Source: a bacterium | Lineage (GTDB): Bacteria; Myxococcota_A; UBA9042 | Direction: 5' to 3' | Assembly (NCBI GenBank): GCA_030425545.1 | Contig: JAUIAC010000001.1 | Location: 3,132-67,131, forward strand | DNA: 64,000 nucleotides | In this document: positions 1 through 64,000 of the stretch, one piece after another | Position numbering within the stretch: the first letter of the stretch is position 1 | How the letters are laid out: every line of letters starts with the position of its first letter | Made by a program: the position numbers and the translations under genes | The notes under the pieces: generated by a model | What the model was told of the DNA's origin: nothing | Databases searched by the model: none | What the model saw: only the letters and a program-made list of their open reading frames with translations

Positions 1-1011
1 GACTGGGTGTGGAACCCCTTCACCATCCAGGTGCTCGCGCCGCCGGTGACCACGGGTGGCCCACCCACGGGCCCCTCGCAGTTCATCGAGCAGAAGGGCA
101 GCGAGTACCAGCCCGCGGTCTGGGTCGACGCGGTGTTCAAGCTGCGCAAGGACCTCGAGGTGGTGCCCGGTGTGCGCGTCGACTTCTTCCGCAAGCTCGC
201 CAACGACCAGACCTTCACGCCGCGGCTCAACGTGCGCTGGCAGGCGAACCCGGATCTCACGCTCAAGGGCGCCACCGGCACCAACAGCCAGCAGCCGGCG
301 CCCAACTTCCTGGCGGCGGCGCCCTTTGGCAACAACGCCCTCACCGCGCAGCGCAGCTGGGAGAGCGCCGTCGGTTTCGAGTACAAGCTCACCGACTTCC
401 TCGACATCGACATGCAGGGTTTCTACAAGCGGCTCTGGGACATCCCGACCCCCACCGAGGGCCTCTTCCCAGCGGTCCCCTTCGCCAACTCTGGGACCGG
501 CACGATCACGGGCCTCGAGGTGCTGCTGCGCCACAAGCTGGCCAACAACTTCTTCGGCTGGATCAGCTACACCCTGCAGAACGCGCGGCGGGTCGACCGC
601 CCCGGCGCCAAGGAGAAGCCCTTCTCCTTCGACCAGACCCACATCCTGACGATCCTCGGCAGCTACAAGCTGCCCTACAACATGGAGCTCGGGCTGCGCT
701 GGCGCTATGTCACCGGCAACCCACAGACGGGCCTGGCGACGGCGGTCTGGGGCGAGCAGCTCGACAACTACACCCAGGTGCGCTCGACCTGCGAGAACTG
801 CGAGCGCCTGCCCGCCTTCCACCAGCTCGACATCCGCTTCGACAAGAAGTTCGTCTTCGATCGCTGGCTGCTCGGCGTCTACCTCGACCTGCAGAACGCC
901 TACAACCGGGGCAACCCCGAGGGCATCCAGTACAACTTCGACGCCACCCAGAGCCAGCCGCTCACCGGCCTGCCGATCATCCCCTCGTTTGGCATCCGCG
1001 CCGAGTTCTGA
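1..1011 (+). CDS. TonB-dependent outer-membrane receptor, C-terminal portion (5' end outside the window)
   Basis: The ORF is open from the window edge in frame 7..1011, with high GC3. The translation reads like beta-barrel strands with alternating aromatic/polar residues and ends in ...GIRAEF (terminal Phe), typical of OMP/TonB-dependent receptor C-termini. Confidence 0.55.
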   Translation, partial: DWVWNPFTIQVLAPPVTTGGPPTGPSQFIEQKGSEYQPAVWVDAVFKLRKDLEVVPGVRVDFFRKLANDQTFTPRLNVRWQANPDLTLKGATGTNSQQPAPNFLAAAPFGNNALTAQRSWESAVGFEYKLTDFLDIDMQGFYKRLWDIPTPTEGLFPAVPFANSGTGTITGLEVLLRHKLANNFFGWISYTLQNARRVDRPGAKEKPFSFDQTHILTILGSYKLPYNMELGLRWRYVTGNPQTGLATAVWGEQLDNYTQVRSTCENCERLPAFHQLDIRFDKKFVFDRWLLGVYLDLQNAYNRGNPEGIQYNFDATQSQPLTGLPIIPSFGIRAEF

Positions 1012-1180
1012 GCGACGGCCGCGGGCGCCGACCCGCCTCGCGTGGGCGCGCTCCCGTCACGACCCGCGGCAGACCACCCCGTCAGGCCTCGGTTTACCGG
1101 TCGCGCGCCCTGGTCTACCTTCCCGCCGCTCATCCGGCGCCGACCGGGATCGAGCGTCACCACCGACGCGGGGGGAAGGA

Positions 1181-1813
1181 ATGCCAGCGCAGGCCCGAGT
1201 CTTTGTCCTCGAGCAAGGCGCGCCCCACCCGCGGGACGTCGCCCTGCCGCCGGGTCGCCATGAGCTGCGCGACTGCGGCGTCGCGGTGGACTTCGACGGA
1301 GCGCGTGTGACCGTGTCCTGGCTGGGCTTCTTCCCCTCTGCGTTCCTGCTCCCCAGCCCGCGGCAGCTGCAGCGCGGACGGGGCTTGCCGGTCGAGCCGA
1401 GTGACCGCATCGCCTGGGCCGGCCGCGAGTGGAAGGTCCTGCCCCACGACCTGCCCGGGGACCAGGGCGCGCCGGCGCGGGGGACCTCGCTCAACGAGCG
1501 CGAGCAGGGCACGCCCGTGCAGGCCGTGCTGCTGCTGACGCGCGGCAAGGACCGCGGCAACTTCCTCCGCGTGCGCACGTCGCCGACCTCCCTGGCGCCC
1601 GGCGTCGAGGTGCGCGCCACCCTCGACGACGAGCACCCGGCCGATCGCCCGGCGCTGGTCCTGCACGTCTCCAAAGACCTGGCCCAGGGCGCCGTCCAGG
1701 TGGACGACACGCCCGTCCCCCCCGGCAGCGAGCTGCCCCTCACCGCTGAACAACGCCTCACCTTCGCCGGCGACGACGACGCCACCGGCAGCGCGGTCGT
1801 GGTCTGCGGCTGA
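1181..1813 (+). CDS. hypothetical protein (about 210 aa)
   Basis: ATG at 1181 is preceded by GGAAGGA. The frame is continuous to the TGA at 1811-1813 with high GC3. No recognisable motif. Confidence 0.4.
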   Translation: MPAQARVFVLEQGAPHPRDVALPPGRHELRDCGVAVDFDGARVTVSWLGFFPSAFLLPSPRQLQRGRGLPVEPSDRIAWAGREWKVLPHDLPGDQGAPARGTSLNEREQGTPVQAVLLLTRGKDRGNFLRVRTSPTSLAPGVEVRATLDDEHPADRPALVLHVSKDLAQGAVQVDDTPVPPGSELPLTAEQRLTFAGDDDATGSAVVVCG

Positions 1814-1876
1814 CCCGCGGCGCCCTCGCCGTGACGTCCCCTGGACCGCCCCCCAACCACGGAGCCCTACACCCTC

Positions 1877-2812
1877 ATGCTCGCCGCCCTCACGTGGGAC
1901 ATCGATCCCATCGCCATCGACCTCGGGTTCTGGCAGATCCGTTGGTACGGCATCTGCTTCGCCGCGACCATCTACACCGGCTTCGCCATCTGGCGAAACC
2001 AGGCGATGAAGTACGGCAAGGACCCCGAGTACGCCGAGCGCTTCCTCTGGTACGGGGTGCTCGGCGTGGTCTTCGGCTCGCGCCTCGGCCACTGCCTCTT
2101 CTACGAGCCCGAGCGCTACCTCGCGAACCCCATCGAGATCCTCTACTTCTGGAAGGGCGGCCTGGCCTCCCACGGGGCGACGCTGGGCCTCTTCTTCGTA
2201 ACCTGGCTCTTCGGCCGCAACAACAAGACCCCCTTCCTCAAGGTGGCGGACTTCCTGGCGCCCGCGGTGGCCTTCGCCGCAGGCGGCGTGCGCATCGGCA
2301 ACTTCTTCAACTCGGAGATCGTCGGCCGCGCCTGGGACGGCCCCTGGGCGGTCATCTTCACCCGCTACGACCGCATGATGGGGGTGCACCCGCCCATCGC
2401 CCGACACCCCACGGCGCTCTACGAGGTGGCCATGGGTCTGGTCACGTACGCGGTGCTGCGCACCCTGGAGAAGCGCGACGTCCGCTACGCCGGCTCAGGC
2501 CTGGCGCTGGGCGTCTTCCTCATCTTCTACTTCTCGTTTCGCTTCCTGGTGGAGTTCTTCAAGGAGTATCAGGTCGAGAAGTTCATCGAGAAGGCCGACC
2601 AGATCCGCAGCGGCGCCGAGGGCTTTCAGCTGACCATGGGCCAGTACCTGTCGATCTTGCCGGTGCTCGTGGGCGTGTTCTTCGTCGTCCGGGCGCTGCG
2701 CCAGCCCAAGGACGCGCAGGCCGCGCCCTCACCGTGGACGCCACAGCCGGCAACGGCCCCCGCGGCAGCGCCGGTGGCGGCCTCCAAGGGCAAGAAGAAG
2801 CGGAAGAAGTAG
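1877..2812 (+). CDS. lgt: prolipoprotein diacylglyceryl transferase Lgt
   Basis: 311 aa polytopic membrane protein. N-terminal ...IDLGFWQIRWYGICFA... matches the Lgt signature. It ends in a Lys-rich tail (KGKKKRKK). Confidence 0.88.
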   Translation: MLAALTWDIDPIAIDLGFWQIRWYGICFAATIYTGFAIWRNQAMKYGKDPEYAERFLWYGVLGVVFGSRLGHCLFYEPERYLANPIEILYFWKGGLASHGATLGLFFVTWLFGRNNKTPFLKVADFLAPAVAFAAGGVRIGNFFNSEIVGRAWDGPWAVIFTRYDRMMGVHPPIARHPTALYEVAMGLVTYAVLRTLEKRDVRYAGSGLALGVFLIFYFSFRFLVEFFKEYQVEKFIEKADQIRSGAEGFQLTMGQYLSILPVLVGVFFVVRALRQPKDAQAAPSPWTPQPATAPAAAPVAASKGKKKRKK

Positions 2813-2847
2813 CAGACGAAGAAGTAGCAGACGAAGAAGTAGCAGAC
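2803..2847. repeat. perfect 15-bp tandem repeat x3 (GAAGAAGTAGCAGAC) spanning the lgt stop codon
   Basis: Three identical consecutive 15-mers at 2803-2817, 2818-2832 and 2833-2847. The lgt TAG stop (2810-2812) lies inside unit 1. Confidence 0.9.
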
Positions 2848-2914
2848 ACAGTCGCGGAAGACGTCGCGGGAACTGCCGCACGAGACAGCGCGCGCCGCCC
2901 CAGGCCGCCGACGC

Positions 2915-4384
2915 TCAGCGCTCGGTGGCCTCGCCCTCGGTGACGTCGCCCTCGGCGGCCTCGCCCCGCTCTGCCGACGGCTCCGGCGCCGCGGTCGCGG
3001 GGCTCGTCTCCGCGCCCCCCAAGAAGAACGCCTTGGCCGCGGCCACCGTCCACGCCATGTCCTGCGCGCCCATGGTCTCGTGGGTGCTGTGCATGCCCCA
3101 CATCGGCGCGCCGATGTCCACGGTCCGGGCCGACAGCCGCGCCGCCGTGATCGGTCCGATGGTCGAACCGCAGCCCATGTCCTGCCGCACGATGAACGCC
3201 TGCACCGGCACGCCAGCGGCGTCGCAGATGGCGCGGAACACCGCCGCGGTCTCGCCGGTCGTGGCGTAGCGGTCGTTGGTGTTGGCCTTGATGACGATGC
3301 CCGCGTTGATCAGCGGGGCGTGCTGGCTGTCGTGCTTGTCCGTGTGGTTCGGATGCAGGGCGTGGGCCATGTCGCCGCTCACCACAAAGCTCCGCAGCAG
3401 GGCCTGCTCCGGGTCGCCGCCCTCGGTTGCCGGGTGGTTGCGCGCGAGGCGCAGCAGCACGTCCCGCAAGAAGCTCGACTGCGCGCCCGAGGCGGTCTGC
3501 GAGCCGGTCTCTTCGGCGTCGAAGAAGGCGCCCACCAGGGTCCGTCGTGGCGCCGGATCGGCCTCCACCGCCTCGGTCAGCCCGGTCAGCCCGGCGAAGA
3601 CCATGGCGAGGTCGTCGTGCCGCGGTCCAACGATGAACGAGCCGTCCACGCCGACCCGCTGCGGCCGGTGCCACGGCACCAGGTGCAGGTCGAAGCCGTC
3701 GATCTGGTCGAGCGGGATGCCGAGCTTCAGCGAGAGCGCCTTCATCGCGGCGTCCACGTCTTCCCCGGTCGAGAACACCGCGTTCAGCATGGTGTGCGGG
3801 TTGATGGCGCCCTCGTCGTTCTTCTTCCGGTCGAGGTGGATCGCCAGGTCGGGGATCACCGCCAGCGGCTCGTCGAGCCGCACCAGCGTTCGGGTCACCA
3901 CGGGCTGCCCGTCGACCGGGCTGAAGATCGGTCGCCCCCGCGGGTCGCGCGCCACCTGAAAGACGCTGCCCGCCAGCGCGAGCGGCCGGTCGAGCCAGCT
4001 GCGGCGGATGATGCCGCCATGATACTGGGTCGTGAGCTGCACCACGCCGGCGTCCGCCGAGAGCGGGTTGAGCCGGAGCCGCAGGTCCGGGCTGTCGGTG
4101 TGCGCGCCCCACACGCCGAAGCCGGTGGCCAGCGGCGAGCGCGAGCCCACCACGAAGGCGATCAGCGTCTTTCCGTCCGGATGCACCACGTAGGCCTTGT
4201 CGCCCTGGTTGACCCGCAGCGCCTCGGTGACCTCCACCCGCACAAAACCCTCCGAGCGGAGCCGGTTTTCGCACTCGACCACGGCGTGAAAGGGGGTCAC
4301 CGCGTCGCCGAGAAAACGAACGTAGTGGTCCGCCGCGTCGCGCGGCTGCTCGGGGATGTGGATGTCCTGCAAGGTGTCGCTCAT
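2915..4384 (-). CDS. M18 family aminopeptidase (aspartyl aminopeptidase-like)
   Basis: 489 aa. Motifs ...VVSGDMAHALHPN... and ...MWGMHSTHET... are typical of M18 (DNPEP/ApeA) metal-binding regions. Acidic C-terminal tail. Confidence 0.8.
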   Translation of the reverse strand: MSDTLQDIHIPEQPRDAADHYVRFLGDAVTPFHAVVECENRLRSEGFVRVEVTEALRVNQGDKAYVVHPDGKTLIAFVVGSRSPLATGFGVWGAHTDSPDLRLRLNPLSADAGVVQLTTQYHGGIIRRSWLDRPLALAGSVFQVARDPRGRPIFSPVDGQPVVTRTLVRLDEPLAVIPDLAIHLDRKKNDEGAINPHTMLNAVFSTGEDVDAAMKALSLKLGIPLDQIDGFDLHLVPWHRPQRVGVDGSFIVGPRHDDLAMVFAGLTGLTEAVEADPAPRRTLVGAFFDAEETGSQTASGAQSSFLRDVLLRLARNHPATEGGDPEQALLRSFVVSGDMAHALHPNHTDKHDSQHAPLINAGIVIKANTNDRYATTGETAAVFRAICDAAGVPVQAFIVRQDMGCGSTIGPITAARLSARTVDIGAPMWGMHSTHETMGAQDMAWTVAAAKAFFLGGAETSPATAAPEPSAERGEAAEGDVTEGEATER

Positions 4385-4466
4385 GTCCGCTCCCGACCGC
4401 GACGTGGCGGCCGTGTTGTGAGGGCCAGGTTCAGAAGGTCGGCGGGACCGCGGTCCGGTTCGCCGC

Positions 4467-6383
4467 TCAGCCGCCCAGGAAGCTCGAGATGACCTCGTAG
4501 AACTTCACGCCCACGCCCATCAGCGTCTCGCCGGCGATGAGCCCCGACGCGATGACGACCATGAACGCCGTGGCGTGCTTCGGGTTGAGCTTGGTGTAGA
4601 CCGCGCCGAGCACCGCGCCCACGAACATGTTGAAGCTGTAGAGGAAGGGCACCATCGGCGCCACGCCCATGCCGGCGACCGAGGGCAGGTACTTCTTCGT
4701 CTTGGCAGGAATCACGGCCTCGATGACGGCCATGACCGCCCCTGCGAGCCCCGCCCACTGCATCGCCGCGAGCTTGCTGTCCTCGATGTGGTCGAGGCCC
4801 TTGCTCAGCAGCTCCGCCACCTTGGCCCAGATCACCGCGGCCGGCGCGGGCCACTCGGCGCCGCCGAGGTCGTCGGGGTTCACCAGCAGCGCGAATGCCA
4901 AGGCCGCGAACACCGCGCCCACGAACACACCCGCCACCTGCGCCACCACCTGCTTCCGCGGGCTGGCACCGAGCTGGTAGCCCGTCTTCATGTCGGTCAG
5001 CAGATCGCCGACCTGGCTCGCGGCGCCGCCGGTCACGCTCGCCGCCATCAGGTTCGGCACGATCTGCCCCTTGAGCACGCCGCCGAACACCAGCTGCGTC
5101 ACCTTGCCCATGGCACCCACGGGGGTGATGTCGGTCTCGCCGGTCGAGCGGGCCGCCACAAAGGCCAGCGCGATGGCCAACACCACCGCGAGGGCGCCGT
5201 ACTGCGGCGGGATGTCGAAGTAGGCCGCCTGCAGCGCGACGCTCAGCCCGCCCACGACCACCAGGCCAATCCAGAACCACTTCATGGGCACCTCGACCTC
5301 GGCGAGCCCCTCAACGTGCTCCGCGTCGTCGCCGCCACCGAGGGTCTTCAGCAAGCCCTTGATCATCTTCGGCGCCTGGAGCAGCAGCCCGGTCAGCGAG
5401 TGCGCGACCATGATCGCCACGCCCGGCCACAGGGTCCAACCGGTGATGTCGCGGTAGCCGATGAACTCCGGCCCGCAGACCGCGCCCTCCGGCAGCTTGC
5501 CGCAGGTGATGTAGCCCGCCTCGAGCAGCACCTCAGGCGCCCAGATGAACGTCACCGCGGCGGCGACCAGCATCGAGATGGTCTCGCGCAGGCCCATGAT
5601 CGCGCCGGCGCCGAGCGTCCAGACCTCGAGCCCGAAGCTCACCGTCCACTTCTGCAGCGCCTTGCCGAAGATCGGCACCGTGCCCGGCAGCCAACCGAAG
5701 CCGTCCTTCACCAGCGCGATGAGCGCCGCGAAGCCGCCCGACACCATCAGCGCCTTGGCCTTCGACAGCCCCTCCGCGCCCGAGGCGTGCAGCGACTCCA
5801 GGGTCTCCGCACACGCGATGCCGCTGGGGAAGCGCAGCCGCTCCTGGTTGATCAGCTTGCGCTTGACCGGGATCGCCGCGACCACACCCACCAGACAGAC
5901 GCCGATGAGCCACGGGATCGCCGAGATGACGTCGAGCCGCACGCCCTGGCTGGTCATGTGGTAGAGCGCCGGGATCGCGCCGCTCTCCTTGGTGACCATG
6001 TAGAGCGCTGGGATGGCCGCCACGAGGCCCGCGCTGGTCATGTACGCCGCCGACGACGCCGCCGTCTGCATCGTGTTGTTCTCGAGCACGGTGAAGTGCT
6101 CGCTCTCCGGCAGGCCGCGGAGCTGCTGCCACGTGCTGAAGAAGGCGTAGGCCAGGATCGCCGCGGTGATCGACGCACCCAAGCCCCAGCCCGTCTTCAG
6201 CCCGACGTAGAGGTTCGAGAAGCTCATCACCCCGCCGATGATGCAGCCGGTGATCAGCGCCCGCGCCGTGAGCTGCGCGGTGGTGTCAGCGCGGTAGACG
6301 TGCTTGAGCCAGTAGCGATCGTGCTCGTGGGTGGGCGCGTGTTCTTCTGGGGGCGGTGGCAGGTCGACGACCGGGTCGCTCAT
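4467..6383 (-). CDS. OPT family oligopeptide transporter
   Basis: 638 aa polytopic membrane protein. The overall OPT-family architecture (two hydrophobic halves, conserved Gly/Pro-rich TM segments) was recognised by eye. Confidence 0.75.
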   Translation of the reverse strand: MSDPVVDLPPPPEEHAPTHEHDRYWLKHVYRADTTAQLTARALITGCIIGGVMSFSNLYVGLKTGWGLGASITAAILAYAFFSTWQQLRGLPESEHFTVLENNTMQTAASSAAYMTSAGLVAAIPALYMVTKESGAIPALYHMTSQGVRLDVISAIPWLIGVCLVGVVAAIPVKRKLINQERLRFPSGIACAETLESLHASGAEGLSKAKALMVSGGFAALIALVKDGFGWLPGTVPIFGKALQKWTVSFGLEVWTLGAGAIMGLRETISMLVAAAVTFIWAPEVLLEAGYITCGKLPEGAVCGPEFIGYRDITGWTLWPGVAIMVAHSLTGLLLQAPKMIKGLLKTLGGGDDAEHVEGLAEVEVPMKWFWIGLVVVGGLSVALQAAYFDIPPQYGALAVVLAIALAFVAARSTGETDITPVGAMGKVTQLVFGGVLKGQIVPNLMAASVTGGAASQVGDLLTDMKTGYQLGASPRKQVVAQVAGVFVGAVFAALAFALLVNPDDLGGAEWPAPAAVIWAKVAELLSKGLDHIEDSKLAAMQWAGLAGAVMAVIEAVIPAKTKKYLPSVAGMGVAPMVPFLYSFNMFVGAVLGAVYTKLNPKHATAFMVVIASGLIAGETLMGVGVKFYEVISSFLGG

Positions 6384-6542
6384 GGCGGCTCCTTAGGCGT
6401 GCGGGAGGAGCCGGGGTTCTAGCCCGCATCGGCGCGGATCGCCAGCGGCAGCGACACGACGCGGCGTGTGCCGATGCAAGGCCAACCCGCGCGCAGCGGC
6501 GATCGGAAGTCGGAGTCCGTGGGCGGCTCAGCCGCGCCGCGC

Positions 6543-9500
6543 TCAGCCCTTGGTTGCGCTGCCGTCGAGGCAGTAGCTGAGCTTGTCCATGGCGCCAGAG
6601 CCCTTCAGCGTCACGGTCAGCGACTTCACGCCCTGGGCGCTGCCGAGGCTGAGCGTGAACGCCGCGCCGTTGCCCTTGGCCGGGATCTGCACGGTGGACG
6701 TCTTGCCGTCGGTGTACGTGAGCACCACCGTGCCGCCGGTCTCTTCGATGTCGACGAAGCCGATGCTGTTGACCTTGCTGCCCTTGCTGAAGGTGAACGT
6801 GACCGCCCCGCCGCTGGCCTCGTCGTCCGGGTCGTCGACCAGGCCGTCCTTGGGCGCCGTGTCGTCGTCGTCCTCGGCGATGATGAGCACCTTGCCCCAG
6901 TCGGTCGTGGCCAGATCCGGGTCCCCGCCCGTGGGCTTGGCCGAGTCGAAGGTGATGGCCTTGTCCGGGTGGTTCGAGTTGGCGTTCTTGGCCGACACGG
7001 TGAGCCCCCAGCCGGCGAACTGGTCGGTGATGACCGTGCCCGCGGCGAGGGACTTGCCCTGGCTGTCCGCGTCGAAGTTCACGGTGCGGCAGAGGCCGCC
7101 GCAGTTCGGGATCTGGGTGAACTGGCAGCCGCTCTTGGCGTCGCACTTGTCCACCGTGCAGTCCTCGCCGTCGTCACACGTCTTGGTCTTGCCCGCCTGG
7201 CAGGTGCTGCCGCTGCACACATCGCTGACCGTGCAGGCGTTGCCGTCGGTGCACGCGACGCCGCTCATGGCCTTGTTCTCGCACTTGCTCGTGGACTTGT
7301 TGCAGCTGTCCGCGGTGCAGGCGTTGCCGTCGTTGCAGCTGCTGTCGCAGCCGCTGTCCGAGCCGCTGTCGCTGCTGTCGCTCCCGCCGCTGTCGCTGCC
7401 GTCGCTGCTGTCGCTGCCCCCGCTGTCGCTGCTGTCGCTGGCGTCCGAGCTGCTGGACCCGGAGCCCGACCCCGAGCCAGAGTCTGACTTGTCGCTGCCG
7501 GACTTGTCGCTGCCCGAGCCCGACTTGTCGCTGCCCGAGCCCGACTTGTCGCTGCCCGACTTGTCGCTGCCCGAGCCCGACTTGTCGCTGCCCGAGCCCG
7601 ACTTGTCGCTGCCCGAGCCCGACTTGTCGCTGCCCGAGCCCGACTTGTCGCTGCCCGAGCCCGACTTGTCGCTGCCCGACTTGTCGCTGCCCGAGCCCGA
7701 CTTCTCGCTGGTGCTGCTGCCCGAGCCCGAGTCGCTCTCGTCGTCCTCGCACTTGTTGGTGGCCAGCTTGGTGTGCTGGCAGCCGTACTTGGCGTCGCAG
7801 GTGTCCGCGGTGCAGGGGTTGCCGTCGTCGCAGTCCAGCGCCCCACCCTCGGTCTTGCAGCCGTAGTTCTTGGTGCCGCTGTTGTTGTAGTCGTCGCAGT
7901 CGTCCTTGAGGTTCAGCGCCTCGGTGCGGGCCTGGCCCTGCGGGTCGCTGCCGTAGCCGTGCTTGGTGAGCCAGGCGTCCGCGTCCTTGACCGACTCGGA
8001 GATGCCGTCGTCCTTGCTGCCCTTCAGCAGGTTCAGCTTGGTCGCACACAGCTGCGCGGCGAGGCTCTTGCTCGCGTCCTTGCTCGAGTGCGCCTTGATC
8101 AGCGCGATGGCCTGCGCCTTGGTGTAGGTCTTGGCGCCGAGCTTGATGCTCTCCACCGGCCAGTCGCTCGCGTGGTTCTTCCAGTAGCCGATGGTCTTGG
8201 GCGACGTGCACGAGGTCTTGCCGCCCTGCGCCTTGCACTCCCCGGCGGTGCAGACGTCCGAGCCGTTGCACACGTTGCCGTCGTCGCAGGTGCCGAGCTT
8301 GGCGGTGGTCACGCAGCCCTTGTCCTTGTCGCAGCTGTCCGTGGTGCAGAACTCGCCGTCGTCGCACTGGGTCGCGCCGCCCGCCTTGCACGTGCCCGAC
8401 TTGCACACGTCGCCCGTGGTGCACTTGTCGCCGTCTTCGCAGCTGGCGCCGCTGGCGGCCGCGTGCTTGCAGCCCTGGCTCTTGCTGCAGCTGTCGCTGG
8501 TGCAGGGGTTGTTGTCGTCGCAGCTCACCGCCTTGCCGCCACAGGTCCCCGCCGTGCAGGTGTCGGTGCCGCCCGCGCCGGTGCACGTGTCGCCGTCGTC
8601 GCAGCTGGTGCCGGTCAACGCCTTGTGGGTGCAGCCCGTCGCCTTGTCACAGCCGTCTGCTGTGCAGGGGTTGTCGTCGTCGCAGCTCACCGCCGCGCCG
8701 CCGCAGGTGCCCGCCGAGCAGGTGTCCTTGCCGCCCGCGCCGGTGCACGCGTCGCCGTCGTCGCAGCTGGTGCCGCTCAGCGCCTTGTGGGTGCAACCCT
8801 TGACCTTGTCGCAGCCGTCCGCCGTGCAGGGGTTGCCGTCGTCGCACCCCACGGCCTTGCCGCCGCAGGTGCCAGCCGAGCACACGTCGCTGCCGCCCGC
8901 CCCGGTGCACTTGTCGCCGTCGTCGCAGCTGGTGCCGCTCAGCGCCTTGTGCGTGCAGCCGGTCGCTTTGTCGCAGCCGTCCGCCGTGCAGGGGTTGCCG
9001 TCGTCACACCCCACGGCCTTGCCGCCGCAGGTGCCAGCCGAGCACACGTCGCTGCCGCCCGCCCCGGTGCACTTGTCGCCGTCGTCGCAGCTGGTGCCGC
9101 TCAGAGGCTTGTGCCCGCAGCCGGAGGCCTTGTCGCAGGTGTCGGCGGTGCACGAGTTGCCGTCGTCGCAGCTGTGCTTCTTGCCGGTGCAGCTGCCCTT
9201 GGCGCAGGTGTCACTCACGGTGCAGGCGTCGCCGTCGCTGCACTTGCCGCCCGACACCGGGGTGTTGACGCAGCCGCTCTTGGCGCTGCACGCGTCGGTG
9301 GTGCAGGCGTTGTCGTCGTCGCAGACCACAGCCGCGCCAGGCGTGCACGTCCCCGCCTTGCAGACGTCGCCTGCGTCGCCGCCGGTGCACTTGCTGCCGT
9401 CGTCGCAGGGCGTGCCGCTCAGCGCCTTGTGGGTGCAGCCGCTGGCCTTGTCGCAGCCGTCGCTGGTGCAGGGGTTGCCGTCGTCGCAGCTCACCGCCGC

Positions 9501-12500
9501 GCCGCTCTTGCAGGAGCCCTTGGCGCAGGTGTCGCCGCCGGCGCCGCCGGTGCACGCGTCGCCGTCGTCGCACGCGGTGCCGGTGAGCGCCTTGTGGGTG
9601 CAGCCCTTGGCCGGGTCGCAGCCGTCGCTGGTGCAGGGGTTGCCGTCGTCGCACTGGCTCGCGGCGCCACCCACGCAGGTCCCGGCCTTGCAGGCGTCGC
9701 CACCCTTGGCGCCGGTGCAGGCGTTGCCGTCGTCGCAGGGCTCGCCGGTGAGCGGGCTGCTGGCGCAGCCGGTGGCCTTGTCGCAGGTGTCGGCGGTGCA
9801 GGGCTTGCCGTCATCGCAGCTCACCTTCGCGCCCGCCACGCACACACCCTGGCTGCAGGTGTCGCCGGCGCTGCCGCCGGTGCACGCGTCGCCGTCGCTG
9901 CACTGGGTGCCCGTGAGGCCCTTGTGCACGCAGCCCGTGGCGGGGTCGCAGCTGTCGGCTGTGCAGGGCTCGCCGTCGTCGCAGCCCACGGCCGCGCCAG
10001 GCTTGCACTGCCCCTGGGCGCACGCGTCGCCCTGGGTGCAGGCGCTGCCGTCGTCGCATGCGGTGCCCTTCGCAGCGCTGTGGGTGCAGCCCTTGCTGGG
10101 ATCGCAGCCGTCGACGGTGCAGGGGTTGCCGTCGTCACACGACTTGGCGGCGCTGCCCTTGCAGGTGCCCGCGGCGCACGCGTCCGCCGTGGTGCAGGCG
10201 TCGCCGTCGGTGCAGGCCTTGCCGGTCAGGGCCGTGTGCTTGCAGCCCTGGGTCGCGTGGCACTGGTCCTGGGTGCAGACGTTGTTGTCGTCGCAGCCCT
10301 TCGGCGCGTGGCCCTTGCACACGCCGCTGCTGCAGGTGTCCTTGGTGGTGCACACGCTGCCGTCGTCACAGCTGGTGCCGCTCAGCGCCTTGTGCCAGCA
10401 GCCCTTGCTCGGGTGGCAGCCGTCTGCGGTGCAGGGCTTGCCGTCGTCGCAGCTCTTGGCCGCGCCCGCCGTGCAGGTGCCCGCCTTGCACACGTCGCCC
10501 TTGGTGGCGCCGGTGCAGACGTCGCCGTCGTCGCACTGGGCGCCGGTGAGCGGCTTGTGCCAGCAGCCCTCGCCCGGCGAGCAGCCGTCCTGCGTGCAGG
10601 GCTTGCCGTCGTCGCAGTCGGGTCCGCCAGCGCCCTTGCACTTGCCACTCTTGCAGGCGTCGCCGGTGGTGCAGGCGTTGCCGTCGTCGCAGGGCTGGCC
10701 GGTGAGGGCCTTGGTGACGCACCCCTTGGCCTGGTCGCAAGCGCCCGCGGTGCAGGGCGAGCCGTCGTCGCAGGCGAGCTTGCCCTTGCCCTTGCACGTG
10801 GCGCCGAGGCAGGTGTCCGTGGTGGTGCAGGCGTTGCCGTCGTCGCAGGGCGCCCCCGGCTTGCCGGTGTGGGTGCAGCCCTTGGCCGCGTCGCAGCTGT
10901 CGGTGGTGCAGGGGTTGCCGTCGTCACACGCCTTGGCGCCGCCGCCGGTGCACGTGCCCGCCTTGCACGCGTCGCTCGTGGTGCAGGCGTCGCCGTCGCT
11001 GCAGCTCTTGCCGGTCAGCGCCTTGTACTGGCAGCCCTTGCTGGCGGAGCAGCTGTCCGTGGTGCACGGGTTGCCGTCGTCGCAGCTCTTTTTGCCGCTC
11101 GGCTTGCAGGCACCCTGGGCACACGCGTCGCCCGTGGTGCAGGCGTCGCCGTCGGTGCACGGCTTGCCGCTCAGGTTCTGGTGCTGGCAGCCCTTGGTGG
11201 GGTCGCAGGTGTCCGCGGTGCAGGGCTTGCCGTCGCTGCAGCTCTTGGACGCGCCGCCGACGCACTTGCCGGCGACGCAGTGGTCTACCTTGCCGCCCGC
11301 GCCCGTGCAGGCGTCGCCGTCCGAGCACGCGGTGCCCGTGAGCGGCTTGTTCACACAGCCGGTCTGCTTGTCGCAGAGGTCCTGGGTACAGGGGTTGCCG
11401 TCGTCACAGCTGACCGCACCGGCGCCCTTGCAGGTGCCCGCCTTGCAGGCGTCCCCGCTGGTGCACGCGCTGCCGTCGTCGCAGGCCGGTCCGCTCACGG
11501 CGCTGTGCTTGCAGCCCTTGGCCGCGTCGCAGGTGTCGGCGCTGCATGGATTGCCGTCGTCGCAGACCTTGGCGGTGCCCTTGCAGGTCCCGGCGGTGCA
11601 GGTGTCCGCGGTGGTGCAGGCGTCGCCGTCGCTGCAGGTGCCACCGCTGAGGGCGGCGTGGGCGCAGCCACCCGAGGCGCTGCAGGTGTCGGTGGTGCAG
11701 GCGTTGTCGTCGTCGCAGCTGACCGCCTTGCCGACGCAGGAGCCCTTGGCGCAGGTGTCGTTGGCCGAGCAGGCGCTGCCGTCGTCACAGGCGCCGCCCG
11801 AGGTGGCGACGTGCTTGCAGGCGCCCGCCTTGCTGTCGCAGGTGTCTGCAGTGCAGGGGTTGCTGTCGTCGCACACCAGCGCCTTGCCGGCCTGGCAGCC
11901 CTTGGCGGTGCAGGTGTCGCAGCTGGTCAGGGGCGCGGCCTTGAGATCGACGTTGATGTCGCCGTGGGTCTCGATGGTCTTGCCACCGACGGTGTGCGTG
12001 ACGAAGAACCACGCGGCCGCCCCGAGGGCCTGCGACTTGTTGTTGGCCCCGGCGCCCACCTGGAAGGGGTAGACGCTCTTCTTCGGCATCTGCTTGAGGG
12101 TGATCTTGCCGTCGCCGCCAACCTCGCTCATGGCGCCCGACTCGAGGTCGAAGTAGTGCCAGCTGTCGGTGGCGCCCGCGGGCACCTTCCAGCCATCGTC
12201 GAGCTTCGGCCCGCCGGAGCCCTGGCCCGCCTTGCCCTGGCCACGGTAGTTGAAGGTCAGCGCAACGGTGTAGGGCTTGCCCAGCGGGGCACCCGCGCCG
12301 TCGACCTTGTAGACCTTGGCGGTGCCCGTGAGCGTGGCCTTGCCGGAGGTGAACCAGGTCAGGGTGGCGCCGGGGGCGAAGTGGAGTCGGGCGATGTGGC
12401 CCTTCACGCCGTCGTAGAGGCCGTTGATCCACATGCCGTTGCAGCCGTGGACGGCGGCCTCGGGGCAGTTCATGGCATCGCTGACGTCGTAGAGCGCGCG

Positions 12501-13574
12501 CACGCCCGCGGGGGCGGCGCAGCTCGTGCCAGTGCAGGCGTTGCCGTCGTCACACGTCGCGCCCGGAGCGCTGACATGTGCGCAGCCGGCGGCGCCCTTG
12601 CAGATGTCGGTCGTGCAGGGCTTGCCGTCGTCGCATGGCGCGCCTTCGTCGATGAGGCCGTCGCAGTCGTTGTCGATGCCGTCGCAGACCTCTGCGCCGG
12701 TGGACACGCAGGCGCCGCCGGAGCTGCCGCCGCCGGAGCTGCTGCCACCGGAGCTCGCGCCGCCGGAGCTGGAGCCGCCGCTCGAAGCGCCACCGGAGCT
12801 CGCGCCGCCGGAGCTGGAACCGCCGCTCGACGCGCCACCGGAGCTCGCGCCACCAGAGCTAGCGCCACCGGAGCTGGACCCGCCGCTTGAAGCGCCACCG
12901 GAGCTCGCGCCACCAGAGCTGGACCCGCCGCTCGAAGCGCCACCGGAGCTCGCGCCGCCGGAGCTCGCGCCGCCGCTCGACGCGCCACCGGAGCTGGCGC
13001 CGCCACCGGAGCTCGACCCGCCGCTCGACGCGCCACCGGAGCTCGCGCCACCGGAGCTGGAACCGCCGCTCGAGGAACCACCGGAACTGGCGCCGCCACT
13101 CGACCCGCCACCGGAGCTCGCGCCACCGGAGCTCGACCCGCCGCTCGACGCGCCACCGGAGCTCGCGCCGCCGTCCGCACCGCCACCAGAGCTCGCGCCA
13201 CCACTCGAAGCACCGCCGGAGCTCGCGCCACCGTCCGCACCGCCACCGGAGCTGGCTCCGCCGCTCGACGCGCCGCCGCTCGAAGCACCGCCGTCCGCAC
13301 CGCCGCTGGAAGCGCCACCTCCCCCGTTGCCGTCGCTCTGGTTCCACCCCCCCGCGCCGGCCTGGCCGTCCTCGTCGTTCCCTGCCGAGCCCTTGCCGCC
13401 CGTGCCCCCACCGCTCGACGCCGCGGCGTCCTCCTCGCTCAGGGCGCCGGGCCCGCCGTTTCCGGATGCGGTGGCGTTTGCGCTCGGGTCGGACAGGTCG
13501 TTGCCGCAGGCGCTGAGCAAGCTCAACGTTGCGACCAGCGATCCGATCCTGAGCATGCGGCTGAAACTGAACAT
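6543..13574 (-). CDS. giant (about 2340 aa) secreted lipoprotein with tandem myxobacterial-type Cys-rich repeats
   Basis: Probable start ATG at 13574 gives MFSFSRMLRIGSLVATLSLLSAC GNDL (signal peptide plus lipobox). A long (GGASS)n Gly/Ser linker follows, then an N-proximal non-repeat domain. There are roughly 40 tandem copies of an approximately 37-40 aa unit C-DDGNPCT-D-C-x4-GC-H-x5-G-x-C-DG-x-CT. A central non-repeat domain (TIGYWKNHASDW...) follows, then an acidic SGSDKSG tract of 21-bp nucleotide repeats and a C-terminal roughly 190 aa non-repeat domain. Confidence 0.8.
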   Translation of the reverse strand: MFSFSRMLRIGSLVATLSLLSACGNDLSDPSANATASGNGGPGALSEEDAAASSGGGTGGKGSAGNDEDGQAGAGGWNQSDGNGGGGASSGGADGGASSGGASSGGASSGGGADGGASSGGASSGGASSGGGADGGASSGGASSGGSSSGGASSGGGSSGGASSGGSSSGGSSSGGASSGGASSGGSSSGGGASSGGASSGGASSGGASSGGASSGGSSSGGASSGGASSGGSSSGGASSGGASSGGASSGGSSSGGASSGGASSGGSSSGGASSGGSSSGGGSSGGACVSTGAEVCDGIDNDCDGLIDEGAPCDDGKPCTTDICKGAAGCAHVSAPGATCDDGNACTGTSCAAPAGVRALYDVSDAMNCPEAAVHGCNGMWINGLYDGVKGHIARLHFAPGATLTWFTSGKATLTGTAKVYKVDGAGAPLGKPYTVALTFNYRGQGKAGQGSGGPKLDDGWKVPAGATDSWHYFDLESGAMSEVGGDGKITLKQMPKKSVYPFQVGAGANNKSQALGAAAWFFVTHTVGGKTIETHGDINVDLKAAPLTSCDTCTAKGCQAGKALVCDDSNPCTADTCDSKAGACKHVATSGGACDDGSACSANDTCAKGSCVGKAVSCDDDNACTTDTCSASGGCAHAALSGGTCSDGDACTTADTCTAGTCKGTAKVCDDGNPCSADTCDAAKGCKHSAVSGPACDDGSACTSGDACKAGTCKGAGAVSCDDGNPCTQDLCDKQTGCVNKPLTGTACSDGDACTGAGGKVDHCVAGKCVGGASKSCSDGKPCTADTCDPTKGCQHQNLSGKPCTDGDACTTGDACAQGACKPSGKKSCDDGNPCTTDSCSASKGCQYKALTGKSCSDGDACTTSDACKAGTCTGGGAKACDDGNPCTTDSCDAAKGCTHTGKPGAPCDDGNACTTTDTCLGATCKGKGKLACDDGSPCTAGACDQAKGCVTKALTGQPCDDGNACTTGDACKSGKCKGAGGPDCDDGKPCTQDGCSPGEGCWHKPLTGAQCDDGDVCTGATKGDVCKAGTCTAGAAKSCDDGKPCTADGCHPSKGCWHKALSGTSCDDGSVCTTKDTCSSGVCKGHAPKGCDDNNVCTQDQCHATQGCKHTALTGKACTDGDACTTADACAAGTCKGSAAKSCDDGNPCTVDGCDPSKGCTHSAAKGTACDDGSACTQGDACAQGQCKPGAAVGCDDGEPCTADSCDPATGCVHKGLTGTQCSDGDACTGGSAGDTCSQGVCVAGAKVSCDDGKPCTADTCDKATGCASSPLTGEPCDDGNACTGAKGGDACKAGTCVGGAASQCDDGNPCTSDGCDPAKGCTHKALTGTACDDGDACTGGAGGDTCAKGSCKSGAAVSCDDGNPCTSDGCDKASGCTHKALSGTPCDDGSKCTGGDAGDVCKAGTCTPGAAVVCDDDNACTTDACSAKSGCVNTPVSGGKCSDGDACTVSDTCAKGSCTGKKHSCDDGNSCTADTCDKASGCGHKPLSGTSCDDGDKCTGAGGSDVCSAGTCGGKAVGCDDGNPCTADGCDKATGCTHKALSGTSCDDGDKCTGAGGSDVCSAGTCGGKAVGCDDGNPCTADGCDKVKGCTHKALSGTSCDDGDACTGAGGKDTCSAGTCGGAAVSCDDDNPCTADGCDKATGCTHKALTGTSCDDGDTCTGAGGTDTCTAGTCGGKAVSCDDNNPCTSDSCSKSQGCKHAAASGASCEDGDKCTTGDVCKSGTCKAGGATQCDDGEFCTTDSCDKDKGCVTTAKLGTCDDGNVCNGSDVCTAGECKAQGGKTSCTSPKTIGYWKNHASDWPVESIKLGAKTYTKAQAIALIKAHSSKDASKSLAAQLCATKLNLLKGSKDDGISESVKDADAWLTKHGYGSDPQGQARTEALNLKDDCDDYNNSGTKNYGCKTEGGALDCDDGNPCTADTCDAKYGCQHTKLATNKCEDDESDSGSGSSTSEKSGSGSDKSGSDKSGSGSDKSGSGSDKSGSGSDKSGSGSDKSGSGSDKSGSDKSGSGSDKSGSGSDKSGSDKSDSGSGSGSGSSSSDASDSSDSGGSDSSDGSDSGGSDSSDSGSDSGCDSSCNDGNACTADSCNKSTSKCENKAMSGVACTDGNACTVSDVCSGSTCQAGKTKTCDDGEDCTVDKCDAKSGCQFTQIPNCGGLCRTVNFDADSQGKSLAAGTVITDQFAGWGLTVSAKNANSNHPDKAITFDSAKPTGGDPDLATTDWGKVLIIAEDDDDTAPKDGLVDDPDDEASGGAVTFTFSKGSKVNSIGFVDIEETGGTVVLTYTDGKTSTVQIPAKGNGAAFTLSLGSAQGVKSLTVTLKGSGAMDKLSYCLDGSATKG
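7470..7740. repeat. about 12 tandem copies of a 21-bp unit (GACTTGTCGCTGCCCGAGCCC) encoding (DKSGSGS)n inside the giant gene
   Basis: Near-identical 21-mers are directly visible on the + strand between about 7487 and 7720. Confidence 0.85.
12690..13330. repeat. 15/18-bp nucleotide-level tandem repeats encoding the (GGASS/GGSSS)n linker of the giant lipoprotein
   Basis: Reiterated CCGCCGGAGCTCGCGCCA-type units over about 640 bp, translating to GGASSGGASSGGSSS... Confidence 0.8.
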
Positions 13575-14213
13575 GGTGCCCCCCCTGGGGATTCGACCTC
13601 CGGACGGACCGGTGGCATGAGCGATGAATAGAGCATGCCAAATCTCGCAAGCAACGTAAAAGCCGAATATCAAACGACTTTGAGTTTCTCAGGGGCTCGG
13701 AGACCCCGGCGCACAAGATCCACAGAATCCGACTGAATTCCAATCTGTTACGCCGAAATTTCGCTGCACAACCATCGCCCACGCTCGGCGCCCCGAGAGC
13801 GCACGCTCTTCACACAGCGGCGACTGTTCATCTGGGCAAGGGTCCAACGAGAGCCCCTGGAATGTGCGGGGTTTGCGGCCGCCGCTGGGACACCTTTCGG
13901 TGTCTTGTCGGCCCGGGTGATTGCAAAGCCCACGAAATGAGGGCTGTCTGAACGAAACTCGTCATTTGTCTAGTAGACGCACGACCAGCTCTGTGATTGG
14001 AAGGCCGGTATTATCCCCAAGTGTGGGGTAGCCGTCAACAACTATCATGACGAGTTGACCGATAGCGCGACGCGACAGCCCTGATTCGGGGACTTCGAGC
14101 TCCACGCTCCAGATCTGAGCGCACGATCATGCGCTCACACATCTTCATATTCAGCCGTTTCGCTTTCCATCTAGTGCCTTATGACTCCGCAGAGCTTCAG
14201 CCCCCGCGCGGCG
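13575..14213. promoter_or_regulatory. 640-bp intergenic island of markedly lower GC between the two giant genes (presumed promoter/leader of the 6543..13574 gene)
   Basis: The stretch 13620-14160 is visibly AT-richer than the roughly 70% GC surroundings. It contains the near-DnaA-box-like TTATCCCCA and a short hairpin CCCCAagtgTGGGG. No convincing ORF. Confidence 0.4.
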
Positions 14214-17200
14214 TCACTTCACCCACACCTCAACCGCGCCGATGGGCCACGCGTACCAGATGGTGCTCGCCATGCCGGTCGACTGAACCGAGAGCGCCAC
14301 AGACGGCCCCGTGTGCGCCACCTGATAGTCGGCCAGCAACGCGTGCATGTTGCCGAGCGCCGGCGAGCAGGTGCCCGCCGCCTTGGGGTTGCTCGAGCCG
14401 GTGACCACCGGCAGGCCACCGAGGCCGCCGTTGAACATCAGCGTCCCGTTGAGGTGGATCTTCGCCGACGCCCAGTTCTTGTAGGTGCTGTTGGGTGTGG
14501 TGATGTGATAGCGAAAGCGCACGCGCACCGCGGTGTGCGCCTGCGGAACGTCCAGCGCGCCGTTGAGCGTGACGGTCTTGGTGCCGCTGCCGTACTTGAG
14601 GCTGATCGCAGGCGGGTTCCACATCTTGGCCTGGCCGAGACCGCCGCTGCAGCTCATCACACTGCCGGGTCCCCACGAGTTCGTCGCGCGCGTGACGCCG
14701 TTGGTGTACAGCCGCTTGAAGCCGCCCGCCTTCATGTCGCACCACTCGCGCTTCGGGTTCTTGCCGTCCTTGTCTTCGTCGAGCCAGGTCCACCCGACAA
14801 AGGTGTCGAGCTTGCCGCCGGCGGCGTCCTTGGCGGCGACGCACGACGACGCAGGCGACAGCGAGGTGCAGCCGACATAGGCCTTGCCGCCCACCTTGCA
14901 GGCGCCGCCGCCACAGATGCCGGGGCCGAGGGGGACGCAGACCTCGCCGTCCTTGCACACGGCGCCGTCGGCCAGCGCGGTGAACACGCAGCCTTTGACC
15001 TTGTTGCAGGTGTCGAGTGTGCACGGCTGGTGGTCGTTGCACGTGACCGACTTGTGCTTGCACCCCGCCGACTTGTCGCAGGTGTCGACCGTACAGGCGC
15101 TCTTGTCGTCGCAGTCCACCTTGGTGTGCTTGCAGCTGCTGTCAGCCTCGCAGGTGTCCGTGGTGCAGGCGCTGCCGTCGTTGCAGACGGGCTTGAGCGG
15201 GAAGGTGCAGCCTGCCTTCTCGCCGCCGCCCGCGGTGACGTTGCACAGGTTGTGGGTGCAGCTCCGTTTGTCGTCGCACACCACGGGCGCGTGGGTGCAG
15301 CCCTTGACCTTGTCGCAGGCGTCTGTGGTGCAGGCGTTGCCGTCGTCGCACGATCGCGCCGTGTGGGTGCAGCCGGCGCCCGGGGCGCAGCTGTCGGTGG
15401 TGCACGCGTTCTTGTCGTCGCAGTCGGAGGGGTCCACGCCCTTGCACAGCCCGGCCGCGGTGCAGGGGGCGAGCCCCCACGGCCCGGTGCGCGCGACGGT
15501 CGTCTTGCGCTTGCCGTCCTGCGCGATGGCCCAACCGCCGATGAGGACCCCGTCGTCGCCGGCGCCCAGCGCCCAGGTCGACGCGACGTTGCCCGCGTCG
15601 AGGTCGCGGGAGAGCAGCGGCTGCCCGCCGGGCTGCGTGAGGAAGAGGCGCACCTTGTGGTTGACGCCAGCCCCCCACTTCGCGACGAAGGCGAGCCCGT
15701 CTTGGGGGCCGGTGGCGGCGAGCACCGTGGCGCCGGCGTTGAGCTCGGCGGTGGTGACCACAGACTGCAAGGCGCCTGATTTTCCGGCGAAGCCGACCAC
15801 CACGAGGCGTCGCTTGGCCGTGGTCGACGTGGTCCAGCCCGCGGCGCGCACGTCGTTGCCCGAGTCGACCCGCGCGGCGCGCAGGGTGATGCCCGTGAGG
15901 CCGGGCGGCGACACGACCCACTGGGCGGTCCCGTCGGGCGCGAGCAGCGTCGCGAAGCCACGGCCCCCGCCGCTGCCTACGGCGACCCACCGGCCGTCCG
16001 ACGCGGCGGCCATGCGCGAGGGCCACGCGGCCGCGCCGCCCACGGCCGGAAAGTCCTTGCTGGCCACCACGGCGTAGCTGGTGTTGCGGCGGAAGAAGCG
16101 ATAGCGAATGGCGTAGCCCAACGAGCCGTCAGCGGCCTCGGCGATGGCCTGAATCCCGCCCTCGGTGCTGCCCACCTTCTGCTTCCAGTTCAGGGTCGAG
16201 AGCGCTGTGCCGTTGACGTCGGTGCGCACGATGAAGCTGGAGCGGCCGTAGCCGTTGGCCGAGGTCTGCTGCTGGTAGCCGGCCCAGATCTCGCCGTTCT
16301 TCCGCTCGAGCAGCCACTTGTTGGTGCCCTTGAACGAGTGCGGGTCGGGAGAGGTCAGCTTGCGCTGCCACACCAGGCTGCCGGTGTGGTCGAGACGACG
16401 CACCGTCGCCAGCGAGCCGTTGTAGGGGTACTTGGCGTACTGCGACGCCTGCTGGTGGCCAAAGACCACGGAGCCTCCGTCACTGGTGCCGCGGATGGCC
16501 CCGACGCCGGCGTGGACGCGCCACGCCTCGGTGCCCGTCTCCCACGGGTAGAGCCGAGACCAGAGCTCGCCGTTGGGGTCGGCCTTGCACTTGCCCGCCG
16601 CACACACGCCCTGCACCGCGCAGCCGTCTTTCGGGTCGCACACCAGGCCCTCGAGGGTGGTGTGCAGACACTTGCCCGACTTGGGATCGCAGCGGTCGAG
16701 GGTGCAGGGGTCGCTGTCGTCGCAGCCCGCAGCCGCGATGGTGGCGCAGGCCCCGGCCGACTCGCAGGTCTGCTGACCCCAGGGCGACATGCGGCTGACA
16801 AACGCCCGCTGCAGCGCGGCCGTGCGCGTGCCAGCGAGCAGCAGCCCGCCGTCCATGGCGTGAACGCCGCGGAGCACGACGCTGGGCTTGCTGCCAGCGC
16901 CGGCGCCGTCGATCTGGGTGAAGTTCTGCTGCCACACCGGGTTGCCGATCGGATCGGTGAGCATCGCCCACGCGTCGAGCCCCCCGCTGCCGTCGGGCGC
17001 GCTGCCCGACACCATCAGCTGACCCGAACCGTGCAGGTACATGCCGTGGATCGCCGCCGCGCCGGGCGAGACCCGCTGCCACAACACCTTGCCCTGCAGG
17101 TCGGTCCGCAGCAGCCAGTAGTGCGTGCCAGACCCGTCGGTCGTGTGTCCGGCCGCGGTCAGCCGCGCGCTGGGCTGAGCGACGACCGCTCGGAGCCGCG

Positions 17201-20200
17201 CGTCGGTGCTGGCCTTGTTCGGCGCCAGGTTCTTGCGCCAGAGCACGGCGCCGGTCGCGCCCACACGGGCCAGCAGCCCGCGGCGCACGTCGCCGGCCAT
17301 CTTGCCGCTCTGCCCCGCGACGACGGTCTGGTTGGCGCCGGTGTGGTCCACCGCGTCGGCGACGTCGCCGGCGAGGCCAGGCAGCAGCTTGGCAGCCGAG
17401 AGGTGCCCAGAGGACGACAGCCGCATCCACGGCACGCGCGTCACGCCCTGGTCCACCGCGCTGCCGACGACCACCGCCCCCTTGTCCGGCATCAGCGCCG
17501 ACGCGCGGCCCTCGACACCGCTCCACTTGCCGTGCTCGCGCAGGGCCACGCTCTTGCCCGCCTTGTCGAGGCGTACGAAGAGCACCGCAGGCTTCCCCGC
17601 CACCGTGGTGGTCCCCGTCGCCAGGGTCCCCCCAGCGTCGAGCGGATGCACGGTCCACACCCGCACCGCGTCCGAGGGCGTCGTCGCCTTGTGGCTGAAC
17701 GACCACAGCGGCTTGCCCGACTTCCCCAGGGCCTGAACCCACGCGTAGGCCGCGCTGACCGCGCCCTGGTTGAGCACGTGGCGCGCGCCGCCGACCACCG
17801 CGCTCCCCCCGCTGCCGTCGGCCGCGTTCAGCTCGTAGGCCTCGCCCGTCTTGCCCTGGCTCCAGGTCCAGAGCCGCTTGTCCTTGCCCGGCTGGCAGCT
17901 GCCGTCCTTGCACAGGCTACCGATCGTGCAGCTGGCGCCGTCGTCACACGGGGCACCGTCCACGTCCCCCACGACCAGGCACTTGTACGCCGTCTGCCCT
18001 TCGGACTTGCACACAGCCTTCTCGCAGTGCTTGGTCACGATGGTGCACTTGATCGTCGAGCCCACCTTGCACACGCCCTTGCTGCACGTGTCGTTGACGG
18101 TGCAGCCGTCGTTGTCGGCGTTGCAGGCGGTGCCGTCTCCGAGCACGGTCGCAAAGTCGCACTGCCCGGTCTTCGGGTGGCACTTGTCCACGGTGCAGGA
18201 GTTGCCGTCGGCGCAGTTCTGCTGCTTGTGCACACAGCCGAGCTTCTTGTCGCAGAGGTCGATGGTGCAGGCGTCATTGTCGGCGCAGTCCGCCTTCACC
18301 GGGCCCACGCACGCGCCGCTGTCGCAGCTGTCCTGAGCGGTGCACGGGTTGTCGTCGTCGCAGGCCTTGCCCTTGGTCACGGGCTGCAGGCCGCACTTGC
18401 CCGACTTGGCGTTGCAGGCGTTGACGAGGCACTGGGTGTTGGCCGTCTGCGGGCAGTGCACCTTCGAGCTCGGGTTGGGCTTGCAGGCGTACTTGCCCGG
18501 CACGCTCTTGTCGCAATAGGGCACGCCGTTGCACAGGTCGCCGTCGTCTTGCGCGAGGCAGTCGCTGTCGCTCTGGCAGGTGCAGGTGAAGGTGCCACCG
18601 ACGCACTTGCCGTTGCCGCAGGTGTCGTTCGCGGTGCACTTGTCCCCGTCGTCGCACAAGGTCTTGTCCGCGAGCTTGGCCAGGTAGCAGGCCCCGACCT
18701 TCTTGTCGCAGGTGTTCTTGATGCAGGCGCTGTCGCCCGCCGTCGGGCACACCACCACCGACGCCGGGTTCGGCTTGCACACGTGCTTGCCTGGGGTCGA
18801 GGTGTCGCAGTAGGGCACGCCGTTGCACTTGTCGCCGTCGTCTTTGCTCAGGCAGTCGCTGTCGCTCTGGCACTCGCACACGTTCGTGCCGCTGCACTCG
18901 CCGCCCTTGCAGACGTCGCTGCTGGTGCACGCGTCGCCGTCGTCACACCCGGTCTGCGTCGCGAGCTCGGCCAGGAAACACGCGCCCGTCTTGGGGTCGC
19001 AGGTGTTCTTGATGCAGGCGCTGTCGTCGCCCTTGGGACACACCACCACCGACGCCGGGTTGGGCTTGCACACGGGAAGCGCGCCCGACGTGTCGCAGTA
19101 GGGGACGCCGTTGCACTTGTTGCCGTCGACGTCGACGCAGTCCGAGTCGGTCTTGCACGCGCAGGTGTAGGTCCCCGAGACGCAAGATCCGGCAGCGCAG
19201 AAGTCGCTCTTGGTGCACACGCTCTTGTCGTCACAGGCGGCGCCCTCGTAGGTCGCCGTGTCCATCTTGCACTGACCGGTGGCCTTGACGCAGACGTTCT
19301 TGCGGCACGCGTTGTCGCCCGCTGACGGGCAGGTGACCACGGTGGCCGGGTTCAGCTCGCACTTGCCGAGCAGCTTGTTGCAGAAGAGCGTGCCGTTGCA
19401 CTGGTCGCCGTCCTCTTCGCCCGCGCAGTCCTTGTCCGACTTGCAGTAGCAGGTGTAGGTGCCCGCGGCGCACTTGCCGCCCTTGCAGAGATCCCCCTTG
19501 GTGCAGGGGTCGCCGTCGTCGCACGGGGTCAGCGACTTGTCGGTGACCGGCACCAGGGTGCACGCCGCCTCCTTGGGGACCTGCTTGCCCGCCTTGGTCT
19601 CGTACAGCGTCTTGCAGGTGTTCTGCGCGCAGGCGGTGTCATTGGTGTCTGGGCACACCTTCACCGTGGCGGGGTTGACCTGGCACAGGCCGTTGACCTT
19701 GTTGCAGAAGAGCGTGCCGTTGCAGAGGTCGCCGTCGCCGTTCTTGGCCTCGCACTCCGCGTCCGACTTGCACACGCAGGTGTTGGTGCCGGGGACGCAC
19801 TTGCCGATGAAGCAGGCGTCGCCCGTGGTGCACTTGTCGCCGTCGTCACAGGCCGTGCCACCGGCGGTGGGCACCAGCTCGCACTGGCCGGTCTTGGGCT
19901 GGCAGGCCGCCTTGGCGCAGGCCGTGTCGTTGCCGTCGGGACAGCTGACCACGGTGGCCGGGTTGACCTTGCACTTGGGCGCGACCTTGCCGTCGCCGCC
20001 CTTGTGCTGGGTGTCGCAGTAGAGCGTGCCGTTGCAGAGGTTGTCGTCGTCCACCAGCGCGCAGTCCGCGTCGCTCGCACAGGTGCACACGTTGACCTTG
20101 GCCTCGCACACGCCGCCCTTGCAGGCCTCGTTCTTGGTGCAGGCGTCACCGTCGTCGCAGGGGGTGGCGTCGGGCTGAGTCTGAGTCGCGCAGCTGCCCG

Positions 20201-20762
20201 TCTTGGGGTTGCAGGTCTCGCTGGCGCAGGGGCCACCCTCGCCCTTGCAGGTGACCACGGTCGCCGGGTTGACGCGGCACGACCACGGGAACTGATCCTT
20301 GTCGCAGAAGAGGGTGCCATTGCAGAGGTTGCCGTCCTCCTTGGCGGTGCAGTCGGCGCTGGTGACACAGCCGCAGAAGCTGAGCGATCCAGGCGTGCAG
20401 ACCCCCGCCTGGCAGGTGGCGGAGACCGTGCACGGGTCGCCGTCGTCGCACAGGGTGCCCTTGGGGCGCGGCGTGGTCTCGCACGTGCCCGTGGCCGCGA
20501 CGCAGCGCTCGTAGGTGCACGGCGTGTCCTTGCTCGGGTCACAGTCGCAGCTGGCCACGTCGAGCTTCGCGCTGCTGTCGGTCCCCCCTCCCGTGTCGAG
20601 CGGAGCGCCCGTGTCGAGGGCCGCGCCGGTGTCGGTGGCGCCGACGACGTCTCCGAGCGCGGCGTCCGCCCCGCCGGTCGGCGCCTCGTCTTCACATCCG
20701 GGCTGGGTCGCCAACATCACCAACAGCCCCCAAAACGGGGCCAACTGCCGTACGCGAGTCAT
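14214..20762 (-). CDS. giant (about 2180 aa) secreted (lipo)protein with two classes of Cys-rich repeats and two Trp-rich non-repeat domains
   Basis: Probable start ATG at 20762 gives MTRVRQLAPFWGLLVMLATQPGC... (signal peptide). There are about 9 copies of an approximately 80 aa unit (...C-x-SD-DC-x5-DGNLCNGTLYCD...C-x-NPATVV-CP...). Two approximately 400 aa W/G-rich non-repeat regions look beta-propeller-like. C-terminal CDDxNxCTxDxC repeats are of the same class as the neighbouring giant gene. A roughly 230 aa non-repeat domain sits at the C-terminus. Confidence 0.8.
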   Translation of the reverse strand: MTRVRQLAPFWGLLVMLATQPGCEDEAPTGGADAALGDVVGATDTGAALDTGAPLDTGGGTDSSAKLDVASCDCDPSKDTPCTYERCVAATGTCETTPRPKGTLCDDGDPCTVSATCQAGVCTPGSLSFCGCVTSADCTAKEDGNLCNGTLFCDKDQFPWSCRVNPATVVTCKGEGGPCASETCNPKTGSCATQTQPDATPCDDGDACTKNEACKGGVCEAKVNVCTCASDADCALVDDDNLCNGTLYCDTQHKGGDGKVAPKCKVNPATVVSCPDGNDTACAKAACQPKTGQCELVPTAGGTACDDGDKCTTGDACFIGKCVPGTNTCVCKSDAECEAKNGDGDLCNGTLFCNKVNGLCQVNPATVKVCPDTNDTACAQNTCKTLYETKAGKQVPKEAACTLVPVTDKSLTPCDDGDPCTKGDLCKGGKCAAGTYTCYCKSDKDCAGEEDGDQCNGTLFCNKLLGKCELNPATVVTCPSAGDNACRKNVCVKATGQCKMDTATYEGAACDDKSVCTKSDFCAAGSCVSGTYTCACKTDSDCVDVDGNKCNGVPYCDTSGALPVCKPNPASVVVCPKGDDSACIKNTCDPKTGACFLAELATQTGCDDGDACTSSDVCKGGECSGTNVCECQSDSDCLSKDDGDKCNGVPYCDTSTPGKHVCKPNPASVVVCPTAGDSACIKNTCDKKVGACYLAKLADKTLCDDGDKCTANDTCGNGKCVGGTFTCTCQSDSDCLAQDDGDLCNGVPYCDKSVPGKYACKPNPSSKVHCPQTANTQCLVNACNAKSGKCGLQPVTKGKACDDDNPCTAQDSCDSGACVGPVKADCADNDACTIDLCDKKLGCVHKQQNCADGNSCTVDKCHPKTGQCDFATVLGDGTACNADNDGCTVNDTCSKGVCKVGSTIKCTIVTKHCEKAVCKSEGQTAYKCLVVGDVDGAPCDDGASCTIGSLCKDGSCQPGKDKRLWTWSQGKTGEAYELNAADGSGGSAVVGGARHVLNQGAVSAAYAWVQALGKSGKPLWSFSHKATTPSDAVRVWTVHPLDAGGTLATGTTTVAGKPAVLFVRLDKAGKSVALREHGKWSGVEGRASALMPDKGAVVVGSAVDQGVTRVPWMRLSSSGHLSAAKLLPGLAGDVADAVDHTGANQTVVAGQSGKMAGDVRRGLLARVGATGAVLWRKNLAPNKASTDARLRAVVAQPSARLTAAGHTTDGSGTHYWLLRTDLQGKVLWQRVSPGAAAIHGMYLHGSGQLMVSGSAPDGSGGLDAWAMLTDPIGNPVWQQNFTQIDGAGAGSKPSVVLRGVHAMDGGLLLAGTRTAALQRAFVSRMSPWGQQTCESAGACATIAAAGCDDSDPCTLDRCDPKSGKCLHTTLEGLVCDPKDGCAVQGVCAAGKCKADPNGELWSRLYPWETGTEAWRVHAGVGAIRGTSDGGSVVFGHQQASQYAKYPYNGSLATVRRLDHTGSLVWQRKLTSPDPHSFKGTNKWLLERKNGEIWAGYQQQTSANGYGRSSFIVRTDVNGTALSTLNWKQKVGSTEGGIQAIAEAADGSLGYAIRYRFFRRNTSYAVVASKDFPAVGGAAAWPSRMAAASDGRWVAVGSGGGRGFATLLAPDGTAQWVVSPPGLTGITLRAARVDSGNDVRAAGWTTSTTAKRRLVVVGFAGKSGALQSVVTTAELNAGATVLAATGPQDGLAFVAKWGAGVNHKVRLFLTQPGGQPLLSRDLDAGNVASTWALGAGDDGVLIGGWAIAQDGKRKTTVARTGPWGLAPCTAAGLCKGVDPSDCDDKNACTTDSCAPGAGCTHTARSCDDGNACTTDACDKVKGCTHAPVVCDDKRSCTHNLCNVTAGGGEKAGCTFPLKPVCNDGSACTTDTCEADSSCKHTKVDCDDKSACTVDTCDKSAGCKHKSVTCNDHQPCTLDTCNKVKGCVFTALADGAVCKDGEVCVPLGPGICGGGACKVGGKAYVGCTSLSPASSCVAAKDAAGGKLDTFVGWTWLDEDKDGKNPKREWCDMKAGGFKRLYTNGVTRATNSWGPGSVMSCSGGLGQAKMWNPPAISLKYGSGTKTVTLNGALDVPQAHTAVRVRFRYHITTPNSTYKNWASAKIHLNGTLMFNGGLGGLPVVTGSSNPKAAGTCSPALGNMHALLADYQVAHTGPSVALSVQSTGMASTIWYAWPIGAVEVWVK

Positions 20763-20931
20763 CGGGTTCTCCAGCGCGAGTGAGGGGTGCCAAACGGTAC
20801 AACATCCTGGCGCGCCGCGAACGATCTGAAGCGCAGCGAGGCCCATTCCACCCGCCGAACAAACTCTCCCCACGACCCCGCCCGGTGGGTTAGGCTGCGG
20901 CGCAGCCCAGCTCGATCCAGGAGACACACGC

Positions 20932-22749
20932 ATGCCATCGACCATCGTTCGACTCCGTGACGCCCTCCGCTCTCGCCCCCGTCATCTACCGATCCTCGTC
21001 GCGTCGCTCGTCGTGCTGGCGACCGCTGGCGCCTGCGGCACGGACGCCGACAGCGGCAGCGGAGCCGACGCGGCCACGGAGAGCGACGCCGCGACGGCCG
21101 GCGCCGACACCGTGATCGCGGGAGAGGACGCGACCTCAAAAGGCGAGGGCACGCCGACCTGGCACGCGACCATCGCGCCGATCATCCAGAGCCGCTGCAG
21201 TTCCTGCCACGTCGAGGGCGGCATCGCCCCCTTCCGCCTCGACCGGGCCGAAGACTGGGAGATCATGGGCAAGCCCGCGGTGTCGGCGATGGAGTCCGGC
21301 CGCATGCCGCCGTGGCCCGCAGACCCGACCTGCGGCTCGTTCGCGCATCGCGGCGACATGCCCAAGGCCGAGATTGCGCAGGTCTCGGCCTGGGTCAACG
21401 GAGGTCGGCCCCTCGGTGATCCGAAGGACGCGCCCAAGCCCAAGGCGACCGCGCCGGTGACCTTCAAGCCCACACACTCGCTGCCCATGCCGGTCGCCTT
21501 CACGCCACCCAAAGACAACCTGGACACGTACCGGTGCTTTCTGCTCGACCTCGACACGTCGAAGGACCGCTTCATCAAGGCGACGCAGGTGGTCCCGGGG
21601 AGCGGCAAGCTGGTGCACCACGTGCTCGTGTACGCCCTGGAGGGAGACCACGTGACCAAGGCCGAGAAGGCCGACAAGGCGGAAGCCGGGCCGGGCTACA
21701 CCTGCTTCGGTGGACCGCTGCCAAACGAGAAGGAGAGCAGCCTGCTCGGGTTCACCACCGGCTTCCCGAACCAGCTCGCCGCGTGGGTGCCCGGGCTGCA
21801 GCCGTCGATCTTGGGCGACGACTACGCCATTCGGGTGAAGAAGGGCAGCCGGGTCGTCATGCAGGTGCACTACAACGTCCCGGCGGGGCAGACCGAAGCC
21901 GACCAGACCAAGCTCGAGCTGGTCGTGACCGACACGCCGCCCAAGCGGGTGCTGATCACGCGGCCGCTGGTGATCCGAGACCTCAACATCCCCGCTGGCG
22001 ACAAGGCCGCGTCGCACAGCGCGACCTACCGCTACTACGGGGACAGCGAGGTGCGCATCCACTCCATGACCGCCCACATGCACCTGCTCGGCTCACGCTT
22101 CGAGTCCGAGGTGCGGCGCAAAGACGGGACCACGGAGTGCGCCCTGCGGATCCCGGAGTGGGACTTCGCCTGGCAGCAGGCCTACCGCCGACCGCACGAC
22201 GATCCGATCGTGTTGAAAGACGGCGACGGCATGATGCTGCGGTGTGTCTACGACAACTCCGTCGCCAACCAGCCGCGGGTGAACGGCAAGCAGGTGACAC
22301 CCAAGAACGTGACCTGGGGCGACGGCACGCTGGACGAGATGTGCCTGCTCTACCTGACCATGAGCGAGCCCTACGAGGTGGGTCTGGCGGCCGACGCGCC
22401 CGCGTGTCAGGGCATCAGCGCGTGTCAGCCTGCGTGCGATCCCAAGAGCCCGACCACCTGCATCTACGACTGCGACAAGACCGAGCCCGTGTGTGGCACG
22501 TGCGCCATTGGTCAGCTGATCTCGTGCGCCGGGCTGGGCTGCGCGGCGTCGATGCTGGGCGCGCAGGACTGCCTGACCAACTGCCTGATCGGCTCGCTGA
22601 TGCTCGACGCCAACCCCGCGTCGTGCTTGACCACGCAGTGCAAGAGCAAGTGGGAGAAGGTGCAGGCCTGCCTCGACCCCAAGATCGCCAAGGGCGACTG
22701 CGACAAGCACCTCAAGACCTGTGGCGTGGCTTTTGGCGCGGGAAAGTAG
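20932..22749 (+). CDS. lipoprotein with N-terminal Planctomycete-type cytochrome c (PSCyt1-like, CxxCH) domain fused to a copper type II ascorbate-dependent monooxygenase-like (PHM/DBH-like) domain and a Cys-rich C-terminal tail
   Basis: Signal peptide with ...LVVLATAGAC G. The segment IAPIIQSRCSSCHVEGGIAPFRLD carries a CxxCH heme motif in a PSCyt1-like context. Cu-site-like motifs are present: VHHVLVY (HH), AHMHLLG (HxH) and GTLDEMCLLY (DEMC Met ligand). The C-terminal approximately 120 aa has about 16 Cys. Confidence 0.65.
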   Translation: MPSTIVRLRDALRSRPRHLPILVASLVVLATAGACGTDADSGSGADAATESDAATAGADTVIAGEDATSKGEGTPTWHATIAPIIQSRCSSCHVEGGIAPFRLDRAEDWEIMGKPAVSAMESGRMPPWPADPTCGSFAHRGDMPKAEIAQVSAWVNGGRPLGDPKDAPKPKATAPVTFKPTHSLPMPVAFTPPKDNLDTYRCFLLDLDTSKDRFIKATQVVPGSGKLVHHVLVYALEGDHVTKAEKADKAEAGPGYTCFGGPLPNEKESSLLGFTTGFPNQLAAWVPGLQPSILGDDYAIRVKKGSRVVMQVHYNVPAGQTEADQTKLELVVTDTPPKRVLITRPLVIRDLNIPAGDKAASHSATYRYYGDSEVRIHSMTAHMHLLGSRFESEVRRKDGTTECALRIPEWDFAWQQAYRRPHDDPIVLKDGDGMMLRCVYDNSVANQPRVNGKQVTPKNVTWGDGTLDEMCLLYLTMSEPYEVGLAADAPACQGISACQPACDPKSPTTCIYDCDKTEPVCGTCAIGQLISCAGLGCAASMLGAQDCLTNCLIGSLMLDANPASCLTTQCKSKWEKVQACLDPKIAKGDCDKHLKTCGVAFGAGK

Positions 22750-22773
22750 GCCCTGCACCAGGATCCGCCACGC

Positions 22774-24636
22774 TTGAACCTGTCGACGGCGCTCGGCGCC
22801 GCGGCGTCCGTGACGCTGGTGTTGGCGGCGTTCGCCCTGTGGGGCCCGGACCCGCACGCGGTCGCGGACGCCGCCCTGGCCCGGGCAACCGCCAAGGTCG
22901 CGCAGCCCGTGCAAGACCCGGACGGGGTGTGTCCGGTGACCGCAGCGGCGCACACAGGCGGGACCGGCGGGACGCTGGTGTGTCGGCGCGACGCTGCGGC
23001 CGGTCGGCTGACGCTCGTCGCGGCGCGCGCGCCGCAGGCCGGCATGGCCGGTCGCCTCGACGCTGCGCGGGGAGGCGGGGACACGATCTCCACGCCGGCG
23101 CACAGCGTGCCGCTGCCGGGCCCGTCTTCGCTGGTCGGCCCGCTGGCGGCGGTCGCCCTCGTGCTGGCCCTCCGACGCGCGGCCTTGGGCCTCTTCCTCG
23201 CCGTCATCGCGGGCGCCATCGCCGCCATGGGACCTGTGGCCGGGCTCCGCGCCGCCGCGGTCGACGTGTTCTGGCCGACGCTGACGAACACCGACAACCT
23301 GCTGATCCTGGCCTTCACGGCGACGATGCTCGGCATGGTGCACGTGGCCATGGCCGCGGGCGGCTTCACCGACCTCGCGCGCCGCGTCGCTGCCGGCGCG
23401 GGGGCCCATGCCGAGGGCGCGCGCCGACGGACGCGCATGGCCACGTGGCTGCTGGGCCTGGTGGTCTTCTTCGACGACTACGCCAACTCCCTGGTGGTGG
23501 GTAGCAGCCTGCGGCCACTGGCGGACCGCACCGGCGTGAGCCGGGCCAAGCTCGCCTACCTGGTCGACGCGACCTCGGCGGCCGTCGCCGGCGTGGCCAT
23601 CGTCTCCACCTGGGTGGGTTTCGAGGTCGGCCTGCTCCAAGACCAGATCGCCAGGTTCGACGGCATCGCCACGGCGGGATACGGCGTCTTCATGGCCGCC
23701 CTGCCCTACCGGTTCTACTGCGTGCTCACCATCGTCTTCGCCGGCCTCATCGCCTGGACAGGCCGCGACTTCGGGCCCATGGCCAAGGCCGAGGCGCAGG
23801 CGCGCGCCGCGACCCCGACCGCCGACGCCGCGCCGGGTCGCGCGCACTGGGGCGACGCGCTGCTGCCCGTGTTGGTGGTGGTCGCCACGGTCGTCGGCGC
23901 AGACCTGGCGCTCGGCTGGAGCGCAGGGGGCGGGCTGCTGACGCGCTTCATCGCAGGCGCCGAGTCCGCCGGGCTGAAGGTGCTCGCCGCCGCCGGCGCG
24001 GCCGGGTCACTGGCCGCTGTGGTGGGCGCCGTGGCGCGTCGGCTGCTCTCCCCCGCGCAGGCGCTCTCGGCCTGGGCCGCTGGCGTCCGCGCCATGGCGC
24101 CTGTGTTGGCGATCCTGGTGTCCGCCATGGCGATGCGCGTCGTGTGCGAGCTCGCGGGGACCCCAGGCTACCTCGCCGCGCTGCTCGGCGGCGTCCACGA
24201 CGCGTGGGTCCCCGTGCTGAGCTTCTTCGTCGCGGCGGTCGTCGCGTCCATGACCGGCTCGAGCTGGGCGACCATGGGCATCTTGCTGCCCATCGTCGTG
24301 CCCCTGGCCGCTCGCGCCCCGGGTCCCGAGGGCATCTGGCTGCTGGCGGCGACGGCGGCGGTGCTCGACGGCGCGATCTTTGGTGACCACTGCTCGCCGA
24401 TCAGCGACACGACGGTGATGAGCTCGGCCGCGTCGGGCTGTCCCCACGACCAGCACGTGCTCACGCAGCTGCCCTACGCCCTGACCGTGATGGTGGCGGC
24501 CGCGGGCTTCGGCTACCTCGGGAGCGCCTGGCTCGAGATCCAGCCCTGGTGGGTCCTGCCACCCGCCGCGCTGGCGCTGGCGCTCTTCCTTCGCCTGGTG
24601 GGGACGCGCGCGCCGAGCCCGACGACCGGGAGCTGA
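22774..24636 (+). CDS. NhaC-family Na+/H+ antiporter-like membrane protein
   Basis: 620 aa with a TTG start in the track. The polytopic region ...FFDDYANSLVVGSSLRPLADRTGVSRAKLAYLVDATSAAVAG... resembles the Na_H_antiporter (NhaC/MleN) C-terminal domain. The start may be downstream of 22774. Confidence 0.55.
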   Translation: MNLSTALGAAASVTLVLAAFALWGPDPHAVADAALARATAKVAQPVQDPDGVCPVTAAAHTGGTGGTLVCRRDAAAGRLTLVAARAPQAGMAGRLDAARGGGDTISTPAHSVPLPGPSSLVGPLAAVALVLALRRAALGLFLAVIAGAIAAMGPVAGLRAAAVDVFWPTLTNTDNLLILAFTATMLGMVHVAMAAGGFTDLARRVAAGAGAHAEGARRRTRMATWLLGLVVFFDDYANSLVVGSSLRPLADRTGVSRAKLAYLVDATSAAVAGVAIVSTWVGFEVGLLQDQIARFDGIATAGYGVFMAALPYRFYCVLTIVFAGLIAWTGRDFGPMAKAEAQARAATPTADAAPGRAHWGDALLPVLVVVATVVGADLALGWSAGGGLLTRFIAGAESAGLKVLAAAGAAGSLAAVVGAVARRLLSPAQALSAWAAGVRAMAPVLAILVSAMAMRVVCELAGTPGYLAALLGGVHDAWVPVLSFFVAAVVASMTGSSWATMGILLPIVVPLAARAPGPEGIWLLAATAAVLDGAIFGDHCSPISDTTVMSSAASGCPHDQHVLTQLPYALTVMVAAAGFGYLGSAWLEIQPWWVLPPAALALALFLRLVGTRAPSPTTGS

Positions 24637-24710
24637 CCCCCGTCACGCGTCGCGGCCCTCACGTCGCGGCCCTCACGTCGCGGCCCACGCGTCGCAGTCC
24701 GCGCGTCGGA

Positions 24711-25556
24711 CTACCTGGTCGGCGCCGGCCGCGGCGGGGCAGCCGGCGGGGTCGGCTTGGTGCGGACGGGGGGCGCCGCGTTGGCGGGCGCGGCCTTCTT
24801 GGGCTGGAAGCGAGCTGGGATGGTGCCGCCCTGCTCGGGGTTGTAGCGCTTGTGGAACGCGCTGTAGCGGCCCTTGGTCTTCTTCAGCTGGCGTCGCAGC
24901 CCCTGCAGCGTGTGCAGCGGGATCTTGCGCGACGCCGCCTTGACCAACCAGGCCGGTAGCCAGCCGCCCGGGTCGCTGTAGACCTGATAGGTCGTCCGAA
25001 TCTGCCCTGGCTTGAGCAGCTCGAACTTGAAGAAGCCGCGCATCTTGGTCATGCGCACGACGCCGCTCTTCGGCGGGACATGCCCGCGCACGGCGCGAAA
25101 GGGGCTGCGGACGATCTTGCGCACCGGGTCCACGGTCACCGAGCCCTTGAACACCATGTCGCGGTCGCTCACGGGCCAGGGAGAGTCCAGTCGGTGGTAC
25201 ATGAGCCGGTCGAACTCGTTGTACTTCTTGATGATGCGCATGACCTTGCAGCTCGCCTGCCACTCGCAGTGACGGGGCGCGTCGTCGAGGATGGCGAGCA
25301 GGTCGAAGATGCCGCAGTTCAGTACGGTCACGCCGCGAAACTCCGGAAAGTCCTGACCCGGGATGTCACGAGCGGAGACACGGACCCCGTCCTCGGTGAA
25401 CACGTGGCGCCACGCCGGACGGGGCGCGGCCTGGGCAGAGGTGGCCACAAGGGAGAGCAGGGACAGCCACAGGAGTCCCCGCCGGCAGGCTGCGCCGCTC
25501 GGGAGCAGCGGGCTCCGGGCCTCCACCTGGCGTGGAGCGAAGGTTCGACGGCACAT
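24711..25556 (-). CDS. secreted START/SRPBCC (lipid-binding) domain protein with Pro-rich C-terminal tail
   Basis: The N-terminal signal peptide (...LLSLVATSAQA) is followed by ...FDRLMYHRLDSPWPVSDRDMVFKGSVTVD...WLVKAASRK..., which looks like a START-domain beta-grip. Assignment by eye only. Confidence 0.5.
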   Translation of the reverse strand: MCRRTFAPRQVEARSPLLPSGAACRRGLLWLSLLSLVATSAQAAPRPAWRHVFTEDGVRVSARDIPGQDFPEFRGVTVLNCGIFDLLAILDDAPRHCEWQASCKVMRIIKKYNEFDRLMYHRLDSPWPVSDRDMVFKGSVTVDPVRKIVRSPFRAVRGHVPPKSGVVRMTKMRGFFKFELLKPGQIRTTYQVYSDPGGWLPAWLVKAASRKIPLHTLQGLRRQLKKTKGRYSAFHKRYNPEQGGTIPARFQPKKAAPANAAPPVRTKPTPPAAPPRPAPTR

Positions 25557-25752
25557 GGCGAGCTCCTGGGTGCGCGGGTCGAGCGACGCTGTAGCACATC
25601 CACGGCGGGGGATGCGGTGGGTGGCGGAGAATCACGACCTCGCCGGCGCGCTTTCAGTTGGCGGACACACGCTGCTATGCTGCCGCGTCCCGACTCCCCC
25701 ACAACGCCGCGGCCCCCCTCCACCGAACCCGGCGAGAGCAACGCAGACCTAC

Positions 25753-28700
25753 ATGGCTCGACGTCCCCCACGCTCCTCCAGTCCCAGCGGCGTTCACCCG
25801 CCCGCCGTCCCAGGGTCCGCGGCCCCGGGCGGCCCCGCCGGGGGCGCCACCGCGCCGGCCGGGTCGGACGACGCCGTCCTGGAAGACCGACGCGAGCAGT
25901 ACCGACGCGCCAGCGGGTCGTTCCGCTCACGCGACTTCCGCAAGCCGCAGCTCGCCGCGGGGCTCGACGACCCGATGGCCGACCAGGACCGCCGCCGGTC
26001 GTCGGCGCAGCGGCCTGCCGTGCTCCTGGATCCCACAGAGCTCTACGAGGCGTCGCGGAGCGGCGTCGTCACAGGAGGCGCCGCCAGCGCCGGGGGCGCG
26101 GCCCGCGCGCCGACCGCAGCGCCGCCGCCGCGGGTCGTGCAGGGCGGCTCCCAGCCCGCTCGGCGCGCTGGCGCGCAGGGCCCAAGCGGCCGTGGTCGTG
26201 CGGGCGCCGCCCGCGACGGCGCCGACGCTCCGGCAGCTCCCAGCGCCGAAGGGGCTCAGCACGACGGCGGCGCGGCGCGGCGCGACGCAAGCGCCCGCGG
26301 TCTGCGTCCGGCGGGGCCGGTGCCGTGGGCGGCCCTCGCCCTCATCGCCGCACTGGCGCTCGGCGCGACCCTACTGCTGCCGCTGGTGGCCGAGGGGCCG
26401 ATGCTGTGGAAGCTCCTCGGCGAGCCGACGCTGGCGCCGTGGCCGCTAGGCGGGCGGATCACCGCCGGGGTCGTGGTCCTGGCCCTCGTCGCGCTCGTCG
26501 TCAGCGCGAGCCAGGGCGCCCTGCGCGCCGGGCTGGGCGAGTCCGCCCTGCCCAACGCCGCGCTGATGGGGTCCGGCCTGCTGGCGGCGGGCCACCTCGT
26601 GTTCCGAGCGGCCGCCGCTCCAGGGGGCCTCAACGCGCCGCTGGCCCCGCTCCGAGGGGACCTGGGCGGCGTGCCCGACGCGGTCTGGCTCGGTCTCGCA
26701 GCCGGTGGCCTCCTGGCGGTGACCGAGCGGCAGTCGCAGCGCATGGCGCGCACGGTCGCGCTCATCGGCGGGCTCGGCCTCGCGCTGGCGTGGTGGACGC
26801 CGCTGGGGTTCGCCGGGCAGTCCTTCGTACCGCTGCTCACGGCGCTCTCCGGTACCGCGGCGCCGGCCGAGGGCGCCCTCCAGCTGGCGGCGTGGGTCGA
26901 CGCGCCGGGCGCCGTGATCCTCGGATCCTTTACGCCCCTGCTCGTGTTGGTCCCACTCCTGTGGCCGCGGGCCCTGCCGCCGCTCGTCATGCGTGGCCTC
27001 GCCGCGGCATGTGTCGCGGTGGTCCCCGCTGTGGCGGCGCTGTCCTCAGGCGACGGCACGCTGGTCGTGGCCGGCGGCGCGCTCGCGACCGGCGCCACCG
27101 CGCTGCTGGTCGCCGCCTCGGTCGGGCTCACCCTCGACCGGCTCACGACACGCTGGGACGACGAAGCGCTGATGACGCTGGAGATCCTCGCGGTGGTGCT
27201 GGTGGTGGGCGTCTGGACCATCGCCAAGATCAACGGCATGCGCTACTCGGCCACCGACGAGGGCGTGTACTTCTACGCCGCCAAGGCGTGGGCCTCGGGG
27301 CTGTGGCCTTATCACGACTTCTTCTTCAGCCATCCTCCGCTCCACATCCTGATCCCGGCCGTGTTCTTCGCGATCTTCGGCTTCTCCGTCACCGTGGCGA
27401 AGTCGATCTCGGTGGCCGCGGCGGGCATCGCTGGGCTCTTCATCTGGCGAACGGGACGGCGCTGGTTCGACCCGCTCACCGGCGTGGTCGCCATGACCCT
27501 CTTCCTCTTCGCCGGCGAGGTGATGAAGTCCAGCACCAACCTCACCGGGATCAACCTCACGACCATGTGGGCCTGCGCTGGGCTCTGGGCCGCGCTGCGT
27601 CGCAAGAGCTTCCTGGCGGGCGCGCTGCTCGGCGCCGCCGCCTGCACCGGCTTCTACAGCGTCGGCTACTTCCTCACGCTGACCGTGCTCGCCCTGCTCG
27701 CGCCCGACCTCGACCCGGACAAGAACCGGCCGATGGTCGACCGCGTGTTGGGGCAACCAGGGGTCCAGCTCCTGCTCGGGTTCGCGGTGGTGTTCGGCGC
27801 GGTGAACCTGGTCTTCTTCCTGCTCGCCGGCGAGGACTACCTCACCGGGGTCTACCGCTACCACTTCCTCAAGCGGGCCAAGCTGGCCGGCTTCACCCCG
27901 CTCGACGAGGGGCTGCACGCCCTGCCGCAGAACCTGGCGCTCATGCTCGGTGGCCGGGACTTTCGGGTGTCGCTCTACTACCACGGCGCCCACTACGTGC
28001 TGGCCTTCCTCGCGCCGCTCTCGCTGGTGGCCACCGTCGCCATTCGCCGGCACGCGCAGAAGGCCACGCCGCACCTGTTTCACGCCCCCAAGGGGCTCCC
28101 GCCCCACCTGGCCGACAAGGGCCGCTGGGCGATGCTGTGGGACCCACGGCTCTGGTGGACGCACCCGAAGTCCGGAGGGGCCCTCGCCCTCGTGACCGTG
28201 CTGCTGTGGGCGATGCTGACGGAGTTCGCTCAGTTCAAGGAGCGCTACGACTTCTACTACACGCTGGTGTTGCCGCTGCTGAGCCTGCTCGCAGCGGCGT
28301 GGCTCCACGGTCTGGTGCGGCTGGGCCGCTGGGCCGCTGGGTGCGGCGCCCGGTGGCGTCGGCCTGCCGAGGGACCCGAGGCCCGCGGGCTCTTCCAGCC
28401 CGCGCCCAAGGCCGCGGCGCCCATCTTTGCGGCGGCGCTGGCGCTGACCCTGCTGTGGGTGCCGGTGAACATCTGGGCGAACGCCACGGCGTGGCCGAGC
28501 GAGGTCACGCCGCGGGGAAGCTCCAAGGGTCGGGGCGAGGTGTTGAAGTTCGACTGGATCGACGCGCCCGGCCCGAGCTTCGTCAGCGAGACCACGCGCG
28601 CCCTGCTCTGGAAGGGGCACCGCGTGCGCGGCAGCCTGGAGTCGGGGCTCCACCACTACCTGTGGAGCAAGAAGCGCTGGTTCTCCACCGCCGAGCCCAT

Positions 28701-29112
28701 CGCCGCGTACATCCGGGAGCACAGCAAGTCTGAGGAGACCGTCACCGGCTCCAGCACGCACGCCCCCATGGTGGCGCTGCTGGCCAAGCGACGCATGGCC
28801 GGCGACCACGTGGACACCAACTCGAAGACCTTCAAGACCGGCGTGGTGTCGCGCAAGGCGTTCTGGACCAAGGCGTGCAAGGACAACGTGCGCTTCATCG
28901 TCGCTGGGCCGCGCTCCTACTTCTCCCCCGCGTCCATGCCGCGCCGGCCGACGGTGGTGCGCCACTTCCGGCTGGTGAAGGAGTTCCGTGACCCTGCGCT
29001 GAAGCACTGGCGCTCGGTGACCTTGCAGCTGTGGGAGCGCAAGCACAGCCCCGACAAGCACCGCTGCACCTACGAGGGTCCGCAGCGCGGGGTGCGGGTG
29101 CGGCGCAAGTGA
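25753..29112 (+). CDS. GT-C fold glycosyltransferase, family 39/83-like (PMT/ArnT-like), with long Pro/Arg/Ala-rich N-terminal extension
   Basis: The first in-frame ATG after the upstream gene is at 25753. Polytopic membrane region with ...YSATDEGVYFYAAKAWASGLWPYHDFFFSHPPLH... (DE motif in the first extracytoplasmic loop, typical of GT39/GT83). The large C-terminal soluble domain is W-rich. The true start could be further downstream (the N-terminal 180 aa are low complexity). Confidence 0.55.
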   Translation: MARRPPRSSSPSGVHPPAVPGSAAPGGPAGGATAPAGSDDAVLEDRREQYRRASGSFRSRDFRKPQLAAGLDDPMADQDRRRSSAQRPAVLLDPTELYEASRSGVVTGGAASAGGAARAPTAAPPPRVVQGGSQPARRAGAQGPSGRGRAGAARDGADAPAAPSAEGAQHDGGAARRDASARGLRPAGPVPWAALALIAALALGATLLLPLVAEGPMLWKLLGEPTLAPWPLGGRITAGVVVLALVALVVSASQGALRAGLGESALPNAALMGSGLLAAGHLVFRAAAAPGGLNAPLAPLRGDLGGVPDAVWLGLAAGGLLAVTERQSQRMARTVALIGGLGLALAWWTPLGFAGQSFVPLLTALSGTAAPAEGALQLAAWVDAPGAVILGSFTPLLVLVPLLWPRALPPLVMRGLAAACVAVVPAVAALSSGDGTLVVAGGALATGATALLVAASVGLTLDRLTTRWDDEALMTLEILAVVLVVGVWTIAKINGMRYSATDEGVYFYAAKAWASGLWPYHDFFFSHPPLHILIPAVFFAIFGFSVTVAKSISVAAAGIAGLFIWRTGRRWFDPLTGVVAMTLFLFAGEVMKSSTNLTGINLTTMWACAGLWAALRRKSFLAGALLGAAACTGFYSVGYFLTLTVLALLAPDLDPDKNRPMVDRVLGQPGVQLLLGFAVVFGAVNLVFFLLAGEDYLTGVYRYHFLKRAKLAGFTPLDEGLHALPQNLALMLGGRDFRVSLYYHGAHYVLAFLAPLSLVATVAIRRHAQKATPHLFHAPKGLPPHLADKGRWAMLWDPRLWWTHPKSGGALALVTVLLWAMLTEFAQFKERYDFYYTLVLPLLSLLAAAWLHGLVRLGRWAAGCGARWRRPAEGPEARGLFQPAPKAAAPIFAAALALTLLWVPVNIWANATAWPSEVTPRGSSKGRGEVLKFDWIDAPGPSFVSETTRALLWKGHRVRGSLESGLHHYLWSKKRWFSTAEPIAAYIREHSKSEETVTGSSTHAPMVALLAKRRMAGDHVDTNSKTFKTGVVSRKAFWTKACKDNVRFIVAGPRSYFSPASMPRRPTVVRHFRLVKEFRDPALKHWRSVTLQLWERKHSPDKHRCTYEGPQRGVRVRRK

Positions 29113-29648
29113 ACGAGCGGGCGGAGCTCGAGCGGCAGGCCCGGGTGACGGTGGCCGCCATCGAGGAGGCCGCGGACGGGCGGCGTTGGGCGCTGGCCGG
29201 CGCGCTGGCGCTCCACGCCTACGAGGTCGGTGGACCGGTCACCGAGGTCACCGTGGTCGCGCTGGAGCCCCTGGCGCCGCCGCTGCCGCCGGGCGCCACG
29301 ACGGACGACACCGACTGCCTGTGGACCCCGGACGGCGGCCTGCCGGTGCGGTGGACGACCCGCGACAACCACTACGCCACGCTGTGGTGGCGGAGCCTGC
29401 AGGACGTCGCGGGGGAGCCGCCGGTGGTGGGCGCGCTGGCGCTCCTGGCGCTGCTGCTGGTCCGGCGCGACCAGGCCGAAGGCGTCATCGGGCTGCTGGC
29501 GGAAGGCGTGGTGGACGCAGACGAGGCGCGCGCCTTCGTGCTCGAGCACCTGGGGCCCTTCGCGCTGGACACGCTCAACGACCTGCTCCTGCACGCGGAG
29601 TGGGAGCTGATGAAGCGGCGTCACACGCGCGGCGGCGACGTGCACTGA
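29109..29648 (+). CDS. hypothetical protein (about 180 aa), translationally coupled to the upstream glycosyltransferase (GTGA overlap)
   Basis: The GTG at 29109 overlaps the TGA of the preceding gene. The frame is continuous with high GC3 to the TGA at 29646-29648. Confidence 0.4.
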   Translation: MNERAELERQARVTVAAIEEAADGRRWALAGALALHAYEVGGPVTEVTVVALEPLAPPLPPGATTDDTDCLWTPDGGLPVRWTTRDNHYATLWWRSLQDVAGEPPVVGALALLALLLVRRDQAEGVIGLLAEGVVDADEARAFVLEHLGPFALDTLNDLLLHAEWELMKRRHTRGGDVH

Positions 29649-29700
29649 GGGAGCTGGCCGGACAGGGCCTCCCTGGCCCCCCGGGGCAGCCCGCCCGTGC

Positions 29701-31317
29701 CTACTCGCAGGTAGCGATGAACACCGGCTGCGTGCGGTCTTTCTTGCACTCGTCGCCGTCGCACTTCAGCGCGACGCCGTTGAGGGCCTCGAGCAGGGCG
29801 GCGTAGGGCAGGTTGGCGTCGACCGCGACCACGATGGACGTGCTCTGGTTGTCCGCCCACTTCTCCAGCCGATCGCCTTCCCCATGGGGCGCGGCGCTCT
29901 GCACGCTGCGCAAGGTGCCGTCGGACGAGAGCTTGCCCGTGTGGACCTGCTTGCCATCGTGATAGACGGCCGGCGTGAAGCCCTTGGCCTGCAGCGCGTC
30001 GCGGCCGACCACCGCGACGGCCTTGCAGGACTTGGTCTTGCCGCCGGGCGCCTTCAGCTTGAAGGGGATGCGCTTGTCCAGGGCCAGCAGCGTCACGGTG
30101 AAGCCCGAGCGACGGTTGCTGTGATCCGCGCGGCGGCGCCCCACGAGGATCACCGTCGGCCACTCCTTGGCGTGCTCCCCGACGATGGTCGCCTCGAGCA
30201 ACGACAGGCCATAGCTCACCGGCACGTCACCCTCAGGGACCAGCAGGATGTTGCTCTGGTTGAAGTTCGACACGGTCGACGCACGGGTGTCCTCCACCAG
30301 CTGGCTGATGCGCTTGGTCAGGGCCTCGTCGGTCTTGGTGAAGTCCGGCGTCCACGGGTTGGCGGCGTCGTTGAGCTTGCGCAGCGCGATGCCCATGAGC
30401 GAGATGCCCTTCTTGGTGACGAAGAGCGCCGCGTTGCCGTTGACCGGCGCGGCCACGGTCGAGCGAATCGGAGGCAGCTTGGGGAACTCCTCCCACTTGG
30501 GCACCGCCTTGATGCGGGCCTGATACCAGGCGATGAGCTGGTCGTTGAAGGCGTTGTAGCTGCTGCTCGGGTACTTCTTCTTGAAGGCCTCGATCATGTC
30601 GATGACCTTCTTGTAGTAGGGGATCATCACCTGCGTGGGCCGCAGCTCCATCGGGATGTCTTTGCAGTAGTCGTTCATCTTCGTGCGGCACATGACGTTG
30701 ATCTCCTCGCGGAAGAGCGAGGTCTTCGGCTCGTAGCCGAAGGCCAACTTCAAGTACGTGAAGAAGTAGGTCACGCGGTCGTCGTCCGCCCCGCGCCCCT
30801 CGCCGAAGAGGTCATGGCGGCGGGCCGACTCAGCCACATGAAAGAAGATCTTGTCGAAGGCCAGATCCTCCTCCCACTTGGTGTCCTTGCTCGCGGCGGC
30901 GGCGAGGCTCAGGTCGCGCCAGTAGTCCTTCGGCGGCATCTTGGCGTTGAAGTAGAACTTCTTCTGCCCCTCGAGCCAGGTGGCGAGGTCGTCGGCCGTG
31001 CCAGCGATCTTGGTGCCGCGTGCGATGACGCCGACCTTCTTGAACTCGGAGCGCGACACGGTGCCGGCCACCTTGCTCATCCACTCCAGGTAGGGGTGGC
31101 CACCGTCCGAGCCTGGCTTGCCGTCCTTGGGCGCGGTGCTGGTCAGGCGCTTGCGACGCTCGAGCATGATCTGCTCCAGCTTGGCCGTGCCCTTCTCCGC
31201 CCGGACCACCTTCTTCTTCTTCTTCGGGCCACAGGCGCTCAGGGGCAGCAGCGTCGCGACGAGCAACAGGGGCAGCAGGCGCGCGGCGCGTGCGACAGAC
31301 GGGTGGTTCTGGGTCAT
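29701..31317 (-). CDS. lipoprotein of unknown function (538 aa), possible ExbD/TolR-like C-terminal fold
   Basis: MTQNHPSVARAARLLPLLLVATLLPLSAC GPKKKKK: signal peptide plus lipobox. Lys-rich mature N-terminus. C-terminal segments ...IVVAVDANLPYAALLEALNGVAL... loosely resemble the ExbD periplasmic domain (weak). Confidence 0.55.
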   Translation of the reverse strand: MTQNHPSVARAARLLPLLLVATLLPLSACGPKKKKKVVRAEKGTAKLEQIMLERRKRLTSTAPKDGKPGSDGGHPYLEWMSKVAGTVSRSEFKKVGVIARGTKIAGTADDLATWLEGQKKFYFNAKMPPKDYWRDLSLAAAASKDTKWEEDLAFDKIFFHVAESARRHDLFGEGRGADDDRVTYFFTYLKLAFGYEPKTSLFREEINVMCRTKMNDYCKDIPMELRPTQVMIPYYKKVIDMIEAFKKKYPSSSYNAFNDQLIAWYQARIKAVPKWEEFPKLPPIRSTVAAPVNGNAALFVTKKGISLMGIALRKLNDAANPWTPDFTKTDEALTKRISQLVEDTRASTVSNFNQSNILLVPEGDVPVSYGLSLLEATIVGEHAKEWPTVILVGRRRADHSNRRSGFTVTLLALDKRIPFKLKAPGGKTKSCKAVAVVGRDALQAKGFTPAVYHDGKQVHTGKLSSDGTLRSVQSAAPHGEGDRLEKWADNQSTSIVVAVDANLPYAALLEALNGVALKCDGDECKKDRTQPVFIATCE

Positions 31318-31386
31318 GGGGAGGCTCCAATGCGGTTGCGGCGCGAAGCTATCGTGGCTCGCTGCCGGATGCCAGCGGGCCCGTCG

Positions 31387-32592
31387 TCAGGGCAGCCCAG
31401 GGGCCTTCGCGGGCTGCAGGCCGAGCGCCGCGCGCAGCACCGACAGGTTCTTGCGCGGCGGCGCGCACGAGGGGCACGCAGCTGCCGCACGCTCGAAGGC
31501 CTTGGCGGCCCCGTCGAGGTCACCGTCGCGCGCGGCGAGGATGCCGGCGCAGAAGCTGAGCGCCCAGCTCTCGGCGCCGAGCAGGGTCTGGGCCCCGCGG
31601 AGCACCGCGCGGGCGAGCTCCAGATCACCCGCGTCGAGCGCCGCCGCCGCCTGCACCTCGACCGCGAGCAGCTGCTTGGTGTCCCGGCGCAGCGCGCGCG
31701 ACGCCCGCGCGAACGCGCGTCGCGACTTGCCCTGCCGCCACTGCGCCCAGGCGCGCAACGCCAACGCGCGGGGATCGCTGCGGCGCAGCACCAGCCGCTC
31801 CACACGCGCGGGCTCGTCGAGGGCGAAGGCGACCTCGGCGCTGAGCGCGCGCACCGCAGCGCTGCCCTTGCCGCTCGCCATGGCCAGCATGTGCCTGGCC
31901 TTGCGGGCCTCGCCGAGCCCGAGGTACGTGCTCGCGAGCACCAGCGCGTAGCGCTCTGGCCCCCGCTGGCAGGACCGCGTCAGCGCGTCGGCCGCCGTCT
32001 TGGCCTCGGCAAAGTGCTTCGCCGCGGCGTGGGCCCGCAGCCGGAGCCCGAGCCACGCCAGCCGCGTCGGGCCGCACGCAGCCGCCCGGCGGACCTGTCT
32101 GCGCCGCGCCGCCGCCGACGCAGGGCCTGCCGCTCCGCCGATCTGGCCCGACTCGGCGGCCAGCTCCGCGCGCTTGCGGTCGGCCTTGGCCACGGCGACC
32201 TCGTTCACCGCCGAGAGGCGCTTGAGGGCGCCCGCGGAGTCCTCGCCGAAGAGCGCCCAGCCAGCGGCGAAGAGCTGCACTTCAACCGCCTCGGGGTGGT
32301 CCTTGAGCAGCTCCTTGAGGCGCGTGTCGACCGCCTTGCGCTGGTCGGGCTGCCGGGCCAACAGGCGGAGCCGGTCCAGCTCCGCGCCGAGCAGCCGGCC
32401 GTCCCGCGCGTAGGCCTTGGCGTAGAACTTCGCCGCGCCGCTGAGGTCCCCACGCGCCTCGCGCTGCCAGCCGCTGTGCCAGTGGCGCACCGCCTTCGAC
32501 GTGGTGCATCCCCCCAACGCGGCGGCGCACAAAAGCGCGACGACCGCCCCCCTGAGGAGGCGGCCGCCGCGACGTTGCTTAGGGCGCCCCAT
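31387..32592 (-). CDS. TPR-repeat lipoprotein, start 2 nt downstream of the atpC stop
   Basis: ...AVVALLCAAALGGC TTSK gives the lipobox. Ala/Leu/Arg-rich helical repeats of TPR-like periodicity. CxxC near the C-terminus (CPSCAPP). Confidence 0.55.
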   Translation of the reverse strand: MGRPKQRRGGRLLRGAVVALLCAAALGGCTTSKAVRHWHSGWQREARGDLSGAAKFYAKAYARDGRLLGAELDRLRLLARQPDQRKAVDTRLKELLKDHPEAVEVQLFAAGWALFGEDSAGALKRLSAVNEVAVAKADRKRAELAAESGQIGGAAGPASAAARRRQVRRAAACGPTRLAWLGLRLRAHAAAKHFAEAKTAADALTRSCQRGPERYALVLASTYLGLGEARKARHMLAMASGKGSAAVRALSAEVAFALDEPARVERLVLRRSDPRALALRAWAQWRQGKSRRAFARASRALRRDTKQLLAVEVQAAAALDAGDLELARAVLRGAQTLLGAESWALSFCAGILAARDGDLDGAAKAFERAAAACPSCAPPRKNLSVLRAALGLQPAKAPGLP

Positions 32593-32594
32593 GC

Positions 32595-33008
32595 TCAGCT
32601 GGCGCCTGCCACCGCGAGGCGGGCCTCGGCCAGGGCCACCACGTGGCGCTTGACCTTCCAGGCCTCGGAGCCCACGGCTTCCTTGCTCTCGTCGAGCGCC
32701 TTGCGCCCGGCGTCGAGGGCCTTGCGCGCCGCGTCCACGTCGATGTCAGCAGGCGTCTCCGCCAGCTCGGTGACGATGATGACCTGGGCACCCTGCTGGC
32801 TGACCTGCAGGTAGCCCTCGTCGAGCAAGAACACCGTCGGGTCGCTGTTGGTCGACGAGAGCACCGCGCACGGTCCCGTGCCCAGCGCGGTCATCATGTC
32901 CCGGTGGCCCGGCAGGATCCCGACCTCACCGGCGACCGTCGACGCGCGAATCGACGCCGCCTCGCCGCTGAACTTCTCCCCCTGGGGGGTCACGATCTCG
33001 ACCTGCAT
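32595..33008 (-). CDS. atpC: F0F1 ATP synthase subunit epsilon
   Basis: 137 aa. MQVEIVTPQGEKFSGEAASIRASTVAGEVGILPGHRDMMTAL... is a canonical epsilon N-terminal beta-sandwich. AAGGAG RBS upstream. Confidence 0.9.
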   Translation of the reverse strand: MQVEIVTPQGEKFSGEAASIRASTVAGEVGILPGHRDMMTALGTGPCAVLSSTNSDPTVFLLDEGYLQVSQQGAQVIIVTELAETPADIDVDAARKALDAGRKALDESKEAVGSEAWKVKRHVVALAEARLAVAGAS

Positions 33009-33088
33009 GGTCTGCTCCTTCGGGCGACATCAAGGGTTCGGCGAACCCGCGTGGCTTGGCCAGGCGCGGGCGACCGAAGCAGAGATGG

Positions 33089-35459
<2,371 letters not shown>

Positions 35460-35534
35460 TCATCGCTCCCGGGAGCGTGCCGGCCACCGAGGCGGCCAGC
35501 GTGGGTCAGAAGGGCGCTCGTCGCGCGTCGTGGC

Positions 35535-37103
35535 TCAGGCCTGGAACAGGTTCTTGAACTCGTTGAGCGCGCCCACCAGCTTCTGGCGGAGCGGATCGGA
35601 CTCCTTCTTCAGCGCCGACTTCTTCACGCCGACCTCGATCTCCGCGAGAAGCTCGGCCTTCTGGCTCTCGAGCCAGGCGAAGAGCTCGGTCTCGTAGCGG
35701 CCGAGCACCTCGGGGGTGAGGTGGTCGAGGAAGCCCTCTTTCGCCGTAGCGGCGAAGATCAGGATGACCTGACGCGACACGTGCAGCGGCGAGTACTGGC
35801 CCTGCTTCAGCAGGTCCACCAGCCGCGCGCCGCGCTGCAGCTGACGCTGCGTTGCCGGGTCGAGGTCCGAGGCGAACTGCGAGAAGGCCTCCAGCTCGCG
35901 GTAGGCAGCCAGCGACAGACGCAGCGGTCCGGCGACGCCCTTCATCGCCTTCACCTGCGCGGCGCCACCGACACGAGACACCGAGAGACCCACGTTGATG
36001 GCGGGGCGCACACCCTTGTTGAAGAGATCGCTCTCCAAGTAGATCTGGCCGTCGGTGATGGAGATGACGTTGGTGGGCACGTAGGCCGACACGTCGCCTT
36101 CCTGCGTCTCGATGATGGGCAGCGCGGTGAGCGAGCCGCCACCGAGATCGTCCGACAGCTTCGAGGCCCGCTCGAGCAGGCGGCTGTGGAGGTAGAAGAC
36201 GTCACCGGGGTAGGCCTCACGACCCGGAGGGCGGCGAAGCAGCAGCGACATCTGGCGGTAGGCGACGGCCTGCTTGGAGAGGTCGTCGTAGACGATGAGC
36301 GCGTGGCCGCCGTTGTCGCGGAAGTGCTCCGCCATGGCGCAGCCCGAGTAGGGCGCGATGAACTGCAGCGGCGCGAGCTCCGAGGCCGAGGCCGCGATGA
36401 CCGTGGTGTAGGCCATGGCGCCGTGCTGCTCGAGCTTGCCGACCACCTGGGCGACCGTGGACGCCTTCTGGCCGATGGCGACGTAGAAGCAGTAGACCGC
36501 GTCCTTGCCGTCGCCCTCGTGGGTGCTCTTCTGGTTGATGATGGTGTCGATGGCCACCGCGGTCTTGCCGGTCTGGCGGTCGCCGATGATGAGCTCGCGC
36601 TGGCCGCGGCCGATCGGGACCATGGAGTCGATGGACTTCAGGCCGGTCTGCAGCGGCTCGTGCACCGACTTTCGGGCGATGATGCCGGGGGCCTTCACCT
36701 CGACGCGGCGGTAGGAGATCTCGTCGCCGGCCTCAGGGGTCAGGGGCCCCTTGCCGTCGATGGGCTCACCGAGGGCGTTGACGACGCGGCCGAGCAGCGC
36801 GCGACCCGCGGGGACCTCGACGATCTTGCCGGAGCGCTTGACCAGGTGGCCTTCGCGGATGCTGTTGGCGTCGCCGAGCAGCGCCACACCGACGTTGTCC
36901 TGCTCGAGGTTGAGCACCATGCCCTTGACGTCGTTCGGGAACTCGAGGAGCTCGCCAGCGACGGCGTTCTCGAGGCCGTGGACGCGGGCGATGCCGTCGC
37001 CGACCGTCAGCACGCGGCCGGTCTCCTGCACGTCGAGCTTCGCGTCGTAGTTGGCGACCTGCTCGCGAATAATCCGGCTGACCTCAGCGACTCCGATGTC
37101 CAT
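35535..37103 (-). CDS. atpA: F0F1 ATP synthase subunit alpha
   Basis: The start at [15 protein letters not shown] (ATG 37103, AGGAG RBS) sits inside a longer ORF. Walker [10 protein letters not shown] and other alpha-subunit hallmarks are present. Confidence 0.95.
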
Positions 37104-37235
37104 GTCGACTCTCCTTGAGGACCTCGCTCTGGGCGAGGGGTGCGGGCTCGGCTTGCTCGGCAAGCGGCCCCGGGGTGCGTTGTGCGGGACAGGGCCCCGC
37201 GGCTCGCCTGGTATGAACCGGGCGAGCGAAGGGGT

Positions 37236-37787
37236 TCAGGCCACGTGGCTCGAGAGGAGCTGCTCCCGCAGCCGGTCGAGGTGGTTCTTGACCGACGCGT
37301 CGTACACGACGTTGCCGACCTTGATGACCAGCCCGCCCATGAGGGCGCTGTCTTGCGTCGCCTCGAGCTGCACGTCCTTGCCGAGCTGCTTGGCGAGCGC
37401 GGCCTGGATGCGGCCCTGGGCGGCGGCGTCGAGGGCCACCGCGCTGGTGACCTCAGCGGTGACGCGACCCGAGCGAGCGTCGAGCATCTCGCTGAACGTG
37501 GCGTGGATCTCGAGGGCGACGTCAAAGCGCCCCTTCTCGAGCAGCAGCCGCGCGAGGTTGTTGATGTTGCCGGTGATGCCGAGCTTGCCGAGCATGTCGT
37601 CGAGCAGCGTCGCGCGGGTGCCCATGGCGACCGTGGGGTTGCTGAGCATGTCGACCACGGTGGGCACGTCCCGCAGGACGGTGGCCAGCTTGTCGAAGTC
37701 GGCCCGCAGGGCCACCGCGCCGCCGGTCTCGTCGGCGAGCTCCAACATGGCCTGTGCGTAGCGCTTGCTGACAGGTGAGCGACTCAT
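37236..37787 (-). CDS. atpH: F0F1 ATP synthase subunit delta (OSCP)
   Basis: The start at MSRSPVSKRYAQAMLELA (ATG 37787) overlaps the atpF stop. This is the typical delta/OSCP N-terminus (RYAxAL). Confidence 0.8.
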   Translation of the reverse strand: MSRSPVSKRYAQAMLELADETGGAVALRADFDKLATVLRDVPTVVDMLSNPTVAMGTRATLLDDMLGKLGITGNINNLARLLLEKGRFDVALEIHATFSEMLDARSGRVTAEVTSAVALDAAAQGRIQAALAKQLGKDVQLEATQDSALMGGLVIKVGNVVYDASVKNHLDRLREQLLSSHVA

Positions 37788-38404
37788 GCCTGCACCTCCA
37801 CGGTGGCGGCGCCGGTCTCGAGCTCCGCGATGACGCGGTCGACCAGCCCCTGCTGACGCTGGGCGTCGAGCTTGGCCGCGATCTGGGTCGTGGCGAGGTT
37901 GAGCGCGACGTCCACGGCGTGGGCCGCCAGCTCCTCGCGCACCTTCTTGCCTTCCTGCGCGACGCGCGCGGCCTCTTCGGCGCTGATGCGGTCGGCGGTG
38001 GCCTTGGCCTCTTCGAGGATGCGCTTGCACTCGACCTCGGTCCCGACGCGGACCTCAGCGATGACCTCGGCGAGCTCCTCCTCGAGGCGCTCGAGGCGCG
38101 CCTTGTACTCGTCGTAGCGCGCCTGGGCGTCGGCGCGGAGGCGCGTGGCCTCCTCGATCTCCTCGACGACGGTCTTGTAGCGACCGTCGAGGGCCGCCGC
38201 GATGGGCTTGCGACCGAAGTAGATGAGGATGCCGAGGAAGACGGCGAAGTCGATCAGGTAGTAGCCGTGGATGGTGAAGGTGAAGCCCCCCCCACTCGCC
38301 AGCGCGACGCTCGGCACCAGCGAGGCGCCGACCGTCATGACGCCCACGCGCGCGAGGCGCGAGGCGTCGCGTCGAAGGTTCTGAAACAGTGAAGACATGC
38401 GCAT
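37784..38404 (-). CDS. atpF: F0F1 ATP synthase subunit b
   Basis: Single N-terminal TM segment (...HGYYLIDFAVFLGILIYFG...) followed by a long charged coiled-coil. Position between b' and delta. Confidence 0.8.
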   Translation of the reverse strand: MRMSSLFQNLRRDASRLARVGVMTVGASLVPSVALASGGGFTFTIHGYYLIDFAVFLGILIYFGRKPIAAALDGRYKTVVEEIEEATRLRADAQARYDEYKARLERLEEELAEVIAEVRVGTEVECKRILEEAKATADRISAEEAARVAQEGKKVREELAAHAVDVALNLATTQIAAKLDAQRQQGLVDRVIAELETGAATVEVQA

Positions 38405-38895
38405 CAGCCCTGGCCCTCCACGATCTTGTCGGTGATGAGCGCGGCGATCTGCTCGGCCTCCGCCTCGATGGCCGTGCGCGCCTTGTCCGCCTCGACCCGG
38501 AGGGCCGAGATGCCGGCGTCGATGCGCGCGTTGGTCTCCGTGCGCACCTGCGAGACGAGGGTCGAGGCCTCCTTCTGCGCGGCGTTGCGGGCGGTGGCAC
38601 GCTCGGCGAGGGCGCGCTGCTTCTCCTGCGACATGGCCTTCTCATACACGGCGACCTGCTCGTCGGCCTCCTTGAGCATGCGCTTGGCCTCGGCGCGAGC
38701 GCCCTCTGTGCGGGCGTCACGCTGCTCAAAGCGAGCGAGCAGGGGCTCGAACACGAGCTTGGGCAGCACCAGGATGAGGGCGAGGAAGAACGCGAACTGG
38801 ACGATGGCCGTCGCGTCCACGTCAACCAGCCCAGCGGCGGCGACGGGGAGCTCCCAGGCGCGGTCCTGCAGGGCGGTGGAAAGCGTAGCGAACAT
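38404..38895 (-). CDS. F0F1 ATP synthase subunit b' (second b-type subunit)
   Basis: 163 aa with one TM segment (...IVQFAFFLALILVLPKLVFEPL...) plus a charged coiled-coil. Its stop overlaps the atpF start. Confidence 0.75.
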   Translation of the reverse strand: MFATLSTALQDRAWELPVAAAGLVDVDATAIVQFAFFLALILVLPKLVFEPLLARFEQRDARTEGARAEAKRMLKEADEQVAVYEKAMSQEKQRALAERATARNAAQKEASTLVSQVRTETNARIDAGISALRVEADKARTAIEAEAEQIAALITDKIVEGQG

Positions 38896-39127
38896 GAGCA
38901 GCTGGCCTCCGTAGTGCGGGGCCTGTCGCAGAAGCGCGCAGGCGGCTCGCAGGCACCGTTTGGGGTGGACCCCCGGTGCGGCGCGCGCGGCTTACCACTT
39001 CGAGCCCAGCCGGTCAACGCGCGGCGCCCCTCGGAGCGCGCCCTGCGGAGCCGACGCTCAGGGCGGATTGACGCTCCCATGGGGGTTCGCCACACTTCCG
39101 GCTCCCAACGTCGCTAGGAGTCCCGTC

Positions 39128-39865
39128 ATGGCCCGTTTTCCCCGCATCTTGTCTTGTGTTGTCGCAGTCTTCGCCCTCGCCCTCGTGGGGTGCGGATCCA
39201 GCGAAGGCCAGGGGGGTAGCGGCGCTGGGATCAGCTGTGGCGTGGGCGAGACGGTGGCGCTCGACAGCCAGGGCAACAAGTTCTGCCAGAAGGCCGGCGC
39301 AGACGGCACGATCTCGGGCACCGACACGGGCGGCACCGGCGGCGCAGACACCGGAGGCACCGGCGGCGCAGACACCGGAGGCACCGGCGGCGGCACGGAC
39401 GGCGGAGCGGGCAGCGACGGCGGCGCCAAGGACGCGGGGCCGAGCGACCCCTGGTGGACCTGCCCGCCGGTCAAGGGCACGGGCCTCGACCACGGCAAGA
39501 AGTGCACGAAGCACGAGGAGTGCCTGTACGGCTACTGCATGAAGGGCGGGCACCTGACGGGCTACGACGACTCGATCTCCTACTGCACCAAGAACAACGG
39601 CTGCACCGGCGGCGACGCCGCGACCTGCGCTTACGACGACAACAGCCCCTCGGGCGTGACTTACAAGTCTGCGTTTGAGAAGAGCAAGTCGGGCGGCAAC
39701 ACGAAGCGCACCTCGGACCAGCCGGTCAAGGTGTGCGCCCGCGCGTGCAAGTCCGACAGCGAGTGCAAGCAGTGGAACGCGGACCTGCCGGACTGCATCA
39801 AGAACTCGACCAAGTACGTGTCGATCGGCACGCAGGGCGTGTGCGGCAAGAACCCGCTCAAGTAG
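39128..39865 (+). CDS. small secreted Cys-rich lipoprotein with (GTDTGGTGGAD)n linker
   Basis: ATG 39128 with AGGAG RBS. MARFPRILSCVVAVFALALVGC GSSEG gives the lipobox. Gly/Thr/Asp repeat linker, then an approximately 150 aa module with about 14 Cys. Confidence 0.6.
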   Translation: MARFPRILSCVVAVFALALVGCGSSEGQGGSGAGISCGVGETVALDSQGNKFCQKAGADGTISGTDTGGTGGADTGGTGGADTGGTGGGTDGGAGSDGGAKDAGPSDPWWTCPPVKGTGLDHGKKCTKHEECLYGYCMKGGHLTGYDDSISYCTKNNGCTGGDAATCAYDDNSPSGVTYKSAFEKSKSGGNTKRTSDQPVKVCARACKSDSECKQWNADLPDCIKNSTKYVSIGTQGVCGKNPLK

Positions 39866-39999
39866 GCCTCGAGTCGGCGCAGCGCGGCCCCTCGGGCGGC
39901 CCCTCGCACGACACCTCGCACGACACCTCGCACGACCGTCAGCTCCGCCGACAAGCCCGACCCGCGCCCGGCAATGGGGCGCCTCGGGTCGGCTGCGCC

Positions 40000-40419
40000 C
40001 TACCCTTCCGCGGTAAACCCGAGGAGCCGATCGACGGTCGCCTGGTCTGCAGGCGGGAAGTCGAAGTGGGTGAGCTGAGCTGGCGGCACCCAGCGGTAGT
40101 CGTTGACGTAGCGACACTCGGGCTGACCCTCGGTGATCGTGCACGCCCAAGCCACCAGACGCAGCCGGTACTGGTCGTAGACCCGCTCGACGGCCAGCCG
40201 CGGCTCGTCGCACGAGATGCGCACGCCGAGGGTCGCCAGCAGGCAGCGGTTCAGCGCGTCTTGCTCGCTCTCGCCGCTGCGCACGCGGCCTCCGGGGAAC
40301 TCCCACAGCAGGGGCATCACGGCGTGGGCGTTGCGCTGCGCGATGAGGTAGCGGCCGTGGCTGTCCACGATCTCGGCCGCGACCACGGTCACGAGCGGAA
40401 GGTCCTGCGGTGACGACAT
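40000..40419 (-). CDS. NUDIX hydrolase (MutT-like) with degenerate Nudix box
   Basis: 139 aa. ...WEFPGGRVRSGESEQDALNRCLLATLGV... matches the Nudix box GX5EX7REUXEEXGU only partially (RE->RC, EE->AT). Confidence 0.6.
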   Translation of the reverse strand: MSSPQDLPLVTVVAAEIVDSHGRYLIAQRNAHAVMPLLWEFPGGRVRSGESEQDALNRCLLATLGVRISCDEPRLAVERVYDQYRLRLVAWACTITEGQPECRYVNDYRWVPPAQLTHFDFPPADQATVDRLLGFTAEG

Positions 40420-40504
40420 GCCCTACTCCAAGCCGACGGAGGCGCGGGGGCGAAGGCCGGCGCCTTGGGCCGCTCGCGCCCCGCTCGGGCGCCGAGGCGA
40501 TTCG

Positions 40505-40601
40505 TGGCGGAAGTGCAGGGGAATCGAACCCCCCTGAGACGCTCGTCACGCCTCACACCGGTTTTGAAGACCGGGGAACTCACCAGAGCCCAAGCACCTC
40601 C
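40505..40601 (-). tRNA. selC: tRNA-Sec (selenocysteine, anticodon UCA)
   Basis: Reverse complement of 40505-40601. 8-bp acceptor stem GGAGGUGC/GCACUUCC, 6-bp D-stem, anticodon loop CU-UCA-AA, long variable arm (about 22 nt), T-arm GGGGG-UUCGAUU-CCCCU, discriminator G and encoded CCA. The 8/5 acceptor/T architecture and UCA anticodon are diagnostic of bacterial tRNA-Sec. Total 97 nt. Confidence 0.85.
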
Positions 40602-40724
40602 AGGGACCGCGAGCTTGCCTGCGGTGGGGAAGGGGAAGCAACCGAAAGCGACACGTGGGCGCGATCCAGGGCACCAACGCGCCTCAGGGCGGCGCTCTGG
40701 AGCGGTCGGGCTTGCCCCGCTGGA

Positions 40725-41519
40725 CTACTCCGGAGCGTCGCCACGGAAGCGCGCCGTCATCAGCGCGACGCAGATGCAGGTCACCATCACGGAAGCGCCG
40801 GCGTTGAGCCACACGTCCAGGGCGTCGGCGCTGAACAGGGCGACGTCGGTGTCGGCGCCCATGACCACCCCAGCGGTGGGCCCGGGAGAGAGCAGGCCGA
40901 TGCGCGAGGACAGACCCCCGAGGCCGAGATCGACCAGCACCAGCCAAGCGAGCCCGAGCGCTGCCGCCGGTCGCGCCACGGCGGCCAGGAGCATGAAGAG
41001 CGCCGTGTAACCGGCCGCCGCGAGGACGATGGCCACGAGCAAAAAGGGCAGGTGACCCCAGGGGATCGGCAGCGCGAAGCCCAGCGCCGCGAGCTGAACG
41101 GCAGCCACCAGGGCGACGCCATAGGCGGCGACCACGCAGCTCGTGGCGACGAAGCGTCCGAGCGGCAAAGCGGTGGCGGCGCGCGGGCGGAGCAGGAAGG
41201 CCGAGAGCGCGCCGTGGTCGGCGTCGGCGCGGAGCGCGCGGGTGCCGAAGCCGAGGGCGATGAGGCCGATGGCGCGCACCCCCAACGAGCCGACGAAGGC
41301 CAAGAGCGCGCGCGGCTCCCCAGCGGAGGCCCGGGCGACGCCGACCGCTGCGGCGGCGACGAGGGCCACCAGCAACAGCCCAGGCCAGAGCTGCTTGAGG
41401 CGCAGCGTGCGCCGCAGGTGGAGCTCAGCGTGCAACCACAGCGCGGCGCCGACGCTGGGCGGATCGGGGAGCGCCTGGGGCGGCATCGGGTCTGCGCGGT
41501 GGTTGGGCAGGACGCTCAT
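40725..41519 (-). CDS. ABC-2 type transporter permease (6 predicted TM segments)
   Basis: 264 aa hydrophobic protein. Its start overlaps the stop of the upstream ATPase gene (ATGA). Confidence 0.5.
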   Translation of the reverse strand: MSVLPNHRADPMPPQALPDPPSVGAALWLHAELHLRRTLRLKQLWPGLLLVALVAAAAVGVARASAGEPRALLAFVGSLGVRAIGLIALGFGTRALRADADHGALSAFLLRPRAATALPLGRFVATSCVVAAYGVALVAAVQLAALGFALPIPWGHLPFLLVAIVLAAAGYTALFMLLAAVARPAAALGLAWLVLVDLGLGGLSSRIGLLSPGPTAGVVMGADTDVALFSADALDVWLNAGASVMVTCICVALMTARFRGDAPE

Positions 41520-42442
41520 CGCATCTCCTCCCCAAGCGCGGCGAAGAGGCTGACCAGGTCGTCCCCCTCGGTCTCGATCTCGGTCACGCGCGCCCCCGAC
41601 GCGAGGATGGCGGGCGGCAGCGCCGCGTAGATCCCACCCAAGCCGTCGGCCTGGGCGATGAGCGCGCCGGGCTCAAAGCGCAGCACGCGCACGCCCGCGC
41701 GCTCCAGCAGCGCCCGCGCCAGCCCGTTGGGATCCGACGTGTGCAGCCGAACGGCGGTGCCGCGGGTCTGCAGCAAGGCACGAATCTCGGCCTGGCTGCC
41801 AGCGGCCACGACGCGCCCGCGGTAGAGCAGCACCAGCCGCTCCGAGACCGCCTCCACCTCTTCGAGGATGTGGCTGCTCATGACCACACACGCGCCGCGG
41901 TCCGCCGCCTCGCGCATCAGCCCCGCGATCTCGAGCCGCCACACCGGGTCGAGCGCGTTGAGCGGCTCGTCGAGCAAGACCAGGTCCGCGGGCAACGCGA
42001 GCGCCTGCGCCAGCTTCACCCGCTGACGCTGCCCGCGAGACAGGGTCGCGATGGGCGCGTCGACCTTCTCCGCCAGTCCGAGCCGACGCAGCACCACGTC
42101 GGCGCGACCCTCGGCGTCATCGAGGCCGAGCCCCGCGCACCGAAGCAACATGGCGAGGAACTGCGCCGGCGTGTCCTCGACCGGCAGCTGGTCGCCGTCC
42201 GACGACATGGCGATGCGATTGGCGAGGTCCGGGTGGCGTCGCTCGAGCCCTCCTTTCCACCGGACCGAGCCGCTGGTCGGCCGAATCAACCCGGCCGCGA
42301 GACGCAGAAAGGTGGTCTTGCCAGCGCCGTTGGGGCCGAGCAGCCCGACGAGGCCCGGCTGGAGCCGCAGCGTCACGTCGAGCAGCGCCACCCTGGCGCC
42401 AAAGCGGCGCGTGCAGCGCTCGAGCTGGAGGACGTCGTTCAT
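41516..42442 (-). CDS. ABC transporter ATP-binding protein
   Basis: The start at MNDVLQLERCTRRFG (ATG 42442) sits inside a longer ORF. Walker A GPNGAGKTT, signature LSRGQRQRV, Walker B LVLLDEP. Confidence 0.85.
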   Translation of the reverse strand: MNDVLQLERCTRRFGARVALLDVTLRLQPGLVGLLGPNGAGKTTFLRLAAGLIRPTSGSVRWKGGLERRHPDLANRIAMSSDGDQLPVEDTPAQFLAMLLRCAGLGLDDAEGRADVVLRRLGLAEKVDAPIATLSRGQRQRVKLAQALALPADLVLLDEPLNALDPVWRLEIAGLMREAADRGACVVMSSHILEEVEAVSERLVLLYRGRVVAAGSQAEIRALLQTRGTAVRLHTSDPNGLARALLERAGVRVLRFEPGALIAQADGLGGIYAALPPAILASGARVTEIETEGDDLVSLFAALGEEMR

Positions 42443-43359
42443 GAGCGCCCCCTGCCCAGCGGTGGGTCCTTCATGAAGCGGTCGAGCAGCAGCCAGCTCA
42501 CCAGCGCCAGGAGCGCCCAGAGCCCGAGGCCGGCCGCCGCGTCGAGCAAGACAAAGTCGGGCGTCGAGGCGGTGTCGACCCAACGCGTCAGCAGCGTCCA
42601 CGCCGCGCTGAGGCCGTGGTGCAGGTCCACAGACCGGGCGTAGCTGTTGCGCCCCCAGATCAGCTGCCCCACCCAGCTCATGCCCACGCTGCCCAGCACC
42701 AGCACGCCGTAGTACAGCGGCACCCGCCCGGGGCTCCTCGCCAGCACGCTGCCCGCGAGCCCGACCACCGTGCTCAGCAGCGCCGCGACCAGAGACGCCA
42801 CGGTCACGGCGGCGAAGACCACCGGCCAGAAGAGCCAGGACGCCGCGAGCGGCCCTGCGCCGCCCGGCTGGAGGCCCAGGCCGACCAGGAGCACCAGCGC
42901 CAAGCCGAGCAGCGGCAGGCCGACGCCGGCGGAGGCCAGGAGCGTGCCCGCGATGACGCGGCCAAAGAGGTAGTGGCGCCTGCGCACGGGACGCGAGAAG
43001 TAGAGCAGGAGGGCGCCGAAGCGCAGATCACGCGCCAGGGTCGGCGCGACGAGCCCAGCCTGCAGCAGCAGCGCCCACGCCGCGTTGATGCCGAAGACGA
43101 GGCCCAGGGTCTGCAAGGCAAAGGCGGCCTCCTCTGCGGCCGGAACGGCGAAGGCGGTGATCTGAAAGCGCGCCACGGCGTAGACCGTCACCCCAAGCGC
43201 CGGTAGGGCGAAGGCCAACCACAAGAGCGTGCGCAGCAGCCCGCGACGCAGGTCGCGCGCGAACACGGAGACCAGCCCGCCCAGGCGCTGCGCCTCGGAC
43301 ACGGTCCCGCCGTGCCACGCCGAGAACCCCGCCGGTCGGACGAAGGGCGACTCGCTCAT
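42439..43359 (-). CDS. ABC-2 type transporter permease
   Basis: The start at MSESPFVRPAGF (ATG 43359) sits inside a longer ORF. Multi-TM protein. ATGA overlap with the upstream ATPase gene. Confidence 0.5.
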   Translation of the reverse strand: MSESPFVRPAGFSAWHGGTVSEAQRLGGLVSVFARDLRRGLLRTLLWLAFALPALGVTVYAVARFQITAFAVPAAEEAAFALQTLGLVFGINAAWALLLQAGLVAPTLARDLRFGALLLYFSRPVRRRHYLFGRVIAGTLLASAGVGLPLLGLALVLLVGLGLQPGGAGPLAASWLFWPVVFAAVTVASLVAALLSTVVGLAGSVLARSPGRVPLYYGVLVLGSVGMSWVGQLIWGRNSYARSVDLHHGLSAAWTLLTRWVDTASTPDFVLLDAAAGLGLWALLALVSWLLLDRFMKDPPLGRGRS

Positions 43360-44346
43360 GCCCCCCCCGCCTTGCGTGTAGGATCGTCCAGGCGCAGGTG
43401 ACGGACAAAGGCCTCGGCCATGCCTTCCTGCTCCAAGCGAAAGTTGCGGATGCCCGCGCCGGCGTCGGCCGCGGCCCGCCACAGGGGTGTGGGGTCGCCT
43501 TCCGTCAGCTGGATGCGGATTCGGTCGCCGTCAATGTCGACGGGCACCTGCGCCGCCCGCAGCGCCGCCGCCACAGCAGCCACGTCGCCCACCAGGTCCA
43601 CAACATGGTGGGCGCCGGTCGCCGCGGGTGGCACACCCGGCACGCCGCTGGGCCGGACCGCACGATGGCCGGACCCGGCGCGAAAGCGCGACATGGGGCC
43701 GACGAAGCCGGTCTGCCCCCGCGAGAGCAGCACGACGTGGTCGCACACCTCCTCGACATCGCCCAGCACATGGGTGGAGAGCAGCACGGAGGTGCCCGCG
43801 CGTCCGACCTCGGCGATGAGCGCGAGCATCTCGGCGCGTCCCGGGGGGTCGAGGCCAGCGGTGGGCTCGTCGAGGAAGACCAGCCGCGGCCCGTGCGCGA
43901 GGGCCATGGCGAGGCGCAGCCGCTGTCGCATGCCCAGGGAGAAGCCAGACGCGGCCCGGTAGCGGGCCTCGCTCAAGCCCACCAGATCCAGCATCTCGTG
44001 CGCCCGCGCGAACGCGTCGGTGTGGTTGAGCCCGCACAGCCGGGCCGCGTGCACGACCTGCTCGATGCCGTTGAGCCCGGGAAAGAGGCTGTCGTCCTCT
44101 GGCATGAAGCCGATCTCGGCGCGGGCCTCCATGGCCGACTCGGGCATGGGCCACCCGAGCACCTCGACGGTCCCCGTGTCGGCGTTGTCGAGCCCGAGCA
44201 GGAGGCGGAAGAGCGTCGACTTGCCGGCACCGTTGGGTCCGAGGAGGCCGACGACGCCCGCTGGGATGGCGACGGTGATGCCCCGAAGCGCGGTCGACTC
44301 GGCGAAGGCCTTGTGCACGCCGTCGAGCACCGCCACCGGCGGCGCA
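43356..44346 (-). CDS. ABC transporter ATP-binding protein (probable GTG start)
   Basis: Walker A GPNGAGKST, signature FSLGMRQRL, Walker B LVFLDEP. A GTG at 44346 is preceded by GAGGG. The 1183 aa ORF in the track is an upstream over-extension. Confidence 0.75.
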
Positions 44347-44828
44347 CCCTCATGGCGAAGGTGCGAAGCGGCGTCCGGGGGCAAGGCTGAGGCGGGAGGC
44401 GACACGGGGCTCCAAGTGCGCGGCTCCAACGTCGCGGGGACGTGCAGCAGGCCAGGGTTTGAGCGGCCGGCAGCATGACACGCGGCGCGCGTGCAAGAAA
44501 AGCGGACCGTGTCCTGCGCCTGGCGATCACGTGCGGCGCCGCGCTGCGGGCTGGTGGCGACGAGTCTGAGGGCCGACACGCGGACTCGACAACCCGGCGC
44601 AGGCGGGGGTGGATCGCGCCCCTGGCGTCGCGTGGGTTGTTCGAACCGCCGGTAGCGGTCCCGACGCCCCGAATTCTGCTGAGATCGCAGGCCTGCAGGA
44701 TGCAGGCGGGCCATTGACACCGGCTGGCGTTCGGCGTTACCCCTACGCGGCAACTGGCCCCCCCACTCGTGAACCGGGCCGCGCGCGCTGCGCGTCGCTG
44801 CGACACAATCATTCAGGAGAACAACAAC

Positions 44829-45161
44829 ATGAAGGTCTCGCACCTGATCACCGCTGGCGCACTCGTCCTCGGCGGCCTCACCCTCACCGGCTGCGGTGGC
44901 AAGAAGAAGGCAGCCGCTGCCCCGGCGCCCACGCCCGCGGCAGCACCGGCCTACCCGAGCTGCAGCACGGACGCGCACTGCGCGTCGCACGGCCAGGTCT
45001 GCGTCGGCGGCTCCTGCGTGCAGTGCCGTGACCACGGCCAGTGCGCCTCGATGGGCCCGTGCGGTCGCTGCGAGGCGAACAAGTGCACCAAGGTCGCCGG
45101 CTGCTGCGCCACCGACGCCGACTGCAACGGCGGTCGCTGCCGCGGCGGCAAGTGCCGCTAA
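44829..45161 (+). CDS. small Cys-rich lipoprotein (110 aa)
   Basis: ATG 44829 with AGGAGA RBS. MKVSHLITAGALVLGGLTLTGC GGKKK gives the lipobox. Cys-rich module CSTDAHCASHGQVCVGGSCVQCRDHGQC... Confidence 0.6.
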   Translation: MKVSHLITAGALVLGGLTLTGCGGKKKAAAAPAPTPAAAPAYPSCSTDAHCASHGQVCVGGSCVQCRDHGQCASMGPCGRCEANKCTKVAGCCATDADCNGGRCRGGKCR

Positions 45162-45428
45162 TCGCTCGGTGAAGGTGTCCGCACGGACGCCGACGTGGGC
45201 GCTGGCCGTCCACACACTGACCGCGTGACTGATGCCACGCCGGCGCGACCCCGCCACCCTGGGGTCCCGTCGGCGTGGCTGTCGCGTACCTAGCCCGCTG
45301 CGCTGTCGGCCGACAGGTGCAGCCCGCTTGAGACCAAGCGCCCGGCCATCGGGCGTTGGCGAGGCCCCGCCCTCGCCGCCACGGAGCCCAGCATGACCTC
45401 CCCCCTTGCCAGCCGAGAGCGCCGGTTC

Positions 45429-46190
45429 ATGTCCATTGCGCGGTCCGCGCTCGTGGCGGCCACGCTGCTGCTCGGTGCCTGTGGCCCCACGTACCCGAAC
45501 TGCGACGGCGACAGCCACTGCAAGGACAAGGGCGAGTACTGCTTGGAGAAGAAGTGCGTCCAGTGCCGGCTGACGTCGCACTGCGCCAACGCGAGCACCG
45601 ACGCGTGTGTCGCCTGCGAGAAAGGGCAGTGCGTCCGCAAAGCGGGCTGCTGCACCAACAACCTCGACTGCCCCAGCGGCAAGAAGTGCAGCGCCAACGC
45701 CTGCGTGAACCAGTGCGCGAGCGACGCCGACTGTGTCGGCGGCAAGACCTGCAACGAGCAGGGCGCCTGCGTCAGCCCCGACGCGGCCGGCTGCAGCTCC
45801 GACGGAGACTGCGGTGGCTCGCTGAAGTGCAAAGAGGGCAAGTGCGTCAACAAGGACGGGGCCTGCGAGCTCATCCCGGTGAACTTCGCCTTCAACCGCG
45901 CCAACCTGAGCCGCTCGGCCCAGAGCTCGATCTCGTCGAACGCGCGTTGCCTCAAGGAGCGCAAGGTGACGAGCGTGACGGTGGAAGGACACTGCGACGA
46001 GCGCGGCACCGACGCCTACAACCTGGAGCTCGGCAACCGCCGCGCCCGCGCCGTGAAGCGCTACCTCCAGCGCGTGGCGCGCAAGCTGAAGATCCGCACC
46101 GTGTCGTACGGCAAGGCCCGTCCGGAGTGCAACGACTCGTCCGAGAGCTGCTGGTCGCGCAACCGCCGCGCTGAGTTCGTGGCGCGTTGA
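45429..46190 (+). CDS. OmpA/Pal-like peptidoglycan-associated lipoprotein with an N-terminal Cys-rich module
   Basis: MSIARSALVAATLLLGAC GPTY gives the lipobox (an alternative ATG lies at 45393). About 130 aa Cys-rich region paralogous to the preceding small lipoprotein. C-terminal OmpA domain ...VNFAFNRANLS...GHCDERGTDAYNLELGNRRARAVKRYL...SYGKARP...NRRAEFV. Confidence 0.8.
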   Translation: MSIARSALVAATLLLGACGPTYPNCDGDSHCKDKGEYCLEKKCVQCRLTSHCANASTDACVACEKGQCVRKAGCCTNNLDCPSGKKCSANACVNQCASDADCVGGKTCNEQGACVSPDAAGCSSDGDCGGSLKCKEGKCVNKDGACELIPVNFAFNRANLSRSAQSSISSNARCLKERKVTSVTVEGHCDERGTDAYNLELGNRRARAVKRYLQRVARKLKIRTVSYGKARPECNDSSESCWSRNRRAEFVAR

Positions 46191-47734
46191 GCCAGGTCGT
46201 GCCACGCGCGGCGCTGCTGCGCGCCATCGTCGTGACAGTCGGCGTCCTGACAGCTGGGTGCGCCACCAACAGTCGCGTCGCGCGGCTCGAGGCGCGCATC
46301 GTGCAGCTCGAGAAGGATCGGGCCGCGCTGAAGCTCGCCTACGCCCGCGATCAGAAGCGCATGACGCGGCTCCGCGACGAGATCGAGAGCAGCTCGAGCT
46401 TCCTCCGTCGCAACGGCGCGCAGATGACCTCGCGCCTCGACGACCTCGAAGACGCCGGCCGGCGGCAGAAGGGGGCCAACGAGGTCCTCGCCCACCGGCT
46501 GTCCACTGTGAGCCGCCAGAGCAAGGCCGACCACGCCGCGCTGCAGGTGACCGGCCGCAAGCTGGACCAGCTGGTGGCGGACCTGCGAGACCGGGCGGGG
46601 ATCTCAATTCTGGCGCTGCCGCGCGACCTGCCTGAGCACGCAGACGACTGGGTGAAGCTGGCCGAAGACCGGTTCGGGTGGGGCGAGGTGCGCGTCGCTG
46701 ACGCCATCGCGAAGGAGTGCCGCAAGCGTTTTCAGGGGACGAAGCAGGCCGGTCGCTGCGGGCTGATCCAGGGGCGCATCGCCTACGAGGAGCACCGCTT
46801 CGGCGACGCCGTGAAGACCTTTCGCGCGGTGCACGACGAGCTCGACGGCAAGCGCCTTCCCGAGGTCGCGACGGCGTTGATGGGGATCGCGTCGACCTTC
46901 GAGGCACAGGGCAAGTGCAAGCAGGCCCGCGACGTCCTCGGCTACGTGAAGCAGCTGATGAAGAAGGGCGCGCAGGCGAGCGCTGCGCAGGCTGCGCTCA
47001 AGTCACAGGGTACGCGCTGCAAGGCCGGGACCGTGCGGCTGCCGGCGCGCACGTCGGGGAAGCTGAAGGCGGCTGCAGCGGCGAAGAAGGCCGCTGAGGA
47101 GCAGGCCCGCCGGGACGCCGAAGCCAAGGCCCAGGCGGAGGCAGAGGCCAAGCGCAAGGCCGAAGAAGAGGCCATTCGCAAGGCACGCGCCGCGCGGGAC
47201 GCCAAGGCCAAGGCAGAGGCAGAGGCAGAGGCGAAGGAGGCCGCCGAGCGCAAGGCAAAGGAGGACGCGGCCCGCGCGGCCAAGGATGCCGCTGCCAAGG
47301 ACGCCACTGCCAAGGACGCCACTGCCAAGGACGCCACTGCCAAGGACGCCACTGCCAAGGACGCCACTGCCAAGGACGCCACTGCCAAGGACGCCGGCAA
47401 GCCGGGCGCCACCGACGCGTCGGCCGCGCCTGCCAGCAAGGCGCCGGCGAAGGCCAGCGACGACGGCGCGGCCAAGCCAGCGAGCGACGGGGCCGACAGC
47501 ACGAAGGCGGCGAGCGATGCCAAGGCGGGGGCCGACGCCAAGGCGGAGGCAGACGCCCCGGCTGGGGCGGAGACCAAAGGGGGCGCCAAGGCCGACGCAA
47601 CGCCGGCCAAGGGCGGCCAGCCGGACGCCAAGGGGGCCGCCAAGCCCGCGCCGAAGGCCAAGGCCGCGCCGGCCGCCAAGTCCGCGCCGCCAGCGGCCAA
47701 GTCAGCCCCCAAGGCCGCCGACAAGGCGGGCTGA
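46187..47734 (+). CDS. CpoB/YbgF-like coiled-coil plus TPR lipoprotein with Ala/Lys/Glu/Asp-rich repetitive C-terminal half
   Basis: TTG 46187 overlaps the upstream stop. ...VVTVGVLTAGC ATN gives the lipobox. N-terminal coiled coil (RLEARIVQLEKDRAALK...), central TPR-like helices, then an approximately 220 aa low-complexity tail including (KDATA)6. Its position directly after a Pal-like gene mirrors tol-pal-cpoB. Confidence 0.5.
   Translation: MSQVVPRAALLRAIVVTVGVLTAGCATNSRVARLEARIVQLEKDRAALKLAYARDQKRMTRLRDEIESSSSFLRRNGAQMTSRLDDLEDAGRRQKGANEVLAHRLSTVSRQSKADHAALQVTGRKLDQLVADLRDRAGISILALPRDLPEHADDWVKLAEDRFGWGEVRVADAIAKECRKRFQGTKQAGRCGLIQGRIAYEEHRFGDAVKTFRAVHDELDGKRLPEVATALMGIASTFEAQGKCKQARDVLGYVKQLMKKGAQASAAQAALKSQGTRCKAGTVRLPARTSGKLKAAAAAKKAAEEQARRDAEAKAQAEAEAKRKAEEEAIRKARAARDAKAKAEAEAEAKEAAERKAKEDAARAAKDAAAKDATAKDATAKDATAKDATAKDATAKDATAKDAGKPGATDASAAPASKAPAKASDDGAAKPASDGADSTKAASDAKAGADAKAEADAPAGAETKGGAKADATPAKGGQPDAKGAAKPAPKAKAAPAAKSAPPAAKSAPKAADKAG
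47290..47395. repeat. 6-7 tandem copies of 15-bp unit GCCAAGGACGCCACT (encodes KDATA repeats)
   Basis: Direct repeats visible on the + strand from 47290 to 47395 inside the CpoB-like gene. Confidence 0.85.
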
Positions 47735-47735
47735 C

Positions 47736-49658
47736 ATGCCCGAGCCTGTCTCCTATCCAGGGCGCTGGAACGTGCTCGTGGTCGGCGGCGGTCATGCGGG
47801 CTGCGAGGCGGCCCTCGCTGCGGCGCGCCTGGGCTGCGACGTGCTCCTGGTCACCCAGAGCGTCGACCGAATCGGGTGGATGAGCTGCAACCCCGCGGTC
47901 GGCGGCGTAGGCAAGTCGCACCTGGTCGCGGAGATCGACGCCCTCGGTGGAGAGATGGCGCGCAACACCGACCGCGCGGGCGTCCACTACAAGTGGCTCA
48001 ACCGCTCACGTGGACCGGCGGTCCAGGCGCTGCGGGTCCAGTGCGACAAGCTCGCCTATGCGACCGCCATGCGGGGCGTGGTCGAGTCGCAGCCGCGGCT
48101 CCAGGTCAAGCAGGGGACGGTGGCTCGGCTGTGGCTCGAGGACGGCCGGGTGGTCGGGGTCGTCACGTCGCACGGAGTCGCGTTCGCCGCGGACACCGTG
48201 GTGCTCACCGCCGGGACCTTCCTCGCCGCGGTCTGTCACACGGGCGACGCGCAGGAGGCGGGGGGCCGCGCGGGCGAGGGCGCGGCCAACGACCTGGGCG
48301 CGCAGCTCCGTGAGGTCGGCGTGCGCACGCGCCGCCACAAGACCGGCACGTGTCCGCGGCTCGACGGACGCACCGTCGACTGGGACCAGCTCCGCGTCGA
48401 CCCCGGTGAGCGCGATCCGGCGCCCCTGTCCCGCTACGGCGGCGCCCCGCAGCTCCGGCAGATGGACTGCCACGCGGCGCGCACCAACGCCAAGACCCAC
48501 GCCCTGATCGCGGCGGCCATGCACCGCTCGCCCATGGCCGCGGGTCAGATCACTGGCCGTCCTCCGCGCTACTGCCCGAGCATCGAAGACAAGGTCAAGC
48601 GCTTCCCCCAGCGCGACACGCACACCCTCTTCCTCGAGCGGGAGGGGTGGAGCACCGGGGAGGTGTACCTGTCCGGGCTGTCGACCTCGCTCCCGCCGGA
48701 GGTGCAGGTGGACGTGGTGCGGTCCATCGACGGCTTGGGGCGCGCCGAGCTGGTGCGCTTTGGCTACGCGGTGGAGTACGACACGATCGACCCGACACAG
48801 CTCAACCGTTCCTTGGGCTTGCCGCAGCTGCCAGGCCTCTTTTTCGCCGGCCAGGTCAACGGCACGAGCGGCTATGAAGAGGCGGCGGCGCAGGGCCTGG
48901 TCGCTGGCCTCGCCGCCGTCGCCTGGGCGCGGGACACCGCGGCCCCCGAGTGGCCGCGCCACGAGAGCTACATCGGCGTGCTGGTGGACGACCTGGTGAC
49001 GCGGGGCGGCGACGAGCCCTACCGCATGTTCACGAGCCGCGCCGAACATCGCCTGCGGCTGCGCGTGGGCAACGCCGACCTGCGCTTGACCCCCACCGGC
49101 CGAGCGCTGGGGCTGGTGTCCGACGCCGACTTCGCGCGCTTTGAGCGGCGACGCGCGCAGCTGCGGCAGGGCGCGACGGCCTTGGCGGCAGCCCAGCTGA
49201 CACCGACCGCGCAGACCCGCGCGCTTGTCGAGGCGACCGGTACTGGGACGATCCGGGGCCCAATGACGGTGGCCGAGCTGCTGCGTCGTCCGCACCTCGA
49301 CTGGCGCGGCGCGCGCGAGCTGCTGCCGGTGGCCGTGCGCGAGCTGCCGGACGACGTCGTCGACGAGCTGGTGACGGGCCTGCGCTACGCCGGCTACGAG
49401 CAGCGGGCCGACGAGCGCGCGGCGCGATCCGCGAGAGCCGAGCATGTCCGGCTGGCGCCCGACCTCGACTATGCGGAGGTGGGCGGGCTCTCCACGGAGG
49501 CCGTCGAGAAGCTGAGCCAGGTGCGACCCGAGACCTTGGGCCAGGCGGGCCGGATCCCAGGGCTGACCGCGGGCGCGATGGACGCGCTGCTCATCTATCT
49601 GGAGGGGCGCCGGCGCTCACGGCAGACGACGACGCCGCGGGGCGCGTCGAACACCTAG
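47736..49658 (+). CDS. mnmG: tRNA uridine-5-carboxymethylaminomethyl modification enzyme MnmG (GidA)
   Basis: The start at MPEPVSYPGRWNVLVVGGGHAGCEAALAAARLG (FAD-binding GGGHAG) sits inside a longer ORF. Conserved MnmG blocks follow (...CNPAVGGVGKSHL..., ...PRYCPSIEDKV...). About 640 aa. Confidence 0.9.
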   Translation: MPEPVSYPGRWNVLVVGGGHAGCEAALAAARLGCDVLLVTQSVDRIGWMSCNPAVGGVGKSHLVAEIDALGGEMARNTDRAGVHYKWLNRSRGPAVQALRVQCDKLAYATAMRGVVESQPRLQVKQGTVARLWLEDGRVVGVVTSHGVAFAADTVVLTAGTFLAAVCHTGDAQEAGGRAGEGAANDLGAQLREVGVRTRRHKTGTCPRLDGRTVDWDQLRVDPGERDPAPLSRYGGAPQLRQMDCHAARTNAKTHALIAAAMHRSPMAAGQITGRPPRYCPSIEDKVKRFPQRDTHTLFLEREGWSTGEVYLSGLSTSLPPEVQVDVVRSIDGLGRAELVRFGYAVEYDTIDPTQLNRSLGLPQLPGLFFAGQVNGTSGYEEAAAQGLVAGLAAVAWARDTAAPEWPRHESYIGVLVDDLVTRGGDEPYRMFTSRAEHRLRLRVGNADLRLTPTGRALGLVSDADFARFERRRAQLRQGATALAAAQLTPTAQTRALVEATGTGTIRGPMTVAELLRRPHLDWRGARELLPVAVRELPDDVVDELVTGLRYAGYEQRADERAARSARAEHVRLAPDLDYAEVGGLSTEAVEKLSQVRPETLGQAGRIPGLTAGAMDALLIYLEGRRRSRQTTTPRGASNT

Positions 49659-49692
49659 CAGCGTCCCGTCGCTCGCCGTCGCTCGCTGTTGT

Positions 49693-51141
49693 CTACCGAC
49701 CGCGACGGCGACCACGACGGCCCCTGCGGCGCTTCTTCTTCGGCGGCGGGGCGGCGGCCTTCTTCAGCAGGTCGGCGTACTTGTCTTCCAACGCCTGGGA
49801 CGCGAAACGGGTCGAGAGCGCGAGGCTGTAGCGCTCCTTGCAGAGCTTGGTGTCCCCAGCCTTGCAGGCGGTGTCGCCGTCGAGCTCCAACACCCCCGCG
49901 ATGGCCTTCAACGCGGCGTCGGCGTCCGCCCGATAGACGGACTCCTTGGGGATCAGCTGGTGCTGTCGAATCGCCTCGCCGTAGGTCTTGGCGGCGAAGG
50001 CGGCCTCGGCTTTGACGAAGCGCGCGCCCGCCTTCTTCTCCGCCGTGATCCGGTTGAGGGCCTTCGTCGGCTTGCTCTCGGTGGGATCGAGTCGACGCGC
50101 CTCTTTGTAGGCTCGCTCCGCCTTGTCCCACTGCCGACCGTTCATGGCCTCGCGCCCCTTCTCCAGCAGCTCGTCGTACTCCTTGAGGCGCTTGGCGCGC
50201 TTGGCCTCGAGCGCCGCGGCCTTGGCCTTCATGTCTGCCGCGCCCTCGCCCTCGTCGCGCTGGGCCTCGCTGGCCGAGATGGCAGGCGAGATCCACCTGT
50301 CGTAGGCGAAGCCGACGATGACGACGAGCCCCGTGATCGCCAGCACAATGACAGCCACGGCGGCGACCTGGGGCAGCATCGAGGAGCGCTCGGGTGGCTG
50401 TTGCTGCTCGTAGTAGTCGGGAAAGGCGTCCCCATAGGAGCTGATGGGCGCGGCCGGCCGGAACCCGGAGGCGCTCGCCGCATGCGGCGACGGTGCGGGC
50501 TCCTGCCACGGCTCAGGCACGGGCGCCTCGGTCTCTCCCTCCACCTGAAAGACAAAGCCCACCGTGCCAAAGCGCACCCGGTCGCCGTGGCGCAGGTCCT
50601 GCACGTCGATGCGGCGCTCGTTGACGTAGGTGCCGTTGGAGCTCCGCAGGTCCTCGACCACCACGCGGCCGTCGTCGTCCTGGGTGATCTTGGTGTGGAT
50701 ACGCGACACGGAGGGGTCGTTGATGACCAGCGTACAGTCTTTGCCGCGGCCGATCAGCGTCGTCGCCCGGTTCAGCTCGAAGGCCTCCGCGCCCCCGTGG
50801 ACGGGCACCAGGTGGGCGTAGGTGCTCGATCCCATCGGCCGCGCAAAGGCAGCGCCCTCGATGTGCAGGTAGAAGTCGCCGATGCGCACCTGTGCGCTGC
50901 GCGGCAGCTCGGTGACGTTGTAGATCCGCTTGCCGTTGAGCCAGATGCCATTGGCGGCGTTGAGATCCTCGATGTAGCAGCGCCCCTCGACGGTGAAGAG
51001 GCGGGCGTGCCGGCGAGAGACGTTGTCCGCCGCGAGGACGATGTCGCAGGACTGGCTGCGGCCGATGACGAACTCACCATCTTCAAACGAGTACTCGTCG
51101 ACGATCGCGCCGTACTTGTCCTCGATGATGAGCGTGAACAT
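49693..51141 (-). CDS. membrane-anchored protein with two N-terminal FHA domains and a C-terminal TPR-like domain
   Basis: Start MFTLIIEDKYG (ATG 51141). FHA 1 ...FVIGRSQSCDIVLAADNVSRRHARL...EDLNAANGIWLNG.... FHA 2 ...TLIGRGKDCTLVINDPSVSRIHTKI...DLRSSNGTYVNERRI.... One TM segment (AAVAVIVLAITGLVVIVGFAY). C-terminal helical domain and polybasic tail KKKRRRGRRGRRRGR. Confidence 0.75.
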   Translation of the reverse strand: MFTLIIEDKYGAIVDEYSFEDGEFVIGRSQSCDIVLAADNVSRRHARLFTVEGRCYIEDLNAANGIWLNGKRIYNVTELPRSAQVRIGDFYLHIEGAAFARPMGSSTYAHLVPVHGGAEAFELNRATTLIGRGKDCTLVINDPSVSRIHTKITQDDDGRVVVEDLRSSNGTYVNERRIDVQDLRHGDRVRFGTVGFVFQVEGETEAPVPEPWQEPAPSPHAASASGFRPAAPISSYGDAFPDYYEQQQPPERSSMLPQVAAVAVIVLAITGLVVIVGFAYDRWISPAISASEAQRDEGEGAADMKAKAAALEAKRAKRLKEYDELLEKGREAMNGRQWDKAERAYKEARRLDPTESKPTKALNRITAEKKAGARFVKAEAAFAAKTYGEAIRQHQLIPKESVYRADADAALKAIAGVLELDGDTACKAGDTKLCKERYSLALSTRFASQALEDKYADLLKKAAAPPPKKKRRRGRRGRRRGR

Positions 51142-51148
51142 GGGCTTC

Positions 51149-53218
51149 CTAGGCCTTGAGGTCGACCGCACGTAGGTCAGCGCCCTCGAGCGTCACCTCC
51201 ACGATGCGATCCAGGACTGCGCCGCCGTCCACGATGGAGAAGACACCGAGCACGTCGAGGGCCGCGACGGTGCGGGAGGCCGCGACCGCCATGGGCACAC
51301 CAGCGTAGCGGACCGCGTGCGCGTTGAGCGCGCGCTGCATGGCCTCCTCAGCGCTGCGGGCGTGGAGGAAGCCGAGCCAGGGCGCGATGCCGTCGCAGGC
51401 GTGGTCGATGAGACCGATGAGCTGCGCCGCGCCGCACTCCCCCAAGAGGATCCGGTCCGGCCGCAGCATGCGGGCCACGTGCAGCGCCTCGTCGCCCACC
51501 GCCGTGTCGAGGCGGATCACCTGCGGCTGCGACAGGTGCAGCCGCACACCTTGCTCCGTGACGACGATGCGCTCGGTGTCGGGGACCTCGCGCGCCAGCG
51601 CGTTGAGCACGGTGCGGCGGCCCGACCCCGCGGCGCCGACCAGCGCGATGCTCCGGCCCGCGAGCATGAGGTCTCGGAGCTGACCCGCGGCGTCCTCTGT
51701 GACCACGCCACGCCCCACCAGGTCGTCGAGCGAGGGCGCGTCACCCCGGGGCTTTCGAATCAACACCACCGGGCCGTTGGGGCACAGCGGGGGCCACGCC
51801 ACCCGCACCGTGGTGCCGTCCGCCAGGGTTCCGTCGACCCAGTGTCCAGCGCTGTCCGGCGCGCCGCTGGCTCGCACCAGGCGCTCCGCCGCCGACGAGA
51901 GCGCGGCCTGCCCGCTGAACCGGACCTCCGTCTCCTGGCGCTCGCTGTCCCGGTGGACCCAGATCTGCTCAGGGCCGTTGACCTCGATGGTCTCGACCGC
52001 GGCGTCGTCGAGCAGCGTCTCGAGCGGGCCGAGCCCGACCAGCTCGTAGATCAGATCGCGCTTGAGCCGGTCGAGGTCGAGCGTGTCCGGCAGGGAGGCG
52101 TGCTGACCGTCGACAAAGGCCACGACGCGCGCCTCCATCTCTGCCCACTCGGAGTCGCTCAGCTGTGCAGCGTCCCCGGTGAACGACCCGGCCAGCTCTT
52201 CACTGGCCTGCGTGTGGAGCAGGGCGAGCGCGTCGTAGTGCCCGCTAGGAGGGACAAAGGCGTCGCCCTCGGCGGTGCTCATCACCGGCATCGGGGCGGC
52301 GACGTCTGGCATGGACAGGTCGAGAGACAGATCCGGCGCCTGAACGCCCGAGACCGCGGCAGCGGCGGCGTCGAGGGCCGCGCCGAGCCCGTCGACCGGT
52401 CCAGTCATGCGATCGTCCACCGCCTCCATGGCCGCGACAGGGTCTGCCGCGACGACCGCCGCGTCGCCCACCATCGGAGCGGCCGCCTCACGGCGGGCCG
52501 CGATCTCGGCCATGGCGTCGCTCGCGGCGTCACCGAGCTGCGACAGGGTCGACTCGTCGAGCGCGTCCAAGGCCTCAAGCGGGGCGTCGGCCTCGCCGTC
52601 CAGGCCTGGACCGCCCTGGTCGGCCACAGGGGCGGCGAAGGGGTCGTCCGCACCGAAGGCGCCGCTGGCGAGGGCGTCGTCTGCGCTAGCGGCGTCGAAG
52701 GCCTCCGCGGCGAAGGCGTCGTCTCCAAAGGCGTCGTCGCCGAACGCGTCGGCGGAGAATTCGTCGGCGCCGAAGCCCGACGCGTCGAAGTCCGCGCCAC
52801 CGTCGGCCGACTGCGCCGGCTGGCTTGACGAGGAGACCGCGCGGCCACTCTCAGACGTCGCTGCGTCGAGGCCCAGGTCGTCGCCCAGCGGCGCCGCGTC
52901 GTCTGCTGCAGTGCCGTCGTTGGGCTGACCCAGGTCGAAGAACTGCATCACAAAGTCGCCCAGATAGGCCTTGTCTTCCGACCCCACCTCGACCGGCGTC
53001 GTGATGCGATGCCCGTTGACGTAGGTGCCGTTGGTGCTGCCGAGATCTTCGACCACGAACCGGGGGCCGTGCACGCGCACCAGGGCGTGACGCTTCGAGA
53101 TGTTCTGCTTGGGCAAGATGACGTCGTTGCCCTTGACCCGACCGATCATGATCTCGGGCTTGTCGAAGTGGAAGGTGTACACCTGCCCACTCTTCTCACG
53201 GATGGTGACGCTGAACAT
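51149..53218 (-). CDS. FHA domain protein fused to a CpaF/TadA (VirB11-like) secretion-ATPase fold with degenerate catalytic motifs
   Basis: N-terminal FHA (...IMIGRVKGNDVILPKQNISKRHALV...DLGSTNGTYVNGHRI...). Long acidic linker (about 200 aa, D/A/E-rich). C-terminal approximately 330 aa aligns by eye to CpaF. The Walker A position reads GAAGSGRRT instead of GSGKTT. The Walker B/Glu position reads IVVTEQGVRL instead of IEDAAEL. The conserved RMRPDRIIVGE block is retained (MLRPDRILLGE). Confidence 0.7.
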   Translation of the reverse strand: MFSVTIREKSGQVYTFHFDKPEIMIGRVKGNDVILPKQNISKRHALVRVHGPRFVVEDLGSTNGTYVNGHRITTPVEVGSEDKAYLGDFVMQFFDLGQPNDGTAADDAAPLGDDLGLDAATSESGRAVSSSSQPAQSADGGADFDASGFGADEFSADAFGDDAFGDDAFAAEAFDAASADDALASGAFGADDPFAAPVADQGGPGLDGEADAPLEALDALDESTLSQLGDAASDAMAEIAARREAAAPMVGDAAVVAADPVAAMEAVDDRMTGPVDGLGAALDAAAAAVSGVQAPDLSLDLSMPDVAAPMPVMSTAEGDAFVPPSGHYDALALLHTQASEELAGSFTGDAAQLSDSEWAEMEARVVAFVDGQHASLPDTLDLDRLKRDLIYELVGLGPLETLLDDAAVETIEVNGPEQIWVHRDSERQETEVRFSGQAALSSAAERLVRASGAPDSAGHWVDGTLADGTTVRVAWPPLCPNGPVVLIRKPRGDAPSLDDLVGRGVVTEDAAGQLRDLMLAGRSIALVGAAGSGRRTVLNALAREVPDTERIVVTEQGVRLHLSQPQVIRLDTAVGDEALHVARMLRPDRILLGECGAAQLIGLIDHACDGIAPWLGFLHARSAEEAMQRALNAHAVRYAGVPMAVAASRTVAALDVLGVFSIVDGGAVLDRIVEVTLEGADLRAVDLKA

Positions 53219-53274
53219 CCAACCTCCGGAGCCGCAGGACGGATCGCCGGACTAGAGCTGTCATCGACAGCGCG

Positions 53275-53315
53275 GCTGAAAAAAGGCCGTCGCCGCCCCC
53301 GATTTCGGGTCTGGA
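53275..53315 (-). terminator. possible intrinsic terminator downstream of thiE (imperfect GC hairpin followed by a U-run on the minus strand)
   Basis: + strand A6 (53269-53274) followed by GGCCGTCGCCGCCCCCGATTTCGGGTCTGGAGCGGCGCC. On the minus strand this is a hairpin (CCCGA/TCGGG core plus outer GC arms) then UUUUUU. Imperfect stem. Confidence 0.25.
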
Positions 53316-53463
53316 GCGGCGCCTATGGTCGGCAAGGGCAATCGTGCCGTCAAGGCGCAGTCCCCTGCCCTGGTCGGCGGTCGTCCCGGGTGCAACCGGG
53401 CGGTGAGAGCCACATTGGCGCGGCGTGGGACAGCCGGGGTGGCCGACCCGGCGCCGGGGGCGC

Positions 53464-54081
53464 TCAGCGGGGCGCGCGCCGCAGCCATCGCGCGACCGAC
53501 TCGGCGCCACGCAGCGCGGCGACGCCAGCAGCGCCCTCGGCCAACGCGAGGGGCGCCGTGCGCGCGTCGACCCCTCCGAGCGCGACGACGCGACCTGGAA
53601 ACCGGCGCGTGAGCGTACCGAGCCCCGCCAGCGTGTAGGGCGTCGCCCCGGGCTTGCTCAGGGTCGGCCACACGGGCGACACCACAGCGAGGTCGGCCCC
53701 GCCAGCCAGCGCTGCGGCGACGGCGGCCTGCGAGTGGCACGCCCGGAGGACGCGAGCCCCGGCCGGGGCAAACTGGTCCGCCGGTTCCGCGCGCTCGGGC
53801 AACCACAGCCACGCCAGGCGGCGATCGCGCGCCACGCTGCACACCTGCGCTGCAGTCGCGCCCCGCTCTCGCCCGCCGACGTTCAGCCCGACCACGGGTC
53901 CCCCGGGGACCTCGGCGAGGGCACACAGCTCCGCCAGCGGCCCGCGCCAGTCCGTGGCGTGCGCGTGCGGCATCCGCAGCACCAAGGCCACGTCGCCACC
54001 GCAGCCGAGGTCCGCGATCCGCGCGGCGCTGGCGAGCGAGGGCCCGCTGCCGTCGCACAAGGCAAAGAGCCGCGGTGTCAC
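53464..54081 (-). CDS. thiE: thiamine-phosphate synthase
   Basis: 205 aa. The GTG start overlaps the thiG stop. C-terminal ...[44 protein letters not shown]... matches the ThiE phosphate-binding region. Confidence 0.75.
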
Positions 54082-54890
54082 GCGATCAAGCCGTCGAGGG
54101 GCGACGACGCGGTGGCGTAGAGCTTTCGCGGCATCCGCCCCGCGCGAAAGGCGAGCCGTCCGGCAGACGTCGCCAGCCGCATCGCGCGGGCCATCGCCAC
54201 CGGATCGTCTGCTGCCGCGATGGCGCTGTTCATCAGCACCGCGGCACAGCCAAGCTCCAGCGCCACGGCGGCGTCAGACGCGGTGCCGATGCCAGCGTCG
54301 ACCACCACCGGGACCGCGACCTCCTCAAGGATCAGCCGCAGGTTGTGTGGATTGCGCACGCCGAGCCCGCTGCCGATGGGCGCGGCCAGCGGCATCACCG
54401 CGGCGACGCCAGCGTCTTCGAGCCGCCGACACACGACCACGTCGTCGCCGCAGTAGGCCATGACCACGAAGCCCTCCTCGGCGAGCATCGCCGCGGCACG
54501 CACGGTCTCCTCGTTGTCGGGGTAGAGCGTCTTCGCGCAGCCGATCACCTCGAGCTTCAGCAGATCGCCCATGCCCGCCTCGCGAGCCAGGCGCGCCGTG
54601 CGCACGGCGTCCTCGGCGGTGTAGCACCCCGCCGTGTTGGGCAGGAGCGTGTGGCGGTCGAGGTCGATGGCGTCGAGCACGCTGGGCCCCTGCCCGCTGA
54701 GATCGACCCGCCGCAGCGCCACCGTGACCAGCTCTGCCCCGCTCTCGGCGATGGCGCGGCGGGCCTGCGCGATGTCGGCGTAGCGCCCCGTGCCCACGAG
54801 CAGGCGCGAGCGAAAGGTGTGCGGTCCGACCTGCCAGGTGTCGTCGTCGTCGACGCGGGTCGCTGCCATGACGTCGAGTTCTGCGGGCAT
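54078..54890 (-). CDS. thiG: thiazole synthase
   Basis: Start [10 protein letters not shown] (ATG 54890, GGAG RBS). ...[32 protein letters not shown]... and ...[61 protein letters not shown]... are canonical ThiG. Confidence 0.9.
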
Positions 54891-55075
54891 GGAGGGCTCC
54901 TGGTCTCGCGGGCCCCAGGACAGGGCGCCGCGAGGGACGGTGGCGTGATTCGCGGGCGGCGGCAAGCCAGGGGGCCGACGGGGCCCTACCTGGCTTGGTT
55001 GCGAGCCGCGCCGGGCGCCCCTTATGCTCGCGCGCCCGCGCCGCCGGTCGGTCGGTCACCCAGGAGGAGCCCCCC

Positions 55076-56278
55076 ATGCCCGTGGTCGCGTCCCCAGAGC
55101 CTCAGCCCCCGGCGGGCTCGACGTCGACGACGCTGTCGGGGCTGAGGGTGGCGCTGGTCCACGACTGGCTGGTGACCCTACGCGGCGGAGAGCGTGTGCT
55201 CGACGCGTTCTGTGAGCTCTTTCCCGACGCGGCCGTGCACACCCTGGTCCGGCGTCCTGGCGTGGCCACGCCGCGCATCGAGGCCATGCGCCACGTCAGC
55301 AGCTTTGTCGACCGCGTCCCTGGCGCACGACAGCGCCACCGCTGGCTCCTGCCGCTGTACCCCTCGGCGGTGGAGCGCCTGCCGGTCGGCGACTGCGACC
55401 TGATCCTGTCGTCGAGCCACTGCGTCGCCAAGGCTGTGATTCCGGGGCCTGGGGCCGTGCACGTGTGCTACAGCCACACGCCGGTGCGTTATGCCTGGGA
55501 CCGCACAGACGACTACATCGACGGCACCAACGCCGCGGTGCGGCTGGCGCGCCCCGCCCTGAGCGCGGCGGCCACCTGGCTGCGCGGCTACGACCTGGAC
55601 ACCGTCGGTCGGGTGGACCACTTCGTCGCCAACAGCCACAACACGGCCGGCAAGATCCGCGCGTTCTACGGGCGCGAGGCGGCGGTTGTCGCGCCGCCAG
55701 TGGAGACCGAGCGCTTCGCGGCTCTGGAGCGCACCCACGGCGGCTACGACCTCGTGCTCTCCGGCCTGGTCCCCTACAAGCGCGTCGACCTCGCCGTGCA
55801 GGCCTACGCTCACCTGCCCGACCGACGCCTGGTGGTGGTCGGAGACGGACCGGAGTTCGAGCGCATCAGCCGGCTGGCGCCCCCCAACGTGGAGCTCCGA
55901 GGCCGCGTGCCGGAGTCGGAGCTCGCCGACTGGTACCGCGGGGCCGAGCTGCTGGTCTTCGCCGGTGAAGAGGACTTCGGCATCGTGCCGCTCGAAGCGC
56001 AGGCCTGCGGCGTGCCGGTCGTCGCCTTCGGCCGCGGCGGGGCCCTGGAGAGCGTGGTCGAGGGGGAGACCGGGGTCTTCTTCCACGAGCTGACCCCGCA
56101 GGCCCTCGCCGACGCGGTGCGGGCCCTGGTGGCCGCCGAGATCTCCGAGTCCGCCTGCCGCGCCAACGCGGCGCGCTTTCGTCGCGAGGTGTTCCTCGAC
56201 CGCATGCGCGTTGAGCTGAGCCGCGCCATCGAGGCCCACTCCGGGTTGGCGCGCCGGCGGCGGCTGGCGCAGCTGTGA
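55076..56278 (+). CDS. glycosyltransferase family 4 (GT-B, group 1)
   Basis: ATG 55076 with AGGAGG RBS. ...LRVALVHDWLVTLRGGERVL... N-terminal domain, then the C-terminal ...EDFGIVPLEAQACGVPVVAFGRGGALESVVEGETGVFF... EX7E-type motif. Confidence 0.8.
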   Translation: MPVVASPEPQPPAGSTSTTLSGLRVALVHDWLVTLRGGERVLDAFCELFPDAAVHTLVRRPGVATPRIEAMRHVSSFVDRVPGARQRHRWLLPLYPSAVERLPVGDCDLILSSSHCVAKAVIPGPGAVHVCYSHTPVRYAWDRTDDYIDGTNAAVRLARPALSAAATWLRGYDLDTVGRVDHFVANSHNTAGKIRAFYGREAAVVAPPVETERFAALERTHGGYDLVLSGLVPYKRVDLAVQAYAHLPDRRLVVVGDGPEFERISRLAPPNVELRGRVPESELADWYRGAELLVFAGEEDFGIVPLEAQACGVPVVAFGRGGALESVVEGETGVFFHELTPQALADAVRALVAAEISESACRANAARFRREVFLDRMRVELSRAIEAHSGLARRRRLAQL

Positions 56279-56333
56279 ACGCCAGGCGAGCGCCCGCAGC
56301 GCCGATGGTGATCCCGTCCGCACAGGCCCAGCC

Positions 56334-57632
56334 GTGAGCGGCGGGGGACGCTGGGCGCTCTCCGGGCGCATCCGCCGGAACATCGCGTGGAAGCTCGCGG
56401 GCACGGCGGCCGAGAAGAGCCTGCGCCTCGGCCTGGTGGTCACGGCCGCCCGCCTGCTGGGCCCCGAGGCCTGGGGTCGCTACACCTACGCCCTCACGCT
56501 GGCGCTCCTCTTCGTGCAGCTCACCGACCTTGGGCTCTCGCTCTTCCTCTCGCGTGAGGTGGCGCGCGCGGGGCGGGTCGACCGCGACTTTGTCGGTCAG
56601 GTGCTGGCGCTGAAGCTCGTGCTGGCGGCCGGCTACCTGGTCCTGCTGACCGGCCTCGCGCTGGGCCACCTGGACGAGCCGGTGATCGCCGCCGCGCTCG
56701 CGCTGAGCGCCGTGATCGCCCTGGGCCAGACCGCGCTGGAGGCAGCGCTGCACGTCTTCCGTGGCGTCCAGGACCTCAAGCTCGAGGCGCGCGCCGGGAC
56801 CGTGATGGCCGCGATTCAGGTCACGCTGGGCGGGCTCACGCTCGCGGTCGTGTGGGCGCTCGAGCTGTCCACCGATCAGGCGACCCTGGCCTACGTCGCG
56901 GCGCTCGCCGTCGCTGGCATCCTGGGCGCTGGCTACAGCTGGTCCATGGTTCGACCCATCGTCGTGCCGCGGGTTCGGCTGACGCGCGCCATGGTCCAGC
57001 GCTTCCGCGTCGAGGTGCTGCCGTTGGGCATCGCGATCGTCGCGAGCCTCATCTACTACAAGATCGACGTGCCGATGATCCGCGCCCTCCATGGCGACCT
57101 CGAGACCGGGTACTACACCGCGGGCTACAAGCTGCTGGAGGTCCTCGCGATCGTGCCGAGCGTGCTGATGGCCGCGACCTTCCCGGCCCTCAGCGAGACC
57201 GTGGACCGCGACCCGGCGCGTGCGCGCGCGCTGCACGGAGCGACCCTGCGGTGGCTGCTTCTGGCTGGGGGTGCCGCGGCGCTGGTGATCACGGTCGGCG
57301 CACCCTGGATCATCGCGCTGCTCTACGGCGATCGCTTCGACGGTGCGGTCGCGATCCTGCCGGCCCTGGCGCCGAGCGTCGTGCTCATGTTCGTCAACTA
57401 CCTCCAGACCCACATGTTGGTGGCGCTGGGGCTGGTGCGTCAGCAGATGCTCGTCTCGCTCGGCCTCGTGGCGGTCAACGTGGGGCTCAACGCCGTGTGG
57501 ATCCCGCTCTGGGGTGGCCGGGGCGCCGCGTACGCCACCGCGGTCACCGAGCTCGCGCTGCTCGTGGCGATCACCCCCATGGTCAGCCGCGCGCTGAAGC
57601 AGCGCAGCGCGTCGCTGCAAGGGGGCGTCTGA
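56334..57632 (+). CDS. polysaccharide/O-unit flippase (Wzx, MOP/PST family)
   Basis: GTG 56334. 432 aa with about 12 TM segments and the typical PST-family N-terminus (...NIAWKLAGTAAEKSLRLGLVVTAARLLGPEAWGRYTYALTL...). Confidence 0.65.
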   Translation: MSGGGRWALSGRIRRNIAWKLAGTAAEKSLRLGLVVTAARLLGPEAWGRYTYALTLALLFVQLTDLGLSLFLSREVARAGRVDRDFVGQVLALKLVLAAGYLVLLTGLALGHLDEPVIAAALALSAVIALGQTALEAALHVFRGVQDLKLEARAGTVMAAIQVTLGGLTLAVVWALELSTDQATLAYVAALAVAGILGAGYSWSMVRPIVVPRVRLTRAMVQRFRVEVLPLGIAIVASLIYYKIDVPMIRALHGDLETGYYTAGYKLLEVLAIVPSVLMAATFPALSETVDRDPARARALHGATLRWLLLAGGAAALVITVGAPWIIALLYGDRFDGAVAILPALAPSVVLMFVNYLQTHMLVALGLVRQQMLVSLGLVAVNVGLNAVWIPLWGGRGAAYATAVTELALLVAITPMVSRALKQRSASLQGGV

Positions 57633-59344
57633 TGCTGTCGCGCTGGCCACCTGCGCTGGCGAGGTCGAAGCAGTCCGCGCTCTCAGCCGCGGCCTGGTCC
57701 GTCGCCGCCGTGACCGCGCTCGGCCCGCTGGAGCTGCGCCACGCCATGGTCCCGCTCTTTGGGCTGCAGGTCTCGTCGGTGGAGGTGCTGGCCGGTGTCG
57801 CCCTGCTCTGCAACGGCTGGGCGGCGTTCACCCTACGCCGCGATCCGCTGGTCCGCCGCGGCGTACGTCGCCCGATCGCGCTCGCGCTGGTGCTGTGGGC
57901 CCTCGTCCACGTGGCGAGCGCGCTGTGGTCGGACGCGCCCGCGTACAGCCTCAAGTTCGGTCTGCGCGTGGTCGGCGGGATCGGTCTGGCCGTGAGCTGC
58001 GCCACCTTCGGCGCCCTTCGCCGCTACCGTCGCACCGTGGCCGTTGGCGTGATGAGCGGGCTGCTGCTGGTGACGCTGATCGCCGGGGTCGAGCGCGCGC
58101 TGGGCCAGGCGAGCGAGCCCTTCTTGCAGTGGTTTCGCGACGAGCCGACGTGGATGCTGGGCGAACCTCGCCTGTCGACTGTGTTTTATCACGCCAACAC
58201 GCTCGCGGCCTTCCTCGAGCTCACCTTCCCCTTTGTCCTGGTGGCGGCGTGCCTGCCCGTGGTCTCGCGCCGCCAACGGGTCGCCATGGCTCTGTGGGCC
58301 TTCGCGTGCGCGGCCATGCTCAGCCTGACCTACTCGCGGGCGGGCTTGCTCGCCGGGGTGCTCGCGAGCCTGTGCCTCGGCTGGTCTGCCCGCCGCGTGC
58401 TCGACCGCGGGCGCTTGGCGCGGGCGGCCTTCGCCTTCGCGGCGCTCCTGTCGGTCGCCTACCTGGGCAACCCCGACATGCGCGCGCGGCTCGGCTTCGG
58501 CAAGCGGGAGTACCGTGTGGACTATGCCTTCGACGGGCCGTGTGAGGGCGGACGGGCGGCGACGGTGCAGGTCCCGGTCACCGTCACCAATGAGGGCGAG
58601 TGGCCGCTGTCGGACCGACACGCGCCAGGCGAGCTCGGGTGGCTGATCTGGCCGCGCGAGGGCAAGCCCGATCCCCGCGCGTTCTCGTATCGCAAGCTGC
58701 CGGTGCTCGACAGAGGCGCGACCTTTCAGACCACGCTGGACGTGCACTTGCCTGACATCGCAGGCCCTTGGGAGCTCGTCTTGGACATCCGGCGCAAGGG
58801 GGTCATCTGGCTGAGCGCGACCGGCACGGAGGTCGGCCGCGCGACGTGCGTCGTCACGCCCGGGGCGGACGACCCGAAGGGGACCCCGCACACGCTGTCG
58901 CGCGCCGCGATTCAGCTACAGACCCGGCCTCTCGAGCTGGCACGCAAGCACTATTGGCAGGCCGCGCTCCGCCTCTTCGAAGCGCGACCCTGGCTCGGTC
59001 ACGGCGCCGACCGCTTTCGCTATCAATACCGGGGCTGGGTGCCCGACAAGGCCTGGGACGGCAGGGCGCGTGCCCACTCACTCGTCCTCGAGACCGCCGC
59101 AGACCTCGGGCTGCTCGGCCTCCTCGCCCTCGGCTTGCTCCTCGGCACGCTCGCGCCCATCTTCGTCACGCGACTCCTCGCGGGAGCGCCGCAGAGCCCC
59201 ATCGCGCTGGCGGCCACGGTGGCCTGCCTGGGCTTTGGCCTCCACAGCATGGTCGACTATTTCCTGGCCTACACACAGATCCTGCTGGTCGCCTGGCCCG
59301 TCCTCGGGCTGGCCGCAGCGCAGGCTCCGGAGAGCACGTCATGA
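57632..59344 (+). CDS. O-antigen ligase/polymerase family (Wzy_C) membrane protein with an inserted approximately 130 aa soluble domain
   Basis: The ATG 57632 overlaps the flippase stop. Multi-TM. The Wzy_C-like block ...[24 protein letters not shown]... is followed by a hydrophilic insert (...[28 protein letters not shown]...[23 protein letters not shown]...) and then ...[19 protein letters not shown].... Confidence 0.65.
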
Positions 59345-59550
59345 GCACGGCGAACCTGGTCCTCAACGGCGAGCCTCACGAGATCCCAGAGGGGACCACC
59401 GTCGCCGGCCTGCTCGCGTCGCTGGACATCGACGTGTCGCGTGTCGCCGTGGAGCGCAACCGCGTGGTGATTCGGCGCAAGGACCACGGGTCCGAGGTGC
59501 TCGCCGAGGGTGACGAGGTGGAGATCGTCACCTTCGTCGGCGGCGGCTGA
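59341..59550 (+). CDS. thiS: ThiS-like sulfur carrier protein (ubiquitin-fold, C-terminal GG)
   Basis: 69 aa, [69 protein letters not shown]. The ThiS pattern and terminal Gly-Gly are present. The ATG overlaps the TGA of the ligase gene (ATGA). Confidence 0.8.
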
Positions 59551-59601
59551 GCCCGAGAAGCGGTGGGCGTGGCCGCAAGAACGGAGAAAAGGCGCAGTCT
59601 G

Positions 59602-60186
59602 CTAGCGCCCCCAAGGCCACAAGATGCGCAGCCAGAGCGGCCTCGGCGGTCGCTTGGCCACGTCGTAGGCGGCCACGTCGGCGACATGGAGCGCCGTGTC
59701 GCTCTGGAGCACGGCCTGGGCCAGCCCGTCGAGCGGCCGCCCGAGGGAGATGGGCAGGACCGCCAGCTGAGGCGCGCGCACGCCCTTGTGGGTCCGCAGC
59801 GTGGTGTCGACCGCCGCCTTCACCTCCGCTGCCAGCGCGCTGAGCAGCGCCTCCGGGTCCACACCGCGGCGTAGGAACACGACGAGGACCTCGCTGGGCT
59901 CCTGCCCGGGAAAGGCGATCACCGGGACGCAAGCGAAGGCGATCTCATGGCGGGCCTGGACCACGTCCCTGAGCGCGAGCTCCACCGGCTCCGGCAAGGG
60001 GCGCTGCGGCGCTCCAACCTGAATCTCACTGCCCGCACCGATGGTGTTCTGCTGTCCCAAGGTCTCTCCTGTCCAAGCGCCGGGGTGAAGCGCCGTCGGC
60101 CCGCCCCTGAAGCGGCCGCCCCCGAACTGGCCGTCCAGCGGCGCACGACGAGCCCGAGCGAACGCACGCTGGCACGCGCTGTGCAC
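59602..60186 (-). CDS. hypothetical protein (start uncertain, probably downstream of 60186)
   Basis: High-GC3 frame. The C-terminal approximately 130 aa (...VIAFPGQEPSEVLVVFLRRGVDPEALLSALAAEVKAAVDT...) look protein-like. No motif recognised. Confidence 0.3.
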   Translation of the reverse strand: MHSACQRAFARARRAPLDGQFGGGRFRGGPTALHPGAWTGETLGQQNTIGAGSEIQVGAPQRPLPEPVELALRDVVQARHEIAFACVPVIAFPGQEPSEVLVVFLRRGVDPEALLSALAAEVKAAVDTTLRTHKGVRAPQLAVLPISLGRPLDGLAQAVLQSDTALHVADVAAYDVAKRPPRPLWLRILWPWGR

Positions 60187-60523
60187 CTCATCAGGCCCGG
60201 GCGGACCGTACAGGACCGCGTCTTTTCTCGCGAGAGTTCAAGGGTTCTCGCATGTTCACTGACCCACCATGCATCGCAGGGCACCCGCGCAGCATCCACC
60301 CGGTGTGGAGTAGCGACTGTCCAACCCGGGGGCGCTTTTCTTGCTCGCCCGAGGTCAGATGCTAGATCCGTTTGTGATCCTCGGCGCTTGCGACCGGGGT
60401 CACGAGACCCTCGGGCGGAGGCCTCGGGTGGAGCACGCGTGCTCCAACTCGCGCCTGCTCGCCGCGGGACCTCCAGCGCCAGCTGCGCACGAGAGCGGCG
60501 GGACAGTCAGAAGGAGAGAGCGA

Positions 60524-61843
60524 ATGCAGAGGCCGCTGCGCGTCGTCGACGTCAACAACTTCTTCTCCGCCACCGGCGGCGGCGTGCGCCGCTACCACCT
60601 GGAGAAGCTGCAGGCCCTCAGCGAAGATCCGAACCTCGAGTACCACGTCGTCGTTCCCAGCGACCGGACCGAGGTCGAGCGCTACGGCCGCGCGACGATC
60701 CACCACCTGCCTGCGACCAACGCCCTCGGCTCCGGCTACCGCTTCCTGGTCAACCCACTCCGTCTGCGGCGCCTGCTCAAGCGGATTCAGCCCGACGTCG
60801 TCGAGGTCGGGAGCCCCTACGTGCTGCCGGACATCGTGCGCTTCGCCGCGCGTGGGCTGGACTGTGCCATCGTCGGCTTCTGGCACGCCCACTACCCGGT
60901 CGCCTACGCCCATCGTCCGCTGTCGCGGCGCTCGCCCAAGCTGGCGAAGGCCGCAGAGCGCATGGCGTGGTGGTGGGCCCGTCGCACCTACGGGCGCTTT
61001 GACACGACGCTCGCAGCGGCAGACTGCGTGCGCTCGACCCTCGAGGCTGAGGGCGTCCCCGGCGTGAGCTACACGCCCCTGGGCGTGGACCTGGCGCTCT
61101 TCACCCCGACCCGCCGCGACACCGCGCTGCGGCGCACCTGGGGCGCCGGCGACCGCGACGTGGTCATGGCCTTTCCGCACCGACTCTGCGAGGAGAAGAA
61201 CCTCAGCGCGATGGTCGACGCCTACGAGATCGTCCGCGAAGCCCGCGGCGAGCGCGTGCTCCTGGTGGTCGCGGGACGCGGCCCCGACGAGGCGTTGGTG
61301 CAGGATCTGGCCGCCCGCTACCCAGGGGACGTGCACTACCTCGGGTACCTGCCGCGTCGCGAAGACATGGCGCGGCTGCTGGCCTCGGTCGACATCGTCG
61401 CGGCCCTGTCGCCGACGGAGACCTTCGGGCTGTCGGCCGCAGAGGCCATGGCTGCAGGCAACGCGTTGATCGGCAGCGAGGAGCTGTCCGTCGGCGAGAT
61501 GCTGCGGGAGTCCCGCGCCGGTGTGCCGGTGGCCGACGGCGACCCCCGAGCCATCGCCGAGGCGTGGTTGGAGCTCCTACAGCCGGGCCGGGCGCGGCTG
61601 CTCGGCGCGCGGGCGCACACCTTCGCGAACCGACACTTCTCCTGGGCGCGGACCTTCGAGCGGATCGTCGGTGTCTACGAGGCCACCACGCACCGTTCGC
61701 AGGCGGACGAGGTCGCGCCCGTGGCTGCCACGAGCGGCGGCTGGGGCGCCGGCGTCGCGCGGCTGCTCGCTGACGACGAGCAGAAAGGCGCGCGGCCGGA
61801 GCGTCGCACACGCAAAATTGGCGGCGGCAGGCGGTCGGCCTGA
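60524..61843 (+). CDS. glycosyltransferase family 4 (GT-B)
   Basis: ATG 60524 with AGGAGA RBS. ...LRVVDVNNFFSATGGGVRRY... N-terminal domain and C-terminal ...ETFGLSAAEAMAAGNALIGSEELSVGEML... GT4 motif. Confidence 0.8.
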   Translation: MQRPLRVVDVNNFFSATGGGVRRYHLEKLQALSEDPNLEYHVVVPSDRTEVERYGRATIHHLPATNALGSGYRFLVNPLRLRRLLKRIQPDVVEVGSPYVLPDIVRFAARGLDCAIVGFWHAHYPVAYAHRPLSRRSPKLAKAAERMAWWWARRTYGRFDTTLAAADCVRSTLEAEGVPGVSYTPLGVDLALFTPTRRDTALRRTWGAGDRDVVMAFPHRLCEEKNLSAMVDAYEIVREARGERVLLVVAGRGPDEALVQDLAARYPGDVHYLGYLPRREDMARLLASVDIVAALSPTETFGLSAAEAMAAGNALIGSEELSVGEMLRESRAGVPVADGDPRAIAEAWLELLQPGRARLLGARAHTFANRHFSWARTFERIVGVYEATTHRSQADEVAPVAATSGGWGAGVARLLADDEQKGARPERRTRKIGGGRRSA

Positions 61844-61970
61844 TGATGTCGGGAGTTGCGCGCGGCTGAAGACCGGTGTAGACCGGCGCGCTCGCAACGA
61901 CAGGAAGTCCCCAGCCTCTTGGGCGCGGACACAGAACAAGAGTGGACGAACTCGTCCCGATTAGGAGTGA

Positions 61971-62576
61971 ATGATGAAGAAGGCCAGCATCAAGCTGATC
62001 GCCCTGATGACCATCGCGATGATGGCCGTGGCATGTAGCAGCGACGAAGGCAACACCGGCAACACGGCGACCGACAGCGGCGCGTCGAGCGCCGACTCCA
62101 CAGGCGGCGGCTCGGACGCCACCACCGGCTCGGACGCCACCACCGGCTCCGACGCCACCACCGGCTCCGACGCGGGCGGCACCACGGACGCGGGCGGCGC
62201 GACGACCTCGTTCGGCAAGGGCTGCACCGCTGCCGACGACCAGGCCTTCAACAAGATGCTCTCGGACGACAGCAAGAAGGGCAGCGAGTTCACCGGCGTG
62301 GTGAAGGACTGCACGCTGACCAAGGGCTGCATGGCCAAGAGCGGCGACAAGGCGCAGCAGGACTGCATCCGTGACTGCATCCTCGACGCGCAGATCGCCA
62401 AGGACGGCAAGCTCAGCAGCGACTGCGGCGCATGCTACGGCACCTACAAGGGCTGGTGCGGCGCCAAGAAGTGCATCTCCAAGTGCGCGGTCGACGCCGG
62501 CAGCCAGGGCTGCCAGGACTGCCTCAAGGACAACTGCGACGGCGACTTCGCGCTGTGCCTCGCTGGCGACAAGTAG
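61971..62576 (+). CDS. small secreted Cys-rich lipoprotein with (TTGSDA)n linker
   Basis: AGGAG RBS. MMKKASIKLIALMTIAMMAVAC SSDEG gives the lipobox. Repeat linker TGSDATTGSDATTGSDA, then an approximately 120 aa module with about 16 Cys. Confidence 0.65.
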   Translation: MMKKASIKLIALMTIAMMAVACSSDEGNTGNTATDSGASSADSTGGGSDATTGSDATTGSDATTGSDAGGTTDAGGATTSFGKGCTAADDQAFNKMLSDDSKKGSEFTGVVKDCTLTKGCMAKSGDKAQQDCIRDCILDAQIAKDGKLSSDCGACYGTYKGWCGAKKCISKCAVDAGSQGCQDCLKDNCDGDFALCLAGDK

Positions 62577-62941
62577 CCCGCGCGAGCTGACGCCACGACG
62601 ACAGCTCGACAAGCAAGCGCGGCCGCCCCGGCGGACGTGAGACGGACGGGGAGGGTGCAGCGATGCGCCCTCCCCGCTCCGCTTTTTGGCCGAACCTGCC
62701 TACGGTTCCCCGTGATCACGAGCGCAGCACCAGCGTAATTTCAGGGAGTTTTGACGGACTCCGGCAGCGCGATGCAGCCAAGAAAAAGGCGTGTTGCAAG
62801 GTGTTGACACCCACATTCGGCTCACGCATTCTTCGCGTCCGCTCCAGGGGGCTGTGCGCCGCCGGAGCTCGTTCGACTGCCGCCGATGCAGGTGGCGAGA
62901 GGACGACACGCCCGTCATCGACGACGCGTCATCACACAAGC

Positions 62942-63014
62942 GCCCAGATAGCTCAGTCGGTAGAGCAGGGGATTGAAAATCCCCGTGTCGGCGGTTCGAT
63001 TCCGTCTCTGGGCA
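62942..63014 (+). tRNA. tRNA-Phe (anticodon GAA)
   Basis: GCCCAGA acceptor pairs with TCTGGGC. D-arm GCTCAGTCGGTAGAGC. Anticodon stem GGGGA/TCCCC with loop TT-GAA-AA. T-loop GGTTCGATTCC. Discriminator A. 73 nt, CCA not fully encoded. Confidence 0.9.
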
Positions 63015-63049
63015 CCTCCCAGCCTCGCGCTGGGTGGTTCGACATCAAA

Positions 63050-63125
<76 letters not shown>

Positions 63126-63386
63126 CCCTGTTTCGGCCACGCGTCGTCAGACGCAACGCCACCGCGGTGTCTGTCGGGTGTGCCCGCAGCCACCGACGCC
63201 TGCGCCGCCGTGCTCAAGCACACGTAGGCGGTCGACAGCCCTCCGCGCAGCGGACGCGCTCCAAGAGCGCACACAACAGGCCGACGCCCCTCGAAGAGGC
63301 CATTCGTACGAAGTTGCGAGTGGCCTTTTCTCGTTTGACCCGGCATCGGTCGCCAGTCGAGCGCTCGCCCAGCGCACGGAGTACCC

Positions 63387-64000
63387 ATGAGTCAGGTCCA
63401 GATCACCGCCAGCCTCCAAGACCTCGCGGCGGTCGAGCACCTGGTCGTCGTCGCGCGCAGCGCTGACCTGGCCAAGGGCTGGGCGACCGAGGGCCTCTCT
63501 GACCCCGTCCGTTCCTGGACCACACGCCTCGCGGAAGACGCGCGCCCCGGTCGGACAGGCGGCTCGGCGACGAGCTTGCTCCCCGACGGCGCCGGCCCGG
63601 GCAGGCTGAGCGTCATCGCGCTCGACGACACGGTCACCCACCACGTCAGTGACACCCGCTGCGAAGAGATCTGGTACCAGCTGAGGGGCATCGCCAGCAG
63701 CGCCAAGGGGCAGCTCGGCGTGCTGGTGGCGCTGGCCGACGCCGACCACGCGTTCGGCGCCACGCTCGGTGTCGCCCGCTCCTTCCCGCTCTACAACCGC
63801 AAGTCGAAGCCGTCGAAGCTCACCGGCGTCACGCTCGGCCTCCGCCACAGCGGCGGCCTGGTGCAGGACGTCGAGGCGCTCAAGGCCGCCGCGGACGCGA
63901 TCCAGCTGACGCAGCGCGTGGTCGACATGCCGCCCGCCGAGCTCGACACGGAGACCTTCGAGCAGGAGGCGCGGGACGCGGTCGCGTCCCTGGCCCACGT
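63387..64000 (+). CDS. probable M17 leucyl-aminopeptidase-family protein, N-terminal part (continues beyond window)
   Basis: ATG 63387. The frame is uninterrupted and high-GC3 to the window end. ...[22 protein letters not shown]... resembles the PepA linker preceding the catalytic domain (weak). Confidence 0.4.

What the first reader, a model, noticed from the sequence alone, without database searches (positions are those of the whole stretch)
49693..53218. FHA operon: FHA-fused CpaF/VirB11-like ATPase with substituted Walker motifs (likely pseudo-ATPase) plus a double-FHA membrane protein
The upstream gene joins an FHA phosphothreonine-binding domain, through an approximately 200 aa poly-acidic linker, to a CpaF/TadA-type secretion-ATPase fold. 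The Walker A lysine is replaced (GSGRRT rather than GSGKTT). The Walker B/catalytic Asp-Glu block is replaced (TEQGVRL rather than IEDAAEL). The structural RPDRIxxGE block is kept. That pattern suggests a scaffold or regulatory pseudo-enzyme rather than a motor. It is separated by only 7 nt from a gene encoding two FHA domains, a TM anchor and a TPR-like domain ending in a polybasic tail. Together they look like a Ser/Thr-phosphorylation-responsive module that may regulate a Tad/T2SS/T4P-like machine encoded elsewhere.
Basis: partly seen in the sequence, partly recalled or inferred. Interest (0 to 1): 0.7.

Follow-up and report, generated by a model that had tools for sequence, protein, structure and literature searches.

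The report
Dead CpaF-like ATPase with FHA partner
Two co-oriented genes in an uncultured myxobacterium encode a pilus-motor look-alike that has lost the residues needed to burn ATP and a membrane protein with two phosphothreonine-binding domains; the pair is kept under strong selection in many relatives and looks like a silenced copy of the KilF–KilD pair of the myxobacterial prey-killing pilus, probably working as a phosphorylation-dependent scaffold rather than a motor.

Summary
Gene A (51149-53218, minus strand, 689 aa) is an FHA domain, a 240-aa acidic disordered linker and a complete CpaF/TadA fold. Gene B (49693-51141, minus strand, 482 aa) starts 7 nt after A and has two FHA domains, one TM helix, a TPR-like solenoid and a polybasic tail.

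Mapped onto Caulobacter CpaF, A has K287→R, T288→R and E312→R. Both N-domain arginine fingers became Thr, the first His-box His is lost, and the pore loop is 10 residues shorter. The Walker B Glu is kept.

This is not decay:
- About 30 close orthologues share T288→R, E312→R and the loss of the arginine fingers.
- dN/dS of the dead domain is 0.01-0.13.
- The A+B pair recurs in about 45 loci of uncultured Myxococcota.

The hypervariable linker carries a conserved R-x-T-G-x-Φ motif in 28 of 31 orthologues, a candidate phospho-Thr docking site.

Canonical FHA-CpaF genes in Kil/Tad-like loci (M. xanthus kilF) are followed by an FHA+TPR gene (kilD) of the same build as B. The pair is therefore best read as a catalytically silenced kilF-kilD paralogue, sited among housekeeping genes with no Tad genes or kinase in the window.

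I found no description of such a pair in the literature I searched. Its target is inferred, not shown.

The parts
51149..53218 (-). Gene A: FHA - acidic IDR - CpaF-like pseudo-ATPase (689 aa, stop TAG 51149-51151)
   Evidence: ORF; Pfam FHA + T2SSE; CpaF best PDB hit; orthologues
52925..53218 (-). A: N-terminal FHA domain (residues 1-98) with intact GR / SKRH / STNG phosphothreonine-binding signature
   Evidence: Pfam; invariant between window and P0001; dN/dS 0.00-0.03 between close orthologues
52202..52924 (-). A: disordered acidic linker (residues 99-339; net charge -44; Ala/Asp/Gly-rich, DAFGDD repeats)
   Evidence: tandem repeats; dN/dS 0.15-0.29
52394..52411 (-). A: conserved short linear motif R270-M-T272-G-P-V275 in the linker, a candidate phospho-Thr / FHA docking site
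   Evidence: R-x-T-[GY]-x-hydrophobic present in 28 of 31 orthologous linkers; 0.03 expected from shuffles
51152..52201 (-). A: CpaF-fold region (three-helix bundle, N-terminal domain, C-terminal ATPase-like domain; residues 340-689)
   Evidence: AF2 pLDDT 90.5; Foldseek 8rjf_A E=1e-31, TMq 0.83; dN/dS 0.01-0.13
51611..51637 (-). A: degenerate Walker A G528-AAGSG-R534-R535-T536 (CpaF K287->R, T288->R)
51533..51574 (-). A: degenerate Asp box E549-RIVVTEQGVR559-LHL (CpaF D309->Q, E312->R)
   Evidence: role of E312 from PMC12019362
51437..51463 (-). A: retained Walker B block R586-PDRILLG-E594
51142..51148 (-). 7-nt spacer GAAGCCC between A stop and B start (SD-like AGGAAG overlaps the stop)
49693..51141 (-). 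Gene B: 2xFHA - TM - TPR-like - polybasic tail (482 aa; stop 49693-49695)
   Evidence: P0240 is 100% identical over 482 aa
50857..51141 (-). B: FHA1 (residues about 1-95), the most conserved part of the module
50542..50832 (-). B: FHA2 (residues about 104-200)
50302..50379 (-). B: single transmembrane helix (about residues 255-280)
   Evidence: hydropathy 2.96 over 259-277; present in all 42 orthologues
49756..50274 (-). B: TPR-like seven-helix solenoid (about residues 290-462) with conserved Cys426/Cys434 pair; probably periplasmic
49696..49755 (-). B: polybasic tail PPPKKKRRRGRRGRRRGR; lineage-specific
   Evidence: long tail only in window, L001-L003, L007, L018

Best explanation
Genes A and B form a conserved two-gene module of uncultured Myxococcota.

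Origin (inferred from architecture, gene order and profile scores): the module derives from the same stock as the KilF-KilD pair of the myxobacterial Tad-like 'Kil' pilus. KilF is an FHA-fused CpaF motor ATPase. KilD is an FHA/TPR accessory protein encoded directly downstream.

State of A (shown): A keeps the whole CpaF fold. Its nucleotide/Mg2+ site has been rebuilt:
- Walker Lys to Arg.
- Mg2+-binding Thr to Arg.
- Mg2+-stabilising Asp-box Glu to Arg.
- Both N-domain arginine fingers to Thr.
It therefore cannot hydrolyse ATP by the canonical mechanism, yet it is maintained by strong purifying selection. It is a pseudo-ATPase, not a motor and not a decaying gene.

Likely mechanism (inferred):
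1. B is anchored in the inner membrane, with two phosphothreonine-competent FHA domains in the cytoplasm and a disulfide-stapled TPR-like domain in the periplasm.
2. A Ser/Thr kinase encoded elsewhere phosphorylates the conserved Thr272 (R-M-T-G-P-V) in A's disordered linker and/or other partners.
3. The three FHA domains of A and B read these marks.
4. The CpaF-shaped, presumably oligomeric, body of A is thereby recruited to or released from the membrane.
5. There it acts as a scaffold or as a non-motor competitor or adaptor at the docking site of a Tad/Kil-type platform or another envelope complex.

Shown: anatomy, loss of catalytic residues, selection, conservation of the pair, and the parallel with kilF-kilD loci. 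Inferred: phosphorylation of Thr272, the A-B contact, oligomeric state, and the identity of the regulated machine.
For: Domain content and fold:
- Pfam and PDB hits.
- AF2 model of residues 330-689 with pLDDT 90.5.
- Top structural matches are CpaF 8rjf/8rkd/9e24, then FlaI, archaeal GspE and VirB11.

Catalytic residues:
- The CpaF cryo-EM paper PMC12019362 assigns K287 (gamma-phosphate; K287A is inactive), T288 and E312 (Mg2+), E357 (Walker B), and R217/R223/R347 (arginine fingers).
- The window protein has R, R, R, E, T, T, M at these positions. Its pore loop is 13 rather than 23 residues.
- In about 26 close orthologous loci, T288->R and E312->R are invariant and R217/R223 are always T/S/A. 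K287 is R in 18 loci and K in 8.

Selection:
- dN/dS is 0.01-0.13 for the dead domain, 0.00-0.03 for the FHA domain and 0.15-0.29 for the linker.

Pairing:
- A B-like gene lies 4-60 nt downstream of the A-like gene in about 45 loci.
- The same synteny is seen for P0001 and P0077, L076 and L078.
- The 7-nt spacer is confirmed.

FHA competence:
- The GR / SxxH / NG signatures are invariant.

Linker motif:
- R-x-T-G-x-hydrophobic is present in 28 of 31 linkers, against 0.03 expected.

B topology:
- A TM helix is present in all orthologues.
- The Cys pair is conserved.
- The C-terminal domain is a TPR-like solenoid.

Kil parallel:
- M. xanthus kilF is FHA + ATPase. The co-transcribed kilD is FHA + TPR, is required for killing, and is recruited to the machine (PMC8460266 text and supplementary file 18; PMC12075869).
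- Loci with Walker-intact FHA-CpaF (L073/L074, L075, L034) show secretin, then FHA-T2SSE, then a 2xFHA+TM+TPR gene.
- B aligns collinearly over both FHA domains with the L073 protein (29% identity, E=8e-23).
- Pseudo-ATPase domains score 18-90 bits better against an HMM of FHA-fused intact CpaFs than against FHA-less CpaFs.
Against: - No Tad/Kil component (secretin, prepilin peptidase, TadB/C, pilins) and no Ser/Thr kinase or phosphatase lies in the 64-kb window. None lies next to the pair in related loci, whose neighbours are housekeeping genes: thiSGE, mnmG, pal, polysaccharide genes, def, fab. The link to a pilus-like machine therefore rests on homology only.
- I could not test whether the genomes that carry the pair also carry a canonical Kil/Tad system.
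- Eight orthologues keep the Walker lysine, and the window protein keeps the Walker B Glu and the P-loop glycines. Nucleotide binding, or even some residual or non-canonical hydrolysis, is not excluded.
- B's C-terminal region shows no significant sequence similarity to the KilD-like proteins beyond being TPR-like.
- M. xanthus KilD is described as cytoplasmic, whereas B has a clear TM helix.
- The HMM test uses sets that were both retrieved by similarity to this protein.
- The linker motif regex was written after seeing the sequences.
Confidence: 0.6

Rival explanations
1. Same pseudo-ATPase and FHA module, but its client is not a Tad/Kil pilus. It is instead a general envelope or cell-cycle process, such as Tol-Pal/CpoB, polysaccharide export or cell division. 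B would work like other FHA-TM proteins (FipA/FhaB, GltG, SctD-type), and A would be a co-opted scaffold.
For: - The pair is embedded in a conserved housekeeping neighbourhood. thiSGE and the Wzx/Wzy/GT4 genes are on one side. mnmG, a CpoB/HC2-like gene and pal are on the other.
- thiSGE-A-B adjacency persists in very distant genomes.
- No Tad genes are nearby in any locus.
- NCBIfam finds partial FHA-level similarity of B to FhaB/FipA and GltG.
Against: - The neighbours differ between distant groups: def/ribD/fab in Polyangiaceae-type loci, UDP-glucose dehydrogenase in others. No client is consistently linked.
- mnmG is convergent, so it is not co-transcribed.
- The only experimentally studied pair with this architecture and order is kilF-kilD.
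Confidence: 0.25
2. A is a ligand sensor rather than an inert scaffold. The P-loop glycines are retained, and the rebuilt, arginine-rich, Mg2+-free pocket binds ATP/ADP without turnover, or binds another anionic ligand (a cyclic or linear nucleotide second messenger, polyphosphate). Occupancy would switch the conformation or oligomeric state of the CpaF-like ring.
For: - GxxGxG is kept, with [RK]-R-T after it. T288->R and E312->R are invariant rather than random, and the Walker B acid is mostly kept.
- Strong purifying selection acts on the whole domain.
- From general knowledge of P-loop NTPases (not tested here), Lys->Arg Walker A mutants often still bind nucleotide.
Against: - No ligand can be inferred from sequence.
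- Loss of both N-domain arginine fingers and of the Mg2+ ligands removes much of the triphosphate-binding shell described for CpaF.
- More distant members lose the P-loop altogether while the pair persists. Ligand binding therefore cannot be essential to the family as a whole.
Confidence: 0.3
3. A is still a working ATPase motor that uses non-canonical residues (Arg for Lys, arginines replacing Mg2+ ligands). It would power a cryptic Tad-like machine.
For: - The full CpaF fold is retained, with the Walker B Glu and the second His-box His.
- Eight orthologues retain the Walker Lys.
Against: - CpaF K287A is inactive.
- The Mg2+ ligands T288 and E312 are both replaced by Arg in every close orthologue. 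The arginine fingers R217 and R223 are lost and the pore loop is shortened.
- Related groups progress to complete loss of all motifs.
- The TIGR03819 score is 135 against a cut-off of 373.
- No platform, pilin or secretin genes are nearby.
Confidence: 0.07
4. A is a decaying pseudogene or a chance degenerate copy without function.
For: Many catalytic residues are lost. The gene is annotated only as hypothetical, CpaF or FHA protein in public records.
Against: - The reading frame is intact in more than 50 loci.
- dN/dS is 0.01-0.13.
- The replacements are family-specific and invariant.
- The partner gene and the linker motif are conserved.
- The fold is confidently predicted.
Confidence: 0.02

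Closest known systems
KilF-KilD of the Myxococcus xanthus Kil (Tad-like) prey-killing pilus (MXAN_3107-3108; Seef et al. 2021, PMC8460266; PMC12075869)
   Same: - The gene order and architectures match: an FHA-linker-CpaF-type protein followed directly by an FHA + TPR protein.
- Both occur in Myxococcota.
- Metagenomic KilF-like loci with intact motifs carry a 2xFHA+TM+TPR gene downstream that aligns collinearly with B over both FHA domains.
   Different: - A lacks the Walker Lys, both Mg2+ ligands and the arginine fingers.
- The pair is not next to a secretin or prepilin peptidase, nor to any kil gene.
- B is shorter (482 aa against about 700) and has no significant similarity to the KilD-like proteins in the C-terminal region.
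- M. xanthus KilD is described as cytoplasmic.
- I had no M. xanthus sequences, so the comparison is with metagenomic KilF/KilD-like loci and the published domain table.
CpaF/TadA, class III architecture (FHA-IDR-3HB-NTD-CAD) as defined in PMC12019362
   Same: - The domain order is the same, including a long disordered linker.
- CpaF is the closest solved structure.
   Different: - Class III CpaFs are presented there as orthologues of the motor ATPase, while A has a rebuilt, non-catalytic site.
- The TIGR03819 score is far below the cut-off.
- There is no Tad locus.
FlaH of the archaellum motor (a RecA/KaiC-like protein that binds but does not hydrolyse ATP and sits with the FlaI ATPase); recalled from knowledge, not tested here
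   Same: The concept is the same: a non-hydrolysing P-loop protein associated with a type-IV-filament motor as a scaffold or regulator.
   Different: FlaH belongs to a different fold family (KaiC/RecA, not PilT/VirB11). It has no FHA domains and is encoded inside the archaellum operon.
FHA-TM proteins of secretion and motility machines: SctD/YscD/PrgH (T3SS), TagH/Fha (T6SS), GltG (gliding), FipA/FhaB (mycobacterial division)
   Same: All have cytoplasmic FHA domain(s) followed by a single TM helix and a periplasmic domain. B gives sub-threshold hits to these families through its FHA domains.
   Different: - B has two canonical pThr-competent FHA domains.
- B's periplasmic part is a TPR-like solenoid, not the ring-building motifs of SctD.
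- All NCBIfam scores are far below the cut-offs except the FhaB/FipA model. That model is reached marginally (125.9 against 125) only because two FHA domains are summed.

Membership tests
PilT/VirB11-like secretion ATPase superfamily (Pfam T2SSE PF00437) | Two-domain fold (N-terminal PAS-like domain plus RecA-like C-terminal ATPase domain) | tested here: met
   Pfam 56.4 bits against a cut-off of 24.9; AF2 pLDDT 90.5; Foldseek CpaF E=1e-31, TMq 0.83
PilT/VirB11-like secretion ATPase superfamily (Pfam T2SSE PF00437) | Walker A GxxGxGK[ST] | tested here: not met
   The motif is GAAGSGRRT: K287->R and T288->R. T288->R is invariant in close orthologues.
PilT/VirB11-like secretion ATPase superfamily (Pfam T2SSE PF00437) | Asp box with Mg2+-stabilising Glu (CpaF E308-D309...E312) | tested here: not met
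   The motif is TEQGVRL: D309->Q and E312->R. E312->R is invariant in close orthologues.
PilT/VirB11-like secretion ATPase superfamily (Pfam T2SSE PF00437) | Walker B hhhhGE (CpaF E357) | tested here: met
   RILLGE594 is present in the window protein. The position is E, D or A among orthologues.
PilT/VirB11-like secretion ATPase superfamily (Pfam T2SSE PF00437) | His box (TGHxG...LH) | tested here: inconclusive
   The first His is replaced (DGIAPW) and the second His is kept (FLHA).
PilT/VirB11-like secretion ATPase superfamily (Pfam T2SSE PF00437) | Arginine fingers contacting the triphosphate (CpaF R217, R223, R347) | tested here: not met
   The positions are T, T and M in the window protein. 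R217 and R223 are T/S/A in all close orthologues. R347 is mostly R or K elsewhere.
PilT/VirB11-like secretion ATPase superfamily (Pfam T2SSE PF00437) | ATP hydrolysis and hexamer formation | not testable with these tools
   Needs purified protein. No multimer modelling was available.
CpaF/TadA family (NCBIfam TIGR03819) | Score above the curated cut-off | tested here: not met
   135.1 bits against a cut-off of 373.15
CpaF/TadA family (NCBIfam TIGR03819) | Encoded within a tad/cpa locus (pilin, prepilin peptidase, secretin, TadB/C, TadZ) | tested here: not met
   None found in the 64-kb window or in about 45 related loci
KilF-KilD-type pair (FHA-CpaF followed by FHA/TPR protein) | FHA-linker-CpaF-fold gene immediately followed by a co-oriented FHA + TPR gene | tested here: met
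   Compared with the published table and with loci L073, L075 and L034.
KilF-KilD-type pair (FHA-CpaF followed by FHA/TPR protein) | Active motor ATPase; adjacency to kilC secretin and kilA peptidase; role in prey killing | tested here: not met
   Catalytic motifs are lost and no secretin or peptidase is nearby. The role in prey killing is not testable here.
FHA domain (PF00498), all three copies | pThr-binding signature: Gly-Arg (beta3-4 loop), Ser-x-x-His (beta4-5 loop), Asn-Gly (beta6-7 loop) | tested here: met
   A has G26-R27, S41-K-R-H44 and N63-G64. B FHA1 has GR, SRRH and NG. B FHA2 has GRG, SRIH and SSNG. These are invariant or nearly invariant in the alignments.
SctD/YscD T3SS inner-membrane ring protein (PF16697 hit) | Periplasmic ring-building motifs after the TM helix; T3SS gene context | tested here: not met
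   The periplasmic part is an all-helical TPR-like solenoid. TIGR02500 scores 29 against a cut-off of 86. No T3SS genes are in the window.

The most novel reading that the evidence does not exclude
A and its relatives would be the first recognised pseudo-enzyme lineage of the PilT/VirB11 secretion-ATPase superfamily. It is a clade-wide, core-genome 'dead motor' of Myxococcota. Its former Mg-ATP site was converted into an arginine-lined pocket, for a new anionic ligand or for none. Together with a bitopic double-FHA/TPR partner it would form a phosphothreonine-gated transmembrane signalling hub. That hub would operate independently of any Tad/Kil pilus, for example coupling periplasmic or envelope status to cytoplasmic Ser/Thr-kinase networks.
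Probability: 0.3. Interest if true: 0.75.

Novelty: new variant of a known kind. Interest (0 to 1): 0.55.

Why it matters
- Secretion and pilus ATPases of the PilT/VirB11 family are treated as motors. A conserved, strongly selected member that has given up catalysis but kept the fold would show that this scaffold can be recycled for signalling or assembly control, as pseudokinases are in eukaryotes.
- The finding gives the Kil/Tad field a concrete candidate regulator with a built-in, testable phospho-switch: Thr272 in a conserved R-x-T-G-x-Φ motif, read by three intact FHA domains.
- It warns annotators that 'CpaF family protein' or 'T2SS/T4P/T4SS ATPase' labels in Myxococcota MAGs cover a large set of FHA-fused proteins with graded loss of ATPase motifs.
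- The value is limited for now. All carriers found are uncultured, and the regulated process is unknown.

Tried and rejected
- Searching the 5.8-billion protein set with A's C-domain gave only one close relative (P0001), because canonical CpaFs saturated the word prefilter. The family became visible only through the genome scan and the exhaustive profile search.
- Searching with B's C-terminal half found one fragment only, because its low-complexity Lys/Ala/Glu words defeat the prefilter. The full-length query worked.
- Exact look-ups of the window proteins in the contig index found nothing, so the source record remains unknown.
- Cluster look-ups gave no informative names or organisms.
- Conserved-neighbour analysis was intended to reveal kinases, phosphatases or Tad genes. 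It returned only housekeeping genes: thiG, Wzx/Wzy, GT4, mnmG, pal, def, ribD, fabF/G/D. I treated this as phylogenetic synteny, not functional linkage.
- The promoter and terminator consensus scan found nothing.
- Rfam found only tRNAs.
- The afdb50 fold library was unavailable.
- Literature searches for pseudo-ATPase or degenerate Walker motifs in this family returned no description of such proteins.
- I considered a direct electrostatic contact between A's acidic linker and B's polybasic tail, whose charges are anticorrelated (r=-0.78). I set it aside because the TM helix and the Cys pair place B's tail in the periplasm, and because the tail is lineage-specific.
- I rejected pseudogene decay on the dN/dS evidence.

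Full report
**What is in the sequence**

The window is about 70% G+C throughout. At the stated coordinates there are two co-oriented minus-strand ORFs.

Gene A (51149-53218, 689 aa):
- It starts at an ATG preceded by GGAGG.
- Pfam finds an FHA domain at residues 24-83 (E=1.6e-17) and a T2SSE secretion-ATPase domain at 394-631 (E=2.7e-15).
- NCBIfam's best model is TadA/CpaF-type TIGR03819, but at 135 bits against a curated cut-off of 373.
- Between the two domains lies a linker of about 240 residues. It is 26% Ala, 15% Asp and 10% Gly, with net charge -44.

Gene B:
- It begins at ATG 51141, 7 nt (GAAGCCC) after A's TAG, with an AGGAAG ribosome-binding-like site overlapping the stop.
- This start gives a 482-aa product identical to a database protein, P0240.
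- It has two FHA domains (combined E=7e-40) and weak TPR hits.
- It has one strong hydrophobic helix at residues 259-277 and a tail with +13 charge in its last 30 residues.

**Which catalytic residues are lost**

The closest solved relative is Caulobacter CpaF (E about 1e-32). The cryo-EM study of CpaF (PMC12019362, read) assigns these roles:
- K287 contacts the gamma-phosphate, and K287A abolishes activity.
- T288 and the Asp-box E312 hold Mg2+.
- E357 is the Walker B glutamate.
- R217, R223 and R347 are arginine fingers.

I aligned the CpaF segment printed with the window protein and its relatives. The window protein has R534 for K287, R535 for T288, R559 for E312, Q556 for D309, T for R217, T for R223 and M for R347. 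It keeps E594 for E357. The first His-box histidine is gone (TGHDG became DGIAP) and the second is kept. The pore loop is 13 residues instead of 23.

The degenerate 'TEQGVRL' block is the Asp box. The retained 'RPDRILLGE' block is Walker B, not a purely structural element.

An AlphaFold2 model of residues 330-689, built on an alignment of 62 sequences, is confident (mean pLDDT 90.5). Its best structural matches are CpaF 8rjf_A (E=1e-31, TM 0.83), then FlaI, archaeal GspE and VirB11. The fold is intact and the chemistry is not.

**A family, not an accident**

A pattern scan of one genome per GTDB species with the conserved N-terminal FHA peptides returned 70 loci. Nearly all come from uncultured Myxococcota assemblies (Myxococcales, Polyangia, Bradymonadales). 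Of these, 56 encode an FHA plus CpaF-like protein.

The motif tables show graded states:
- **Closest group** (about 26 loci, 43-63% identical in the C-domain). All share T288->R, E312->R and loss of R217/R223. K287 is Arg in 18 loci and Lys in 8. The consensus is G[RK]RT ... E[DQ]GxR[LM]xL ... DG[LIF][PA]PW.
- **Second small group.** This group is more eroded.
- **Third group.** It has GSGRT[ST] and VENSAM.
- **Polyangiaceae-type group.** No recognisable motif is left.
- **L034.** This one locus is fully canonical.

An exhaustive profile search of 1.84 billion representative proteins found 1,494 proteins at E<1e-30. About 15 cluster representatives belong to the window's subfamily. Beyond them lies a continuum of FHA-fused CpaF-like proteins, many with altered Walker A motifs and some intact.

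Nei-Gojobori estimates between moderately diverged orthologue pairs:

| Region | dN/dS |
|---|---|
| FHA domain | 0.00-0.03 |
| Linker | 0.15-0.29 |
| Degenerate ATPase-like domain | 0.01-0.13 |

The dead domain is thus as constrained as a working enzyme. This excludes pseudogene decay and makes the invariant arginine substitutions look like a rebuilt site rather than random loss. Public records call these proteins only 'hypothetical', 'CpaF' or 'T2SS/T4P/T4SS ATPase'.

**The partner and the linker motif**

A B-like gene follows the A-like gene, usually within 4-60 nt, in about 45 loci, including the distant third group. B is better conserved than A: 81% against 63% identity to the nearest relative.

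Features of B:
- All B orthologues have the single TM helix.
- Two cysteines at B positions 426 and 434, on consecutive helices of the C-terminal domain, are conserved in 35 and 38 of 42 sequences.
- The C-terminal domain (residues 280-482) models confidently as seven helices (pLDDT 91.4).

Three observations together suggest an N-in/C-out protein with a disulfide-stapled periplasmic TPR-like domain: the TM helix, the positive N-terminal flank in the distant group, and the Cys pair. This is inferred, not shown.

The long polybasic tail occurs only in the window's nearest relatives.

All three FHA domains keep the Gly-Arg, Ser-x-x-His and Asn-Gly residues that define phosphothreonine binding.

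Within A's otherwise hypervariable linker there is one conserved island. In the window it is R270-M-T272-G-P-V275. The pattern R-x-T-[GY]-x-hydrophobic is present in 28 of 31 orthologous linkers, against 0.03 expected from shuffled linkers. The pattern was written after inspection. A Thr with a hydrophobic residue at +3 is the classical kind of FHA ligand, which is established knowledge of FHA specificity. Thr272 is therefore a specific candidate phospho-switch.

**Context**

The window is ordinary core chromosome:
- a TonB-dependent receptor, lgt, an M18 aminopeptidase and an OPT transporter;
- the ATP synthase operon and ABC transporters;
- pal and a CpoB/HC2-like gene, with mnmG convergent with B;
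- thiG-thiE upstream of A on the same strand;
- a GT4/Wzx/Wzy polysaccharide cluster.

There is no Tad/Kil component and no Ser/Thr kinase or phosphatase.

The same neighbourhood surrounds the orthologues. The order thiS-thiG-thiE, then A, then B even persists in two distant genomes. In those genomes the A homologue is so eroded that Pfam barely detects T2SSE or does not detect it at all. In other groups the neighbours are def, ribD and fab genes. I read this as inherited synteny of a long-resident gene pair, not as functional linkage.

**Comparison with what is known**

FHA-fused CpaFs are known. The CpaF structural paper defines a 'class III' FHA-IDR-3HB-NTD-CAD architecture. In M. xanthus the Kil (Tad-like) prey-killing pilus is driven by KilF, an FHA-fused CpaF. 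Directly downstream, and probably co-transcribed, is kilD. It encodes an FHA + TPR protein that is required for killing and is recruited to the contact site before the pilus forms.

I looked at metagenomic loci whose FHA-CpaF has intact motifs (P0114, P0119, L034). They show a secretin gene, then the FHA-T2SSE gene, then a gene for a 2xFHA + one hydrophobic helix + TPR protein. B aligns collinearly with the L073 protein over both FHA domains (29% identity, E=8e-23). It shows no significant similarity in the C-terminal part.

The pseudo-ATPase domains also score 18-90 bits higher against an HMM of FHA-fused intact CpaF-like proteins than against FHA-less CpaFs. Both sets were retrieved by similarity to this protein, so this is weak support.

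The most economical reading is that A+B is a paralogue of a kilF-kilD-type pair whose ATPase was silenced and which became detached from the pilus gene cluster. Full-text searches found no paper describing a pseudo-ATPase of this superfamily or a degenerate KilF paralogue. The searched library is incomplete, so this is absence of evidence only.

**Mechanism and confidence**

Shown:
- the domain anatomy;
- loss of the canonical hydrolytic apparatus;
- retention of the fold;
- strong selection;
- the conserved pairing;
- the conserved linker Thr motif;
- intact FHA signatures.

Inferred:
- A is a non-hydrolysing, probably oligomeric, CpaF-shaped scaffold.
- A kinase encoded elsewhere phosphorylates Thr272 and/or partner proteins.
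- The three FHA domains of A and B read these marks to tether A to B at the inner membrane, or to release it.
- B's periplasmic TPR-like domain connects the module to an envelope partner.

The preferred client is a Kil/Tad-type platform, because of ancestry. Here A could act as a placeholder or competitor for the real motor. An unrelated envelope client is a serious alternative, and a ligand-sensing role for the arginine-lined pocket is not excluded. I put about 0.6 on the core statement (a silenced KilF/KilD-type pair acting as a phospho-dependent scaffold or regulator). I put only about one in three on the specific claim that it controls a Tad/Kil machine.

**Verdict**

It is a new variant of a known kind, not a categorically new system. 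Its interest lies in three things. It is a clade-wide 'dead motor' of the PilT/VirB11 family with a specifically remodelled active site. It offers a precise, testable phospho-switch. And it shows that many 'CpaF' annotations in Myxococcota are not motors. The main weaknesses are that every carrier is uncultured and that the regulated process is unknown.

Noticed in passing
window 47279-47395 (within ORF 46187-47734, + strand): A near-perfect 15-bp tandem repeat with 7.8 copies (GCCAAGGACGCCACT, encoding AKDAT repeats) lies inside a Lys/Ala-rich CpoB/HC2-like gene next to pal. Read in another frame, the same repeat produces the spurious 'PLPRT' N-terminal extension of the mnmG/gidA ORF in the mechanical ORF list.
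   Followed up: partly
window 40509-40601 (- strand): There is a selenocysteine tRNA (Rfam tRNA-Sec, 76.9 bits), so the organism probably makes selenoproteins. Two ordinary tRNAs lie at 62942-63122.
   Followed up: no
window 14214-20981 (- strand) and 8188-12072 (+ strand): There is a 2255-aa ORF with Dictyostelium-type Cys-rich (Dicty_CTDC) repeats and a 1294-aa ORF with no Pfam match at all. Both have coding-like GC3.
   Followed up: no
L076 8211-11344; L078 6044-9503: The gene order thiS-thiG-thiE, then FHA-pseudoATPase, then 2xFHA protein is kept in two very distant genomes (65% G+C; GCA_963852235.1). There the ATPase-like domain is so degenerate that Pfam T2SSE is weak or undetected. L078 also has a Pkinase+PEGA gene about 5 kb downstream.
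   Followed up: partly
L054-L064 (Polyangiaceae-type loci): Here the FHA-pseudoATPase has lost every ATPase motif and has no B-type partner. It is flanked upstream by a 540-aa calcineurin-like phosphoesterase (Metallophos) gene and downstream by def, ribD, fabF, fabG and fabD.
   Followed up: partly
gene A linker (52202-52924) versus gene B tail (49696-49755), and orthologues: The net negative charge of A's linker and the positive charge of B's last 30 residues are anticorrelated across 29 orthologue pairs (Pearson r=-0.78, not corrected for phylogeny). B's tail is predicted to be periplasmic and A cytoplasmic, so this remains unexplained.
   Followed up: partly
proteins P0077-P0226 (profile search): Among the 150 best FHA-CpaF-like cluster representatives, most have some departure from the canonical Walker A, Asp-box or His-box motifs (for example GSGRTT, GAGVTT, loss of TGH). 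Graded loss of ATPase motifs therefore seems common in FHA-fused CpaF homologues, well beyond this subfamily.
   Followed up: partly
window 45393-46190 (+ strand): The Pal/OmpA-family protein carries an unusually long Cys-rich N-terminal region (repeated C-x-x-x-C-type modules) before its OmpA domain.
   Followed up: no

Follow-up and report, generated by a model that had tools for sequence, protein, structure and literature searches.

A thiS gene joined to a Wzx/Wzy glycan gene block and probably split from thiG by an old inversion in an uncultured Myxococcota lineage

The canonical context of the sulfur-carrier gene thiS is the thiS-thiG(-thiE) operon, as represented by the ThiS and ThiG proteins of B. 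subtilis (PDB 1TYG) and by the Pseudomonas pairs. Sugar chemistry is combined with a ThiG-fold enzyme and a ThiS-type carrier in Amycolatopsis, where the 2-thiosugar synthase BexX (PDB 4N6E) uses sulfur carriers co-opted from primary metabolism, and to our knowledge this system is the only route by which a ThiS/ThiG pair can feed a glycan. With regard to gene order, ThiS was coupled to ThiG in ~80% and to ThiF in ~20% of cases in the survey by Iyer, Burroughs and Aravind (2006; PMC1779556), and about 20% of bacterial thiS genes belong to the recognised minority which is not adjacent to thiG (PMC1779556); polysaccharide genes have no occurrences (0) in this survey.

The locus described here was found in a 64-kb stretch of DNA (the window), and encodes the same proteins as the canonical operon, with a ThiG which is ~60% identical to pseudomonad ThiG. 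The thiG and TMP-TENI genes overlap, and the order thiS-thiG-thiE is kept in collinear relatives, whereas in the window itself thiS forms the 3' end of a GT4-Wzx-Wzy operon encoded on the other strand, at a distance of 4.45 kb from thiG, there is no TPP riboswitch, and the thiE-like protein is strongly diverged. The locus also differs from the thiG-separated thiS genes described previously, as the partner of thiS is a Wzy_C membrane protein rather than thiF or a cysteine/sulfur gene, and as the lineage keeps a start/stop overlap between the two genes across a deep clade. The genes and sites of the locus are:

49693-51171, minus strand: double-FHA protein (Pfam assignment)
51149-53218, minus strand: FHA-T2SSE ATPase (Pfam assignment)
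53464-54081, minus strand: thiE-like gene, divergent member of the TMP-TENI family (Pfam TMP-TENI, 51.7 bits)
54078-54890, minus strand: thiG, predicted thiazole synthase of 270 aa (Pfam ThiG, 354 bits)
54891-55075, no strand: divergent spacer of 185 bp between thiG and GT4a, putative inversion junction (sequence)
54999-55028, plus strand: candidate sigma-70-like promoter TTGCGA-N18-TATGCT upstream of GT4a (motif match)
55076-56278, plus strand: GT4a glycosyltransferase of 400 aa, first gene of the plus-strand block (Pfam Glycos_transf_1 and Glyco_transf_4)
56334-57632, plus strand: Wzx-type flippase, Polysacc_synt (Pfam PF01943, 89.8 bits; weak NCBIfam Wzx_EPS match)
57632-59344, plus strand: membrane protein of 570 aa with Wzy_C domain and predicted WaaL fold (Pfam Wzy_C, 38.1 bits)
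59341-59550, plus strand: thiS, predicted sulfur-carrier protein of 69 aa with C-terminal GG (Pfam ThiS, 60 bits; TIGR01683)
59602-60186, minus strand: conserved hypothetical protein of 194 aa at the distal end of the putatively inverted block, gene transcribed towards thiS (homologues in relatives)
60341-61843, plus strand: GT4b, second GT4 glycosyltransferase, syntenic flank marker outside the putatively inverted block (Pfam assignment)

As originally predicted, the stop codon of thiG and the GTG startcodon of the thiE-like gene overlap in a GTGA (54078-54081), and there is no thiS upstream of thiG, where the 185-bp divergent spacer followed by GT4a is found instead. The description of a canonical 69 aa ThiS ending in VTFVGGG on the opposite strand also held, with its ATG (59341-59343) overlapping the TGA (59342-59344) of the Wzy gene, which closes the GT4-Wzx-Wzy block. 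The thiG ORF had been extended to 54965, and this was corrected to the ATG at 54890, which agrees with the 270 aa gene call. The GC3 of thiS (0.91) is similar to that of the adjacent genes, and the 64-kb window contains neither a second thiS nor a thiF gene. The 194 aa hypothetical protein has no Pfam or NCBIfam match, and its homologues adjoin thiS in the related loci L002, L082, L084 and L088, and in the opposite orientation in L083. Downstream of thiE, the genes for the FHA-T2SSE and double-FHA proteins (49693-53218, minus strand) form a conserved flank in both configurations of the locus.

The ThiS protein passes the NCBIfam thiS equivalog model TIGR01683 (78.3 bits, cutoff 37.45; residues 7-69 matching profile positions 2-64 of 64), and fits the expectation for a ThiS of a small protein (about 66 aa) with Gly-Gly as its very last residues, with the GG end, the predicted site of adenylation and thiocarboxylation, directly before the stop codon; the same C-terminal ending is present in L002, L003, L082-L084 and L087. 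Its closest relatives in the PDB are all ThiS proteins, the best being B. subtilis ThiS from a ThiS-ThiG complex (1TYG_B), followed by 2K5P, 2LEK and 2CU3. Genomic coupling of thiS to thiG or thiF is absent from the window and is present for the collinear orthologues in L085, L087 and L089. The ThiS/ThiG divergence ratio in the clade with the inverted layout (0.55) is inside the background range (0.61 +/- 0.05), and thus does not indicate acceleration. These comparisons identify the window thiS as a predicted ordinary sulfur-carrier gene of the thiazole branch of thiamine synthesis, orthologous to the thiG-adjacent thiS of collinear relatives. The concern that the ORF at 59341 might be conserved only as the 3' region of the ligase gene was tested and proved false.

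The accompanying ThiG matches its Pfam model over the full length (profile positions 2-247 of 247), and its best PDB match is P. aeruginosa ThiG (1WV2, 313.7 bits), with alignment of the KLEV motif containing the Schiff-base lysine. The match to BexX (4N6E) reaches only 147 bits, and by score the window ThiG is a predicted true thiazole synthase, far nearer to ThiG than to the thiosugar synthase. Membership of a BexX-type system was rejected, and dedicated thiosugar genes are not present. The label 'thiE' stands only in part: the protein exceeds the Pfam TMP-TENI threshold (cutoff 27), albeit with its C-terminal half only, but fails the thiE equivalog TIGR00693 (30.4 bits, cutoff 145.1), with a match limited to residues 106-191. 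A profile of its clade does not separate ThiE from TenI (56 bits with M. tuberculosis ThiE 3O63, 49 bits with TenI 1YAD), and outgroup L009 has a normal ThiE (143 bits); the window gene is classified here as only a divergent member of the TMP-TENI family.

The Wzy protein resembles the WaaL/Wzy_C family in its Wzy_C domain (cutoff 31.7 bits), in its presence in a Wzx-containing glycan cluster, and in its predicted fold, as the best PDB fold match of the AF2 model (pLDDT 90.5) is the O-antigen ligase WaaL (7TPG_B, E 4.3e-7, TM 0.61 on target). None of the NCBIfam models matched, and the Pfam Wzy_C family spans both ligase (WaaL) and polymerase (Wzy) activities. It differs in belonging to a tight family of its own, with ~60 sequences at 39-64% identity followed by a sharp fall to below 28%, and in an insert of about 110 aa (~residues 296-408), which in the model forms a CARDB-like beta-sandwich resembling the CARDB domain 2KL6, rather than a sulfur-transfer domain. 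The C-terminal tail of the protein varies in length and sequence among relatives.

Gene order was compared in a ThiG-anchored survey of 80 loci and in a separate context survey of 14 members of the Wzy family, and this comparison, suggested with the original prediction, revealed a likely cause of the split which had been missed there, an inversion within an ancestrally collinear Wzy-thiS-thiG-thiE array. While thiS is located immediately upstream of thiG in 72/80 ThiG loci, 6/80 lack a nearby thiS, and the two closest relatives in this survey (L002 and L003) have the layout of the window. From the Wzy-based survey it is clear that the split layout is not peculiar to the window, as it is shared with L002, L003, L082, L083 and L084 (6/14), with a further five members (P0051, L085, P0034, L087 and L089) having the collinear order GT4-(Bac_transf)-Wzx-Wzy-thiS-thiG-TMP_TENI(thiE-like)-FHA/T2SSE-FHA. 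One member (L088) has the Wzy-thiS pair without thiG within 5 kb up to the end of the contig, and two (L086 and P0057) have no thiS. The overlap between thiS and the 3' end of the Wzy gene measures from 4 to about 70 nt and is present in 12/14 members, which is 12/12 where both genes are adjacent. Both flanks of the window are syntenic with collinear L087, with hyp201-GT4b on one side and thiG-thiE-FHA-FHA2-GidA-hyp515-OmpA on the other, and GT4b homologues flank the block in inverted and collinear genomes alike. In a neighbour-joining tree of GT4a, Wzx and Wzy, a group of L085, L086, L087 and L089 is separated from all others with 100% bootstrap support, and the collinear genomes are all on one side of the 100%-supported branch. 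The Haliangiales outgroups have a stand-alone thiS-thiG(-thiE) without Wzy.

Taken together, we consider it likely that thiS is an ordinary thiamine gene which was split from thiG by one old inversion of the GT4a-Wzx-Wzy-thiS block. The ancestor, in an uncultured Myxococcota lineage, would have had thiS-thiG-thiE(-like) directly downstream of GT4-(Bac_transf)-Wzx-Wzy on the same strand, with the overlap of the thiS start and the Wzy stop already in place. A single inversion of ~4.5 kb, with one breakpoint in the short spacer between thiS and thiG and the other upstream of GT4a, would then have flipped the block, leaving thiS joined to Wzy and thiG-thiE divergent from GT4a across the new 185-bp spacer. 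The stand-alone genes of the Haliangiales outgroups give the polarity of the rearrangement, and the 100% bootstrap split suggests that one event suffices. The Wzy-thiS pair would have persisted because rearrangements cannot part overlapping genes without damage to either, and ThiS-thiocarboxylate may serve ThiG in trans. The split probably cost no regulation, as no TPP riboswitch is present at the locus in any relative: the THI element (RF00059) was absent from the window at the Rfam gathering threshold, from 53000-60400 at E<=10, and from the loci of 15 relatives. The second breakpoint is not clean, as the collinear genomes have esterase, ~579 aa hypothetical and DprE1/DprE2-like genes upstream of GT4a, where the window has the unrelated 194 aa gene; further local rearrangements must therefore have happened. 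No inverted repeats were found at the breakpoints.

With regard to expression, both strands of the whole window were searched for the loose sigma-70-like pattern TTGNNN-N16-19-TANNNT, and the only match was TTGCGA-N18-TATGCT at 54999-55028. In L082, L084 and L003, GT4a is likewise preceded by this motif with the same spacing, and in L002 the motif is found further upstream of the gene, whereas the 400 nt in front of thiS contain no such motif in the loci of the inverted type. Promoters in myxobacteria are often non-canonical, and the lack of a recognisable promoter in front of thiS is weak evidence. Expression of thiS probably starts from the conserved sigma-70-like promoter upstream of GT4a, with thiS as the fourth and last gene of the operon, and its translation may be coupled to that of Wzy. 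The original suggestion that thiS is transcriptionally tied to the polysaccharide genes thus stands as inference, based on the overlap in 12/12 genomes, the promoter match upstream of GT4a and the absence of one before thiS, but nothing suggests that thiamine synthesis is functionally linked to that of polysaccharide, since thiS is missing from two of the 14 Wzy-family members, and the Haliangiales outgroups have thiS-thiG without Wzy. It could be that the adjacency is purely historical, with thiS driven by a promoter of its own inside the 3' region of the Wzy gene, and thiazole synthesis untied from the polysaccharide operon. The variable Wzy C-terminal tail could house regulatory sequence, many Myxococcota promoters are not sigma-70-like and are invisible to such scans, and the spacer preceding thiG in collinear L087 (~130-170 nt) can be taken to show internal promoters in the array; we nevertheless find this unlikely, given the promoter distribution described above and the start/stop overlap, which is a hallmark of operonic coupling.

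The original prediction also offered another sulfur-transfer or tagging role for ThiS, which in the BexX model would make it, alone or with ThiG, a sulfur donor for a sulfur-containing sugar or for polysaccharide modification, or a ubiquitin-like tag. A precedent exists in the synthesis of 2-thioglucose by a ThiG homologue that uses borrowed carriers (PMC4784017), the neighbouring 'thiE' is aberrant in failing the ThiE equivalog model, and the Wzy-thiS linkage lasts through three configurations and outlives that of thiS with thiG. This role is nonetheless highly improbable, as ThiS passes its equivalog model, is orthologous to the thiG-adjacent ThiS and diverges without acceleration, ThiG scores far higher with P. 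aeruginosa ThiG than with BexX, the Wzy insert is modelled as CARDB-like rather than as a sulfur-transfer domain, and Wzy can occur without thiS. Furthermore, no E1-like (ThiF/MoeB), rhodanese or JAB/MPN genes were found among the Pfam-assigned ORFs of the window, nor in 12 related contexts searched over +/-10 kb. Finally, the window derives from an uncultured organism and most relatives are MAGs, which could raise the suspicion of an assembly or binning artefact in a chimeric contig. This can be practically dismissed: an independent Logan contig has the identical arrangement, five other independent assemblies share the architecture at 44-64% Wzy identity, and the coding signal (GC3) is unbroken across the junctions.

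It is very doubtful that the Wzy-thiS overlap has been kept by selection rather than being just unbreakable, with the supply of ThiS (and ThiG) co-expressed with the Wzx/Wzy glycan pathway. Were this the case, the carrier might, speculatively, have a second role as sulfur donor for a sugar or lipid-linked intermediate, or thiazole synthesis might be balanced with the supply of undecaprenyl-phosphate, as both draw on DXP and DXP synthase needs TPP, and the aberrant 'ThiE' would be a repurposed side-pathway enzyme. With the inversion as the likely explanation, the locus would instead represent a tidy story of gene order, in which a canonical gene is found in a rearranged, lineage-specific context, and not new biology.

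The gene map of the locus, built from the ORF listing with Pfam and NCBIfam, has thiG and a thiE-like gene on the minus strand and a polysaccharide block ending in thiS on the plus strand:

Features of the thiS-thiG locus
53464-54081, minus strand: thiE-like gene (Pfam TMP-TENI, 51.7 bits)
54078-54890, minus strand: thiG (Pfam ThiG, 354 bits)
54891-55075, no strand: divergent spacer of 185 bp (from the sequence)
55076-56278, plus strand: GT4a, a GT4 glycosyltransferase gene, first of the block (Pfam glycosyltransferase 4)
56334-57632, plus strand: Wzx (Pfam Polysacc_synt)
57632-59344, plus strand: Wzy_C protein of 570 aa, hereafter Wzy (Pfam Wzy_C, 38.1 bits)
59341-59550, plus strand: thiS, 69 aa (Pfam ThiS, 60 bits)

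The original prediction had described thiS as split from thiG-thiE and overlapping the stop codon of an O-antigen ligase gene. Both overlaps, GTGA between thiG and thiE and ATGA between Wzy and thiS, are present in the sequence exactly as described, and the identical arrangement on an independent Logan assembly confirms that the split layout is real. The window has ~70% GC and falls, by its gene content and closest relatives, in uncultured Myxococcota; thiS has a GC3 of 0.91 with a codon-position GC bias matching that of the neighbouring genes. The divergent thiG and GT4a genes have a near-identical 18-nt RBS/start context (54884-54901 and 55065-55082, AGGAGCCC[T/C]CCATGCCCG, 17/18), which is probably a coincidence, since it is not conserved in L082, one of the relatives' loci.

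A scan of the genome collection with ThiG gave 80 loci, which were searched with the window proteins using tblastn. In 72 of these loci thiS directly precedes thiG on the same strand; six lack thiS within the locus. The closest two relatives, L002 (ThiG 87% identical) and L003 (72%), have the window architecture, including the FHA genes, GT4b (a second GT4, marking the flank outside the block) and hyp194 (a conserved hypothetical gene, convergent on thiS). In both, thiS is a separate ORF with a GGG ending and AAGGAGG before the start, its ATG sitting 20-23 nt inside the Wzy coding region. thiS is therefore conserved as a gene of its own, which rules out that the ORF is kept merely as the 3' region of the ligase gene, one of the outcomes that would have overturned the original prediction.

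The Wzy proteins form a tight family of ~60 sequences (39-64% identity, with similarity falling below 28% beyond them), which seems to be confined to uncultured Myxococcota. We compared 14 gene contexts of this family, counting the 12 members looked up together with the window, L002 and L003:

Gene contexts of the Wzy family
Inverted (window-like, thiS apart from thiG on the opposite strand), n=6: window, L002, L003, L082, L083, L084
Collinear (Wzy-thiS-thiG-thiE-like on one strand), n=5: P0051, L085, P0034, L087, L089
Wzy-thiS, thiG not within 5 kb before the contig end, n=1: L088
Wzx-Wzy without thiS, n=2: L086, P0057

The window layout recurs in five relatives in this comparison of gene order, which had been proposed as a check on the original prediction; in L083 thiS was uncalled, yet is present (11707-11910). 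The collinear order, on one strand, is [adh_short-FAD_binding_4]-GT4a-(Bac_transf)-Wzx-Wzy-thiS-thiG-TMP_TENI-FHA/T2SSE-FHA. The 3' end of Wzy is overlapped by the thiS start in all 12 thiS-bearing contexts, by 4 to ~70 nt, and the overlap is ATGA in half of them (6/12). The association of Wzy with thiS is not obligatory, as two genomes have the Wzy block without thiS, and outgroups have thiS-thiG without Wzy. The adh_short and FAD_binding_4 pair, which we take to resemble DprE2/DprE1-type epimerases, is fused to the front of the GT4 operon in collinear relatives (L085 4384-6581; L087 5304-7495), and both this pair and the Bac_transf initiating transferase are absent from the block in the window.

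The collinear form had been predicted from the window layout, and was then found among the relatives. Between the window and the collinear L087 both flanks are preserved, hyp201-GT4b on one side and thiG-thiE-FHA/T2SSE-FHA2-GidA-hyp515-OmpA on the other, and the sole flipped segment is [GT4a-Wzx-Wzy-thiS]. In NJ trees of the concatenated block proteins, L085, L086, L087 and L089 are separated from all other genomes with 100% bootstrap, and with this split on one branch a single inversion event suffices. The polarity follows from the Haliangiales outgroup MAGs, in which a divergent Crp-family regulator and alanine racemase precede a stand-alone thiS-thiG(-thiE), and from thiS-thiG adjacency being the bacterial norm (~80%, PMC1779556). 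An ancestral Wzy-thiS-thiG-thiE array followed by one inversion accounts for the split, which is conserved across a deep uncultured lineage; the inversion would have turned the ancestral array into the window layout, and thiG-thiE would have come under a new promoter in the 185-bp spacer. The distal breakpoint is unclean, in that the window has the unrelated 194-aa gene in place of the genes that precede GT4a in collinear genomes, and the orientation of this gene and of an esterase differs among the inverted genomes, so that further small rearrangements must have followed. We also considered hyp194 as a truncated remnant of the ~579-aa gene at the equivalent collinear position, and found no similarity; a search for inverted repeats that could have served recombination at either end of the flipped block gave just chance-level GC-rich matches. 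The overlap itself accounts for the longer survival of Wzy-thiS than of thiS-thiG: a breakpoint within it would destroy a gene, but one can be tolerated in the spacer between thiS and thiG, which is 12 to ~170 nt long.

The loose sigma-70 pattern TTGNNN-N16-19-TANNNT has a single match in the 64-kb window, counting both strands, at 54999-55028 (+), which reads TTGCGA-N18-TATGCT followed by CGCGCGCC and lies 48 nt upstream of the GT4a ATG. The same motif, equally spaced and with a CGCGCC block after it, is located upstream of GT4a in L082, L084, L003 and L002, and in none of the inverted-type loci was a sigma-70-like motif found in the 400 nt before thiS. The region 3' of thiS gave no intrinsic terminator or structured RNA (z-score -0.27; terminator scan at background). 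We infer, as the most economical reading, that thiS is the last cistron of a GT4a-Wzx-Wzy operon, with its translation coupled to that of Wzy. Neither the window nor 15 related loci (outgroup thiS-thiG and Wzy-linked loci) have a TPP riboswitch upstream of thiG, thiS or the operon; the split would have cost no regulation, because the locus never had riboswitch control.

With regard to function, ThiS (C-terminus ...VTFVGGG) scores 78.3 bits on the NCBIfam equivalog TIGR01683 (cutoff 37.45), and every one of its best-matching solved structures is a ThiS, the top one being B. subtilis ThiS in its complex with ThiG (1TYG). In the inverted clade, the divergence of ThiS relative to that of ThiG is 0.55 (ThiG identity 0.8-0.9) versus a background of 0.61 +/- 0.05 (n = 353), with similar values in the remaining ThiG-identity bins. 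This ratio is within the background range, so ThiS shows neither faster nor relaxed evolution since the split, and nothing points to selection having been relaxed or redirected. The 64-kb window contains no second ThiS/MoaD-like gene and no thiF/moeB, thiO/thiH, rhodanese or JAB genes. Some ThiS orthologues have an extra residue after Gly-Gly (GGGQ or GGGS; L085 11730-11954, and thiS of L007 and L008), so C-terminal trimming would be needed before activation.

The original prediction had offered another sulfur-transfer or tagging role for this ubiquitin-fold protein, which finds no support in the TIGR01683 match, in the background level of divergence or in the Wzy protein, which has no E1, rhodanese or JAB module. 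The fold of the Wzy model (pLDDT 90.5) is WaaL-like (7TPG, E 4e-7), and a CARDB-like beta-sandwich of ~110 aa is inserted at residues ~296-408; Pfam gave no match on this insert, and a hidden sulfur-related domain was rejected. A thiosugar role has a precedent for ThiG-type enzymes in BexX (PMC4784017), and is disfavoured here, as the window ThiG reaches 313.7 bits with P. aeruginosa ThiG 1WV2, where the KLEV lysine motif aligns, versus just 147 bits with BexX 4N6E; by these scores it is a typical thiazole synthase. No link between thiS and Wzy was found in the literature, though the English word 'this' swamped the results. We consider selected co-expression, or a second sulfur-donor role tied to the glycan pathway, highly improbable; by its sequence, thiS is a canonical family member, a housekeeping ThiS in a rearranged context.

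The gene overlapping thiG fails the ThiE equivalog (30.4 bits, cutoff 145.1), and its profile matches are restricted to the C-terminal phosphate-binding half. A profile of its clade matches ThiE 3O63 (56 bits) and TenI 1YAD (49 bits) about equally, while outgroup L009 encodes a normal ThiE in this position (143 bits) and the Haliangiales outgroups retain a normal ThiE beside thiG. It is a divergent member of the TMP-TENI family, and may act as ThiE, as a TenI-like tautomerase or as something else. In the clade alignment the lysine of the ThiE N-terminal R-x-K motif is replaced, and the gene evolves fast (36-47% identity between genomes with ThiG 85-87% identical).

Directly downstream of the thiE-like gene, an FHA-domain T2SSE-type ATPase and a double-FHA protein (49693-53218, minus strand) form a stable unit, found in inverted and collinear genomes alike. 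On the other flank, GT4b (60341-61843, plus strand) matches N-acetylglucosaminyl-phosphatidylglycerol synthase over the full length, though below threshold (196 bits vs cutoff 480), which points to a glycolipid synthase and away from a polysaccharide enzyme. A 201-aa Cys-rich protein without family match (61971-62576, plus strand), with a signal-peptide-like N-terminus and GSDATT repeats, is kept downstream of GT4b in relatives. Elsewhere in the window, a tRNA-Sec gene (40509-40601, minus strand, Rfam 76.9 bits) adjoins a NUDIX hydrolase gene, and no sel genes were identified among the window ORFs scanned. Both domains of copper type II ascorbate-dependent monooxygenases (PHM/DBH-like), enzymes that to our knowledge are unusual in bacteria, have matches in the ORF at 20830-22749 (plus strand), and two ORFs are very large (14214-20981, minus strand, 2256 aa; 8188-12072, plus strand, 1294 aa, no Pfam match).

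A seemingly orphan ubiquitin-fold GG protein in a polysaccharide cluster is thus a housekeeping ThiS stranded by an inversion, and the main value of this example is a caution and a small evolutionary lesson: annotation pipelines and genome mining should not take a stranded ThiS for a new tagging or thio-glycan system, and overlapping start and stop codons can make the Wzy-thiS junction more durable than the functionally meaningful thiS-thiG one. Should co-transcription be borne out, the lineage's thiazole synthesis would hang on the promoter of an envelope-glycan operon, a modest but testable regulatory curiosity.
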